Shown here: piece after piece, positions 1 to 64,000 of the stretch
Position numbering within the stretch: the stretch's first letter is position 1
Layout: every line of letters begins with the position of its first letter
Virus record (IMG/VR): IMGVR_UViG_3300032562_000003
Location: 124,001 to 188,000 of that record
Strand: one strand, 5' to 3'
Length of the DNA: 64,000 bases
Notes under the pieces: generated by a model
Database searches by the model: none
The model's input: the letters and a program-made list of their open reading frames with translations, nothing else
What the model was told of the DNA's origin: nothing
Program-made: the position numbers and the translations under genes

Positions 1-135
1 ATCATAGTTTGGAACAGTGTTTTGTTTTTCAAGAAGTTCTTCGATTACTGCATTTGCCTGCTGATCGCATACTGCTAAATCAAAGTAGTATACCGTACCA
101 TCATCTAGAATTTCAATCACTTCATTGTCTTTCAT
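1..135 (-). CDS. hypothetical protein, 5' part (runs off the window start)
   Basis: Hand translation from ATG at 135: MKDNEVIEILDDGTVYYFDLAVCDQQANAVIEELLEKQNTVPNYD..., open to position 1. It follows the 158..736 gene in the same orientation. Confidence 0.6.
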   Translation of the reverse strand, partial: MKDNEVIEILDDGTVYYFDLAVCDQQANAVIEELLEKQNTVPNYD

Positions 136-157
136 TTTAATGCTTTCTTAGCTAAAA

Positions 158-736
158 TTACCTAGTGCGCTCATAACCAGTCACTGGATCAGTTATAACA
201 ATAGTTTTCCCACGCATCATGATATTACCTAAATGCATATCCATATTTACCTTAGGTAACGTAGCGATAAGATCACACGCTTCAGTTATACCAGGCTGCG
301 TCTGTTCTAAGACATACATAGCTTGAATATCACGCTCCAGATTGGCCGGCCAGCTTAGCAGCTTAGCACTATGCCATATATAACTCTCTAGCACACTCAC
401 CATATCGTACATGTCTCTAGTTCTAACTACAGGACTGAGCTTTTCCATTCGAATTGCGTTATAGTTATCATTGACTCTCATGAATGACCCACGAAACTTC
501 GGAAAATGCGGATTAGGATTGGACATGCACATTCTAACATATCTCGCATACGCTCTATCATCTGAGCTAACCAACTTTAATACGTAGGATTTGTCTTTTC
601 TCCACCAAACGTTAGCATACAACCCATGACCTAATTTTTGATATCCTGCTTTTTCTAGAATATCCTCAGCCGTCCGCTGATCGGGACGTGTTACTTCTGT
701 TAACTCTGATTCATTTAGGAGTTCTTGAATCTTCAT
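158..736 (-). CDS. protein kinase-like, resembling the T7 gp0.7 catalytic domain
   Basis: Gly-rich loop KLGHGLYANVW, beta3 Lys in YVLK, catalytic loop DMHLGNIM and ITDPV. These match motifs recalled for the T7 0.7 kinase (DMHSGNIM...ITDPV). Confidence 0.75.
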   Translation of the reverse strand: MKIQELLNESELTEVTRPDQRTAEDILEKAGYQKLGHGLYANVWWRKDKSYVLKLVSSDDRAYARYVRMCMSNPNPHFPKFRGSFMRVNDNYNAIRMEKLSPVVRTRDMYDMVSVLESYIWHSAKLLSWPANLERDIQAMYVLEQTQPGITEACDLIATLPKVNMDMHLGNIMMRGKTIVITDPVTGYERTR

Positions 737-738
737 GA

Positions 739-1320
739 CTATAACTTCTTGATCAGAACGCCGGCCGGTCCCAGCTTAAACGGAGAAACCTCAAATTTAT
801 CACCCAACACAGATTCTACATACTGCTGTAGTTCTTTTGTAGTAAATCCTTTTTGGTAAGTGCCGGTACTTGTAACAATGCTCATTGGCTCAGGACCCGG
901 TTTACCTTTAGCGTCAAGAACATCTCTTCCGCGCGTTGTAATCAGAGCTATGCCACCAGACTTCAACACTCTACCAATATGTTTTACGATTTCTTTTCTG
1001 GTCTTAGGTGGAACCACATTCAGTACATTGAAGTTCGTTACCTTTTCATAGCTGTCATTAGGAATGTCTGCTGCATGATCATACGTAGGCGTGAACTTAC
1101 CTTTAGGAAATGGTTCGTAAGTATCTGCACCAAGAATGTGACTACCGTGTCCTAACCCTGCACCGAAATCCAAAACTTTACCATGCGCAGAGTGAGTATC
1201 TAAATGTGCCTTAGCTTTTGTATAGGTAGGAGCGGTTCCACTAATCTGAGTTTTTTGTGATTTCTCAGGATCTGGAAATTCAAAATCTTCTACCGATTCA
1301 AATAGTTCTTGGATTTTCAT
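739..1320 (-). CDS. class I SAM-dependent methyltransferase
   Basis: Motif I VLDFGAGLG; downstream NVLNVV and LKSGGIALIT. Confidence 0.8.
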   Translation of the reverse strand: MKIQELFESVEDFEFPDPEKSQKTQISGTAPTYTKAKAHLDTHSAHGKVLDFGAGLGHGSHILGADTYEPFPKGKFTPTYDHAADIPNDSYEKVTNFNVLNVVPPKTRKEIVKHIGRVLKSGGIALITTRGRDVLDAKGKPGPEPMSIVTSTGTYQKGFTTKELQQYVESVLGDKFEVSPFKLGPAGVLIKKL

Positions 1321-1335
1321 GTATAACCGTTTACA

Positions 1336-1848
1336 TCATAACCCTGTGATTCTAGGATCACGGGCGGCGCCATATATCGGTTTATTGTTTCGAGACGGAC
1401 TTTTTATATTTGATTTCTTTGATATTCGGTACCTAATTTTTCTCAATGCTCTATCCAGTCGTTGGCGTATTCCTTCGCGGTTTATACCAAGCTTTTCTCC
1501 TATCTGCTCTAGAGACATTTCAGGGACTCCGATACCAAAAGCCATTCTAGCTAGGCGTTCTTCCAATGGATCTAGATCAAGCAAAATAGAATTGACTATT
1601 TTACGAACATCAGCAGCTTGGATGGCTGCGTTAGGATCTTCTTCAGAATCTGGAGTATTATAAGCTTTGTGTATTAGCGTAGTAATCTCTTGTGGATCGT
1701 CTACTATTTCCATTGGTTCTGGTAGTTGCGGTCCCTTACCAGAGAAAAAAGACCGTTGAAAGTTTGTGGGACCAAGCTTGCTGTCATCGTCAGGATTGTT
1801 GTTCTCATTGATTATGTCAATGTATGTTCTGAAAAGGTCTGCGCTCAT
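1336..1848 (-). CDS. stand-alone sigma70 region-4-like HTH protein
   Basis: LDPLEERLARMAFGIGVPEMSLEQIGEKLGINREGIRQRLDRALRKIR matches the RpoD region 4 pattern. No region 2 is present. Confidence 0.75.
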   Translation of the reverse strand: MSADLFRTYIDIINENNNPDDDSKLGPTNFQRSFFSGKGPQLPEPMEIVDDPQEITTLIHKAYNTPDSEEDPNAAIQAADVRKIVNSILLDLDPLEERLARMAFGIGVPEMSLEQIGEKLGINREGIRQRLDRALRKIRYRISKKSNIKSPSRNNKPIYGAARDPRITGL

Positions 1849-1866
1849 GAATAACCCCGTTTTAGT

Positions 1867-1874
1867 TATTTATC
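1867..1874 (-). promoter_or_regulatory. late promoter GATAAATA
   Basis: Variant of the T4 late promoter TATAAATA, 18 nt upstream of the 1848 start. The same octamer recurs before many late genes in the window. Confidence 0.7.
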
Positions 1875-1899
1875 GGTGTTTGCAGTTATCACCGTACAA

Positions 1900-2457
1900 T
1901 TAATCAACATACGGTAAATATGATTCCATCACAAAACCATTTCCACTAAACATTGGCCAAGCTGAGAAGTCTCCGGTATTCTCTAGTATGAGGCGCCAAT
2001 CTGTTGGATTAAAATAACTATAATAATCATCTAATGTATCTAACGAGAACGGTTCTTTCTTATTAGTTTTGACATTATACCAATACTTGTCAAATCTACT
2101 CAATCCTTTAACTACTTCCTGCATCATTTTAGAATGTACTTGCCCTATCATTAACGGTGAACGGTTCAGCCTAGTTTTAAAAAACCATAACATCATGGAT
2201 AAAAGTTTATTACCCCTGTGTTCAGGACTGACATAAACATCATCGATGATGTTATCATTATCAGATAGTGAGCAACAAGCAATTAGGGTTGTATCATTCC
2301 ACATAGAATAATAAATTCCGTCTTGTAAAACCTTATAGTTTTCTATGTCGGCTATATGCTTTCCGTGTTTATACCAATGATCTTTGTTCTTGTTTGCAAA
2401 TTGTTCTGCTTGTAGCGAAAGATCCGGACCTTTCATGGTCATTTCAGAAATTTTCAT
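1900..2457 (-). CDS. GNAT-family acetyltransferase-like protein
   Basis: Motif-A-like DDVYVSPEHRGNKL. Start moved from track position 2562 to ATG 2457 (MKISEM...), which removes the overlap with the HNH gene and matches the neighbouring MKIxE starts. Confidence 0.55.
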   Translation of the reverse strand: MKISEMTMKGPDLSLQAEQFANKNKDHWYKHGKHIADIENYKVLQDGIYYSMWNDTTLIACCSLSDNDNIIDDVYVSPEHRGNKLLSMMLWFFKTRLNRSPLMIGQVHSKMMQEVVKGLSRFDKYWYNVKTNKKEPFSLDTLDDYYSYFNPTDWRLILENTGDFSAWPMFSGNGFVMESYLPYVD

Positions 2458-2503
2458 TAGAGGTTTCCAGTATTCGGTTATTGGTTCTTCTTCGTTATTC
2501 AGT

Positions 2504-3283
2504 TTACACGTCTTTCTGTTTACAGTTATCACCGTGCCAACGAGAATAGTTACTGGGACCAAAAGTTTTATGACAATGTGGGCAAATTTTCTTTAAGTCT
2601 TCTCTGTTATTAGGATTATTTTTTGAGAACTCTTCTTTCATCCTAACAGCAACTTTATCACCGAATCCTTCTGGTTTAGATACACCTTTTTGCTTTATTG
2701 AACGTTTTATCTTTTGTTCTTCGCTCATTGGTCCCTTAGGTTTTCCCTTGAGTGCTAAACTTTGTTTCAATTTGGTTTCTTCAGAGCGTTTTTGTCCAGT
2801 TACTTTAGCGATTCTTTTTAACTGTCCTTCAGCCTGTTTAACAGGATCTATCTTTCTGTTGCGTGTTCTTTCTCTATGTTTTTCTAACTCTTCACCTTCA
2901 AGTTTTTGACCTTTGTTCCAAGCTGGTTTACCTTTCATTCTTTCTGAATGAGTTTTTGCGTGTGCTATCCGATGTTTTTCATATGCTCTAGTTATGATAC
3001 GTGAGTGGTATCTTTGCTGAAACTCATTTTCAGCGTTCATCCCATTAAACGCATATGACATCTTGACGCGGTCTTCTCCTTCAGTCATCTTTAACAATGC
3101 CCAATGACAAAGTGCGTGTTCTCTTCCTGTTAGCCACACCTTATTATCTTTATCATCATTGCCTCCCATTGAACTAGGAATAATATGATGTCGTTCTTTG
3201 TATTGCCCTTTTGGCAATGTACGATTTTTTGCTTTCTCAATAAGGAGCATGTAGTGTTTAGTATATTTATTTTCTTTGAACAT
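2504..3283 (-). mobile_element. free-standing HNH homing endonuclease with NUMOD3-like repeats
   Basis: HHIIPSSMGGNDDKDNKVWLTGREHALCH HNH core; Lys-rich GKPAWNKG, KRSEETK and PMSEEQK segments; C-terminal CPHC...WHGDNC. Confidence 0.85.
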
Positions 3284-3312
3284 AATATCACCTTTCAGTA
3301 ATATTATTTATC
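3284..3312 (-). promoter_or_regulatory. late promoter overlapping an RBS-sequestering hairpin
   Basis: Minus strand reads GATAAAT-AATATTACT-GAAA-GGTGATATT-ATG: a 9-bp stem (2 G-U pairs) with a GAAA tetraloop that buries the SD AAGGTG. Confidence 0.7.
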
Positions 3313-3333
3313 ATAACGGAATAAAAAGCAATA

Positions 3334-3361
3334 GAAAAGGGGACATTTCTGTCCCCTTTTC
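3334..3361 (-). terminator. Rho-independent terminator after the major capsid gene
   Basis: Perfect inverted repeat gaaaaggggaca-tttc-tgtccccttttc, with a GAAA loop and U-tract on the minus strand. Confidence 0.85.
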
Positions 3362-3402
3362 CACCTTGTATAACTTTCTAACAGTTATCACTGTAACGTG
3401 AT

Positions 3403-4599
3403 CTATTGGAATGTTAAATTTTGGACCGCAATTTCGCCAACGTAGTCAGCCGCATTACCAAACGAACTCGCGGTATTCGTCAATTCGATGTAGCCATATC
3501 TGGTCATGAATGAAACGACTGGCTCGAAAGTAGTCGGATCAAGAACGACGCCAGATGACATCAACGGAATGTATGGGCAGTAGAATGCTGCTGCGTCAGT
3601 TTCCGAAGAACCCTTGTAGCCTACGAGTACTGGCTGAGTGTCTGGAGCATAGCTGTTAACGAAAACGCGCATTGCACCGTTCAAAGTACCAACGAACTTA
3701 GTGTTAGTTGGGGCTTCGAAAGTACCTTCAGTAGTACGTGCGAAAGCTGAAGTAGTTGCTGACTGAAGAACAGTCAAGGAAGCTGGAGATACAACAGCCC
3801 AGTTACCTGCACCACGACGAGTGCGTTGTGCGATCAAGTTAGCAACACGGTTGATGAGTACTGCAAGAGCAGCGTGTTCGTCACCAACGTAAGTAGCTGT
3901 ACCTGATACAGTTGCTTGGTTGTAAGTATATTCAGTTGACGCAAGAGTTGCGAGTGAGAGCAAGATTTCTTGGTCGATTTCAGCAGTGATTTCTTGTGCA
4001 AGTGCTGCCATGATTTCTGCTTCAACGTCAATCCCGTGTTGTGATTGTGCGTCTTGTGCAGCTTCGAAAGTCCAGCGAGCTTGTAGCTTACGTGACTTTG
4101 CTTCAACAGCTTGTCTCAAGATTTGTACTGAGATTTGCTTTCCGCCATTACCTTCTAGAGAAGCAGTGTCGGCACCAGTGTAGTAGCTAGTGGAGGTTGC
4201 ATCATTAGGAACGCGAGAATAGGCTTGCGCGATCTTGAATGGTGAAAGTGCTTCTTCACCAGCAGTTACAGAAGTTGCTGCTGCTGAGTTGTCAGTCAAG
4301 CTATTTGCATAGCGAACACGAAGGGTGTGAATCTGACCGACTGGGCCGGTCATTGGTTGCACGCCAACAAGTTCGTTAGCAATAACAGTAGGCATAACAC
4401 GTCGAATTACTGGAAGAATAACGCGATTTAGAGTTGCGATATTACCAGCAGTTGTAGTGCCAGCTGAAGATTCAGCAAGAAGCTGCTTCTTCGTATTTTC
4501 AAACAATACGTTCATAGTTGAACGACGATTGCCTTTTAAGCCTTCAAGCAGGGCGCTTTTAGTTTCGTCCCAACGGCTTTCTAAGAGTACTTTTGACAT
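3403..4599 (-). CDS. gp23: major capsid protein (T4 gp23-like)
   Basis: LPVIRRVMPTVIANELVGVQPMTGPVGQIHTLR, AKSRKLQARWTFEAAQD, EITAEIDQEI, FYCPYIPL, TRYG; strong SD aggag. Confidence 0.97.
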   Translation of the reverse strand: MSKVLLESRWDETKSALLEGLKGNRRSTMNVLFENTKKQLLAESSAGTTTAGNIATLNRVILPVIRRVMPTVIANELVGVQPMTGPVGQIHTLRVRYANSLTDNSAAATSVTAGEEALSPFKIAQAYSRVPNDATSTSYYTGADTASLEGNGGKQISVQILRQAVEAKSRKLQARWTFEAAQDAQSQHGIDVEAEIMAALAQEITAEIDQEILLSLATLASTEYTYNQATVSGTATYVGDEHAALAVLINRVANLIAQRTRRGAGNWAVVSPASLTVLQSATTSAFARTTEGTFEAPTNTKFVGTLNGAMRVFVNSYAPDTQPVLVGYKGSSETDAAAFYCPYIPLMSSGVVLDPTTFEPVVSFMTRYGYIELTNTASSFGNAADYVGEIAVQNLTFQ

Positions 4600-4627
4600 T
4601 ATGTATATTCTCCTAAACTATGTCTAA

Positions 4628-5719
4628 TTAAAGCCCTGCCAGACGCTTGATGTCGATTACATTGTCTGTTTCAGACATATCGACTTCTTGTACTGTATTG
4701 GCAGTTTTATTACCAGTTGCTTCTACAATAACAGACTTAGAAGGCTTAGCTTCTGAACCTGTATTAAGAACGGCTGGCAAATACTTATCGAATGCGTTCT
4801 GTAGCTTTGCTGTTTGAACGCTTTCTAGTAAAGTCTTCATCACTTGAGCCTTTTCAGCGTTGAGACTTGACAATAGATTACCCATTACCTTCTCACGTTG
4901 ATTTGATTCTTTAATGATACGGACTTCACGATCCTTTGATTCTACTAACTTAGTTGCTTGTGCAAGCTTAGCTGTAGCTTCTGAGAGTTGACGGTCTTTG
5001 GCTGCAAGTGCCTTCATTACTTTACGATTTTCAGCCTTATCATTGAGATAAGTTACTGAGAATTCGCTAGCGAATGATTCGAAAATCTTGCGGCCGAAGC
5101 TGTTTTCTCTAGCAGATTTGATGTCTTCTTTAAGTTGTGATAGTTCACCCTTAAGTTGATTTCCAACAAGACCGCTAACCTTCTTAGCGCTTTCGGCAAT
5201 AAACTTTGCCTTGAGTGCTTCAAGTTGCTTGCGACCTTCTGCAACGAGCTTGACCTTAGCTTCTACTACTGCTTGTCTATCAACAGCGAATTCTTTGATT
5301 TCTCTTGATAGGGCGTGAACAATGAATTGTTCTAGCTTCTTTTGGTTTTCCATTTGAACCTTGCGATCAGCACGTAGTTCGCGGATTTCTTCGGCTAGCT
5401 TAGTAACCATGAAATCGTTGAACTTGGTTGCGTTTTCACGTAGTTTCAATTGAGACTTTACGCGGTCTTCGTTCATTGCTTGTCTTTCAGCGTTAAATTC
5501 TGCAATTTCTTCTGAAAGATTTTCTGTCATCATCTTATCTAGGGCTTCTACCATGACGTTACGATCATGCTCGTAACGTTGTGCAAATTCTTCATGAAGT
5601 TCTGCACGAACCTGAGCGCGAGCCTCAGTTAACTTAGATTCCCAGGCTTCGTTAAGTTCTCTGCCTACGTCTTCGTTAATGAGTCCACTTTCAAGTAATG
5701 GTTTGATAGCATCTAGCAT
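4628..5719 (-). CDS. gp22: prohead scaffold protein (gp22-like)
   Basis: Acidic coiled-coil protein between the protease and the capsid gene, with many L/I-x-E sites. Confidence 0.85.
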   Translation of the reverse strand: MLDAIKPLLESGLINEDVGRELNEAWESKLTEARAQVRAELHEEFAQRYEHDRNVMVEALDKMMTENLSEEIAEFNAERQAMNEDRVKSQLKLRENATKFNDFMVTKLAEEIRELRADRKVQMENQKKLEQFIVHALSREIKEFAVDRQAVVEAKVKLVAEGRKQLEALKAKFIAESAKKVSGLVGNQLKGELSQLKEDIKSARENSFGRKIFESFASEFSVTYLNDKAENRKVMKALAAKDRQLSEATAKLAQATKLVESKDREVRIIKESNQREKVMGNLLSSLNAEKAQVMKTLLESVQTAKLQNAFDKYLPAVLNTGSEAKPSKSVIVEATGNKTANTVQEVDMSETDNVIDIKRLAGL

Positions 5720-5735
5720 ATCTGTGATCCCTTTA

Positions 5736-6374
5736 TTATAACTTTAGATCATTGATGAGGCGTTTTACTTCCTCAGCCAAGTATCTTTGGACTTGTTTGT
5801 TGCCTTGAGCGTCTTTAGCAATCTCTAATACTTTATGTCCGTACTTCATGTTCTGAAGACCTTCATAAATTGCCTTAGGATATGCATTCGGAGCACTCGG
5901 TTGAGCAACGATATCTACAGTGATTATTTCAAAGTCACTGACTCGACCATCCATATCGTTAACGTTGCCGCTACCTCTACTGGACACACCGAGCTTCACT
6001 CCTGATTCCAACATTGTTCTTACGAGTTGACCCATTGGAGTAGGAAGAATCTTTAGTTTACCATAACCGTTTGGTCCGTCCATATACATATGAGTGATCA
6101 TATGAGAGACACGGTCTAGGTTTATTTTTAGATCGTCTGGGTGATCGACTTCACCAAGCACCGAGTAACCCTCGTGTATTTGCTTGTTGAGAGTATCTAC
6201 CGCAGTTTCAATTTCGTTGACGGGGTAAATACGCTCATTTGCGTTCTTAATTCCGCCCATGATGAAAATACCTTTCATGTAGAGCGTCTTAAGATCGGTG
6301 CCCTCATCCTTGACTGATTCGACCACCATACTAGCGCGATCAAAGGTCAAATTTTCTCTTAAATATAGAGCCAT
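5736..6374 (-). CDS. gp21: prohead protease (gp21-like)
   Basis: GIKNANERIY, LGEVDHP, LDRVSH, GVSSRGSG, DIVAQPSAPNAY. Start set at ATG 6374 (MALYLRE) behind the SD aagaggtg. Confidence 0.95.
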   Translation of the reverse strand: MALYLRENLTFDRASMVVESVKDEGTDLKTLYMKGIFIMGGIKNANERIYPVNEIETAVDTLNKQIHEGYSVLGEVDHPDDLKINLDRVSHMITHMYMDGPNGYGKLKILPTPMGQLVRTMLESGVKLGVSSRGSGNVNDMDGRVSDFEIITVDIVAQPSAPNAYPKAIYEGLQNMKYGHKVLEIAKDAQGNKQVQRYLAEEVKRLINDLKL

Positions 6375-6514
6375 TATAACACCTCTTTTGGTTTGCATTC
6401 AGAAGCGGGTTGTGGACTCACATACCTACCGTAAAGTGGCACGTGAGTCCAACCATAGAGATTCGGGACTGATTTTACGTTTGCCCGATTCTCACTTCTG
6501 ATGTACAAAGCCAT
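6374..6514 (-). other. 46-codon uORF inside a structured leader of gp21, with a duplicated gp21 start
   Basis: ATG 6514 gives MALYIRSEN...PKEVL, and its stop overlaps the gp21 start as TAATG. The region pairs into a three-way junction (see findings). Confidence 0.55.
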
Positions 6515-6529
6515 TTGCTCTCAGATTCC

Positions 6530-7360
6530 TTATCGTGTTGGTCTACGAGCAGGAGCACGCTTGCGTGATTCTGCTACTGGGCTCTTGGTGTTTTGACCGT
6601 CATCACCGTGCTTTGGCTTAGGTGCTGCGCTCAAATCTTGTGACTTCTTTCCTGGTACGTTCTTGAACTGTCCTGCGCCCTTAAGATCCTTAGTAGGAGG
6701 AGCAGTACGACCCTTTTCATTACCGTCAGCAAACTTTACTGGCTTGCTGTCCATTCCAGCTTGTCCTGAATTGAAAGTAGTTGGGCTCTTAGTGTTCTGA
6801 CCATTGTCACCGTGAGTTACAGAAACCTTCTGAAGCTGAACTGCTTCCATCATGTCTTCTGCATCTTCTTCGTCTTCGTCGCCGAAATCTTCTTCGTCGC
6901 CGAAATCTTCTTCGTCTTCGTCGCCGAAATCTTCTTCGTCGCCGAAGTCTTCTTCTTCGCCTGAACCCATGATTTCTTCAAACTCTGCCATCAATTGGTC
7001 GAGCTTGTCTTCGATGCGAATTACTGCATCTTCAATTTCTTCGTGTTCTTCGCTTTCGTCGTGTTCTGCTTCTAGGTCGTGAGTGAAGTCTTCACCGTCT
7101 TCTTCAGCTTCATCATCAAATTCGATGTCGCTTTCGTCTTCTTCGGTAACACCTTCTTCTTCGGCGTTGATTTCGTCAAGTAGATCACCTACTTGTCCGC
7201 CCATACCTTCGTCCATATCATCGTCATCTTCTTCGGCCATAATTGACTCAAAGATTTCGCGTGACTTTTCTACTACGATTTCGTGAAAGAGTTCTGATGC
7301 TTGCTCGTGATCTTCATTGATTACGAGGTTGATCATTTGTTCGTATTTTCTGATATCCAT
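6530..7360 (-). CDS. acidic prohead core protein (gp67-like position)
   Basis: Very Asp/Glu-rich and located between portal and protease. Start moved to ATG 7360 (MDIRKYEQ) behind aggagac. Confidence 0.7.
   Translation of the reverse strand: MDIRKYEQMINLVINEDHEQASELFHEIVVEKSREIFESIMAEEDDDDMDEGMGGQVGDLLDEINAEEEGVTEEDESDIEFDDEAEEDGEDFTHDLEAEHDESEEHEEIEDAVIRIEDKLDQLMAEFEEIMGSGEEEDFGDEEDFGDEDEEDFGDEEDFGDEDEEDAEDMMEAVQLQKVSVTHGDNGQNTKSPTTFNSGQAGMDSKPVKFADGNEKGRTAPPTKDLKGAGQFKNVPGKKSQDLSAAPKPKHGDDGQNTKSPVAESRKRAPARRPTR
6864..6947. repeat. 42-bp tandem duplication encoding FGDEEDFGDEDEED
   Basis: Two 42-nt units (6864-6905, 6906-6947) differing at one base, each built from 18-nt sub-repeats. Confidence 0.85.
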
Positions 7361-7482
7361 TAAATTGTCTCCTGAATAGAAATGGCTTTGTATATTATAC
7401 TTATGCAGTGAGACAAAAAACACCGTATTAAGTAGTCTTTTTTGCGTTTTTGGCGGTGCTATACAAAATAAATATGGAGAAA

Positions 7483-7550
7483 GATAAATAAAGATGTAGT
7501 TCACGGTGCGCTAACACCCAACTACTCTAATGCTATAAGGAGCAATCAGC
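7483..7550 (+). promoter_or_regulatory. late promoter plus conserved two-hairpin leader, copy 1
   Basis: GATAAATA aagat GTAGTT cac GGTG cgctaa CACC c AACTAC tcta ATGCT ataaggagcaatc AGC-ATG. Confidence 0.85.
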
Positions 7551-8186
7551 ATGTGTATTTATTGCGGCACTACCAAATACCGTAGAATCTACGAACAACA
7601 CAACGGACCTATTCCAAAAGAAGAGAATGATCGATCATATGAAATCCATCACATAGACGGTGATCATTCAAATAATGACCCGATAAACTTGAAGTGTGTA
7701 ACTATTCAAGAACATTATGATATTCATTATTCTCAAGGTGACTACGGTGCTTGTTTTTTACTAGGTAAAAAACAAAAAGTTTCACCTGAAAAACTATCCG
7801 ATTTGAATAGGCTACAGAACTTAACCAGAATACAGAATAATACCCACAACTTGATCAAAAGGGCAGATGGTAGTTCACATGCGTCGGACAGGGTAAAAAA
7901 CGGAACTCATCATTTCTTAGACAAAGAAGCCGCAAGTCTCAGAGGAAAAAAACGAGTAGAAAACGGAACTCATCATTTCTTGAAACAAAACAGGTCACTT
8001 GCTTTTGTAGATAAAGTTAATCAACCTGTATATAAATGGAAACACGTAAAAACTGGTGAAATAGAAATTTTAACAGCAAAAGATTTCATGATCAAACATG
8101 ATTTATCAAAGTATCAAGGGAACATAAGTTGGTTAATAAGTGGTAAACATAAATCGGTTAAAGGTTGGATAGTAATACGAGATTGA
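7551..8186 (+). mobile_element. free-standing HNH homing endonuclease, antisense to the head operon
   Basis: EIHHIDGDHSNNDPINLKCVTIQEHYDIH HNH motif; C-terminal NUMOD1-like GNISWLISGKHKSVKGW. Confidence 0.85.
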
Positions 8187-8244
8187 CGAGTTTCTCCTAT
8201 ATAAATAGGACAAACGTCTCCTTCATATTCAGGTTTTACGATAA

Positions 8245-8478
8245 CTAGATGCTAGGTGCCCCGGCCGCAGCGTCAGGTTTAGCACCATACTGTTTACGTA
8301 ACTTTTCTAGGTACTGTTGCTTCTCGAATGTTCTTACATCCAGCATTCTACGAAGCTTTCGAATCTGTCTAAGCGTCAACTTAGTCTTGCGTGACGTTCT
8401 ATACACAGGTCTGCTGTTGTCAGAATTTACATCCTGTAGACCATTGACCGGCGGACTAAAAATATCTTCTAAAAGCAT
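8245..8478 (-). CDS. small basic protein downstream of portal (possible prohead core, gp68-like position)
   Basis: 77-aa ORF with SD gaggg and its own late promoter (8495-8502); RKTKLTLRQIRKLRR. Confidence 0.65.
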   Translation of the reverse strand: MLLEDIFSPPVNGLQDVNSDNSRPVYRTSRKTKLTLRQIRKLRRMLDVRTFEKQQYLEKLRKQYGAKPDAAAGAPSI

Positions 8479-8492
8479 GACACCCTCATCAA

Positions 8493-8517
8493 TATATTTA
8501 TCATTATGATAAATATA
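8493..8517. promoter_or_regulatory. back-to-back late promoters forming an 11-bp inverted repeat
   Basis: TATATTTATCA-tta-TGATAAATATA, with GATAAATA on the minus strand (8495-8502) and the plus strand (8508-8515). Confidence 0.75.
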
Positions 8518-8577
8518 AACGTAGTTCGCGGGTCAGCAAACCCCAACTACTCTAATGCTATCTTAGGAAACATCAGC
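8508..8577 (+). promoter_or_regulatory. late promoter plus conserved two-hairpin leader, copy 2
   Basis: GATAAATA taaac GTAGTT cgc GGGT cagcaa ACCC c AACTAC tcta ATGCT atcttaggaaacatc AGC-ATG. Confidence 0.85.
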
Positions 8578-9418
8578 ATGACTATTTATCTATACAAGAA
8601 AACCCATAACATAACTGGATTAAAATACTTAGGTAAAACCGCACAATCTAATCCATATAAGTATCCAGGATCCGGAAAAATGTAGAGGTCGCATATAAAA
8701 ACACATGGGTATGATGTTACTACTGAAATATTACGAGAGTGTCACTCTAAAGAAGAGGTAGCAGAATGGGGTTATACTACTCTAAACTGTGGAATATAGT
8801 AGACGAGCGGGATAAGAATGGGAAGAAAACGTGGGCTAATCTAAAGTTTGAAGAGGGCGACGGAGGTGCAACTGTTTTTGGTGACAGCCATCATTCTAAA
8901 ACTATTGAATTTAAAAATAGAATTGATCACGCATGGACTCCCGAAAAAAGAAAAAAACAAGGTGATCTGTCTCGATCACGATTTTCGCACATGTCTACTG
9001 AAGACAAAAAACATATAAGAAAAAAAGCAATCGACACTAGAACTAAAAATAACCCAGATTGGAGGAAAGACTTATCTGATAGAATGTTAGGGAAAACAAT
9101 CCTTCAAAATCTAAAGAAGTAATAGAAAAGATAGCAGAAAGTAAATCAAACTGGAATGACTCCTTTCGAGAATATGTAATCAGTAAAAATTCTGGAATTA
9201 ATCATTACAGAAACAACCCTAATTACAAATCAACTCAATTTGGAAAGGGGCACCCTAATTATAACCCCAATGTATACTCATTTAAAAATAAAAATACACT
9301 AGAAGAAGTTAGAATGACAGTGTTTGATTTTATAAAAACATACAACCTACATCAAGGAAATGTAAGTTTATTAATGTCTGGAAAAAGAAAATCTGTACGC
9401 GGGTGGATGTTATCTTAG
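8578..9418 (+). pseudogene. decayed GIY-YIG (Seg-like) homing endonuclease
   Basis: Starts MTIYLYKKTHNITGLKYLGKT, nearly identical to 17975..18682. TAG at 8683-8685 replaces the conserved Trp. Two 1-nt losses in G runs (8768-8771, 9090-9092). The third frame ends ...GNVSLLMSGKRKSVRGWMLS*. Confidence 0.85.
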
Positions 9419-12400
9419 AAGCCGCCGCCCGGAGTTGCTCCAGGTCCGCCCATTGCTGATGGTTCTGCTGCTACATCGCCGCCTGAAACTGGCCCAGCAG
9501 TTTCCGGTGCTTCACCTTCCTGTTCGGAATTCTCAATCTGATCCGCAGTATTCATATCAGCATCAAAGTCTCCGCTGGATACACCTATGTTTCTAAGATC
9601 AGCACCCTGTGGTTCGCTAGTGACTTCTTCTCTGTTTTCTTCTTCCCAGAGCTTTTCGTTCTTCTTGATTTCTTCTTCTGAAAGACCTAAGAATCTTTCA
9701 AGGTTGAAGCGCTTTGACATGTATGGAATAGCATCCATAGCAGAGAACACTGATACTCGTGCATTATCTAACTCACTCTGACGGTAGGCTGCAAAGTTTT
9801 GCGGAGGATTAAAAGTTAGTTGGAAAAGACTAGTATCAATATTGAAGCCTCTCCAACGCAAGAATAACTTAAACTCTTCATCCAGCTTCAAGCAGATATA
9901 ATTCTGAAGTCTTTCACAGTATTGATTGAATCTAAATTCTTGAATCATCGCTGTGCCGACACGACCATCGTTCATGGGTGTAGTATTGTCGTCGGGACCA
10001 GTTGGTAAGTATGAAGACGGAACACGAAGTCCACGGGCAAGACGATTATTGAAGTACTTCAAGTCATCGATTTCACCTAGATTTTGTCCGCCCGGCAGAA
10101 CTTCAACAGATGATCCACGTCCTTCTGCTGTTACAGGGAAGAAATAGTCTTCGTTCATTGAGTTCTTTACAAATATACCAGCGTCGATAGCAAACGTATG
10201 ATAATCATGCCATTGATGACGCCCATCAATAGTTATAGTTCCAGTGTCTCTGTTACTTACCTTTTCAATCTTTACAATTCTATGGTTAAAATTGTCAATT
10301 TCTTTTACAAAATGTTTCCAATTTTTATATCCAAATTTAGAAAGAAGTCTGTCTAACTTACTGTACCCAAACTTATTAAAGTCTATTTTACATTGTGCAT
10401 TTTTATAATCCAATGGTGATGAATTAGCATTCTTAACCAAACTCAATAAGGTGCTATCATTATCACACCACTCCAGTACCTTATTTTTATTTTTATTACC
10501 TTGCTTAACCTGTTCTGCTACTCGTTGTACCATATCAAATGTCAAGATCAGTGGTTGATTTTTAATTTTAACTCTCTTTTCACAATTTGCACGAACTTTT
10601 TCCAAACCAACTGGATTACGATCAAAGTACTCTTTGCGCACTTGTTGCATACTAGATTTATATTTAGCCGCAGTTATAGGATCGTTCTTTCTAGCCCATA
10701 CAGCTTTTTGTTGCGCTGCTCTAATGTTCCAAAGACCGATTAGACGTTCTTCTTCGGTCATATTTTCCCAATTTTCTTTTAGAGTGGCCGAAGTTTTAGA
10801 CGTTATCTGCTTTCTATATTCATCTGACATCGTTTCCCAAAATTCTTTTTTCTGTGCAGCATGATATAAAACATGATCTGTTTTGTTCATGAATACTAGG
10901 TTTTTGGGTTCGTTATTAAATCTATTGTTATCTTTATGATGAATAACTGTTCTAGGTGCCATTGCGTATTCAGTTAGATAATTAAATTCTTGGTGCTTTC
11001 CTAAATTTCTAAAGAAATCCCCGACCATCCGATGAGTCCAAATCCATTTTTTACTCTCATGGTCCCATACCTGCTGGTAATCATTGGTTTTTCCGCCTGA
11101 AATATTTTTATTTTGAGTATTGAACGCAATTAGACTATCATTTTCAGTTAAATGTTGTGCTTCTACAAAGCCTTTATCAAACACAGGTATTTTATGGTCT
11201 GGTGTACAAACTAATGTTTTGCCGTTATCAAAAGTAAGTTTAATTACTTCTGTGTTTTTTCTAGTAATGCCAGCCCAATTAATTACTCCAGGTACTACTC
11301 TACCGGTTACTGGATCGCAGCTATACGCCCAATTTTCTTTTCCAGCTTCAAATTCAGTGATTATTTCTTGTAAAGACAAGGTTCTTCCATCTAAAAGTGG
11401 AATTTTAGTTTCTAAATCCAAACATAAAGGGTTATAAGAGGCGTCCACAATCGACTGTCCACCGTACGGTGAGGGAATTCTACGCTGGTGAATTTCGTTC
11501 TTTACTCGCTCAACAAATGCCATTGCTAAGTGACTTGGCATGTTACCAACATCGATCTTAAACATTCTACGTTCAGGTGCACGCTGCACACGATAGATAA
11601 GAACCGCATCTTCTAGTAGTTCTTTTTGCTTATAGACCTTAAAGATGTTTTCCAGTATAGATTGACCAAAAGGCCAAAATCTATCTAATCCTTCAGTTAA
11701 GGACAAGTGTACAATATGCTTACTGTCTACTGCTGATTCACTCTGACCTAATGTAAAACGACTTCCAGTCGTATTATATGGCATTGCCGGAACAGTGTAC
11801 GGGGTGTTAGTTCCGCCGCCACTACCACCTAAACCAGTTGCTGGGTTCGCAGCAAAGTCAGTATTGGTTTTCTGTGCTACTGATAAGTTTTGTAGATTGA
11901 TATTGATGTCTTTGATGACATACTGTTCCGGCTTCTTGCCCTCAGATTCGTTGACGATAACCTTAATGACCTTAACCATATCAACCCAGTATAGCTTAAA
12001 GTTTTCTGGGTCACGAACAAATACTTGGTCACCATACTTGACAACGTTTCTGAAAATCTTAAACATTCTCACGTCGAATTCATTTAGCTTGCACCACTGT
12101 TGTAGCTGCTTACCTAGCAATTCTACTTCACGTGGCGTAGGTTCTCCTTTGAATTCAAACGCAAACGGTGTCTTGTTATGTTCATTTCGCTGTGTAGAGA
12201 ACTCTGCTATGATGTCCAAACAAGCGTTGATTTCAGCATCAACGTCCATCATTTCGTATTGATTGTATCGTTCGATTCTGTTGGGGTGACCAGTGTAGAC
12301 TTCCGGTAGTCTACTTTGATAGTTTTTGTATCCAAATTCAGTATTGTTCCAACCACCAGTTGGCATACCGTTTTGTCCAGGCGACCCATTCCATGCTCCG

Positions 12401-12474
12401 GCATTACTGCTCGCACCAGAGATAGGACTCGAAACACCACTCTTGTTTAGAAATTTCTTCTTGTATCCAGACAT
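9415..12474 (-). CDS. gp20: portal protein (gp20-like) containing an intein
   Basis: RYNQYEMMDVDAEINACLD, LLEDAVLIYRVQRAPERRMFKIDVGNMP, EDYFFP, VEVLPGGQNLGEIDDLKYF, RGLRVPSSYL. Confidence 0.96.
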   Translation of the reverse strand: MSGYKKKFLNKSGVSSPISGASSNAGAWNGSPGQNGMPTGGWNNTEFGYKNYQSRLPEVYTGHPNRIERYNQYEMMDVDAEINACLDIIAEFSTQRNEHNKTPFAFEFKGEPTPREVELLGKQLQQWCKLNEFDVRMFKIFRNVVKYGDQVFVRDPENFKLYWVDMVKVIKVIVNESEGKKPEQYVIKDININLQNLSVAQKTNTDFAANPATGLGGSGGGTNTPYTVPAMPYNTTGSRFTLGQSESAVDSKHIVHLSLTEGLDRFWPFGQSILENIFKVYKQKELLEDAVLIYRVQRAPERRMFKIDVGNMPSHLAMAFVERVKNEIHQRRIPSPYGGQSIVDASYNPLCLDLETKIPLLDGRTLSLQEIITEFEAGKENWAYSCDPVTGRVVPGVINWAGITRKNTEVIKLTFDNGKTLVCTPDHKIPVFDKGFVEAQHLTENDSLIAFNTQNKNISGGKTNDYQQVWDHESKKWIWTHRMVGDFFRNLGKHQEFNYLTEYAMAPRTVIHHKDNNRFNNEPKNLVFMNKTDHVLYHAAQKKEFWETMSDEYRKQITSKTSATLKENWENMTEEERLIGLWNIRAAQQKAVWARKNDPITAAKYKSSMQQVRKEYFDRNPVGLEKVRANCEKRVKIKNQPLILTFDMVQRVAEQVKQGNKNKNKVLEWCDNDSTLLSLVKNANSSPLDYKNAQCKIDFNKFGYSKLDRLLSKFGYKNWKHFVKEIDNFNHRIVKIEKVSNRDTGTITIDGRHQWHDYHTFAIDAGIFVKNSMNEDYFFPVTAEGRGSSVEVLPGGQNLGEIDDLKYFNNRLARGLRVPSSYLPTGPDDNTTPMNDGRVGTAMIQEFRFNQYCERLQNYICLKLDEEFKLFLRWRGFNIDTSLFQLTFNPPQNFAAYRQSELDNARVSVFSAMDAIPYMSKRFNLERFLGLSEEEIKKNEKLWEEENREEVTSEPQGADLRNIGVSSGDFDADMNTADQIENSEQEGEAPETAGPVSGGDVAAEPSAMGGPGATPGGGF
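10162..11424 (-). mobile_element. intein (421 aa, residues 351-771) with an HNH endonuclease domain
   Basis: Begins CLDLETKIPLLDG and ends HTFAIDAGIFVKN followed by Ser. Contains block B LVCTPDHKIPV and internal HNH VIHHKDNNRFNNEPKNL...H. Removing it restores contiguous YNPL|SMNEDYFFP. Confidence 0.92.
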
Positions 12475-12497
12475 ATGAACCAGTTCTCTTAATCTAA

Positions 12498-12506
12498 TAT
12501 TTAGTG
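12498..12506 (-). promoter_or_regulatory. late promoter CACTAAATA upstream of portal
   Basis: TAAATA core; the same 9-mer occurs at 15728-15736 (+) and 15745-15753 (-). Confidence 0.65.
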
Positions 12507-15500
12507 CTATGCCATTGAATTACGTAATAACTTAGTCTGTGTACCGTGACTACTTTCAAGGACGGAGATTACTTTATCTAATTTATTTGCCATCATTCCA
12601 AACATTTCCGCTGTAATTTCTCCTGAATTACCAGAAGAATGAGGGTGTGCGGTTTTACCTTTAACTATAGTTTCTATTGCGGCCGCGTCAGTTGCAGGTG
12701 TTTTAGCTAATTTCATAAGCAAAGAATCTGGTCCTAAAGGTGCAACCAGTTCGCCGCCGTGCAATGTAGCCGGATATCCAGACAATGGCCCATCAAACAT
12801 TCCACCGTTTCTAGCTTGTAATTTTCCTTGTCTAAGTAGTGAAATATCCTCTTGCGCCCGACGCCCTACTTGTCCTGCCCACTTACTAGAAGATAATTGT
12901 GCGGCCGCGCCTTCAACATCACCAGCCGAAAGTGCAGCAGTTAAATGTGGCCACTTTTTGTACCAAGACGGGCCCATATTAAATGTCAAGTCTGTTAGCG
13001 CAGCTTGGCCTTTTTCATTTAATTTGTTGAATCCCGGAATATTGCTAGCAGCTTGTTTATGCTTGCCGAAATCCTGCTGGTAAAGTTTCATGACTTCATC
13101 CTTAGAGAACTCACGATTCCATTCAGGTGGTAAAGTACTACCGTCACCGATCAAATGACCCACCCCAATTGTCCATTTACCTAAGGAGTCTTTATATGGT
13201 TTAGTACGCACTCCTTCATGTCCTGCAATTAGATCCATTACCCAATTTCCAAATGACCCAATTGCACCTGCGGCGGCGCCACCGGCTTTTCCTAAGAAAC
13301 TTCCAGCTGCGCCCAACGCGCCGCCTGCTGCATGACCAGCTGCGCCCAACGCGCCTCCTGCTGCATGACCAGCTGCGCCCAACGCGCCTCCTGCTGCATG
13401 ACCAGCTGCGCCCAACGCGCCTCCTACTGCACCCACTGCTCCTGCCCCTAAAGCGGCGCCTGCTGCCATAGCTCCGCCGCCGCCGCCGGATGCTCCACCG
13501 CCTCGGAAGCTACCCATAGCAGTAGCGAACTTCAAGAATGCATCAGTGTTCTTGTCTGCATTAGGACCAAAATCCATCTTAGTGAACTTAAGGAATGCTT
13601 CAGTCGGGCTGTCTTGACCGAATAACTTGCTTAATCCGGAAACTGCTATATCTTTTATTGCTGTTCCCAAGCTTGGTCCGCCTTTATACTTAGACATCGC
13701 TTCCGAAAATGCTATTAATGCATCGGCGTTGGTTTTTACTTTGGCACCGTCGATAGGGAATGATTGGAAATACATTAGTTGCTTAGCAGCAATCTTTAGC
13801 GGATCTTCTTTACCTCCTCCAGTAAAGAAGTTGGCCATTCTACCCATTGCTCCAGCAACTTGTCCAGCGCCTATAGCAACGATGCCAACGCCTAATGCCG
13901 CCATACCTAAACCGGCTTTTTTAAGATTTTCGCCGTTAATGTCATTAAACGCTTTTAAACTCTTTCCCAAGCTTGGAAGCATTACGCTTATTAAGCCGCC
14001 GCCTATGGCCAAACCAGCACCGATACCGGTGATGATCGCAGCAAGAGCAACCCCTAATGCCACGCCGCCCTCCATAACCGCCGGCCCGGCCTTACCTGCT
14101 GCTGCTAGTGCTTCTACTAGACCCATAAGCATTCCGCCGCCGGCGGCTTTACTCATACCACCTACTGCCTCAGCGGCGCCGGCTGCTCCTTTCGGAGCAC
14201 CGCCTCCTAATAGACCCGCAAGTCCACCTGCTTTTCCTAATGCTGCTTTTCCTAAGTTAAATGTAACTAGCCCAAGAGCTCCTGCAAGTGCTACACCGGC
14301 TAAGGTTGCCAGAGTTAAACCATGTTGGAATGGATTCATACTATTAATTAACTCATCCATTCCAACTTTAGCTTTGATTTCTGCATTAGTTAACGCATTT
14401 CTCGCATCTTGTGCTGGATCTTCTGGTCCATTTTCAGCTACACTAGCTGGTTCATATCCAGCTAATTGGTTTGCTGTAGTGAGTGTTCCTGTATTAATAT
14501 TAGCCGCAGAAGCTAATCCTGAATTAACAGACAATGCTGTACTATTTTTAGTTGCAAAGTCTAATGTTTTATCAACCAAATCTTTTTGGAAGTCACCGGC
14601 CTCTTTAGTACCAAACGTTCCTGCGTTGACGGCTGACGCCGTTTTTGCATAATCCTGACCAGTACCTTGAAGTGCTAGAGCTTTTTGGAAAGGCCCGGAA
14701 ACAAAACCTTGTGTTATCTGTTGAGCCATGGCGGCGGCGGAGTCGGCGCCGCCTGTTCTTTGTGCAACTTGAACTGCGTTTTGCGCACTATCTATTTGCT
14801 TTTTTATAGCGTCCTTTTCAGCTTGAGTCTTTGCTGCGTCCATTTCTTTGTGTTTTTTAGCAAGAAATAGCTGGAATTGTATATTAGCCATCGACGCGGC
14901 TTGAGTTTTCTTCTCTTGTTCTACAGATTCTCCGGTAGCTGCGGACATCTCATTTAAATTTTTGATGTATGCAAGGGATGCACCTTGCAGACCACCGGTA
15001 GTCTTACTCAAATCTCGCAACGAAACACCACCTTCAGACATTAAGGTGTTGTAGTCAGCCTGAGCCTGCATTAGTTCGTCTACGCCATATCCCAATCTTT
15101 GAAATTGATTTCTAACCTTTTCGGTTACATGAACCTGTTCTGCAAACTTCTTAGTAGAATCGGCGGCTCCATTACCTAATGCATTGAAGGAATTACCCAT
15201 GCTTTGCATAGGTTTGAGCATTTTTTGAAAATCACCTGAGGCTAAACCAGCATTATTAGCCATCTTTTGAAGTTCGTTAGTGGTGAAAGTGTTAACAGCA
15301 CCTAACCTACTGATACCATCAGAAAATTTTAGTAAATTATCAGTTTGGGCGGTCGCTGCACTCACTACTTTAGTAAATGCAGCAGCTACTAAACCTGCAG
15401 CAACCCCAACGGGCCCCAAAGCTTTTCCTACTTGTATTGCGGCGGTTCCCATGCTATCTAAAGCTGATGTATATTTGTTTAACTCACCTGTACCGTTAAG

Positions 15501-15689
15501 TAATGCTTTAGCGAAGCTACCGGCAGCATCGTCTAACGATCTGAATGCTTTGTTGACGCTACCTACGCGAGTTGAAGCGTTATCAGAAGATTCGCTGAGA
15601 TTTTTTATTGCAGGAGAGGCGTCCCGGCTAATAATATCTGATAACTCTTTAAGCTGTGCGCTTAGCTCTGCTGCGATTTCTGGATCCAT
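12507..15689 (-). CDS. tape-measure-like protein with a C-terminal GH24 (T4-type) lysozyme domain
   Basis: Long Ala/Gly-rich helical protein. HEGVRTKPYKDSLGKWTIG shows the lysozyme E-x8-D-x5-T triad. Confidence 0.8.
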   Translation of the reverse strand: MDPEIAAELSAQLKELSDIISRDASPAIKNLSESSDNASTRVGSVNKAFRSLDDAAGSFAKALLNGTGELNKYTSALDSMGTAAIQVGKALGPVGVAAGLVAAAFTKVVSAATAQTDNLLKFSDGISRLGAVNTFTTNELQKMANNAGLASGDFQKMLKPMQSMGNSFNALGNGAADSTKKFAEQVHVTEKVRNQFQRLGYGVDELMQAQADYNTLMSEGGVSLRDLSKTTGGLQGASLAYIKNLNEMSAATGESVEQEKKTQAASMANIQFQLFLAKKHKEMDAAKTQAEKDAIKKQIDSAQNAVQVAQRTGGADSAAAMAQQITQGFVSGPFQKALALQGTGQDYAKTASAVNAGTFGTKEAGDFQKDLVDKTLDFATKNSTALSVNSGLASAANINTGTLTTANQLAGYEPASVAENGPEDPAQDARNALTNAEIKAKVGMDELINSMNPFQHGLTLATLAGVALAGALGLVTFNLGKAALGKAGGLAGLLGGGAPKGAAGAAEAVGGMSKAAGGGMLMGLVEALAAAGKAGPAVMEGGVALGVALAAIITGIGAGLAIGGGLISVMLPSLGKSLKAFNDINGENLKKAGLGMAALGVGIVAIGAGQVAGAMGRMANFFTGGGKEDPLKIAAKQLMYFQSFPIDGAKVKTNADALIAFSEAMSKYKGGPSLGTAIKDIAVSGLSKLFGQDSPTEAFLKFTKMDFGPNADKNTDAFLKFATAMGSFRGGGASGGGGGAMAAGAALGAGAVGAVGGALGAAGHAAGGALGAAGHAAGGALGAAGHAAGGALGAAGSFLGKAGGAAAGAIGSFGNWVMDLIAGHEGVRTKPYKDSLGKWTIGVGHLIGDGSTLPPEWNREFSKDEVMKLYQQDFGKHKQAASNIPGFNKLNEKGQAALTDLTFNMGPSWYKKWPHLTAALSAGDVEGAAAQLSSSKWAGQVGRRAQEDISLLRQGKLQARNGGMFDGPLSGYPATLHGGELVAPLGPDSLLMKLAKTPATDAAAIETIVKGKTAHPHSSGNSGEITAEMFGMMANKLDKVISVLESSHGTQTKLLRNSMA
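13303..13431. repeat. 33-bp tandem repeat (about 3.9 units) encoding AAGGALGAAGH
   Basis: Units start at 13303, 13336, 13369 and 13402 and are nearly identical at DNA level. Confidence 0.9.
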
Positions 15690-15727
15690 AGTCGATTCCG
15701 TTAAATTAAATAATTGGGTTTTTTGAC

Positions 15728-15753
15728 CACTAAATATACGTATGTATTTAGTG
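15728..15753. promoter_or_regulatory. face-to-face late promoter pair (inverted repeat)
   Basis: CACTAAATA-tacgtatg-TATTTAGTG between the divergent genes starting at 15689 and 15785. Confidence 0.7.
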
Positions 15754-15784
15754 TTAACTAAAAACCGAAAATTATGAGGAAATT

Positions 15785-16606
15785 ATGAACAATAACCCGC
15801 TAAGACAGTACTTCAGAAGACCTGCTGTTTACCTAAAACTCCCCTCAGGAACCACAAGCTACTCAGAGGACGTGATAAACATTCCAGTAACCGGCGAATT
15901 ACCAATCTATCCGATGACTGCTATTGATGAAATTACAGCCAGAACTCCGGATTCGTTGTTTAACGGTACTGCAATTGCTGAATTAATAAAAAGCTGTGTA
16001 CCTGACATCAAAGATCCATGGGCTATTAGTAGCAGTGATTTAGATGCTATCCTCATCGCAATTAAGTCTGCTTCCAACGGTGATCAATTGGACATAGATT
16101 CGATCTGTCCAAAATGTAACGAACTTTCTCCGTACGGCATCAGCTTAGTTGGTATATTGTCTACCCTTAAGGCAGGGGATTACAATAAGGAATTTGAAGT
16201 AGGTGATCTAAAAATTAAGTTTAGACCGTTGGTTTATAAAGAAATGAATGAAGCTTCTATAGCTCAGTTTGAAATGCAAAAACTGTTTGCCTCTATGGAA
16301 AATATGTCAGAAGAGGAAAAAAATAAAATAGGTGGTGATGCACTTGAACGGGTAACGTTGTTGACTATGAAATTATTAAGTTTAGGTATTGAATATATAG
16401 AAACACCAGAAATCAAGGTACAAGAAAATGAGTTTATTCTAGATTTTCTCAAGAACTGTGATCGAAATACTTTTACTTCTATTAGAGACTACGCTACAGA
16501 ACTTAAGAAAAGTTCCACACCACAGCCATTAAAGATAAAATGTGATAGCTGCGGACACGAATACGAGCAAGATTTCTCATTGAACCCTTCTGATTTTTTC
16601 GGCTAA
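15785..16606 (+). CDS. baseplate hub subunit / tail assembly chaperone (gp26-like)
   Basis: NPLRQYFRRPAVYLKLPS, IYPMTAIDEI, two CxxC motifs (CPKC, CDSC), ends SDFFG. Confidence 0.75.
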   Translation: MNNNPLRQYFRRPAVYLKLPSGTTSYSEDVINIPVTGELPIYPMTAIDEITARTPDSLFNGTAIAELIKSCVPDIKDPWAISSSDLDAILIAIKSASNGDQLDIDSICPKCNELSPYGISLVGILSTLKAGDYNKEFEVGDLKIKFRPLVYKEMNEASIAQFEMQKLFASMENMSEEEKNKIGGDALERVTLLTMKLLSLGIEYIETPEIKVQENEFILDFLKNCDRNTFTSIRDYATELKKSSTPQPLKIKCDSCGHEYEQDFSLNPSDFFG

Positions 16607-16648
16607 AGCTTCTACGCTCTAAACCCGAAGAGATTCAGAAGCTACTAG
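16594..16648 (+). promoter_or_regulatory. putative programmed -1 ribosomal frameshift signal
   Basis: In-frame heptamer T TTT TTC (16594-16600), 6-nt spacer, stem AGCTTCT (16607-13)/AGAAGCT (16637-43) with inner CTCT/AGAG. Confidence 0.7.
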
Positions 16649-24392: not shown

Positions 24393-24718
24393 TGGCCGCA
24401 TCGACGCAAAATCAAAGATTGTATTCGGCATCGAGTCCGTATTTTAATACAAATATAGTGAATAACAATTATTTGGATGTTCTTGCATATAGACCACTTC
24501 CTATGAATCCTACAGATGTTTATATGCAAATTACAGCAGTGTACGAATATAGACCCGACTTATTAGCGTTTGACTTGTATCAAAATGCAAGCCTTTGGTG
24601 GGTGTTTGCAGTTAGAAATCCTAATTTACTCGGCCCGGACCCGTACTTCAACTTTACGGCAGGTACTGGGATCTATGTACCAACATTGTCTACTCTAAAG
24701 ACGGTACTGGGAATCTAA
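24392..24718 (+). CDS. gp53: baseplate wedge protein (gp53/LysM-like)
   Basis: YRPDLLAFDLYQNASLWWVFAVRN; TAATG coupling to the upstream gene. Confidence 0.75.
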   Translation: MAASTQNQRLYSASSPYFNTNIVNNNYLDVLAYRPLPMNPTDVYMQITAVYEYRPDLLAFDLYQNASLWWVFAVRNPNLLGPDPYFNFTAGTGIYVPTLSTLKTVLGI

Positions 24719-24719
24719 T

Positions 24720-27383
24720 ATGGTCGATAGTGTGACAACTACTATTAATGGGTATACTGTTATCGCTCAATATAATCCTGAGTATCAAAGGGTTTCCTAT
24801 GTTATTAATAATCCAAACGGGTCTCTTTTATTAAGTGCAGGGAATGCGCAAGCGGCCATGTCGGGCGTGAGGAGTTTGGCGAATGAAGCAATAGATGCCG
24901 GTAATAGTGCATTGGCTTCTAGTCTATCAGCATTGAATATGAATCTTGTTATGCAATCCCCCTCAATAGACGCACAGGCCATGGCTCAATATAAACCTAC
25001 ACCACCAGAACCTACGCCTACAGATAACTCCGCCGCACTAACCCCAACAGCGACAAATGATAAACCTCTTCCTCCGATATCAGATGATGATAGCGGTAAC
25101 ACGCAGTCAAATCCTGCAGGATCATCTGGTGCACCTCCTTCGTCACCGGCAAATCCGTCCGGATCAGTAACAAATCCAACTCCCGCAAGCGTGTCTGCTG
25201 CGGCAGCAGCAGCGCCGACGCCACCCAACGGAGACCTACCTGGAAAACGCCTGTACAATCCATTAAGTCAGCTTTCTAGTTATACATATCAATTAAGTTT
25301 ATATATGATAACACCTGATGCATACAGTGCATTTTTAGCGAGCGGAAAACAAAGTATAAATGTGATTCCTCAGTCACTGGCGAACAGCCCTTCTATAAAC
25401 ACCGCCGCGCAAACAAATACATTTATAAATTCCAATACGGGTCAACCGATAATCGGCGGCGCCTACCTAATAGCACAGAGCGGGGGAAGCGGTAATCCTG
25501 CCAATCGCGCCCCCGGAATTGATTTTGATTATGGTATTGACAATCTATCCTTTGATCATGTAGTGTCTACTAATGGGTCTGGCGCCGCCGCGGTAAACTC
25601 TGATATAAAATTTACTATTACAGAACCATATGGTTTCTCGCTTATTGATAAAATAAAAACAGCACAAACTGTTATAAACAACTACAGTTCGGCCATTAAT
25701 ATACCTGACAATCCGACAAAAAGTCTTTTTATTTTGGGTATTAGATTTTTTGGATATCTACCAGATGGAACACTAGCAACTGGCAAAGAAATATTTAATG
25801 GTATTCCACTAGATCCTAATGCTGGCGGCGTCGGCGCCCTTTTTGAAACTTATTATGATATTAATATAAACACATTCGGGTTTAAGCTTGGTGCAGGCAC
25901 CACTACGTATGACATAGAAGCAACTTACCTAGCAAGCTCTACCGGATTCGGTACAAAATACGGATACCTAAACGGTAGTCCCAATTTTACATGTAAAGGT
26001 TCGACCGTTGGTGAAGTTTTGAGCGACCTTGCTAGTCAGTTGAACGCAAAACAGCAACAACTAACTAATACCAGTAATGGTCAAAAACCATCACAACAAT
26101 ATCCTATAGCCTACACATTTGAATATCAAGGTAACGCAGCAACCACTGTTGCGAATGCTTCTATGATTAATCCAGCCGATAATAACAAAGCAAAAGCAGC
26201 GATGTCTGGTGCAACAAATAGCGCACAATCTAATCCTAAGGCTGAGGTTACCGGAGTTTACAATCCCAACATAAAGACTATTACTTTTGCTTCCCAGCCT
26301 ATTTTACAGTGCATAGACCAAACAATAACATCCAGTACTTATGTAACAGACGCATTGTCTTCTAATACGACCAACTCAACTAACGGGGATAATACAGTTA
26401 TACCAAACCCTAACCCTACTTATCCGGTTTGGTATAACTGTAGTGTCCGGGTAGAAAATCCTAGATGGGATAATATTATTCATGATTGGATATTTGATAT
26501 AGTATATGTTATCCGGGAATATCAAACACCTCTCGTTAACAGTCCAGCTATTAGTACAACTCAACCATATTATGGTCCTTATAAAAGATATCAGTATTGG
26601 TATACAGGAAAAAATTCAGAGATTACAGAATATTCACATACTATTAATAATGGATATTTTTTGGCTGCACTAAATCAACCTGGCCCAGACCCTTTAAAGG
26701 GTGCACCTAATACTGCTACTACTGCTCCCGCGCAAAGCACGCCCCAATCCAGCACCAACACTCAAGGTAACGGAGCAGAAGCAGTAGCTAGCTACAAAGA
26801 CAGTTTATACAATCCAGTAGCCTATTCAGACGTTCACGTATCTGTTTTGGGTGATCCAGATTTCCTAATACAAGATACGGCTAATCAAGACAATCATTTT
26901 AATACACACTATTCTCCGAATGGATATAGTATTGCACCCAATGGTGGTCAGGTGTTTGTTGAAATAAATTTCAATGAAGCGATAGATTATGATACTACTA
27001 GTAACGGGACTGGACTAATGAATCTAAATGACAAAGTATATTTTCAAACATATCCGAATTCGGTGAATATTCTCAAAGATGCTAACGGAAATCCTTTAGT
27101 TCAAGGGGTTAGTTACCAAGTAAACACAGTAAAAAATACTTTTTCTGGCGGAAAATTTACTCAATCATTTGAGATGACAGTGAATCCGTTCAACGGGGTT
27201 CCAGTAGATTCTAACGCAGCGTCATCTGCATCACAGTCTTCAAATCCAGGTCCATCACCGACTAATGCGAGCAAACAAGCGCCTACTACTGGATTAAAGC
27301 CTGCTCCGCAAACTGATGCCCAAAACGGCACAGTAAGCCAACCTCAACCAGCACAACAAAAACCAGCCGAAGCTACAACTTAA
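24720..27383 (+). CDS. baseplate hub protein (gp27 / P2 gpD-like)
   Basis: Located between gp53-like and gp5-like genes; VLGDPDFL and VKNTFSGGKFTQ motifs. Confidence 0.6.
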   Translation: MVDSVTTTINGYTVIAQYNPEYQRVSYVINNPNGSLLLSAGNAQAAMSGVRSLANEAIDAGNSALASSLSALNMNLVMQSPSIDAQAMAQYKPTPPEPTPTDNSAALTPTATNDKPLPPISDDDSGNTQSNPAGSSGAPPSSPANPSGSVTNPTPASVSAAAAAAPTPPNGDLPGKRLYNPLSQLSSYTYQLSLYMITPDAYSAFLASGKQSINVIPQSLANSPSINTAAQTNTFINSNTGQPIIGGAYLIAQSGGSGNPANRAPGIDFDYGIDNLSFDHVVSTNGSGAAAVNSDIKFTITEPYGFSLIDKIKTAQTVINNYSSAINIPDNPTKSLFILGIRFFGYLPDGTLATGKEIFNGIPLDPNAGGVGALFETYYDININTFGFKLGAGTTTYDIEATYLASSTGFGTKYGYLNGSPNFTCKGSTVGEVLSDLASQLNAKQQQLTNTSNGQKPSQQYPIAYTFEYQGNAATTVANASMINPADNNKAKAAMSGATNSAQSNPKAEVTGVYNPNIKTITFASQPILQCIDQTITSSTYVTDALSSNTTNSTNGDNTVIPNPNPTYPVWYNCSVRVENPRWDNIIHDWIFDIVYVIREYQTPLVNSPAISTTQPYYGPYKRYQYWYTGKNSEITEYSHTINNGYFLAALNQPGPDPLKGAPNTATTAPAQSTPQSSTNTQGNGAEAVASYKDSLYNPVAYSDVHVSVLGDPDFLIQDTANQDNHFNTHYSPNGYSIAPNGGQVFVEINFNEAIDYDTTSNGTGLMNLNDKVYFQTYPNSVNILKDANGNPLVQGVSYQVNTVKNTFSGGKFTQSFEMTVNPFNGVPVDSNAASSASQSSNPGPSPTNASKQAPTTGLKPAPQTDAQNGTVSQPQPAQQKPAEATT

Positions 27384-27398
27384 TAACGAGAAACCAGT

Positions 27399-30300
27399 AT
27401 GCCAATTGATACATTTAAACCAAGAGGTCAGATAGCAGCAGACAAACCTGGTAAAGGTGGGTCTGGTGTACAAACTGTACCACTAATAGGCGTAGTTAGA
27501 GATAATGTTGACCCGACACGATCTGGTCGTATTAGAGTATCTTTGGTACAACCTAACAGCTCCAGCAAACCAGAAGACTCTACAAATTGGATTACTGTAA
27601 GCTATCTAAGTAGCTTTTTTGGTAAGGTGCAAGCAACTGCGAATAGTGACGGTTACGGTACTTACAAATCTAATTCTAGCTCATACGGACAATGGCAAGC
27701 TCCGCCTGACATCGGTACTCAGGTAATCTGCATATTTGTTAATGGTGATAAAAACTACGGGTACTACATCGGTGCTATTCCGGAAGCAGAATCATTACAG
27801 ATGGTTCCTGCAATCGGATCATCAGATAATATTCTCACTAACGAGGGTGAAGCAAACAGTTATGGAGGCGCAACTCGTCTTCCTGTAACTAATATGAACA
27901 CTAACGACAAGAAGAAGTCAGATAGTGCAGAATTTTTAAATACTGCCCGGCCGGTTCACAGCTATACCGCAGCAATCATGAATCAACAGGGTATAATTCG
28001 TGACCCTATTCGCGGACCTATATCATCCTCTGCATCACGCGAGACTGTATCTCGTGTTGGTTGGGGAGTATCTACTCCGGGCAGACCCATATATACAGGT
28101 GGATACGATGATACTACACTACCTGCATCATTGCAACAAGATAATCCGCAAGGACTTCAGGTTGTAGCACGCAGAGGCGGCCACTCAATTGTTATGGACG
28201 ACGGCGACATTATCGGCCGCGACCAGCTAGTTCGAATTCGAACAGCTTTGGGTCATCAGATTCTTATGAGCGACGACGGTCAGACATTAATGATTCTGCA
28301 CTCTAATGGTCAATCGTATATTGAATTAGGAAAAGAGGGTACCATTGACATGTACTCAACCAATTCAGTGAACATTCGAACACAAGGTGACCTGAACTTA
28401 CATGCGGATCGTGACGTTAACATTCATGCAATGGAAAATTTAAATATCCAAGCAAAACAAATTCATACCAATTCTGAAGACGACACTATGATGCGTTCGG
28501 GCGGCGACTTTAAAACTTCTGCGACCGGTGACATAACTGGATTAGCAGCCGGCGCCATTGCATTTGCTGCGGGCGGCGACGCTTCGTTAGCAGCATCAGG
28601 TCAGGCATACGTTAACGGCACCAAAGTAAACCTTAATTCAGGAAAATCAAGCACGACACCTGAGGCAGTGGACAATATTCCACTAAATGCACAAACTGAC
28701 ACCTTATACGATGAAGAAAAAGGATTCCTTGCTGCACCCGGTAAACTACTTACGATTGCCTCAAGGGCACCAGCACATGCGCCATGGGCTAATGCAGGTC
28801 AAGGTGTAGATGTGAAAACCAGCCTTAGCGCTTCAGATAATCTTCCCGCAGCACCAACTCCGGCTGCAACAGCCGCAAGCTCTGCTGGCGCAGCGACCGG
28901 CGCCACGCCTCCTGCGGTAGCAACAGTAGCGTCAGCGCCTACAAACGCACCTAACATCTCAACTGCACTGGATAAAGGTACTACCAATGCAATGCTTGGT
29001 GCAACAGCTACAGCAGCAGCTACCGGGCCGCTAGCAGCAGCGACAAAGCAGGGCGCTGCCGTTGTAGAAACTGCAACCGGAAAAGTAGGAGCAATTGGTT
29101 CATTTGCACTCACGCCTTCGTCATTGGCTAGTGCTGGTGTACTTAAACCCGGAGCAGATACCCTTGTAAATGGGCTAGTTAAGAACGGTGTTGATTTGAC
29201 GAATGCGATGCCGTCTTCTCTCTTTACTGGTGCACCTGGAGCAAAAGATTTAACAAACCTAACCCAAAATATTACTGCACAAACAAATACCGTAATTACC
29301 AACATGCAAAAGTCACAAACTGCATTAGGAGCAGCCGGCGTTCTAACCGGAGCAGAATCTCCGGCAACGGTTGCTGGTTTAGTCCAGTCCGCGACAACGA
29401 ACGGAGTAGAGGCCACAACTGATGCTGTAAAACAAGTGAGCGGTGTAGCAGGCGCAGCATTGGGCAACATTACGGGAGCACTACAGTCTATTGGATCTGG
29501 TATAGCAGCAGCAGGTTTGGCTACTTCCTTAGGTGGATTGGGCGGCATTTCAAATGCATTAACTGCGATGGGTAAAATTCCATCCTTGGCTGGTTTAATA
29601 GACCAAGCTAAAGGTATTGCAGGTTCAGCGTTCGATGCGATCAAGAATTCATTTAAACCTCTTAAACCAAATGTCCCACAGAATCTCACACAAATTGCAA
29701 AAGATAATGCTGCTACTGCTGCTGGATTGTCAGAGCAAACTGGTCAACTAAGCACTACGGTAAGTTCGGATGCCTCTAGCATCTTTGGCTCAAACGGTAT
29801 TAGTGCAAACTTTACTACGTTGACTGGATCGCTTGCAGGCGCGGCCGGCGCACTAACGTCATTGACTAAAATTGCAGGTTCAGTCAACGGAGCAGTAGGC
29901 TCTATCAACAATTCAGTGGGCGGAATAACTGGTTCTATCGCGGCCGTATCTACTCTCGCAAGCAAAGCCACAAATATCGTTAACGCTGCAACTAGTTCAT
30001 ATGGTTCTGTCACAACTACTATCGGCGGCGTAACCGGTGTATCTAGTACGACGGCTACAGTTACACTATCTTCAGTTACTAGCAATCCTCTTAATCCTAC
30101 TTCAAGCGGAGTGCAAACGGCCGTAAACTCAGTAAGCGCAATTGCGGGCGCCGGAGCAACTATAGCTAGCGGAGGCATAGGCGGACTATCTACAGCAGCC
30201 TCGATTGTTCAGCAAGGTTCAGCAGCATCGACCTCATCTACTATAGCTAGCGGGTTAAGCAATTTACCTGGAGGAATAAGTGCAGTGTCATCGGTATTCA

Positions 30301-31190
30301 ATAATGCTAAAAATGCAGTAAATGCAATTCCGGGTGTAGGACAGTTGACTGGTGCAATCAATGCTGCTACGGCAAGTGTGATGGGAGGATTAAATCTTTC
30401 TCCTATTAGTTTACCTAATAGTCTAAACAGTTTAACCAGCTTAGCATCTTCAGGGCTATCAGTTGGTGCAGCAGCGGACCTACAATCGGCAATCGCTGCG
30501 TTGTCGTCAGGACCAAGCGGCATCAAGTTGCCTGTTATAGGTTTCAACACCACAGACAGAACAAGTATAACCTCACAAATTACTAACGTATTAGGTGATC
30601 CTGGCATACCGATGCCAAATTTAGTTGGTGGAATTCCTAGTAGTGCAGTAAATGACGCACAGTCACTCGTTGATCAAGGAAATAAGTTATATGACGTAAT
30701 TGATCAATTGGATGCGTACAATAAAAAAGCAGAGGCTGCGAGAAAGGCATACGAGTCTGCTCGACAAACCCTTCCGGCCGGCGATCCACAATTAGCGGTT
30801 CTGCTTGCTCAGTGGAATAGTGTAATTAATGATCCAACATATTTGGCGTTGCTACAAGAGGGTGATGGAACAGCAGCAGCGGTGTCTGACCAAACAAGCA
30901 ACACCGCTTCTGCACCTACTGGTCTTCCTAACCCACCTTCTACTATCAACACAGGAATTCCTCTTTCTACTGCAGGACTGAAAAGCACAGTTCAGGGCAT
31001 AGTATCTACAATTACAGGGGCTGGCACGTCATTAATTAATCTAGCACAAACAACACCTGTAACAGTATCTACTACTCCTATAACTCAAACAGCTACCGCA
31101 ATCAAAGCATTGCAACTCTCGACTGCAAATAACATTGCGTCTCTGAACAATTCACTTGATGGTATTACGGGACCAACAAATAATGCATAA
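27399..31190 (+). CDS. gp5: baseplate central spike (gp5/VgrG-like) with a long low-complexity C-terminal extension
   Basis: GVVRDNVDPTRSGRIRV OB-fold, PPDIGTQVICIF, GHSIVMDD, RIRTALGHQILM beta-helix repeats. Confidence 0.8.
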   Translation: MPIDTFKPRGQIAADKPGKGGSGVQTVPLIGVVRDNVDPTRSGRIRVSLVQPNSSSKPEDSTNWITVSYLSSFFGKVQATANSDGYGTYKSNSSSYGQWQAPPDIGTQVICIFVNGDKNYGYYIGAIPEAESLQMVPAIGSSDNILTNEGEANSYGGATRLPVTNMNTNDKKKSDSAEFLNTARPVHSYTAAIMNQQGIIRDPIRGPISSSASRETVSRVGWGVSTPGRPIYTGGYDDTTLPASLQQDNPQGLQVVARRGGHSIVMDDGDIIGRDQLVRIRTALGHQILMSDDGQTLMILHSNGQSYIELGKEGTIDMYSTNSVNIRTQGDLNLHADRDVNIHAMENLNIQAKQIHTNSEDDTMMRSGGDFKTSATGDITGLAAGAIAFAAGGDASLAASGQAYVNGTKVNLNSGKSSTTPEAVDNIPLNAQTDTLYDEEKGFLAAPGKLLTIASRAPAHAPWANAGQGVDVKTSLSASDNLPAAPTPAATAASSAGAATGATPPAVATVASAPTNAPNISTALDKGTTNAMLGATATAAATGPLAAATKQGAAVVETATGKVGAIGSFALTPSSLASAGVLKPGADTLVNGLVKNGVDLTNAMPSSLFTGAPGAKDLTNLTQNITAQTNTVITNMQKSQTALGAAGVLTGAESPATVAGLVQSATTNGVEATTDAVKQVSGVAGAALGNITGALQSIGSGIAAAGLATSLGGLGGISNALTAMGKIPSLAGLIDQAKGIAGSAFDAIKNSFKPLKPNVPQNLTQIAKDNAATAAGLSEQTGQLSTTVSSDASSIFGSNGISANFTTLTGSLAGAAGALTSLTKIAGSVNGAVGSINNSVGGITGSIAAVSTLASKATNIVNAATSSYGSVTTTIGGVTGVSSTTATVTLSSVTSNPLNPTSSGVQTAVNSVSAIAGAGATIASGGIGGLSTAASIVQQGSAASTSSTIASGLSNLPGGISAVSSVFNNAKNAVNAIPGVGQLTGAINAATASVMGGLNLSPISLPNSLNSLTSLASSGLSVGAAADLQSAIAALSSGPSGIKLPVIGFNTTDRTSITSQITNVLGDPGIPMPNLVGGIPSSAVNDAQSLVDQGNKLYDVIDQLDAYNKKAEAARKAYESARQTLPAGDPQLAVLLAQWNSVINDPTYLALLQEGDGTAAAVSDQTSNTASAPTGLPNPPSTINTGIPLSTAGLKSTVQGIVSTITGAGTSLINLAQTTPVTVSTTPITQTATAIKALQLSTANNIASLNNSLDGITGPTNNA

Positions 31191-31210
31191 TACAGGGGCT
31201 AAATAGAAGT

Positions 31211-31660
31211 ATGGCACAGTATATTGGATTTAGCACGATTGATGCATGTCTACCAAAGACCACAAATGTCCTAAATGGGCCTGATGGTGGTCCTGGCGGA
31301 ACAGTAACTTCTTTAGTAATCGGCAAGAAGTTCCGTATGGTAGATGTTCAATTAGTTATAAGAGATTTCATAAATGCACTAAACATACCGTACGGTCAAA
31401 AAGTAGGACAGCCACAGTACGGTACCTTTCTCTGGGATTTTGTTTTTGAACCTAACACGACGGACACACAAGTTCAATTGCAAAACGAAATCAGACGTAT
31501 AGCATCATTGGATCCAAGACTTTCCTTAGGGTATGTCAACGTATACCCGCAATTAAATGGTATTCTAGTAGAAGTTGAAATTGCAGTCGTGCCGTTCAAT
31601 CAGCCGTCGGTGTTGAACGTATTCTTTAATACACAGACAGGTATAGCTGCCATACAATAA
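31211..31660 (+). CDS. gp25: baseplate wedge protein (gp25-like)
   Basis: IRDFINALNIPYGQKVGQPQYGTFLWDFVFEP...IASLDPRL. Confidence 0.85.
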   Translation: MAQYIGFSTIDACLPKTTNVLNGPDGGPGGTVTSLVIGKKFRMVDVQLVIRDFINALNIPYGQKVGQPQYGTFLWDFVFEPNTTDTQVQLQNEIRRIASLDPRLSLGYVNVYPQLNGILVEVEIAVVPFNQPSVLNVFFNTQTGIAAIQ

Positions 31661-31714
31661 CAAATCCACCTTTTTGGTAATGATAAATATATCTATATCA
31701 AAAAGAGTGTACAC

Positions 31715-34700
31715 ATGGCAACAAGTTCAAGACAGTCAGCGTTATTTGGATTAAATGATTGGAAAACCATTTATCAAACCTTCCAACAAGCGGACTTTCG
31801 CAGTTACGACTATGAAACTCTGCGCAAAAGTTTCATTGACTACTTGCAACTATACTACCCTGAAACGTTCAATGATTATACTGAATCGTCTGAATATATT
31901 GCATTACTCGATGTTATCGCGTTTATGGGACAAGGGCTTGCTTTCCGTGATGATCTAAACACTCGTGAAAACTTCATTGATACTGCCGAGCGCCGCGACT
32001 CTGTTATTAAACTAGCTAACCTAGTAAGCTACACACCAAAGCGCAACATTGCAGGTCAGGGTTGGCTGAAAGTCTCAAGTCTTTCTACTACACAAAACAT
32101 TACCGACATTAATGGAACAAATCTAAGTAATATTCCTATACTATGGAATGACCCAGCTAATCCGAATTGGTTGGAACAGATGAATACAATCTGGAACGCC
32201 GCACTTGTTTCAACACAACGTATCGGTAAGCCAGGTAATATTGCAGACTTGCTAGGAGTTACTACGAGTGAGTACGCTATTCAAATTCCTCCTACTGTTC
32301 TACCGATCGTACCATTCACGTCAACTATTGACGGTGTAACTATGAATTTTGAACTATGCAGTGTCACTTCGTTAAATGAGGATTACATATATGAGATTCC
32401 ACCTGCACCGTCCGGCAAATTCAATATGGTATATCGAAATGATACACTGGGCTTCGGATCACCTGCAACTGGATTTTTCTTCTATTTCAAGCAAGGCACG
32501 CTACAGAACTATGACTTCACTTTGCAGCAGCAGATTTCAAATCAAATAATTCCAATTGGCGCAATTCAAGGGGTCAATAATACCGACACTTGGTTGTACC
32601 AAATTAATTCTGATGGAACTACAACACCATGGATTCAAGTGGAAAACATCTATGCTGATGCATATCTACAAACGACTACATCAAACAAAACAATCTTTTC
32701 TGTGAACTCCGGCTTCAACGATCAAGTATCCTACATTTTCGGTGACGGCGTATTTTCTAAGATTCCAGTAGGAACGTATAGATCATATGTTCGTGCAGGT
32801 AATGCGCTGACCTACACAATCTCTCCTAGTGAAATGAATGGTATTTCGGTTTCGTTCACGTATATTGACAGTACAGGGAAGGCACAAACACTGACTATAG
32901 GGTTGACGCTTCCTCAGACGGTTTCTACTGCACAGGCTCGTGAGTCACTGGCTGACATTAAGCAACGTGCACCAACTCGTTACTATACACAAAATAGAAT
33001 GGTTAATGGTGAAGATTATAATAACTTCCCATATACGCTTTACAGTTCTATAATTAAATCAAAATCTATTAATAGAGCATCTGTTGGTGTATCTAAAAAT
33101 CTAGATTTACTCGATCCTACTGGAAAGTATTCAAGTACCAATTCATTTGGTAGTGACGGTGGACTATATCAAACTACAGTGGACGGTGTACTGACGTTAA
33201 CGATCAATAGTACGAATGATATTATTGCGTTCTTTAGTGACACACTATCTTCGGTATTATCACTAAACAGAGCTAACCAGTATTATATTCAAAATTATAC
33301 TAGATATCCAGTAGTAGCTCCTACTCCAACTAGTGATAACTTAGTTTACTGGAATACAAGTTCAGTCGATTCTGGATCGGAAACTGGATACTTTTATACC
33401 AAAGCCGGTAGCCAACTTAATCCTATATCCATTGGTACTTATGGAAGCACTAATGGAATCATGTACATTACTACTGGCGCTATATGTAAATTCCAAGCGC
33501 CGACTGGTTATTATTTTGACATTAATAATCGTTTGGTTGCAGGTATACCGGGCGCGACAGACTCGACTTATATTTGGTCTACTGTACTAAATGTAGTAGG
33601 CGATGGGTCAAATAACGGTGCTGGCACGTTTGCAAACGGAGTTGGTCCGGTTAGCATTAATGGTTATGTACCAGACGGCGTTACCGTCAGTGAAGTGATC
33701 CCGGTATTTGGTAATGCACTGTCCACAGCAATCATTCAAGAATGTATATTTAAAATGGAGTTGCAGCAAGATTTTACTCTGGTGTTTAACAACGCTCTAC
33801 AGATAAATCAAGATCGTTGGTCAGTAAGCACTGCCGGCGATCCAAATTATTTCGTAAAATTCACCAGTCAAGGTGGCAATAGATACATAGTTACATACAA
33901 ATCATTAACATACTATTTTGGTTCAGTTGCAGATACTAGATTTACTTTCTCAAAAGACGGAATCGTGTATGACCCTTATTCAGGTAAACTTATACAAGAC
34001 TTTGTAAACGTGCTGTCAGTAAACAGTCAATTTAACTCTACTACCGCATTGGGTAGAGACTACAAAATAAACATTGTGGGACAAACGACTCAAACTGACG
34101 GTTATGTAAACGATTTCCAAATAGAAGTTGCTGCAACTGACGTTAACAACAAACAATTAATATTAAATCCAGACTTCTTTAATGAAATTACTGGATATGT
34201 TAACGGATCTTCAAACACTGGTGTGTACGCTTTCTTTGAAACGGTACAAGATCCAATCAATCTAACAAGACAATATCTTATACCATCAAGTTCTGTAGTA
34301 TACCAGTATCCAACAGTTACTAACATCGAAGTAGTAAAGTACGATTATCCTTTAGGTCAACTATTTTATGCGTATTCAGAAGGTAACTTTTATACTAGTG
34401 TTCAAGATCAAACAGTGACCACACCCTCATATATTTTGGTTGTTCAGAACCAATATTCTGTGTTGTTTGGTAGACAAGGGCTGTCCTTCCAATATAGACA
34501 CAACTCAAATGATACCAATCGTATAGATCCTATCACGACCAATATTATTGATTTGTACGTCGTTCCTCAGGCATACTATACTGCATATACCAATTGGATT
34601 ACTGATACCACAAATACTGTTCCTGAACCCACAGTACCTACTATAACTGAACTTACCCAAGAATACGGTAAAGTTCAAGATTATAAAATGCTATCGGATT

Positions 34701-35092
34701 CTGTGATTGTAAATAGTGTTGTCTTTAAACCGCTCTTCGGTCCTAAAGCAGATGAGAACTTACGTGGAACAATTAAGGTTATTAAAACAAGTAATACCAA
34801 TGCAAGTGACAGTGAAATTAGAAGTGCTGTACTAGCTGCTATGAATAATTACTTTAGCATCAATAATTGGAATTTCGGAGATACTTTCTATTTCTCAGAA
34901 TTAAGTGCGTATCTTCATGCGCAATGCGGAGATTTAATTAGTTCTGCGGTACTCGTATCTAATGACCCAACACAACCGTTCGGCACACTGTATGAAATCA
35001 AGTGTCTACCGTATGAAATCTTCGTATCCGCCGCCACCGCAAATGACGTACTAGTAGTTCCGGCCCTCACACCCGCCGAATTACAGTATTGA
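31715..35092 (+). CDS. gp6: baseplate wedge protein (gp6-like)
   Basis: DFRSYDYETLR, ALLDVIAFMGQ, ENFIDTAERRDSVIKLA, FGDGVF, QNRMVNGEDY. Confidence 0.85.
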   Translation: MATSSRQSALFGLNDWKTIYQTFQQADFRSYDYETLRKSFIDYLQLYYPETFNDYTESSEYIALLDVIAFMGQGLAFRDDLNTRENFIDTAERRDSVIKLANLVSYTPKRNIAGQGWLKVSSLSTTQNITDINGTNLSNIPILWNDPANPNWLEQMNTIWNAALVSTQRIGKPGNIADLLGVTTSEYAIQIPPTVLPIVPFTSTIDGVTMNFELCSVTSLNEDYIYEIPPAPSGKFNMVYRNDTLGFGSPATGFFFYFKQGTLQNYDFTLQQQISNQIIPIGAIQGVNNTDTWLYQINSDGTTTPWIQVENIYADAYLQTTTSNKTIFSVNSGFNDQVSYIFGDGVFSKIPVGTYRSYVRAGNALTYTISPSEMNGISVSFTYIDSTGKAQTLTIGLTLPQTVSTAQARESLADIKQRAPTRYYTQNRMVNGEDYNNFPYTLYSSIIKSKSINRASVGVSKNLDLLDPTGKYSSTNSFGSDGGLYQTTVDGVLTLTINSTNDIIAFFSDTLSSVLSLNRANQYYIQNYTRYPVVAPTPTSDNLVYWNTSSVDSGSETGYFYTKAGSQLNPISIGTYGSTNGIMYITTGAICKFQAPTGYYFDINNRLVAGIPGATDSTYIWSTVLNVVGDGSNNGAGTFANGVGPVSINGYVPDGVTVSEVIPVFGNALSTAIIQECIFKMELQQDFTLVFNNALQINQDRWSVSTAGDPNYFVKFTSQGGNRYIVTYKSLTYYFGSVADTRFTFSKDGIVYDPYSGKLIQDFVNVLSVNSQFNSTTALGRDYKINIVGQTTQTDGYVNDFQIEVAATDVNNKQLILNPDFFNEITGYVNGSSNTGVYAFFETVQDPINLTRQYLIPSSSVVYQYPTVTNIEVVKYDYPLGQLFYAYSEGNFYTSVQDQTVTTPSYILVVQNQYSVLFGRQGLSFQYRHNSNDTNRIDPITTNIIDLYVVPQAYYTAYTNWITDTTNTVPEPTVPTITELTQEYGKVQDYKMLSDSVIVNSVVFKPLFGPKADENLRGTIKVIKTSNTNASDSEIRSAVLAAMNNYFSINNWNFGDTFYFSELSAYLHAQCGDLISSAVLVSNDPTQPFGTLYEIKCLPYEIFVSAATANDVLVVPALTPAELQY

Positions 35093-35155
35093 TAAATACA
35101 CTTGACTAGCAGTAGTCTGCTATGTGCAGTAAAAACAAAGTAGAGAACCATTATA

Positions 35156-38100
35156 ATGGCCCGAATTCGGACAATAACTTTTCTTCCTGAGATTTTTCAA
35201 ACCTCAACTAACGCGGAATTTTTGTCAGCGACCCTAGATCAGATCGTAAATCCACCGAATACGATGAAGATTCAAGGCTATGTAGGTAGCAAGTTTGGAT
35301 ATGGTGTAAATGCAACTGACAATTATGTAGTTGAACCAACAAAAACTCGGGTGAACTATCAGTTAGATCCGGGTGTAGTTTTTACTAAGCCAAACGAATC
35401 TGTAGCAAACGACTTTATCTCGTATCCAGGCATCATCGACTCTATTGCAATGCAAGATAGTATTACGGATAACAACAGTCGTCTATTCAAAAGTCAGTTT
35501 TATTCATGGGACTCCTTCACTAACCTCGACAAGCTCATTAACTTTAATGAATATTACTGGTTGCCAGTCGGGCCGCCGGCTGTTACTATCTCAGCAGCAA
35601 CCGTGTACTCTACTGAAAATTATGCAGTCACATCACTACCTAATGGATATGAAATTGCTCTAGTCGGACAACCTATCGGTAGCATCAATCCTACACTTGG
35701 ATTGATCCGCGGAGGAACCTATACTTTTGCTGTAAATCAATCGTCTCAGTTTTGGATTCAGACGGATCCGGGTACCTCAGGATATTCGCCATTCCAATCG
35801 AATCTTACTACTAGACAAGTATACGGAGTAGACAACAATGGCGCAAGTCAAGGTGTTGTTACGTTTACTGTTCCGCAAAAAAATGCACAAGATCAATATA
35901 TTTTTCCAGGTAACAACACTGTCGATCTAGTCAGCACTAAATTGTTTGACCAAGTAAATGGAGCAGTTTTAAAGACATTTACTGACACGGATGGCGTAAC
36001 ATATCAAGGACTTAATGACATTGATGGCGTGACTGCGCTTGAAGGGTTACGCATCATGTTCTATTATGATGGTATTCCGGCAGAGAAGGGAAACACAGAG
36101 ACCTTCTTGAGCGAGACACCGCTGGACATCAATAGTGATGTTCTCGTCGCACCAATCGTTATAAATGTAACTAGCTGTGATGCTTCTGCGTTTACTACAG
36201 ATAGTACCTCTCAATTAGTAGTCGGTCAAACTGTAACCTTTAACAACCCAACATTCGGTGGAGTTACTGCAGGGGAAGTCTATTATGTTCATAGTATTCC
36301 TACTTCAGGTACATTTACTATCGCGTTGACTCTAGATGCTTCGTCTCCGTTAACTTTGGTTCCTGGATCAGGTACTATGGTTGCCAATATCAATCAGGGT
36401 CTATATGAAGAAAGTGTCGCATCAACGGTGTTTGAATACTATTACTTGATTGAATACATCGGTGATCCAAAGAACCCAACTATTCGTTTAGTTCCAGATG
36501 GTACTATTCCTGTAAATCAAACAATTACTCCATTATATGGTACTCAATGGAACAATATACCATTTTATCGTTCACCTACCGGAGTAATTAATCCAATTCC
36601 TGTTATCACTGCTCCGTTAGATGTTCTATATTATCAAGACGGTACATCTGCTGATTCTGTCGGCGTGATTAAAATCATTGACAGCAATACTACAAATACT
36701 ATTAATGTTGTGACTGAAATCTTGGGTAACCCTAATTATACGTCATCTAGTGGAGTAGTATTTACTAATGGATTGAAAGTTAACTTTCAAGGTGACATTA
36801 TTCCTACAAGTTATTTACAGGGACAATACTATGTACAGGGTGTAGGAACTGCAATTGAGTTAGTTCCAGTAAGCTCTCTAGTCTGTACTGAAGATTTTAC
36901 ACATGGTAATTACATTCCATATGATTCTACACCATATGACATTAGCAATTACGATTCGGACCTTTTTATTCCAACAGATAAAGACTATATTACTATTGCT
37001 AGAAACGCAATCAATAAAAATGCTTGGTCCAGAAGCAATCGTTGGTTCCACATCGATGTCATCAACGCAACTGCAAAATACAATAACGACCCTAATATCG
37101 CAACTACTTACGCGACACAAGCAAACAAAGCAGTCCGCCCTATAATCGAGTTTTATCCTAATCTAAAATTATACAATTCGGGTTCTGTAGGCGCCGCAGG
37201 AATCGATTTTATCGATACCCATAACACTGATGCATTGTCAACAGTAGCAGGATCTTACAATTATTACCCAGATACAGAAGTACTTACTACAGCATCGGCG
37301 TCGGTTGTAGGAGTAACCGCCGCAACATCAACTACCTTTAGTGTAGACGCTGCTAACGTTTCGGGTACATTCCAAATTGGAATGTATGTTGCAGATTCTT
37401 CAAGCATTCTTCCTAATAATACACAAATTACCGACATTACTGGTACTACTACGCTAACTGTAACAGTTTCATGGCCCGGCGCAAAAAACATATCCTCTGC
37501 TTCAAACTTGTCTATTGTGGGTTCAGACACTACTTTAGATAACTATGCTTTGTTTCCGGAAGCAAGAATCGTATTTGCTGCTGACTCTAGCTCTACTGTA
37601 AGAAACAAAATCTATGTCGTAAACTTCTCGGTAATTGATCCTAATACTAGACCTGTAATTACACTCACGGTAGCAGAAGACGGAAATATTGTCCCTGATG
37701 AACAATTAGCAATTAAGCGTGGTTATTATCACCAAGGCACTAGTTACTATTATGATGGTATAAAGTGGATACAGGCACAACAAAAGGTTACGGTTAACCA
37801 ACCACCGCTGTTTGACGTTTTTGATGCCAACGGTATTTCTTTTGGGGATTCTTCGGTCTATCAAAGTACTTCGTTCAAGGGGTGTAAACTTTTCGCATAC
37901 AGTGTTGGTAGCGGAGTCAATGACCCTATATTAGGCTTTCCAATCGCATATTCTGGTATAGATAACGTAGGGGATATTAGTTTCGACGTATCACTGAATT
38001 TGGATACATTTAATTATGTGTCTGGATATAATCCTATTAATCAAAAGGTAAATACTGGCTACGTATATAATTATACATCAGGTACATCATATGTAAGACA

Positions 38101-41100
38101 GCTTGGTTGGCAAACCGCAATTGCTGATAGCACGCAATATCAATTATTCAGTTTTGACTTTGATCCTACAAATCCAACATTAAGTTTCCAGTGTGACGTT
38201 GCAGCATTGCCTGCTTTAGCAACGGGAGAAACTGGTTGGCCGAGAGTTAAGGTATACATCAACAATGTATATCAAGCACCAACATCATATGCTACGGTAG
38301 TTGGTACCAATACTACCACAATTACATTTAACAGTAGCAGTTCACTACCAACAACTAGCACGGTAGTTCAAGTATTAGTATTGAGTGATCAAGTAAGCCA
38401 AATCGGTTACTACGACATTCCTATTAATTTAAATAATAATCCATTAAATGCTGATTTAACTACAGCCAATGTTGGTGATATCCGTGCACAGTATAGAGAC
38501 ATTTTTATTAATTCACCAAACACGACAGGTGAAATTTTCGGCGCAAATAATTTTAGAGATTGCGGTAACTTAGTACCATATGGTACAGAGATAATTCAAA
38601 ACTCTGCGTCATTAGTACTGCCGGGAACCTTTTTCCGAAACACGCAGCACAACTTGTTTGACGCATTGATGTTTAACAGCCGTGAATATATAAAGTATAA
38701 ACAATTACTAGTATATACGGTACAAAACACAGATTACGTTCAGCGATACACTCCGTCGCAAATTCTGGATAGCGCACTAGACCAGATTACTGCTGCAAAG
38801 AGCGAAATCAACGCATTCTTTTGGTCGGACATGTTACCGTCAAAGGCTCCGTACCGCACCAACACGTACACGTTCAATAATCAACTGGATACTTCTGTTT
38901 ATCCATTAAGCAATGTTTATAATTTTGAAACTGCTAACTATAGCGGCGTTCTTGTTTATGTGTTGAGAACAGTCGCTGGTGTAGTAGTTGAACGACAACT
39001 TACTAGTGGCATAGATTATATAATAAGTCCGGATGCCCCTTCGCTCACTATCATTAGCCCGCTTGGTGATGGCGATAAGGTCATCATTAAAGAATACAAC
39101 CAAACATACGGCTCATATATTCCTAATACACCAACTAAGTTGGGACTATATCCTTCATTTTATCCAGAAGTAGTTTTGGATTCAGATTACACAGTTCCTA
39201 CTTACTTCATCAAAGGACATGACGGATCGTTCACTAAGTTATACGGTGACTATGACGAAACATTAGGAGTATTGATTGATTTCAGAGACCAGGCTCTGCT
39301 TGAGTTTGAACTAAGAATTTACAATAATTTAAAATTAAGCACAACTGTTCCTATCGAGCGATACGAAGTTGTACCTGGTTACTTCAGAAGTTCTACATCA
39401 ACATATTCATGGAATGAATTTATACAGATGTACGAACCTACGTTCTTGAACTGGATTGGTCAAAATCGTCTCGATTATAAGTCCCAGTACTATCAAAAGA
39501 ACAACGAGTTCAGTTATAACTATACAAATTCAGGTAATAAACTAGACCAAGCTGCTATTCAGCAAGGTTATTGGAGAGGGGTCTATGAATATTTCTATGA
39601 CACAACTACTCCAAACGAAACTCCATGGGAGATGTTAGGATTTGCTAATGAACCAACCTGGTGGGCTGATCGTTACGGACCTACTCCTTATACGAGCGAT
39701 AACGGTATTCTATGGGGTGATTTAGAAGCTGGTTATATTTGGAATAACGGTAATCCCTACACCGTACCTGAGTTAGCACGTCCTGGACTATCTAAAATTA
39801 TTCCGGTTGACTCCAACGGCGATTTGTTGTCTCCGCTAATCGCAATTGTAGGCAACTATAATCCAAGTACGTTCCAAAAAGATTGGGTAGTAGGAGATGA
39901 TGCACCTGTGGAGTTGAGCTATCGACGTAGTTCAACTTGGCCATTTGATTTAATGAGACTATTTGCACTGACTAGACCAGCTGAATTTTTCAATTTGGCC
40001 GTCGACCTTGACAATTACAAATACAATGCTGAATTTAATCAATATTTGGTTAATGACAGAAGCCATTTAGTTCCTGCAAATATTGAAATTTATGGTAATG
40101 GTACTGCAAAAACCAGCTACATTAACTGGATTGTAGATTATGAAAAGCAACAAGGGGTTGACGCAACTACTAACATTACAACCCTTTTGAATAACCTTGA
40201 TGTTCGTCTGGTTTATCGTCTTGCTGGATACAGTGACAAAACATTGCTTCAATTCTATGTGGAAAAGGGTTCGCCTAATAGCAATAACGCAACACTATTG
40301 ATTCCTAACGAAAGTTATTCAGTGTTGTTATATGACAATCAGCCCTTCGATCAGATTATGTTCAGTGGCGTGGTCATTCAGAAAAATCAAGGCTATTGGA
40401 CTGTATACGGTAATTCACAAACATTTGCATACTTTAAAACACTAAAACCTATCAATAACGGTACATACGGTAGTGTTGACGTTTTAGGTACTACAGTTAA
40501 GTATGCTAAAAACTATACTGATCAAGTAGTTCTTGTTCCATACGGTACCAAATTCTACAGCACTCAGGGAGTAGTTCAATTCCTAATGAGCTATGGTGCC
40601 GAACTTGAAAGCCAGGGCATGTTGTTCAATGAAGTTGAACAAGGAATTGAAGTCACTTGGGCACAGATGGCAGCAGAATTCTTGTATTGGTCAATGTCCG
40701 GATGGGAAGTAGGAAGTCTGATAACACTAAATCCGTCTGCTACTGCAATAAACATTGATAGACCAAGCGCGATAGTTCAGCCGCTTACGGTTCAGCAAAC
40801 TAACTTTATACTAAATCAAAATCTCTATCCGATACAACTAAATGATCTTTGCGTTGAACGTGACGATACATTATTCCATGCGCACACCTTGAATCAGGGT
40901 GATTCTATGTCTTATGCTCAATTTAACGTAAGTAATTTCGAGCATGGTATCGTATTCGATAATGTCACTTTGTTTAATGATATTATCTATAATCTAACTA
41001 CTGGACTAAGACAAAACCGCATCTACGCTCGCGGGGTCAAGACTGCTGATTGGAACGGAACCGTAAACGCCTGGGGCTTCATTTTAAATCAAGACAACGT

Positions 41101-44100
41101 ATTAGAATGGAATGGTAATCTAAAGTATACTAAAGGTGTTATCGTACAATATAAGAATAAGTATTGGACTGCACTTAAAGTAATAGAACCATCCGCGACA
41201 TTCAACGAGCAAGATTGGAAGCTCGTGAATTACAATGACATTCAAAAAGGAATGTTATCAAACGCTTCTACTCGTGCATACGAAAGCACACTATACTATG
41301 ATGTTTACCAAGCAAATCTTGAACAAGATGCCGACTTGCTTGCGTTCTCACTTATTGGATATAGACCACGCGACTATCTTGCTCTGGTAGACCTTACAGA
41401 TTCTACTCAAGTTCAAGTCTATCAAAATTTGATCAAGAACAAGGGAACCCGCAATGCAGTAGATGCATTCCAAGGTGCTACTTTCCCACAAGGTAGTATA
41501 TCTTATGATTTCTACGAAAACTGGTCTATTTTAACTAAACAATATGGTGGAGTGCTGAATGAAAACTTCGTTGACTTCAGAATAAACCAAACAAATCTTA
41601 TGGGTAATCCATCAATTGTTAGTTTGACAAATGGAGTATACACGGTTGGTTCAGACCAAGAAGTTCCACTATACAATTTATTCAATTATAACACACCACC
41701 AGCATCACCGAATGTATTGTCAACACTAGACACTACGGTTAATTCACAACTGTACCCATCCGCCGGATACATCAACGTAAATGATGTTAAGATGTCATCA
41801 TATTTCTTCTCTGGATTGCCTTCTGCGGTTGACAGTACCGGTGCAGTTGTTCCTATTAATAATTTCTACGTAGGTGAATATTTTTGGTTAGCTAACTTTA
41901 AAAATAAATGGGACGTATTTAGATGGACCAATATTGGTCAAGTAATTCAAGTTAGAAATAATACTAACGGAACAGCAACCATAACGTTCAGTTCTCCGCA
42001 TTCTCTCAATAAGCTAGATCCGATGGCCATCATTAACTTCGCGCAGAATGTTGATGGATATTATATAGTCGCTGATGTTCTAAATCTTTATGAAGTTGTA
42101 ATAAATCTATCTGCACTAAATGCAAATCAAAATTCAATTCAAGGCAGAGGGTTAGCCTTTGGGTTCGTGTCGCAACGAGTAGCATCACCTGCAGGAATAA
42201 TTCCGTTAGCATCTGCTGAAAACGAATTTATCAAAAACACTGTTTGGGTAGACGAAAACACTGACGGCAACTGGGCAGTCTATCGCAAGAGTTTAAATTA
42301 TGCTTATCAGAACCAATTTGAACAGGCCGATGGCGGCACATTTGGTTCTGCTGTCGCATATACATCTGATATGGGTTACCTGATAGGTGATTCCGGCACA
42401 GGGATTTTGTATAGATACATATACGACAGTTTAGCTCAAGCGTACCTTCTGAAGGAAAACAAGACCGGCGGAACATCGTTTGGTTCAACAATAAAGTACG
42501 CCCAAAATCTATATGCAGTATCTCAACCTTCTGGCGTATCGCCAGCAGTAACGTTGTACACCTTAAATCATACGGTTGTTACTGATCGTATGTTAACATA
42601 CCAAACCATAGCCGCGCCCGGAGGAGTAACCGACTGGGGCAGTGCATTAGCTATTTCGGGTGACACTAATTGGCTTTACATCTCTGATGCGCAAAACAAC
42701 AATGTATATGTATATCGCAAGCAAAATATTCCTCTAATTGCAGGATACTTTGTGACCGGTGAAACATATGTTATCACGTCATTGGGTAGTACAGACTTCA
42801 CTGCTATCGGTGCAGTAGACAACAAAGTAGGTATTACTTTTGTTGCAACTGGCGCCGGCGCCGGCACCGGTACTGCGACCCAGATTACATACAAGCAATC
42901 CACTATCATAAGCGGGTCATCTTTGTTCAGTCTAGGGGCCGGTGACGGATTCGGGACTGCGCTTGCAACATCATATGACGGTAGCACTCTAGCGGTAACC
43001 GCACCGTTTATCGACTATAGCCCAACGATAACAAATTGGGGTACAACATTTGTGCTACAACGCACGATGCAAAATTTTGAAGCAAAACAAAATTCGCTCC
43101 CTGAGCAGACAACTTCTTTCTCATTGTCTTGGACTCCAGCTGCTGGCGCCACTATAACAGCAAGTGCAACCTCTTCGGTAACAAATAGAATTACTTGCAG
43201 CGGATCAATGACTGGATTCCAAATCAATCAACCAGTAGTATTTGCAGGTAGCAATTTTGGTTCAAGCAATGTTTCACCTAATCAAGTCTACTACATTCAC
43301 GGTATTTCGGGTAGCGAAATATCAATAAAAACATCACGATCAAGCACCACTCCTGTAAATCTAACTACTGCGGCTGGTCTATCGTTCTCTGTTTATGTAC
43401 AAGTTGATCCTCTTTATGTGTATCTCAACGGTAAATTGGTTACTGATGACAATTACGCAGTAATTGGTACATCGTTTATCTATTACAGTTCATTGATTGC
43501 AGGTGACATTTTAACTGTGAGCGACAATCAATACTTCCCTGCGCAACAAATCAATTCTGATTATATTGACAGAACAGATATTGAATTTGGTTATGCGGTT
43601 GATATGTACAAAACCGGGTCAACACTTCTAATTGGTTCACCGTACGAAGTTGATGCAAATGATGTCGAAGGTGCAGTATACTCTTATGTTAACGGTGGCG
43701 CCGAATATGGCGTAGTGATCGGAACGAATGAATGTAACGTAACTACCAACCGCACGTTGTTGATCAATGGATTCGCAGTAAATCTCTCTGCTGGAAACGC
43801 ACAATCAGTTGCGAACACGATCAATTCTAGTAAGATTATCAATGTACAAGCAGCAGCGACTAGTGATAATAAATTGATTATTCAAGTAATCAATCAAAAT
43901 ATCGCTCAGATTAATCAAAAGTTAACTGTGTATGCATATGATAGTGGTACTACGCTTTCTGAACTCGGTATAAACCTGTACACTAAAACTCAGATTATTC
44001 AGTCTCCTCACGAGCAAGGTGCATCTAGATTCGGGTCTGCAATCAAGATCAATGAATTCGATAGCGTTATAATTTCGGCTCCGGTAGGAACACGATATGA

Positions 44101-47100
44101 AGGCACCTTCTTTGACTTTACTGATGACGAGAATTTAGACAATGATACGGTCTTCGATAACAATGCAACTCAATTCGTAGATTCCTACGTTAATGCAGGC
44201 GCAGTTTACATGTTCGACTATATTGGTCTATACAATGAGAGTCTAGCAAATCCGGGCGCATACGTATATGCACAGAGCGTAAACAGCAAAAACATTCCAT
44301 ATGGTCAACAGCCTCTTTATGGAACAGCGATTGATTTTAATGAAAATGTCGTAGTTGTAGGTAGTCCTAATTTCTATCCAGTAGCCGTTGGCGGACAAGT
44401 AGTAGTTTACAACAATGCAACTGGTGTTTCTGACTGGTCAGTATACAGAAATTCTGCACCTATCGTTGATATCAGTAAAATTCAAAATACTCAAATTTTC
44501 AGTGCTTCTACTAATCAAACGCTAATCAATTTGGATTATATGGATCCTTTACAAGGTAAACTGCTGGGCGCAGCAAGAGAAAACCTAGACTTTGTTTCTG
44601 GAACTGATCCGGCACGATATAACAGTGATCTATCAACCATCATCGGTTCGGTCTGGGGTGCAGAGCACGTTGGTCAACTATGGTTCAACACAAACAATGT
44701 TCGTTGGATGAATTATCATCAGAATGATAATGTTTATAATAGCAAATATTGGGGTGCAGTATTTCCGGGCTCAGATGTTGCAGTTTACACTTGGGTAGCA
44801 AGCTTTGTTCCGCCCAATTCATATCCAGGCCCCGGCGCAGTTTATAACCCTAATCTATATGTAGTGAGCACGGTATTAAATGCATCAAATAATGCAGTCC
44901 CTGTATATTACTTCTGGGTTAGCAATACTAATATAATATTTGAACAGACCGGTAAAACATTATCCGATTCGGTTGTTGCATCTTATATTTCAAATCCAAA
45001 AGGATCCGGTATTGCATATATGGCACCGCTGCTACCTAATACATTTGCATTATATAACTCAGTAGATTACTTTAATGCGAATGACAGTGTTTTCCATATT
45101 GGATTTGCAAATGGAACAACAGATGACGTTGCTCACCAAGAGTACGCATTGATTCGTGAGAATTATCAGGATGACTTCTTGCCAGGTCTACCTCACGGCG
45201 GAACTTCGGCGCACACATTAGCAATTCAAGGCGGATATACTATTTCTGAAACAGACGTACCGTATTCATTGTACGCAAAACTTCTAGACTCTTTGGCAGG
45301 CTGCGACGGCGCAGGAGCAGTTGTCCCTAACCCATGGTTACCACTAGCTGTTCAGTCGGGAATTCGAAGCCGCCCAAACCAAAGTTTCTTCTATGATAGA
45401 TACCTTGCAATTAACAACTACTTGACGTATGCAAATACTGTTCTAGCACAATATCCTATTGCAGAAATTAGACCAGACGCAACATTCTTGTTCCAATCCG
45501 GTACATACTTCAATACTGCTGATTATTGGTCATACGTCAATTGGTGGGCAACAGGATATAGCGATAGCACCAAATCTTCGCTTCAAGTGCCAAACTATGC
45601 AGATTTGGCAGCGTTAAATGTTGCAGTCAACACTATCGTAACAGTAGAACAAAACGGCGCAGGTAAGTTTGAAGTATATCGATATGATGGTTACGGTGTT
45701 TGGACACGTATCGGTCTTCAAAACGGTACTATTGCATTCGATACTAGCCTCTGGGATTACTCCTCAGCTAAGATTGGTTATGGTGATAATTTCTTTGATA
45801 CAACACCTTATGATCAATATCCAAGCGAAGAAACTCGATATATCGTCCGCGCATTAACTGAGCAAATTTATATCAGCGACTTGCTAATATATCGAAACAC
45901 GAGCCTAATTCTGTTGTTCGACTACATCCAGAGCGAGACTACTCAATCTCAAAATTTCTTGCCTTGGTTGAATAAGACGTCCTTGGCTGATGTATCGCAT
46001 ACTATTCGTGAGCTAATACCATATGAAGTTTATCAAACAGATAATACTGCATTCCTGTCAGGATACATCAATGAAGTAAAACCTTATCACGTTGTAATCA
46101 AGGATTTCGTGTTTAAATATACCGGAACTGACGTATATCAAGGTAACATCACAGACTTTGACCTGCCTGCAACTTACAATTCGTCGTACCAGCAGTATAT
46201 TTCACCTCAGTTAGTGTATAGTAATCCTAACAGTCAGTATGAATATCTTCCTACTGACAGCATTTGGTCTACGGCTCCGTATACACAATGGTTCCAAAAT
46301 CACGGTGTATCTATTACAGGTCAACCAAACTATAACATCACAGTAACTACTTCCTATGTGAGCACAAGCTCAACCTACATCGTAGTTGACAATGCACACG
46401 GTTTCCCAATTAACGGTACCATTAATATCGGAAATGAAATCATCGGATATTCATTTGTAGATAGAGCATTGAATGTACTAAGTGGATTGGTTAGAGGTGT
46501 AAACGGAACTCCTATTGAAAATCATATAACCGGCGCCCAAATTTATATTGATTTACCAGCTGCATTGGTACTATTCGGAGGCCGCGGCTACGTTGAACCA
46601 CCTAAGGTTACTGCATATATCGATACAAGTATATATCCTGCACCGAAAACTCCGGCAGTTCTAGAAGCAGTAATGAACCTCGATTCTGTGTTACAGATCA
46701 ATGTAATTGATCCTGGCGAAGGATACGCAGTTCTTCCTGAAATTGTTATTGATCCGGCAGAAGTAATTGCGTTTGACAATACCGCAGTTAACGGAACGTT
46801 TCACACTATTAGACTTTATGCTCCTAATCTACAGACTGGTGACGCCGTTCTATATAAATCCGGAATAACAGCATCAGTGGGTGCATTGGCAAACAATCAA
46901 TGGTACTACATTAATGTATTAGAGACAGTTCCTACAGCTATCATTGCTCTCTACACAACCTATAGTGATGCGATAAATGATAAAGCTAGAGTTAAAATTT
47001 ACCCAATTGGAATTGGAAGTGATATGACTCTAAGTTCAGGCGCGAGAGCATCCGCTATCACGACGGCATTGCCGATTAGAGAAAACAATACTACAATACG

Positions 47101-50100
47101 TTTTGACAGAACTACATATGGTTCTCAGGTACAAGATTGGGAGGCTGGCGCATATTACGGATCGTTCTTTGCTGGTACGCTAGACAACAGTAGCACAACT
47201 TCAAGCTCATCCATTGGATTAGAAAGCACTGAACCACCAATCGACAGTATTTTGGCTAGTGCCCAAGGCGCAGTATTTGAAATTACCGACATAAGCAACG
47301 ATCAGCAGCTTACCTGGTCTTCATTTATAAGATATGTATCCGGAACAACAGCAAGCAATCATTCTATTACTCTGATTCCACAAGATAACGGAGGAGGACA
47401 ACCAAACGCATCTGGTACTACCATCGGTTTCTATATTGGTATGCCGGTCAAATTCCAGTCGACCTTGTCGTTTGGTGGACTAGTGTCCAATCAAATATAC
47501 TATGTGAATACTATTCTTAGTGAAACTGAATTTACAGTGTCAACTACCGTCGGTGGTCCAATATTTGGTGTAACTGACTCTGTGGTAGGTGTCTACACAA
47601 TGGAATGTTTTGTTGGTGAGGTAACTAATACTGCGGTAATGTCTATTAATTATCCTGGCATTCTACAAGTTACTGCCACCACAGCAACAACTAATGCATT
47701 GACTGTTCCAACTAGTTTGGTTGGTACCGGTGGAACTTTAGGTTTCTATACCAACTTACCGGTCTTCTTCACTGAAGATGTATTCGGTGGAATTGTAGCT
47801 AATAAAACATACTACGTTACAAGTGTGATAGATAATCAAACATTTACTATGTCTGCGACTACCAATCCAGTATCTACCACTGCATATTCTGTCGATGGTT
47901 CTACCGATAGAGTCGCAGTAAATGATGGCACTAACTTTAACATCAATGATATTGTGGTCTTTACTGATATGGTTATTGCAGGAACAAGCACTACTAATTT
48001 CGGTGGCTTAGTAGCTGGTACATTCTATTATGTCAGTGGAGTTTATCTCTCAAGTAAAGAAATAACTCTCTCTGCTACAAAGAACGGAGCAGTATTAAAT
48101 CTTACTACAGTTGTTGCTGCTTCTGATACCAGTGCAATAATGACAAATCAAAAGGACACGGTTGCACTAACAACTGCGGTTGGTTCAGCAACTATGAATG
48201 TGTCTTTACCAATAAGCCCTGGACAAATTAACGGACAACTGTTTACCATTTATGAAACTTCGGGCCAATACCCTAATAATATTGTATCCGCAGGTGAAGT
48301 TTCTTCGCTTATATCTCGCAGCATTAACGCAACGATTTCAGCAGTTAATAGAATTGCAGTCAGTGCTTCACTGGGTGGAACAGATTTCTTCTACAAGAAT
48401 ATGCCTATTAGAGTTACTACTAACATAGGTAACCTAGTAGCGGGTACAACATACTATATTAGAGAGTACACTGGCGACGGCACAAACACTGTAATTGAAG
48501 TAACTGTAACTAATACATCAAGTTCTGGTAATGTACTAAGTTGCGGTTCAACTGCTTCTCTGTATATAGGAATGCCAATAGTATTTTCGGGACAATCGTT
48601 GGGTGGTATCTTTGTAACAGAGACGTACTATATTCAGGATATTCCTAGTAGTACAACGTTCACCTTGTCTCTGACCGTCAGCGGCCCGGCAATTACGTTG
48701 ACAAATGATAATGGAGTCATGACCGGCGCTGGTGATCCATTCTTTACGGTTTCTACTACAGTTAATGGCAGCGAGTTTGCACTGTCATCTGATCACACTA
48801 CGGTATCAACTGCAACACAATATGTAACTGGTTATACTACATTCGATTTGTCATACAAGTTAGGTGGGTACAGTGCAGTTCCAACAAATGCAGGATCCGG
48901 ATTTGCAGTCAATAATATAATTACTATTCCGGGTACAGCAGTCGGAGGAACGTCACCGGCTAATGATATTACTCTTGAAGTCAATTCGGTTGATGCATTA
49001 GGTGGAATCATTAATGTTATTGCATCGGGTAATGTACCATCTACATCTACTAAGTACTACCTAAAAGTTATCTCATCAAATCAATTAGAAGTCTACAGCA
49101 ATCCTCTGTTAACTGTTCCAGTAAGCGGTATCAACTTCCCATTCAATGGGTATACCACTACTACAGTTCAGAGTGTATCATCAAATATAATCACAGTTAA
49201 TAGTACAACTGGATTCAATGTGAATGATGCAGTAGTGTTTACTGGAAATGTGTCCGCCGGCATTGTTGCAGGGCAAACGTATTACATTGTAAATAATGTA
49301 AACTTCACATCCAACACCTTACAGATAAGCAGCACCCCTGGCGGAACAGCTATCACCTTGTCTAATGCATCTAGTTTGTCATATACTATGGCCAAATCAG
49401 GTAGTTATGCGTTCTTACCTGAACCATTCTACTTTAATCAATCGATTGTGAAATTCAACAATAAAGTCTATATCTGTGTCATATCTAACAACGATAAAGA
49501 ATTTGTTATAGGCAAGTGGGAGGAATTGGATTCAGGTGATCGTAGACTTAATGCGATGGACAGAGTTATGGGTTACTATAAACCAACTGTCAATATGCCT
49601 GGTGTGGATCTAACTCAGCTATTCGATGGGGTAACTTATCCGAATTCAATATACCTGGGTAATGCATTCCAACCTAATCAACAATTTGCGTTAGATGTGG
49701 TTGTACAAGATCAGCCATTCTATCCATCACAAGTCAACATTACTGCGGTAGAGTACCATAACAATGTATACCATGCAGTTGCCAACTTACCTACATATTC
49801 TGCACTTCTTACTAGTGCCGATGGTATAACATGGGCTATAACTCAACTAGCAAATACTGATATAAATGTAACTAATATTGTATACAACAATGGTACTTAC
49901 TTAATTTCCGCCGCTAACAATGCAACTCCTATTCTTACTAGTGTGGATGGTCTAGTTTGGACAGTAGCAAATACTACTGAACATTCCTCGCAAGCGGCTG
50001 CATACGGTAATGGTTGCTGGATATCAGTAGGAGACAATATCGTTCGTAGTACCGATGCAATAACATGGAATACAGTACACACGTTTGATTCTATTTTTGA

Positions 50101-53100
50101 AGTAGAACTCTATGGAGTAAGTTTTGTTCAAACTGCCTCGTTTACTGGATTTGTAGCAGTAGGTAACGGATTAAGATATGATTATTCAACAGGTGTCACT
50201 CAGTTGGTCCCTACAGACATCATCATAACTAGTGCGGATGGCATTACTTGGACTCAAGTTGCACCACTTACTAATAAGAGCTTAAATTCTGTAGTAAGTA
50301 ACGGAACCACTATAGTGGCTCTGGGCGAAAATAATGTTCAGTATACTAGCACTGATGCAATTAATTGGTTCGGAAATGAGGCTTTAGTAACTACATTTAG
50401 TAGTACTAACTACATAATCAGTACTGCACCAAATGCATTCACAGTAAATGCAGCAGTACAATTTAGTAATTCTTTTTCAAGTATCAATGCAGGGACAACT
50501 TACTATGTAAAGTCCATAGTATCACCGACTCTAGTGACTATATCAGATACTTTGGGTGGATCGACTAAAACACTATCAGCAGATACAGTACCAATCAATA
50601 CACTGATGTATGAGTACGACGCAAATCCAAGTACTGTACGTGACTCTGTTTATGTTGGTGGTACGTTTGTGAGCGTAGGTGACAATGGCCTGATCAAGAC
50701 TTCTACAGATGGGTATGTTTGGACACTTCGTTCTTCCGGAACAACACAGAACTTGAATGGCATAACATATGATACTGACGGAATAACTACCTTTACTGTA
50801 GTAGGTGACAACAATACAGTTCTAACTAGCACTGACACAATTATTTGGACCGACAATTCAGTGTTCACTGTTCCACCTACTGTATACGATGTTAAGGGCG
50901 CGGATTTCCCATATGGTTACGGCCCTGAAGAATTAGTTCCAGGCGTCGTTACTGATAATCTTGCGCTGACAGTAGTTACTCGTCCCGGCAGCAATTGGGA
51001 CGTAACTGAATACTCACATACCGGATTTAATGTTGTATCTCTTGAATTAGCTCCAACTTTCGGTACACAAACAGTTTATACTTTTGCAGGTGCAGTACAA
51101 GTACCGGCACAGCTTACCGTGCAAATCATAGATCCGGTAACTGGTTTAGGTACTGGTATTACAGAGGGTATAGATTATACTATTAATTGGTTGAATAAAA
51201 CAGTTATACTTTCGACACCACTACAATTTTCACCTAAAAAAATATTAAGAATTGACGTTTATGAAGTAGGCAACGGTGATCAACTAGTGCAATCTAGCAC
51301 GGATGTAAATCCTATTAGAGTCGATGATGTTACTGGCTTTAATGAAGTATATGTTGACTGTAATTACAGCGCATCTGTTTATCAAGGTAGCGGTGTAATT
51401 AGACCAGGTACCAGCGCAATCGAATCACAAGTTCTTTCTACTGATTCTACGACAAATAGATTGACTTGCACGGATATTTCCAAATTTATTCTTAATGGTC
51501 CTGTAACTTTCTTAGGTGTTCTGTTCGGCGGAGTAGTTTCCGAGACCACATACTACGTTAAGTCGATTAGTACAGCTACAGATTCTATAATTATATCTGC
51601 GTCAATTGACCCAGTGACTGGTTTAGCCGGCCCGGCATTTGATCTAGTCACTGCATCGGGCGATGCAATGTATGTAAGCATTCAATCTGGTAATGGCCAA
51701 GTTTGGACTACTCCTATCATGTATCATAATGGTAATAAACTAGTGTTAGGTGCGACTAATATTGTTATTAGAACACAATCTATTAATAATTCATTAACTA
51801 CGAATTCAACATTTGGTTTCGTACCGGGCACACGCATCACCTTCTCCAATACAATGTTTGCTGGAATTTCTCCTCAAACAACGTATTACGTCTCGTCTGT
51901 TATAAACAATAACGAATTCACTATTTCTGCAACTAATGGTGGCCCTGTTCTACCGTTGCCGGATACAACCGGAGGCGCGATCTTTGTTACTAATGATTAT
52001 GCGTTTGGAACTCAGCCAAATGGCATCGCTGCAAAAATTATATTTGCATCAGACGCATATACAACTGAAACTGACTACATCGTCTACTCGCTGTTCGGTG
52101 AAACTACACCACAGTACGGTTATGCAGTTCCAGAAATTCAATACTTTACTGGTACTGGATCACAAACCGCGTTCACCTTGTCTAACTATGTAGGAGAAAA
52201 TAACCCTAATAACGCAGTTGTTGAAGTTAATGGTGTTAGAAAAACAGTAACTACTGATTACAGTATTAATCCTAACACCAACGTTATAACATTCACGTCT
52301 GCTCCTGTGTCAAATTCGTCTATCTCAGTATTGACATACAACGATACTCAGCAACAGTATCTCACTAGTCAATACGGATTAACTGGAACCACAGTTGCAC
52401 CAATCCTATCGATTAATACTACACTAAGTCCGATACTAGCAACTACTACTGTCACCGCAACATCGTCTACTGGAAATCTAATTACAGCTACTAGTACCGC
52501 TGGTTTTGTTGTAGGACAACAAATTCAGTTCTTTGGCATCGCCCCGCTCGGTGGAATTAAAGTTGATGGTACAATGTATTGGGTTGGATCAATCATCAGT
52601 AATACGTTCACTATAAAAGATCAATACGGAGTTGCAGTACCGCTGTCGAATGCATCAGGTACGTTGCTCGCTGAGGTAGGTGGAATTTCTACTACTAGGG
52701 TGACTACTACTATTCCACACGGATTCGCTGAAAACTCTCTAGTTAGAATTGACGGTACAGTTGGGTCTATTCAGCTTAACAACAATATTTACTATGCTAG
52801 AGTGATCACTGATACTGTATTTGACTTGTATCAGAGTGATGTTTCGGGATACACTGGATATAATCCAACGTTGGGGGCAACTAATTATCCAGTAATCGGC
52901 GTATCTACTTATATTTCTGGTGGATATACTTGGTTAACGGGCTCGTTCAACATCACAACTACGACTGCTACTGCAACAACAAGCTCAAACAATACGATCA
53001 CGGTTGCCTCTACTGCAAATCTGATCGTAAACACTCCAGTTTACTTTAGCGAAAACTACACATTGAATGGCACTGACTTAAGTTTCGGTGGACTAGTATC

Positions 53101-54049
53101 AGGAACAGAATACTATGTTAGCGAAATAGTTAACGGCACCACATTTGTGGTGTCTGACACATATGATGGTCCATCTAAGACGCTAACGACATCAGGTCCC
53201 GCCACTATCAACGTAACACAATGGTCACAACAATACACTGATCGTATCTGGGTAACAGTTAATGGATTGAGAGTACCATCATCTAAGTTAAGAATAAATC
53301 CTGCAAATGAGGTCAGTATTCTAGCTGAGATTCAATCAACTGATAAAGTAATTATTACTAGTATGATTGCACACTGGACACCAGAAGAAATGACTTATAT
53401 GAATTTCGTAGACAAGAATGGAGTAGCATCGGTTTATAGATCAAATACGTTAACTAGAACTTGGTTAACTGAATCTATTCAAGACTTGACTACGGTGATT
53501 TACGTTAATGATGTAAACAGCGTTATCCAGGATGTAGTCTTTACTGCAACGGTACCTACTGTATCCGTCGACGGTTACTACTATATTGGATTGCCGGCGG
53601 ACAAGAGAATTCTCACTGCTGTATCTGTTGTAAATATTTCAACTACACCAAATCAAACTATCAGCAGCAATGATTATGAGGTTGTACTAGTAGATACTGC
53701 ACCAACACTAAAGATCACTCCAGGAAGCTACATTTCAACTGGCAACACCTTAACTATTAATGTACTTGAAGGAGATATCATCTACGTTAACGGAGAAGCT
53801 ATTAGATTTAATGCAGTTGATATTGCAAGTAATTCGTTGCTTGGTATTCAACGCGGGGTTAACGGTACTGCTAAACAATCTTATATACCAGCGTACACTG
53901 AAGTATTTGGATTATTGACTAGCAACAAGCTAGACGATGTTTACTATAATCAAACTTGGAACTCCTACACCTTCAATACAATAGACGGGGATCCACTACA
54001 AATCAGCACTACGACACCTGCATTATTCTTACAAACGGACATCACGTAA
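35156..54049 (+). CDS. giant 6297-aa virion protein (gp7-like wedge with appended adhesin-like modules)
   Basis: Uninterrupted ORF after gp6. Contains VKPYH (gp7-like), FG-GAP-like repeats, Asp-box repeats and at least 13 copies of a V-x-F...GG...YYV repeat. Confidence 0.75.
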   Translation: MARIRTITFLPEIFQTSTNAEFLSATLDQIVNPPNTMKIQGYVGSKFGYGVNATDNYVVEPTKTRVNYQLDPGVVFTKPNESVANDFISYPGIIDSIAMQDSITDNNSRLFKSQFYSWDSFTNLDKLINFNEYYWLPVGPPAVTISAATVYSTENYAVTSLPNGYEIALVGQPIGSINPTLGLIRGGTYTFAVNQSSQFWIQTDPGTSGYSPFQSNLTTRQVYGVDNNGASQGVVTFTVPQKNAQDQYIFPGNNTVDLVSTKLFDQVNGAVLKTFTDTDGVTYQGLNDIDGVTALEGLRIMFYYDGIPAEKGNTETFLSETPLDINSDVLVAPIVINVTSCDASAFTTDSTSQLVVGQTVTFNNPTFGGVTAGEVYYVHSIPTSGTFTIALTLDASSPLTLVPGSGTMVANINQGLYEESVASTVFEYYYLIEYIGDPKNPTIRLVPDGTIPVNQTITPLYGTQWNNIPFYRSPTGVINPIPVITAPLDVLYYQDGTSADSVGVIKIIDSNTTNTINVVTEILGNPNYTSSSGVVFTNGLKVNFQGDIIPTSYLQGQYYVQGVGTAIELVPVSSLVCTEDFTHGNYIPYDSTPYDISNYDSDLFIPTDKDYITIARNAINKNAWSRSNRWFHIDVINATAKYNNDPNIATTYATQANKAVRPIIEFYPNLKLYNSGSVGAAGIDFIDTHNTDALSTVAGSYNYYPDTEVLTTASASVVGVTAATSTTFSVDAANVSGTFQIGMYVADSSSILPNNTQITDITGTTTLTVTVSWPGAKNISSASNLSIVGSDTTLDNYALFPEARIVFAADSSSTVRNKIYVVNFSVIDPNTRPVITLTVAEDGNIVPDEQLAIKRGYYHQGTSYYYDGIKWIQAQQKVTVNQPPLFDVFDANGISFGDSSVYQSTSFKGCKLFAYSVGSGVNDPILGFPIAYSGIDNVGDISFDVSLNLDTFNYVSGYNPINQKVNTGYVYNYTSGTSYVRQLGWQTAIADSTQYQLFSFDFDPTNPTLSFQCDVAALPALATGETGWPRVKVYINNVYQAPTSYATVVGTNTTTITFNSSSSLPTTSTVVQVLVLSDQVSQIGYYDIPINLNNNPLNADLTTANVGDIRAQYRDIFINSPNTTGEIFGANNFRDCGNLVPYGTEIIQNSASLVLPGTFFRNTQHNLFDALMFNSREYIKYKQLLVYTVQNTDYVQRYTPSQILDSALDQITAAKSEINAFFWSDMLPSKAPYRTNTYTFNNQLDTSVYPLSNVYNFETANYSGVLVYVLRTVAGVVVERQLTSGIDYIISPDAPSLTIISPLGDGDKVIIKEYNQTYGSYIPNTPTKLGLYPSFYPEVVLDSDYTVPTYFIKGHDGSFTKLYGDYDETLGVLIDFRDQALLEFELRIYNNLKLSTTVPIERYEVVPGYFRSSTSTYSWNEFIQMYEPTFLNWIGQNRLDYKSQYYQKNNEFSYNYTNSGNKLDQAAIQQGYWRGVYEYFYDTTTPNETPWEMLGFANEPTWWADRYGPTPYTSDNGILWGDLEAGYIWNNGNPYTVPELARPGLSKIIPVDSNGDLLSPLIAIVGNYNPSTFQKDWVVGDDAPVELSYRRSSTWPFDLMRLFALTRPAEFFNLAVDLDNYKYNAEFNQYLVNDRSHLVPANIEIYGNGTAKTSYINWIVDYEKQQGVDATTNITTLLNNLDVRLVYRLAGYSDKTLLQFYVEKGSPNSNNATLLIPNESYSVLLYDNQPFDQIMFSGVVIQKNQGYWTVYGNSQTFAYFKTLKPINNGTYGSVDVLGTTVKYAKNYTDQVVLVPYGTKFYSTQGVVQFLMSYGAELESQGMLFNEVEQGIEVTWAQMAAEFLYWSMSGWEVGSLITLNPSATAINIDRPSAIVQPLTVQQTNFILNQNLYPIQLNDLCVERDDTLFHAHTLNQGDSMSYAQFNVSNFEHGIVFDNVTLFNDIIYNLTTGLRQNRIYARGVKTADWNGTVNAWGFILNQDNVLEWNGNLKYTKGVIVQYKNKYWTALKVIEPSATFNEQDWKLVNYNDIQKGMLSNASTRAYESTLYYDVYQANLEQDADLLAFSLIGYRPRDYLALVDLTDSTQVQVYQNLIKNKGTRNAVDAFQGATFPQGSISYDFYENWSILTKQYGGVLNENFVDFRINQTNLMGNPSIVSLTNGVYTVGSDQEVPLYNLFNYNTPPASPNVLSTLDTTVNSQLYPSAGYINVNDVKMSSYFFSGLPSAVDSTGAVVPINNFYVGEYFWLANFKNKWDVFRWTNIGQVIQVRNNTNGTATITFSSPHSLNKLDPMAIINFAQNVDGYYIVADVLNLYEVVINLSALNANQNSIQGRGLAFGFVSQRVASPAGIIPLASAENEFIKNTVWVDENTDGNWAVYRKSLNYAYQNQFEQADGGTFGSAVAYTSDMGYLIGDSGTGILYRYIYDSLAQAYLLKENKTGGTSFGSTIKYAQNLYAVSQPSGVSPAVTLYTLNHTVVTDRMLTYQTIAAPGGVTDWGSALAISGDTNWLYISDAQNNNVYVYRKQNIPLIAGYFVTGETYVITSLGSTDFTAIGAVDNKVGITFVATGAGAGTGTATQITYKQSTIISGSSLFSLGAGDGFGTALATSYDGSTLAVTAPFIDYSPTITNWGTTFVLQRTMQNFEAKQNSLPEQTTSFSLSWTPAAGATITASATSSVTNRITCSGSMTGFQINQPVVFAGSNFGSSNVSPNQVYYIHGISGSEISIKTSRSSTTPVNLTTAAGLSFSVYVQVDPLYVYLNGKLVTDDNYAVIGTSFIYYSSLIAGDILTVSDNQYFPAQQINSDYIDRTDIEFGYAVDMYKTGSTLLIGSPYEVDANDVEGAVYSYVNGGAEYGVVIGTNECNVTTNRTLLINGFAVNLSAGNAQSVANTINSSKIINVQAAATSDNKLIIQVINQNIAQINQKLTVYAYDSGTTLSELGINLYTKTQIIQSPHEQGASRFGSAIKINEFDSVIISAPVGTRYEGTFFDFTDDENLDNDTVFDNNATQFVDSYVNAGAVYMFDYIGLYNESLANPGAYVYAQSVNSKNIPYGQQPLYGTAIDFNENVVVVGSPNFYPVAVGGQVVVYNNATGVSDWSVYRNSAPIVDISKIQNTQIFSASTNQTLINLDYMDPLQGKLLGAARENLDFVSGTDPARYNSDLSTIIGSVWGAEHVGQLWFNTNNVRWMNYHQNDNVYNSKYWGAVFPGSDVAVYTWVASFVPPNSYPGPGAVYNPNLYVVSTVLNASNNAVPVYYFWVSNTNIIFEQTGKTLSDSVVASYISNPKGSGIAYMAPLLPNTFALYNSVDYFNANDSVFHIGFANGTTDDVAHQEYALIRENYQDDFLPGLPHGGTSAHTLAIQGGYTISETDVPYSLYAKLLDSLAGCDGAGAVVPNPWLPLAVQSGIRSRPNQSFFYDRYLAINNYLTYANTVLAQYPIAEIRPDATFLFQSGTYFNTADYWSYVNWWATGYSDSTKSSLQVPNYADLAALNVAVNTIVTVEQNGAGKFEVYRYDGYGVWTRIGLQNGTIAFDTSLWDYSSAKIGYGDNFFDTTPYDQYPSEETRYIVRALTEQIYISDLLIYRNTSLILLFDYIQSETTQSQNFLPWLNKTSLADVSHTIRELIPYEVYQTDNTAFLSGYINEVKPYHVVIKDFVFKYTGTDVYQGNITDFDLPATYNSSYQQYISPQLVYSNPNSQYEYLPTDSIWSTAPYTQWFQNHGVSITGQPNYNITVTTSYVSTSSTYIVVDNAHGFPINGTINIGNEIIGYSFVDRALNVLSGLVRGVNGTPIENHITGAQIYIDLPAALVLFGGRGYVEPPKVTAYIDTSIYPAPKTPAVLEAVMNLDSVLQINVIDPGEGYAVLPEIVIDPAEVIAFDNTAVNGTFHTIRLYAPNLQTGDAVLYKSGITASVGALANNQWYYINVLETVPTAIIALYTTYSDAINDKARVKIYPIGIGSDMTLSSGARASAITTALPIRENNTTIRFDRTTYGSQVQDWEAGAYYGSFFAGTLDNSSTTSSSSIGLESTEPPIDSILASAQGAVFEITDISNDQQLTWSSFIRYVSGTTASNHSITLIPQDNGGGQPNASGTTIGFYIGMPVKFQSTLSFGGLVSNQIYYVNTILSETEFTVSTTVGGPIFGVTDSVVGVYTMECFVGEVTNTAVMSINYPGILQVTATTATTNALTVPTSLVGTGGTLGFYTNLPVFFTEDVFGGIVANKTYYVTSVIDNQTFTMSATTNPVSTTAYSVDGSTDRVAVNDGTNFNINDIVVFTDMVIAGTSTTNFGGLVAGTFYYVSGVYLSSKEITLSATKNGAVLNLTTVVAASDTSAIMTNQKDTVALTTAVGSATMNVSLPISPGQINGQLFTIYETSGQYPNNIVSAGEVSSLISRSINATISAVNRIAVSASLGGTDFFYKNMPIRVTTNIGNLVAGTTYYIREYTGDGTNTVIEVTVTNTSSSGNVLSCGSTASLYIGMPIVFSGQSLGGIFVTETYYIQDIPSSTTFTLSLTVSGPAITLTNDNGVMTGAGDPFFTVSTTVNGSEFALSSDHTTVSTATQYVTGYTTFDLSYKLGGYSAVPTNAGSGFAVNNIITIPGTAVGGTSPANDITLEVNSVDALGGIINVIASGNVPSTSTKYYLKVISSNQLEVYSNPLLTVPVSGINFPFNGYTTTTVQSVSSNIITVNSTTGFNVNDAVVFTGNVSAGIVAGQTYYIVNNVNFTSNTLQISSTPGGTAITLSNASSLSYTMAKSGSYAFLPEPFYFNQSIVKFNNKVYICVISNNDKEFVIGKWEELDSGDRRLNAMDRVMGYYKPTVNMPGVDLTQLFDGVTYPNSIYLGNAFQPNQQFALDVVVQDQPFYPSQVNITAVEYHNNVYHAVANLPTYSALLTSADGITWAITQLANTDINVTNIVYNNGTYLISAANNATPILTSVDGLVWTVANTTEHSSQAAAYGNGCWISVGDNIVRSTDAITWNTVHTFDSIFEVELYGVSFVQTASFTGFVAVGNGLRYDYSTGVTQLVPTDIIITSADGITWTQVAPLTNKSLNSVVSNGTTIVALGENNVQYTSTDAINWFGNEALVTTFSSTNYIISTAPNAFTVNAAVQFSNSFSSINAGTTYYVKSIVSPTLVTISDTLGGSTKTLSADTVPINTLMYEYDANPSTVRDSVYVGGTFVSVGDNGLIKTSTDGYVWTLRSSGTTQNLNGITYDTDGITTFTVVGDNNTVLTSTDTIIWTDNSVFTVPPTVYDVKGADFPYGYGPEELVPGVVTDNLALTVVTRPGSNWDVTEYSHTGFNVVSLELAPTFGTQTVYTFAGAVQVPAQLTVQIIDPVTGLGTGITEGIDYTINWLNKTVILSTPLQFSPKKILRIDVYEVGNGDQLVQSSTDVNPIRVDDVTGFNEVYVDCNYSASVYQGSGVIRPGTSAIESQVLSTDSTTNRLTCTDISKFILNGPVTFLGVLFGGVVSETTYYVKSISTATDSIIISASIDPVTGLAGPAFDLVTASGDAMYVSIQSGNGQVWTTPIMYHNGNKLVLGATNIVIRTQSINNSLTTNSTFGFVPGTRITFSNTMFAGISPQTTYYVSSVINNNEFTISATNGGPVLPLPDTTGGAIFVTNDYAFGTQPNGIAAKIIFASDAYTTETDYIVYSLFGETTPQYGYAVPEIQYFTGTGSQTAFTLSNYVGENNPNNAVVEVNGVRKTVTTDYSINPNTNVITFTSAPVSNSSISVLTYNDTQQQYLTSQYGLTGTTVAPILSINTTLSPILATTTVTATSSTGNLITATSTAGFVVGQQIQFFGIAPLGGIKVDGTMYWVGSIISNTFTIKDQYGVAVPLSNASGTLLAEVGGISTTRVTTTIPHGFAENSLVRIDGTVGSIQLNNNIYYARVITDTVFDLYQSDVSGYTGYNPTLGATNYPVIGVSTYISGGYTWLTGSFNITTTTATATTSSNNTITVASTANLIVNTPVYFSENYTLNGTDLSFGGLVSGTEYYVSEIVNGTTFVVSDTYDGPSKTLTTSGPATINVTQWSQQYTDRIWVTVNGLRVPSSKLRINPANEVSILAEIQSTDKVIITSMIAHWTPEEMTYMNFVDKNGVASVYRSNTLTRTWLTESIQDLTTVIYVNDVNSVIQDVVFTATVPTVSVDGYYYIGLPADKRILTAVSVVNISTTPNQTISSNDYEVVLVDTAPTLKITPGSYISTGNTLTINVLEGDIIYVNGEAIRFNAVDIASNSLLGIQRGVNGTAKQSYIPAYTEVFGLLTSNKLDDVYYNQTWNSYTFNTIDGDPLQISTTTPALFLQTDIT

Positions 54050-54064
54050 ATGATAAATAATGAG

Positions 54065-54214
54065 ATGAACGAATATAAGTCAAATAGTGAAGGGAATCAG
54101 GCCCGCCCTGAACGCAAGCCTGATGAAGTTAGTGGTTACTATTTTTCCTCTAGCATAAAGATTTTTGATCCAAATTCGAAGGAAGTAATAGTACATAAAA
54201 GAGGCGATATATAA
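54065..54214 (+). CDS. small 49-aa protein, missed by the track
   Basis: MNEYKSNSEG...KPDEVSGYYFSSSIKIFDPNSKEVIVHKRGDI*, 5 nt after the late promoter GATAAATA (54052-54059). Confidence 0.65.
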   Translation: MNEYKSNSEGNQARPERKPDEVSGYYFSSSIKIFDPNSKEVIVHKRGDI

Positions 54215-54883
54215 GTGGGTATTATCTACATCACAGAAAATTTATACAACAAAGCGCACGGTATTATGCCATGGCGGTATATAGGAAGTGAGCAATACAA
54301 CAATGATAACTACTTAGGGTCAAGTATTGACCTAAAAAAAGACATAGCAGCGTTAGGTGCAGAAAACTTCAAGAAGATAATACTAGCCGATTTAGGTGAC
54401 ATTGATAACAAAGAGCTTCGCAGAATCGAGTCAATTGAATATTTGCAGCCGAACAATGTCCCCGCGGATGAAACGTACTACAACAACACAGATAAGTATG
54501 CGCCGGCCGGCGCACGACTGGGCATGAAGCATACTAAAGTTTTTAAACGAACACAAGCATGGAAAGATAGTAGACGAGGCTACAGGCATACCGATGATGC
54601 CAAAGCAAGCATGGCATTGAAAAAAATTGGCACTACAGCAAGCAAACAAACCAAACAGTTAATGTCAGCAGCCCGATCAGGTGAAAACAACCCGAATGCA
54701 TTGAGTTGGACTATAACCTCCCCCGCCGGTGAAACCTTCAATGTTAAGGGACTTGCTAAGTGGGCAAAGGACAACAACTATAAATACAGAGATATATATC
54801 ATAATAAAAACGGTTGGACCGCAGTAAAACACGGGGTTGGATTAGGCGGCCGAAAGAAAAGGGATCATATCAGTGGAATTTAA
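54215..54883 (+). mobile_element. free-standing GIY-YIG homing endonuclease
   Basis: GIIYITEN...WRYIGS, YLGSS; NUMOD3-like GYRHTDDAKASM and SGENNP. Confidence 0.75.
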
Positions 54884-55499
54884 CATGAGGGTGTCGGTTA
54901 AAGGGCACATTACAATAACTGATGTCACAGAACCGGATAATCACATTGTATTAGTTGACAAAGATAACAGCATTAATTATGAAAACATGTCAGAAGCTAT
55001 TGCAGACACGCTAAGCAGTCGCGGCTATGGCGAAATCTACCAAATGGCATTTGGTGACGGGGGAGCGTCCGTCGATGAGACTGGTGTAATTACCTATCTT
55101 CCACCTAATACTACCGGTCAAAATGCGGCGCTATACAATCAAACTTATGCAAAAATAGTAGATGATACTAGTGTATTCAACCTTGATCCTACTAGAAATA
55201 AGATGACGGTGTATCACACTACAGGCAACCTATACACTGATATTTTAGTTCAATGCTTACTTGACTACGGTGAACCATCTGGACAAGCTGCATTTGACAA
55301 CAGCACTCAAACTACATCCAGTTATGTTTTTGATGAATTAGGTTTACTAGCTAACTACGGTACTGACAGTAGCGGTAATGTAATAACTAAACTACTAACT
55401 CACGTAATTTTTCACCCTATACAAAAGTCGCTGAATAGACAGATTCAGATCGACTACACTGTGAGAATTCAGAGCCTAACTAATTTGATAACCATATAA
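54873..55499 (+). CDS. conserved baseplate/structural protein
   Basis: MAFGDGGASVD, LLDYGEPSGQ, FDELGL, LLTHVIFHPIQKSLNR; lies within the structural block. Confidence 0.6.
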   Translation: MEFNMRVSVKGHITITDVTEPDNHIVLVDKDNSINYENMSEAIADTLSSRGYGEIYQMAFGDGGASVDETGVITYLPPNTTGQNAALYNQTYAKIVDDTSVFNLDPTRNKMTVYHTTGNLYTDILVQCLLDYGEPSGQAAFDNSTQTTSSYVFDELGLLANYGTDSSGNVITKLLTHVIFHPIQKSLNRQIQIDYTVRIQSLTNLITI

Positions 55500-55522
55500 A
55501 ACAGTATAATTAGGGGACAATA

Positions 55523-57304
55523 GTGTCGTATACTATTTACAAATCGGACGGAACTTTATTGACGACTATTCCAGATGGTGTCGTCAACATAACCAGCACG
55601 CCGCTAAGTCTGCCAGGCCGCAACTACGCAGGTTACGGGCAAGTATTCGACACAAACTATGTACATCAACTAGAAAATTTTGCAAATAGTACTTTACCTG
55701 CAAACGCTCTGAGAGGTCAGTTGTGGTTTAATACTACCAATAGCACGCTGTATGTTTGTCCGACTGACGGTGAAACCAATCAAAGCAATTGGATCGCGCT
55801 CCTTACCGCTAACAATAGCGGAAATATTAATACAGGAAATTTGAACGCTTCTAGCAACATATATGCAAACAACGCCTCATTAACTAATAATCTTAATTCC
55901 AATGTAATATATACCAACTACTTAACCGTAAATGTACAAGCACAGATAGCAAATGCAAATATATCAAATGCAAATATAGCAAATTCTAATCTCACTGGTA
56001 CTGCAAATATAGTAACATTGCGGACAAATAATATTACTACAGGATCAACATCTACCAATGGTAATATAATCGGTACATGGACTGCAAATGGAACAGGAAC
56101 TGCTAACGGTGTATCTGGAACTGCACTGTGGGTTACTGGTGGAAATTTAGTAATCAGCGGCCCGGGCTCGCTGGGCATTAGTACTGATAATTATTATTAC
56201 GCGAACGGAGTACCCATTTCTTTTGCGGGAACCTATTCTAACTCAAATGTTAATTCATATTTACCTACATATACTGGTAATGTTGGCGCACCTAGCGGAG
56301 CAACGACTTTCAATGGTGTATCTCTAAATTCGGGATCAAACTTGATTGCAGGTACAATTACGGGCAACTGGACTCTTTCTGCTGGATCAAATATTAATGG
56401 TGTGATCGTTTCCGGTGGAAACGTAGTTGGACCAGTAGCGTCTGCGACATCTGCAGGTACAGCGACAACTGCTACGTCAGCGATCACGGCCGGCACTGTT
56501 ACTACTGCTGCGCAACCTAATATAACTTCTGTAGGTACACTATCATCTCTATCTGTGTTAGGCACGATCACTAGCGGGTCTTGGAACGGTAATATCGTCA
56601 CACCAAATTACGGTGGTACAGGGTTGGCAGCAACTCCAAGCAATGGTCAGTTGCTTATAGGTAATGGATCTGGCTTCTCGCTTAGTGGGCTTACAGCAGG
56701 GTCTGGAGTAACCATCACTAACACGCCGGGCGGAATAACTATTTCGGTTACCGGATCATCTGTTCCTTCAGGTCTCATATCGATGTGGTCCGGTTCTATT
56801 GCTTCTATTCCATCTGGGTGGGTCCTTTGTAACGGACAAAACGGAACTCCGGATCTTAGAGATAGGTTTGTGATAGGCGCAGGAGGCTCTTACTCTCCGG
56901 GTTCTGCCGGCGGCTCAACTACACTAAGCACTTCGGTATCGGTAAACGGGCACACATTAACCGTAGATGAAATACCCGGTCACCAGCATACCTTCGATAC
57001 CAATAGCAGTTATACTGGGATTTCGGTTAGCGATTCTGGACACGCACATCCTCTATATAATATAGTTGATAATAATGGTCCGTGGGCAGTCAATAGAGCT
57101 TTTGGACAATACAATGGTCAACTAGAAATAATAGACACAGCTACTGGTGTTAGTTATGCAGCCATCAGCACGTCTGACCCTTCACACTATCATAGTGGAA
57201 CTACCAACAGTACAGGATCAGGCTACGCTCACAATCACACTGCATCAGCTACTACAACCGGTATTCCTCCGTACTACGCATTAGCATTCATAATGAAAAC
57301 CTAA
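55523..57304 (+). CDS. tail fibre with collar domain and His-x-His needle tip
   Basis: VPSGLISMWSG...GWVLCNG...TPDLRDRFVIGAG collar; HQH, HAH, HYH, HNH motifs; ends PPYYALAFIMK. Confidence 0.8.
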   Translation: MSYTIYKSDGTLLTTIPDGVVNITSTPLSLPGRNYAGYGQVFDTNYVHQLENFANSTLPANALRGQLWFNTTNSTLYVCPTDGETNQSNWIALLTANNSGNINTGNLNASSNIYANNASLTNNLNSNVIYTNYLTVNVQAQIANANISNANIANSNLTGTANIVTLRTNNITTGSTSTNGNIIGTWTANGTGTANGVSGTALWVTGGNLVISGPGSLGISTDNYYYANGVPISFAGTYSNSNVNSYLPTYTGNVGAPSGATTFNGVSLNSGSNLIAGTITGNWTLSAGSNINGVIVSGGNVVGPVASATSAGTATTATSAITAGTVTTAAQPNITSVGTLSSLSVLGTITSGSWNGNIVTPNYGGTGLAATPSNGQLLIGNGSGFSLSGLTAGSGVTITNTPGGITISVTGSSVPSGLISMWSGSIASIPSGWVLCNGQNGTPDLRDRFVIGAGGSYSPGSAGGSTTLSTSVSVNGHTLTVDEIPGHQHTFDTNSSYTGISVSDSGHAHPLYNIVDNNGPWAVNRAFGQYNGQLEIIDTATGVSYAAISTSDPSHYHSGTTNSTGSGYAHNHTASATTTGIPPYYALAFIMKT

Positions 57305-57355
57305 ACGACGCAACACGAATTTTAAGATAAATAAGGATAACGGAGTAACTTAACT

Positions 57356-58579
57356 ATGGCATATACAATCGTAAAAAGTGATGGTACGACTCTCACTACT
57401 ATCGCTGACGGTACAATCAACACGACTAGTACTAGTCTGGGTTTGCCGGGCCGAAACTATGCAGGATATGGTCAACAATTAGACACAAACTTTGTTCATC
57501 AGCTAGAAAATTTTGCATTCAGCCAACCTCCGTCTAATCCCATCAGAGGCCAACTCTGGTTCAACACAGTATCAAATACCCTCTTGGTCTGTCCGGCCGA
57601 CGGAACTACTAATGCTGCTGCTTGGCTGTCTCTTGCGCAATCAGGTTCAGCCGGTACTACAACGTTTGGCAGTATATCAGTAACTGGCAATGCTGCTGCA
57701 AACAACATGGCTGTTACAAACAATCTTACTGCCACGACCGGTACGTTCTTCAATCTAACAGCCACCGCAAACGCAAACGTTGCTAATCTAAACGTATCAT
57801 CTACTGCAAACATTAGTACTTTGGTGACAACTGCAATCACATCAGGTAGCGCATCTACTAATGGAACACTAACTGGTGTTTGGACCGCAAACGGAACCGG
57901 AACTGCAAATGGTGTTGCGGGAACATCGATGTGGGTTACCGGCGGCAACCTAGTGATTACCGGATCTGGAATTGGTATTCGTACTGATAATTATTATTAT
58001 GCAAACGGTGCATCTATTCCGATCGGCGGCTCATATGGCAATTCTAATGTCGCATCATACTTGCCAACGTATAACGGTGCGATATTAACTACAACTACGC
58101 AAGCTACTACATTAACTACTGGAGCAAACACAACCGCCGGAACGCTTACAGGTACCTGGACACTATCATCGGGTTCACAACTACAAGCGACTTACGCTGA
58201 CTTGGCCGAAAGATTTGCAGCAGACGATGTATATTCTCCAGGTACAGTAGTACAATTAGGCGGAACCAAAGAAATAACAGCAGTGCAGTATGAACTTTCT
58301 GAAGATGTATTCGGTGTTATTTCCGATACTGCTGCATATCTAATGAATGCCGGCGCCGGCAATGATACTACTCATCCCCCTGTTGCAGTTTCCGGTAGAG
58401 TAGAGGTTAAAGTTACTGGTAAAGTACTAAAAGGACAGCGATTAGTAAGTGCAGGTAACGGTATTGCTCGTGCTGCTCACTCCGGTGAAGCAACCGCATT
58501 TAATACTATAGGAAGAGCATTAGCAGATAAAACCACAGATGGCGAAGGTGTTGTAGAAGCTATCGTTATGATTCGATAA
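57356..58579 (+). CDS. tail fibre paralog with a C-terminal peptidase-G2/IMC-like chaperone domain
   Basis: N-terminus shared with 55523; ATYADLAERF...PGTVV...VAVSGRVEVKVTG. Confidence 0.75.
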   Translation: MAYTIVKSDGTTLTTIADGTINTTSTSLGLPGRNYAGYGQQLDTNFVHQLENFAFSQPPSNPIRGQLWFNTVSNTLLVCPADGTTNAAAWLSLAQSGSAGTTTFGSISVTGNAAANNMAVTNNLTATTGTFFNLTATANANVANLNVSSTANISTLVTTAITSGSASTNGTLTGVWTANGTGTANGVAGTSMWVTGGNLVITGSGIGIRTDNYYYANGASIPIGGSYGNSNVASYLPTYNGAILTTTTQATTLTTGANTTAGTLTGTWTLSSGSQLQATYADLAERFAADDVYSPGTVVQLGGTKEITAVQYELSEDVFGVISDTAAYLMNAGAGNDTTHPPVAVSGRVEVKVTGKVLKGQRLVSAGNGIARAAHSGEATAFNTIGRALADKTTDGEGVVEAIVMIR

Positions 58580-58591
58580 TAAGGAATAGAG

Positions 58592-59545
58592 ATGACTTAC
58601 TCACAGTATGGAACTATACAGGCTTCTGACTATAATACCTTTGTAGGGGGCAATCCTACTGGAAACTCGTCATTAAATGCTGTTTGGGCGACCGGATCAG
58701 GTTCAGCGGGGTATGGACAAACTGCTCTCGCTAATGTTGCTGTAGGTGCAACTGTAGCAGCATCAGATTGGGCAAACTTAGTCAACAAAACATCTAACTC
58801 AGCAAGTCACCAAGGAACATCAATTTCGGCAGTAACGGCACCATCTACTGGTGGTATAGTAACATACCTATCTGGTATTCCCACGAACATAACTTCAATA
58901 TTTAGCAACAGATTTAACGCCGCATCGCAAGGTAGCACGTCAGCCAATACTGCAACGTATGGATCATCTTGGTCACATGCCATTACTTTTGCACATACAG
59001 TTTCATTTGCTAATGGTGACGCTGCTCGGTACTTCTTTAACTCCGGTGGACAAATTAAATTGACAATGAGTCATTCTCCTACCACAACTACTATGGATAC
59101 GGTATTTCACAATCTAGCATCAAATGTGGGCACTATTGTAATGTCATCCCCCACTTCCGGCACTGTGACAATCGTAGGTGTTAGTTATAACGGCATTACT
59201 AAAATAGGTGGTGGAGGCAATTCTCCAACCCTTCTAGCCAACACCGGATATTATGCACTTACTACGTCTAACGCAGCAGTGTTCACTCAAGTTGCAACAG
59301 GTGCACCTACTCACTATACAAATACTGATATAGTAGTAAATATCAAGTCAAACGGTACGCAAGGATCAAATGGTGATGTCGGCAACATTATAACTATCTA
59401 TTCAACATGGGGCGAATTAGCGAATACCGGACTTACTGTTTCTTCTGGTTCAGCTGTCAGTTGTACGGCAGTGGCACCAGAAACAACTTATATAGCCAAT
59501 ACATGGGGCGCTATTACTCTTTCGGGCACCGTAACCGGTTCATAA
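58592..59545 (+). CDS. Ser/Thr/Gly-rich virion structural protein
   Basis: ARYFFNSGGQI motif; follows the fibre genes. Confidence 0.55.
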   Translation: MTYSQYGTIQASDYNTFVGGNPTGNSSLNAVWATGSGSAGYGQTALANVAVGATVAASDWANLVNKTSNSASHQGTSISAVTAPSTGGIVTYLSGIPTNITSIFSNRFNAASQGSTSANTATYGSSWSHAITFAHTVSFANGDAARYFFNSGGQIKLTMSHSPTTTTMDTVFHNLASNVGTIVMSSPTSGTVTIVGVSYNGITKIGGGGNSPTLLANTGYYALTTSNAAVFTQVATGAPTHYTNTDIVVNIKSNGTQGSNGDVGNIITIYSTWGELANTGLTVSSGSAVSCTAVAPETTYIANTWGAITLSGTVTGS

Positions 59546-59569
59546 TTATTTTGCATCTATGGCGTCTAT

Positions 59570-59576
59570 CTAAATA
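59570..59576 (+). promoter_or_regulatory. late promoter CTAAATA ahead of the glycosyltransferase cluster
   Basis: TAAATA core followed by SD aggag and ATG 59592. Confidence 0.55.
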
Positions 59577-59591
59577 CTTTAGGAGTATAAG

Positions 59592-59897
59592 ATGGACACT
59601 AAGACACTACTTGCTGATGCTAAAGCAAGATTTAACCACAATTCAGCCAAAGCATATCTAGAAGAAAAGTACACAGCTAAACTTATTGTAGCTGCGCAAG
59701 GTGGCCTCTGGAAGGCAGATGCAGAAACTATTAGTTTTCTGAGTTCATTTGATACCGAAACCCTGGTTTTAATAGATACCTTTAATAATCCAGTAGAAGT
59801 AAATCGTGCTGAATTGCTGAAAACATTGCGTCTCGCATATATAGAAGCCACTATGCAATGGTATGCTGAATGGAAAGCTCTAGAAAGTAACAGATGA
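59592..59897 (+). CDS. hypothetical protein
   Basis: ORF with strong SD; ATGA overlap with the next gene. Confidence 0.7.
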   Translation: MDTKTLLADAKARFNHNSAKAYLEEKYTAKLIVAAQGGLWKADAETISFLSSFDTETLVLIDTFNNPVEVNRAELLKTLRLAYIEATMQWYAEWKALESNR

Positions 59898-60712
59898 CGC
59901 GAGGTATAATACTCTTTGCCTTCAATTCTATCAAATACAACTACTATGAAATGGCAGAGTTCACAGCTAAAAGAGTAAATCATTTTTTAGGATTGCCAGT
60001 TACACTAGTTACTGACGAAGAATCATTGCCAACTAAAACAACCTATGTTTGGGATAAGGTAATTACAGTAACTCCAAATAAAGATAATTTTCGTACATGG
60101 GGCCAGTGGATCAACAAAGGCAGGTATCAAGCATATGAGTTGAGTCCATATGATGAAACAATACTACTTGATGTAGACTACGTGGTTAATTCTGACAAGC
60201 TACTAAAAACTTTTGAAGTATACGATGACTTTTGTTGTCACAATACTACTAAATTTTTAATGCAGCCAGCTGCACCGCAAGATTATCTCTCTGATTATAG
60301 CTATCCAATACTATGGGCTACGGTTATTGCTTTTAAAAAGACCGATAGAGCAAATCAAATCTTTAATACTATTAAAATGATACAGAATAACTACCAACAC
60401 TATGAAAATATCCATCGATTCGTCGGTGGAACATATCGTAATGACTTTGCATTAACGCTGGCATTAAGAATAGTTAATGGACATTCTAATCCAATCACTG
60501 ATTATCTTCCATGGAACTTAGTTCATATTGGAAATAACACACAGATATATGCTAACAACGATACTTCGTTAAACACTGAATACACAGTAATGTTTGACAG
60601 CACTAAAAACGGTAAGAATAAAAAAGAATACATGCTTATTAAGGATATGGATTTTCACATTCTTGTTAAAGAAATATACATCGATATGATAAAAGGAAAA
60701 GATCATGAGTAA
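59894..60712 (+). CDS. putative GT-A fold glycosyltransferase
   Basis: AYELSPYDETILLDVDY (DxD motif), FAL/RNDF segment. Confidence 0.65.
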   Translation: MTRGIILFAFNSIKYNYYEMAEFTAKRVNHFLGLPVTLVTDEESLPTKTTYVWDKVITVTPNKDNFRTWGQWINKGRYQAYELSPYDETILLDVDYVVNSDKLLKTFEVYDDFCCHNTTKFLMQPAAPQDYLSDYSYPILWATVIAFKKTDRANQIFNTIKMIQNNYQHYENIHRFVGGTYRNDFALTLALRIVNGHSNPITDYLPWNLVHIGNNTQIYANNDTSLNTEYTVMFDSTKNGKNKKEYMLIKDMDFHILVKEIYIDMIKGKDHE

Positions 60713-60947
60713 ACCAATCATTGACGCTGCCACATATGAAGTGGCCAAACAGTATGGTGTGGCTGTAGCCAACTTACATTTAGTAGAACAGTCCCGAGAT
60801 AAAACGATAGAAGTAGCCACCCGTAGAGCCTTAGTAGAAAAATATCATGAATTATTGATCATGAAAGTGCAAGAATGTATTAAGGATCAAGAAGATGAAC
60901 TAGACGATCAAACTAGAGTATTTGAAAAATTCGGAATTTCTTTCTAA
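60705..60947 (+). CDS. hypothetical protein
   Basis: 80-aa ORF coupled to both neighbours. Confidence 0.6.
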   Translation: MSKPIIDAATYEVAKQYGVAVANLHLVEQSRDKTIEVATRRALVEKYHELLIMKVQECIKDQEDELDDQTRVFEKFGISF

Positions 60948-61702
60948 TGAATAGAGGATTTGTGATTATGGCACAGGGTGACAAATATGTCACATGTGCT
61001 AAAGCATTGGAAGCAAGCATTAAACTAACGATGCCCGATACCAACGTGACCATAATCACAACTGACATGTTGCCATATGGAGATCAGGCACCAAATACGA
61101 ATTGGAAACTGCAAAACGATTGGCAAGTATACGACGCCTCTCCGTATGAGTACACCATCAAGTTGGAAGCTGATATGTACATTCCGCAATCGATTGATTA
61201 CTGGTGGGACGTTCTTAAGGAACGTGATGTTGTAGTATCTACTCATGTCAGAAATTTCAAGCAAGAAATATCTGATGTTACTTACTATCGTAAGTTTATC
61301 GTTGACAACAATCTTCCTGACTGTTACAATGCGATCACATATTTTAGAAAATCGGATTTGGCTAAACAGTTTTTTGATATAGTACGAAAAGTCTTTGAAA
61401 ATTGGGACGAAATTCGTGGCACTTTAAAGTGCAACGTTGATGAACCTGCTACCACAGACTGGGTATATGCGATTGCATGTCATGTGATAGGCGCGGAGAA
61501 AACTACTTTGCCTCAGTTCAAGCCTTATGGGATGGTGCACATGAAGCAGTTCATCAACGGACTATTTACAGACAACTGGACAGATACTCTAATATATGAG
61601 ATTCTACCACATACATTTAGAATCAACACTATCGCACAGATGTATCCAGTTCACTATTATAATAAAGAATTCGCTAATACTATATTAGAGAATATAAAAT
61701 GA
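60947..61702 (+). CDS. putative glycosyltransferase, paralog of 59894
   Basis: RGFVIMA start; VYDASPYEYTIKLEADMY (ExD variant). Confidence 0.6.
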   Translation: MNRGFVIMAQGDKYVTCAKALEASIKLTMPDTNVTIITTDMLPYGDQAPNTNWKLQNDWQVYDASPYEYTIKLEADMYIPQSIDYWWDVLKERDVVVSTHVRNFKQEISDVTYYRKFIVDNNLPDCYNAITYFRKSDLAKQFFDIVRKVFENWDEIRGTLKCNVDEPATTDWVYAIACHVIGAEKTTLPQFKPYGMVHMKQFINGLFTDNWTDTLIYEILPHTFRINTIAQMYPVHYYNKEFANTILENIK

Positions 61703-62022
61703 ACGAAGAACATATAATCATCTGGGAGCCGCCGGTAATAGTTCCTCCTACGTTTAGATTATACTATGATGATAGGGGAAAGGTACTGTTCTATACATGT
61801 GAAAAGCCTGAAGGTAACTTCATAGAAATCGATGCTCAAACGTATGCAGAATGCCGACATGATTTAAGAGTAATCGATGGTAAGTTAGTTAGACAAGGTG
61901 CTACTACAGTTTCACGATTGCGCAAGAGTGACAAAGGAACGCTGTGCGAGCAAGAAGATATGAGTATTATTACGACTGACAATGACGGACAATATTGGGA
62001 ATTAGAAACATATGAACTCTAA
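61699..62022 (+). CDS. hypothetical protein
   Basis: 107-aa ORF overlapping its neighbours in operon fashion. Confidence 0.6.
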   Translation: MNEEHIIIWEPPVIVPPTFRLYYDDRGKVLFYTCEKPEGNFIEIDAQTYAECRHDLRVIDGKLVRQGATTVSRLRKSDKGTLCEQEDMSIITTDNDGQYWELETYEL

Positions 62023-62212
62023 AGAATTAGACATCAAACCTGGAATGAAGATTAAATTTGATGGACCATGGTGGAATAATAAAGATATACACTATACTGT
62101 AGTAGAAGCATCCTGGTATAACAAAGAAAAGGAATCTACCGCAGTACAACTCAAGCTTGAGGAAATTGATCATATTACAGTTGTTTCTAGAAACGGTATA
62201 AAGATTGTATGA
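62012..62212 (+). CDS. hypothetical protein
   Basis: 66-aa ORF filling the gap, ATGA-coupled to the next gene. Confidence 0.55.
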   Translation: MNSKELDIKPGMKIKFDGPWWNNKDIHYTVVEASWYNKEKESTAVQLKLEEIDHITVVSRNGIKIV

Positions 62213-63150
62213 GTGACATAGTAGACATTGCCGACTTAGACGTAATCTACTTAAGTTACGATGAACCCCAGAAAGAGGAATTCTGGCTCAAGATTAAGAA
62301 CATGGTTCCGTGGGCCAAGAGAGTCGATGGAGTAAAGGGCAGCGATGCGGCACACAAGGCAGCAGCAGAAGCTTCCGACACTGAACGCTTCATTCTAATT
62401 GACGGTGACAATCTTCCTAACGAAGACTTCTTCAACATTCAGTTAGATTTTACAGATAAGGATCCTAGCTACAAGTTAGCACAATATCGTTGGCGAGCTA
62501 TTAATGCTATTAACGGTCTTCGTTACGGTAACGGTGGTATCTCTAGCTGGACTAAGACATATGTAGCGAACATGCACACACATGAAAGTTCAGACGGTGA
62601 TCCAACCACTACGGTAGATTTCTGCATGGATTCCAGTAACAATCTGTATTGGGCAATGCACGACTGTTATTCAGTAACTTACCCAAACTATACCCCTTTC
62701 CAAGCCTGGAGAGCCGGATTTAGGGAGGGCGTAAAGATGGTTCTCGATAAGGGTGCAAAGCCCAGCATTGATGATTTTAAAGCTAGAGTGTCAAGTCGCA
62801 ATCTAAACAATCTGACAATCTGGCACAACGTAGGTGCGGACGTAGAGAATGGTTATTGGGCAATATACGGTGCTCGGCTCGGAACGCAGATGACGATGCT
62901 GACTGACTGGGATCACACCAATGTCATGTGGTTCGACAACTTTCCTGAGTTATGGGACAAGCACAAGAATAATCCGCATCATTACGCAGAAGTTATCGGA
63001 GAAGAACTTCAAGACAAGTTGGATTTGCCAATCTGTACGCTAAGTGCAGACCAAAGTAAGTTCTTCAAGAGACATTATAATGCAGATAAGTATAATTTAG
63101 GTCCTTTAGTTAAAGAGATGGACGTGATTCGTAAAATTGAAGGATGGTAA
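62209..63150 (+). CDS. putative glycosyltransferase-like protein
   Basis: VIYLSYDEP, AHKAAA, FILIDGDN (DxD), AWRAGFREGVKM. Confidence 0.55.
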   Translation: MSDIVDIADLDVIYLSYDEPQKEEFWLKIKNMVPWAKRVDGVKGSDAAHKAAAEASDTERFILIDGDNLPNEDFFNIQLDFTDKDPSYKLAQYRWRAINAINGLRYGNGGISSWTKTYVANMHTHESSDGDPTTTVDFCMDSSNNLYWAMHDCYSVTYPNYTPFQAWRAGFREGVKMVLDKGAKPSIDDFKARVSSRNLNNLTIWHNVGADVENGYWAIYGARLGTQMTMLTDWDHTNVMWFDNFPELWDKHKNNPHHYAEVIGEELQDKLDLPICTLSADQSKFFKRHYNADKYNLGPLVKEMDVIRKIEGW

Positions 63151-63153
63151 AAT

Positions 63154-64000
63154 ATGTCAAATAATGGTTATCAACAACATTTAGAAAATGTTAAAAATGA
63201 ACTAGATTCTGTTAGCAAAACATTCTGTGCTGCTAAGTGGAAACAAGTAACTATGCATCTACAAAATGGACACACGCATAGTTGCCACCATCCTAAAACG
63301 CATCATGTTCCTGTACAAGAAATTCAAATAAATCCTACTGCACTGCACAATAGTAATTATAAAAAATTACAAAGGAAGATGATGCTTGAAGGTGAGCGTC
63401 CAGCAGAATGTGATTATTGCTGGCGAGTAGAGGATCAAGGTGATAGCCATAGTGACAGAATATACAAGAGTGCAGATAAATGGGCTAATCCTTTTATACA
63501 GGATATCGCCAATAAGCCATGGGATGATGATGTTGATCCAAGCTATGTAGAAGTAAGCTTTGGTAATGTATGCAATTTCAAATGCAGTTATTGTGCACCT
63601 CATATCAGTAGTCAATGGATGGAAGAGATCGAACGGTTCGGACCTTATCCTACCACAGATAGGTTCAATAATCTAGATTGGTTGAAAAGCCAAAATATGA
63701 TGCCTATTCTCAATAGAGAAGAAAATCCATATGTAGAGGCTTTCTGGAAGTGGTGGCCAAAGATGTATAATAGTCTACAGCACTTCAGAATTACCGGAGG
63801 CGAGCCGCTACTAAACAAGAACACCTTCAAGGTGCTGGATTATATCATCGATAACCCTAATCCAAATCTAGAAGTTGCCATCAATACGAACATGAATGTT
63901 CCTGATGATATTTTCAATAGGTTCTTAGAAAAGATCAAGATAATATCTGAAGAAAAAAAACTGAAAAACATCAAGATATTCACAAGTGCTGAAGCACACG
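63154..64000 (+). CDS. radical SAM protein with N-terminal twitch/SPASM-like Cys motifs (3' truncated)
   Basis: Hand translation from ATG 63154: CAAKW, HSCHH, ECDYCW, CNFKCSYC (CxxxCxxC, 63571-63594), ITGGEPLL, INTN. Not in the ORF track. Confidence 0.88.
   Translation, partial: MSNNGYQQHLENVKNELDSVSKTFCAAKWKQVTMHLQNGHTHSCHHPKTHHVPVQEIQINPTALHNSNYKKLQRKMMLEGERPAECDYCWRVEDQGDSHSDRIYKSADKWANPFIQDIANKPWDDDVDPSYVEVSFGNVCNFKCSYCAPHISSQWMEEIERFGPYPTTDRFNNLDWLKSQNMMPILNREENPYVEAFWKWWPKMYNSLQHFRITGGEPLLNKNTFKVLDYIIDNPNPNLEVAINTNMNVPDDIFNRFLEKIKIISEEKKLKNIKIFTSAEAH

What the first reader, a model, noticed from the sequence alone, without database searches (positions are those of the whole stretch)
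59570..64000. Late-promoter glycosyltransferase and radical-SAM operon directly behind the tail-fibre genes
SEEN: three GT-like genes (DVD, EAD and DGD acidic motifs; two are paralogs sharing SPY(D/E)xTIxL) and a twitch-type radical SAM gene, tightly coupled and preceded by a TAAATA late promoter. The upstream fibres and the giant protein are extremely Ser/Thr/Asn-rich. KNOWN: T-even glucosyltransferases modify DNA and are expressed before or during replication; virion glycosylation is documented in some actinophages. INFERENCE: late timing and position suggest glycosylation of virion proteins with a radical-SAM-tailored sugar, rather than DNA modification.
Basis: inference. Interest (0 to 1): 0.6.

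Follow-up and report, generated by a model that had tools for sequence, protein, structure and literature searches.

The report
Fibre-linked glycosyltransferase and radical-SAM operon
A freshwater jumbo phage carries, directly behind its tail-fibre genes, a deeply conserved set of three sugar-transferring enzymes and an unusual radical-SAM enzyme that most likely decorate virion fibres with a tailored glycan, though the target remains unproven.

Summary
Window 59592-64000 is the start of a roughly 16-kb, same-strand, overlapping-gene operon in a 259-kb lake-water jumbo-phage contig.

- **Glycosyltransferases:** AlphaFold models show two paralogous GT8-like retaining GT-A enzymes (272 and 251 aa) and a distant GT2-like GT-A enzyme (313 aa). 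Their DxD, ExD and DGD motifs are invariant in 80 relatives.
- **Radical SAM:** the gene is a full member of NCBIfam N_Twi_rSAM, with an N-terminal twitch domain.
- **Promoter:** TAAATA is the most enriched upstream hexamer in the genome. It marks portal, terminase and virion genes, not replication genes.
- **Beyond the window:** the operon continues into genes for sugar or polyol activation, SGNH-like enzymes and a carbamoyltransferase.
- **Synteny:** the order fibre, 101 aa, GT8, GT8, 107 aa, GT2, rSAM is fixed in about 77 of 80 related contigs and in Ralstonia phage RsoM2USA.

The DNA-modification route looks unlikely. ThyA is canonical, and complete relatives have no thymidylate-synthase homologue or only a canonical-scoring one, and no TET/JBP gene.

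Virion glycosylation is the best reading (about 0.45) but is unproven. A sister clade drives the same operon from a terminator plus a sigma-70-like promoter. The rSAM family also expands independently of the glycosyltransferases, up to 7 tandem copies and 17 per genome.

The parts
55523..57304 (+). Tail fibre protein, 593 aa
   Evidence: phmmer matches solved tail-fibre chains 9nxk (E 2.4e-11) and 9qgo (E 5.8e-11). Weak match to the Pfam Collar domain.
57356..58579 (+). Fibre protein, 407 aa, with its own late motif (GATAAATAAG, 22 nt upstream)
   Evidence: Sub-threshold intramolecular-chaperone domain, Peptidase_G2, E 3e-5. N-terminal residues 22-93 are shared with the 593-aa fibre and with RsoM2USA ORF355; the matching N-terminal part of ORF355 finds proteins annotated as tail fibres in PA5oct-like phages. 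24% S+T. Present in 76 of 80 related loci.
58592..59545 (+). Ser/Thr/Gly/Asn-rich fibre or virion structural protein, 317 aa, directly upstream of the operon
   Evidence: 29.3% S+T, rank 2 of 177 proteins. Homologous to RsoM2USA ORF355 residues 100-316 and to a region annotated as virion structural protein in the PA5oct RefSeq record. Present in 79 of 80 loci.
59570..59577 (+). Late-type promoter motif CTAAATAC, followed by AGGAG at 59581-59585
   Evidence: Sequence read directly. TAAATA is enriched 8.1-fold upstream of genes and marks portal, terminase and virion genes but not replication genes. The block ATCTAAATACTnnTAGGAG is conserved in 32 of 77 relatives. No terminator-like site lies between the fibre gene and the operon.
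59592..59897 (+). Conserved 101-aa protein of unknown role (first gene of the operon)
   Evidence: Present in 77 of 80 loci. No family match. RsoM2USA ORF354 occupies the same position.
59894..60712 (+). GT8-like retaining GT-A glycosyltransferase, 272 aa, DxD at residues 93-95
   Evidence: AF2 model pLDDT 82. Foldseek E 2e-7 to alpha-1,3-GalT and glycogenin. VIA Z 16.0 to glycogenin, 14.7 to GlyE, 14.6 to LgtC. D93 and D95 are invariant in 80 relatives. Orthologue is RsoM2USA ORF353.
60705..60947 (+). 80-aa ORF found only in this phage
   Evidence: Seen only in L012 and L013, the same phage. In relatives the two GT8-like genes abut.
60947..61702 (+). Paralogous GT8-like glycosyltransferase, 251 aa, ExD at residues 74-76
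   Evidence: BLASTP E 3e-9 to the 272-aa protein. phrog_1903, E 1e-10. E is kept in 80 of 81 and D in 81 of 81 aligned sequences. Orthologue is RsoM2USA ORF352.
61699..62022 (+). Conserved 107-aa protein of unknown role
   Evidence: Present in 66 of 80 loci, always just before the GT2-like gene.
62012..62212 (+). 66-aa ORF found only in this phage
   Evidence: Found only in L012 and L013.
62209..63150 (+). Distant GT2-like GT-A glycosyltransferase with a C-terminal helical domain, 313 aa, DGD at residues 65-67
   Evidence: AF2 model pLDDT 94.9. GT-A hits at Z 9.4-8 over residues 1-160. Best Foldseek hit is 2p6w. The family has 1204 representatives at 50% identity, some fused to GT28/GT1 GT-B domains or Sel1 repeats. 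DGD is invariant. This is the most conserved operon gene, 56-100% identical.
63154..64000 (+). First 282 codons of a 465-aa N-terminal-twitch radical SAM enzyme (the gene ends 551 bases past the window)
   Evidence: NF033640, 343.8 bits against a cut-off of 170. Pfam Radical_SAM. Cysteine pattern read from the translation. Falls in the clade of array-position-1 copies. Orthologue is RsoM2USA ORF349, 39% identity.

Best explanation
This is a cytoplasmic glycosylation module dedicated to the virion's distal fibres.

In this phage it is transcribed with, and just after, the fibre genes from a T4-type late promoter. Two GT8-like retaining transferases and one GT2-like transferase, all soluble, would build a short glycan on the Ser/Thr-rich fibre proteins (317 aa, 407 aa, possibly others) before assembly. 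The GT2-like enzyme has a helical C-terminal domain that could hold a protein acceptor. The position-1 twitch radical SAM enzyme, translationally coupled to the GT2-like gene, would carry out one radical C-H step, either on a sugar of that glycan or on the fibre itself.

The part of the operon beyond the window supplies and decorates the donor. It holds a fused kinase/nucleotidyltransferase, a cupin, a shikimate-dehydrogenase-like reductase, a GatZ-like enzyme, two DUF7796 proteins, two DUF6071 proteins (the second with a sub-threshold GDSL/SGNH match) and an O-carbamoyltransferase.

Shown: enzyme folds, conserved motifs, family membership, gene order, promoter class, solubility, and absence of a hydroxy(methyl)pyrimidine route. 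Inferred: the acceptor, the sugar and the radical SAM reaction.
For: - GT-A folds with invariant metal-binding acidic motifs.
- The order fibre407, fibre317, 101 aa, GT8, GT8, 107 aa, GT2, rSAM is kept in about 77 of 80 loci at 29-100% identity. It recurs in RsoM2USA (ORF355 to ORF348) at 30-40% identity.
- A late motif lies 15 nt upstream and no terminator follows the fibre gene. The motif class marks structural and packaging genes.
- None of the 23 operon proteins has a hydrophobic segment (maximum KD19 1.33), so there is no flippase, polymerase or exporter.
- ThyA keeps Leu143, Asp169 and Asn177 and passes the thyA equivalog cut-offs.
- Complete relatives have no thymidylate-synthase homologue (G407, G408) or a single one scoring like canonical ThyA (G406), and no TET/JBP gene.
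- The fibres are the most Ser/Thr-rich proteins nearby.
- Relatives of the GT2-like enzyme are fused to Sel1 repeats.
- Top structural neighbours include the protein-glycosylating enzymes glycogenin, GlyE, the Skp1 galactosyltransferase, UGGT and PBCV-1 A64R.
- A distant phage-like contig (L010) places this rSAM family beside GT7-like transferases, a lectin domain and a tail sheath gene.
Against: - There is no direct evidence for the acceptor.
- GT8 and GT2 neighbours also include LOS, polysaccharide and teichoic-acid enzymes (LgtC, TarS/TarP, BcsA).
- The fibre-GT complex prediction gave no answer.
- In 26 of 77 relatives the operon sits behind a terminator and a sigma-70-like promoter while the fibre keeps its late motif, so co-timing with fibres is not conserved.
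- The rSAM family also occurs away from any GT gene: at least 9 copies outside the main fibre-linked array in G408, several next to replication genes.
- PA5oct-like phages have a homologue of the 317-aa protein but no detectable GT or rSAM homologue.
- Ser/Thr-rich composition is usual for fibres.
Confidence: 0.45

Rival explanations
1. The enzymes remodel a host envelope glycan (LPS core, capsule or teichoic-acid precursor) from the cytoplasmic face. This could block superinfection or stop progeny sticking to debris. The position beside the receptor-binding fibres would then reflect a receptor-related gene island.
For: GT8 neighbours include LgtC, and GT2 neighbours include TarS, TarP, RmlT and ArnC. 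Core LPS transferases are likewise soluble or peripheral. The sister clade's sigma-70-like promoter would allow early expression. The kinase/nucleotidyltransferase resembles LicC/LicA-type enzymes that decorate surface glycans. One nearest atlas cluster of the DUF7796 protein is auto-named capsular polysaccharide biosynthesis protein.
Against: In this phage the operon has a late promoter and reads on from the fibre genes, which leaves little time for export. There is no membrane protein, flippase, polymerase or lipid-carrier priming transferase. The lineage looks lytic and T4- or Rak2-like, not a seroconverting temperate phage.
Confidence: 0.15
2. The operon hypermodifies phage DNA after replication: glycosylation of a modified base, with radical SAM tailoring as in some thymidine hypermodification pathways.
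For: Phage GTs are classically DNA-modifying. Multi-sugar DNA glycans and arabinosylated 5-hydroxycytosine are known (PMC13326640; bioRxiv 10.1101/2023.12.21.572611). Late DNA modification has a precedent in Mu Mom (own knowledge). Early-type promoters in the sister clade would fit.
Against: The known DNA glycosylation routes read here start from a thymidylate-synthase homologue with N177D, L143D/E or D169N changes, or from a cytosine methyltransferase plus a TET-type dioxygenase. The only homologue in this contig is canonical. G407 (100% complete) and G408 (92%) have none, and G406 has a single homologue scoring like canonical ThyA. No TET/JBP gene and no C5 methyltransferase in this contig. 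The DLP3 and RB69 DNA arabinosyltransferases resemble GT-B enzymes; these are GT-A.
Confidence: 0.07
3. The GTs and radical SAM enzymes act on something other than the virion: a small molecule, an RNA, or a host protein modified for takeover or counter-defence. The expansion of the rSAM family would reflect an arms race unrelated to fibres.
For: Up to 17 rSAM paralogues per genome, many inserted singly between core and replication genes without GT neighbours. In a Bacteroidota chromosome (G083) the family sits among five PhyH dioxygenases, a WelO5-like enzyme and a methyltransferase, a natural-product-like setting. Fold neighbours include host-protein-glycosylating toxins such as TcdA, Lgt1 and SetA. 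The carbamoyltransferase, cyclitol-type dehydrogenase and twitch rSAM recall aminoglycoside-type tailoring (own knowledge).
Against: The position-1 rSAM and the three GTs are fixed beside fibre genes over very long divergence, including RsoM2USA. This phage uses a late promoter. The same G083 locus also holds an 842-aa secreted protein with a fibre-type intramolecular chaperone domain. The second bacterial locus (G155) has GT2 and GT-C-like genes.
Confidence: 0.2

Closest known systems
Chlorovirus PBCV-1 capsid glycosylation (A64R and partners)
   Same: Virus-encoded, soluble, cytoplasmic GT-A enzymes that glycosylate a virion protein without host secretory machinery. A64R (2p6w) is the best Foldseek hit of the 313-aa model (E 7.8e-5) and scores Z 13.1 against the 272-aa model.
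   Different: PBCV-1 is a eukaryotic virus, and sequence identity is only 10-15%. TM-scores are low for the 313-aa protein (0.29 and 0.41). PBCV-1 has no radical SAM partner. The acceptor here is unproven.
Mycobacteriophage virion O-glycosylation (Freeman et al. 2023, cited in PMC12619734)
   Same: Phage-encoded glycosyltransferases that decorate virion proteins.
   Different: That system is in actinophages, where the glycans sit on capsid and tail-tube C-termini. No homology to it was tested here. It has no radical SAM enzyme and no linked sugar-activation module.
Serine-rich-repeat adhesin glycosylation in Gram-positive cocci (GtfA/B with GT8 enzymes such as GlyE)
   Same: Several soluble GTs, including GT8-fold enzymes, decorate a Ser/Thr-rich fibrous protein in the cytoplasm. 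GlyE is the third-best structural match of the 272-aa model (Z 14.7).
   Different: That is a bacterial system with a dedicated export pathway. It is an analogy of logic only, not shown homology of the system.
T-even DNA glucosyltransferases and DLP3/RB69 DNA arabinosyltransferases
   Same: Phage-encoded GTs that use nucleotide sugars.
   Different: The DLP3 and RB69 enzymes resemble GT-B glycosyltransferases and depend on a specialised thymidylate-synthase homologue (PMC13326640); that the T4 enzymes are GT-B-fold early genes is own knowledge. Here the folds are GT-A, ThyA is canonical and the promoter is late.
NCBIfam NF033640 N_Twi_rSAM (twitch domain-containing radical SAM protein)
   Same: Full-length member: 343.8 bits against a cut-off of 170, with an N-terminal CX13GX4C...CX2C and a CX3CX2C.
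   Different: No paper describing the family's reaction turned up in the searches made. The phage setting, the fibre linkage and the tandem expansion have no description in the searched literature.
Twitch/SPASM radical SAM enzymes such as BtrN, MoaA and SkfB
   Same: A radical SAM core plus an auxiliary-cluster cysteine motif of the CX9-15GX4C type. BtrN acts on an aminocyclitol sugar and SkfB on a peptide (own knowledge), which are the two options considered here.
   Different: Here the auxiliary motif is N-terminal rather than C-terminal. No structure was predicted. Only weak sequence matches were found: MoaA E 1e-9 over about 40 residues.

Membership tests
CAZy GT8 (272- and 251-aa proteins) | GT-A fold most similar to GT8 members | tested here: met
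   VIA Z 16.0 to glycogenin, 14.7 to GlyE, 14.6 to LgtC, 13.9 to LARGE1. 141 chains score Z of 8 or more. Foldseek E 2e-7. Only the 272-aa protein was modelled.
CAZy GT8 (272- and 251-aa proteins) | DxD metal-binding motif after beta-4 | tested here: met
   DxD (272 aa) and ExD (251 aa) are invariant in 80 relatives. The motif follows strand 88-92 in the model.
CAZy GT8 (272- and 251-aa proteins) | Sequence-level membership (a Pfam GT8-family match) | tested here: not met
   No Pfam family at E up to 0.1 and no NCBIfam family. The proteins are GT8-like by fold only.
CAZy GT8 (272- and 251-aa proteins) | Retaining mechanism and downstream metal-binding His | tested here: inconclusive
   His211 and Gly213 are invariant in 30 homologues, but the spacing differs from the HxxGxxKPW motif recalled from memory. 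The mechanism cannot be tested computationally.
CAZy GT2 (313-aa protein) | GT-A fold with a DxD motif | tested here: met
   Z 9.4-8 to GT-A enzymes over residues 1-160. DGD is invariant.
CAZy GT2 (313-aa protein) | Match to Pfam Glycos_transf_2 (PF00535) | tested here: not met
   No Pfam hit for the window protein. Two longer relatives give only sub-threshold hits, 19.5 and 17.4 bits against a cut-off of 23.3.
NCBIfam N_Twi_rSAM (NF033640) | Whole-protein score above the curated cut-off | tested here: met
   343.8 bits against 170, E 1.4e-102, covering model positions 1-398.
NCBIfam N_Twi_rSAM (NF033640) | CX3CX2C radical SAM motif plus N-terminal twitch cysteines | tested here: met
   C140, C144 and C147, with C25, C44, C86 and C89 as the only other cysteines. 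All 261 paralogues in 80 loci keep both features. A bacterial member gives a Pfam SPASM hit at residues 41-104.
T4-type late promoter | TATAAATA-like motif shortly upstream of late genes, enriched and specific to that class | tested here: met
   TAAATA lies upstream of 66 of 304 ORFs, 8.1-fold enrichment. It is on portal, terminase and virion genes and absent from polymerase, ligase and helicase genes. The local motif CTAAATAC matches 6 of 8 positions of the T4 consensus.
T4-type late promoter | gp55-type late sigma factor and late transcript timing | not tested
   No family accession was at hand for gp55. No RNA runs hold this phage.
Phage DNA glycosylation systems | Specialised thymidylate-synthase homologue or TET/JBP dioxygenase that makes the acceptor base | tested here: not met
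   ThyA is canonical. G407 and G408 have none, and G406 has one homologue scoring like canonical ThyA. No TET/JBP gene. This contig is only 73% complete.
Virion protein glycosylation systems | Glycan demonstrated on a virion protein | not testable with these tools
   Needs glycoproteomics. The RsoM2USA virion study identified bands by LC-MS/MS but, in the passages read, reported no glycan analysis.

The most novel reading that the evidence does not exclude
The fibre-linked operon is the core of an enzymatic surface-diversification system. Conserved glycosyltransferases lay down a glycan on the fibres. An expandable family of N-terminal-twitch radical SAM enzymes (1 to 7 in tandem, up to 17 per genome, all with intact cluster motifs), or in this phage a swapped-in sugar-activation, acyl and carbamoyl module, then rewrites it by radical C-H chemistry. 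Related phages would thus present chemically different fibres. This would be a new role for radical SAM enzymes and a new route to host-range or defence-evasion variation in phages.
Probability: 0.2. Interest if true: 0.85.

Novelty: new variant of a known kind. Interest (0 to 1): 0.66.

Why it matters
Virion glycosylation in phages has been documented mainly in actinophages, and nothing like it is reported for jumbo myoviruses of Gram-negative or freshwater hosts.

This module is not a curiosity of one contig. The GT2-like protein alone has more than 8000 clusters at 90% identity and 1204 representatives at 50% identity. At least 582 viral contigs carry it.

If the fibres are glycosylated, adsorption, host range, stability and recognition by defences in an abundant lake-phage lineage would depend on phage-made glycans. 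It would also give a first functional handle on the uncharacterised N_Twi_rSAM family. A cultured relative, RsoM2USA, is available for direct tests.

Tried and rejected
- **Family scans.** Pfam, PHROGs and NCBIfam gave no named family for the three GT-like genes. Only structure prediction resolved them.
- **PDB sequence searches.** phmmer or hmmsearch against PDB sequences gave nothing significant for the 313-aa family (GmaR E 0.15), the rSAM, the DUF7796 or DUF6071 proteins, or the 407- and 317-aa fibres.
- **Complex prediction.** The 317-aa fibre with the 313-aa GT returned no answer (score 0.00), which is not evidence either way.
- **Nucleotide similarity.** Megablast to cultured phages found no match.
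- **Literature.** Searches for the DUF families and for rSAM together with tail fibre and glycosyltransferase found no description. The 'moraphage' paper notes four core GT orthogroups, but its genomes reach only 307 kb with Bacteroidota hosts, and identity with this lineage was not established.
- **RNA evidence.** No RNA sequencing run holds the region.
- **Rejected argument.** I first thought the 317-aa fibre domain occurs only in phages that carry the module. That is false: PA5oct-like phages have the domain without the module.
- **MAG loci.** L006-L008 and L011 hold rSAM pairs without these GTs.
- **Fold searches.** The atlas and BFVD searches added only uncharacterised viral relatives and generic viral GT-A proteins.

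Full report
**Context.** The window is bases 124001-188000 of a 258,859-bp IMG/VR viral contig, estimated 73% complete. The stretch is held by 20 lake or freshwater DNA runs and by no RNA run. The genome has a T4- or Rak2-like organisation, with a 6297-aa ORF and several fibre genes just upstream of the finding. The only cultured phage with homologues of the operon genes is Ralstonia jumbo phage RsoM2USA.

**The observation.**
- From 59592 onward, eight + strand ORFs overlap by 1-11 nt or are 3 nt apart.
- Family scans gave no named family for the three GT-like genes.
- Using 79 diverse homologues from an exhaustive search, the 313-aa protein folds with pLDDT 94.9. Residues 1-160 form a GT-A domain with Z 9.4-8 to B4GALNT1, a Leptospira GT, WrtF, CHSY3, STIV A197 and SpsA. 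The best Foldseek hit is the PBCV-1 capsid glycosyltransferase, E 7.8e-5. The helical C-terminal half has no match.
- Longer relatives of this protein carry GT28/GT1-type GT-B domains or Sel1 repeats.
- The 272-aa protein folds with pLDDT 82. It matches retaining GT-A enzymes: glycogenin Z 16.0, GlyE 14.7, LgtC 14.6, LARGE1 13.9.
- The 251-aa protein is its paralogue, E 3e-9.
- DxD, ExD and DGD are invariant across 80 relatives at 29-100% identity.
- The radical SAM gene runs 551 bases past the window (465 aa). It is a full member of NF033640 N_Twi_rSAM. Its only cysteines besides CX3CX2C form an N-terminal CX13GX4C...CX2C.

**Promoter.**
- CTAAATAC lies 15 nt before the first ATG, followed by AGGAG.
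- TAAATA is the most enriched hexamer upstream of ORFs: 66 of 304, 8.1-fold.
- Large genes carrying it include the portal, the large terminase, three virion structural proteins and a protease. Large genes lacking it include DNA polymerase, ligase, DnaB-like helicase and AAA proteases.
- No terminator-like site separates the fibre gene from the operon.
- The late-promoter call is therefore sound for this phage.

**Beyond the window (locus L004).** The operon continues on the same strand:
- two DUF7796-like paralogues plus a truncated third;
- two DUF6071 proteins, the second with a sub-threshold GDSL/SGNH match;
- a cupin;
- a 530-aa nucleotidyltransferase plus APH-type kinase fusion, whose relatives are labelled LicC/choline-kinase-like or NDP-sugar pyrophosphorylase;
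- a shikimate-dehydrogenase-like protein;
- a GatZ/KbaZ-like protein;
- a NodU/CmcH-type carbamoyltransferase;
- an HNH endonuclease;
- an 846-aa protein whose C-terminus is a paralogue of the 313-aa GT.

None of the 23 proteins has a membrane-spanning segment.

**Conservation.**
- A scan of viral contigs found at least 582 loci, and 80 were analysed.
- Nearly all keep the order: giant protein, 208 aa, fibre407, fibre317, 101 aa, GT8-like, GT8-like, 107 aa, GT2-like, rSAM.
- RsoM2USA keeps the same order, from ORF355 (a fibre homologue) to ORF348, at 30-40% identity. This block lies a few genes from its tail sheath gene.
- The sugar-activation and decoration module is accessory. It occurs in only 4 of the 80 loci.
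- In most relatives its place is taken by 2-7 tandem, strongly diverged (22-37% identical), full-length rSAM paralogues. All 261 have intact cluster motifs.
- The window's rSAM belongs to the clade of first-position copies. RsoM2USA ORF349 joins at the next well-supported node, support 0.98.

**Points against a simple 'late, therefore virion' reading.**
- In 26 of 77 loci, all from the more distant clade, the late motif before the 101-aa gene is replaced by a GC hairpin with a T-run and a sigma-70-like TTTACT-N17-TATAAT. The fibre gene upstream still has TAAATA in 24 of 25 of these.
- Complete relatives hold many further rSAM copies away from any GT. G408 has 17 above cut-off, several between replication genes. 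G407 has 7 and G406 has 1.
- PA5oct-like phages have a homologue of the 317-aa protein but no detectable homologue of the 313-aa GT, the 272-aa GT or the rSAM.

**The DNA alternative.**
- The contig's only thymidylate-synthase homologue passes the thyA equivalog cut-offs. It keeps Leu143, Asp169 and Asn177, the positions that change in hydroxymethyl- and hydroxy-dCMP synthases.
- G407 (100% complete) and G408 (92%) have no such homologue, and G406 (100%) has a single one scoring like canonical ThyA.
- No TET/JBP gene was found in the contig or in G406-G408, and no C5 methyltransferase in the contig.

**The rSAM family elsewhere.**
- It is rare in Bacteroidota genomes: 4 of 401 above cut-off.
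- In G083, two copies sit with five PhyH dioxygenases, a WelO5-like enzyme, a methyltransferase, a GDSL protein and an 842-aa type-IX-secreted protein that carries a fibre-type chaperone domain.
- In G155, four copies sit with a GDSL protein, a methyltransferase-GT2 fusion and a GT-C-like enzyme.
- A phage-like contig in a Clostridia MAG (L010) pairs it with GT7-like enzymes, a lectin domain and a tail sheath gene.
- Together these contexts point to glycan or fibre-protein modification, but they do not settle which.

**Verdict.** The best explanation is a cytoplasmic fibre-glycosylation module with a radical SAM tailoring step, at confidence about 0.45. The rivals are host-glycan remodelling (0.15), another target such as a metabolite, RNA or host protein (0.20), and DNA hypermodification (0.07). 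The enzymes are of known kinds. The fibre-locked combination with N-terminal-twitch rSAM enzymes and their expansion is not described in the literature searched.

Noticed in passing
L015:10934-20418 (7 tandem copies). G408 positions listed; loci L114-L121.: The N-terminal-twitch radical SAM family is massively expanded in relatives. Arrays of 4-7 diverged, intact paralogues follow the GT2-like gene. One 320-kb genome has 17 copies above the family cut-off, many inserted singly between conserved core genes, including replication genes.
   Followed up: partly
Relatives L037-L091, intergenic region before the 101-aa gene (for example L044:7730-7790): In the sister clade the operon is preceded by a GC-rich hairpin terminator and a near-consensus sigma-70-type promoter (TTTACT-N17-TATAAT) ending 5-10 nt before the ATG, which suggests a leaderless or very short-leader transcript. 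Promoter class has been swapped between clades.
   Followed up: partly
window 35156-54049 (+): A 6297-aa ORF preceded by GATAAATAC 57 nt upstream. It has 20% Ser+Thr. Its C-terminal 800 residues are conserved in 28 related loci. It was not analysed further.
   Followed up: no
window 54215-54883 (+); L004:16347-17030 (+); window 9415-12474 (-): Homing-endonuclease-type genes flank the fibre/GT region: GIY-YIG/NUMOD3 before it and HNH after it. HNH copies sit inside the operon in L014 and L036. The 1019-aa portal ORF itself contains an HNH-like stretch at residues 468-555. The region looks like a recombination hotspot.
   Followed up: no
L112 (G083:C2:1208001-1228000): A Bacteroidota chromosomal locus holds two N_Twi-type rSAM genes, five PhyH dioxygenases, a WelO5-like halogenase or hydroxylase, a methyltransferase, a reductive-dehalogenase-like Fe-S protein, a GDSL protein and an 842-aa secreted protein with Peptidase_S74 chaperone and type-IX sorting domains.
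   Followed up: partly
window 60705-60947 and 62012-62212 (+): The two small ORFs (80 and 66 aa) lying between the GT genes occur only in this phage. In relatives the flanking genes abut, so these are recent insertions or non-coding spacers.
   Followed up: partly
L004:17063-19603 (+), just past the operon: An 846-aa protein with a late-type motif 5 nt upstream. Its C-terminal 220 residues are a paralogue of the 313-aa GT (E 7e-9). Homologues of 646-1132 aa occur in relatives. The N-terminal 620 residues have no match.
   Followed up: no
L006, L007, L008, L009, L011 (contigs filed under Bdellovibrionales, Deltaproteobacteria, Proteobacteria, Crocinitomicaceae and Bacteriovoracaceae MAGs): These short MAG contigs carry close homologues (39-61% identity) of the phage rSAM, often in tandem pairs. 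G003 (the genome holding L009) has 10 matches to the rSAM family spread over several contigs. They look like phage contigs binned into bacterial MAGs.
   Followed up: partly
L001:1585-2562 (RsoM2USA ORF358): This gene lies between the tail sheath gene and the fibre/GT block of RsoM2USA. It begins with a Rossmann GxxGxxG motif typical of NAD-dependent sugar epimerases and dehydratases, which hints at a sugar-nucleotide enzyme there too. No family scan was run.
   Followed up: no
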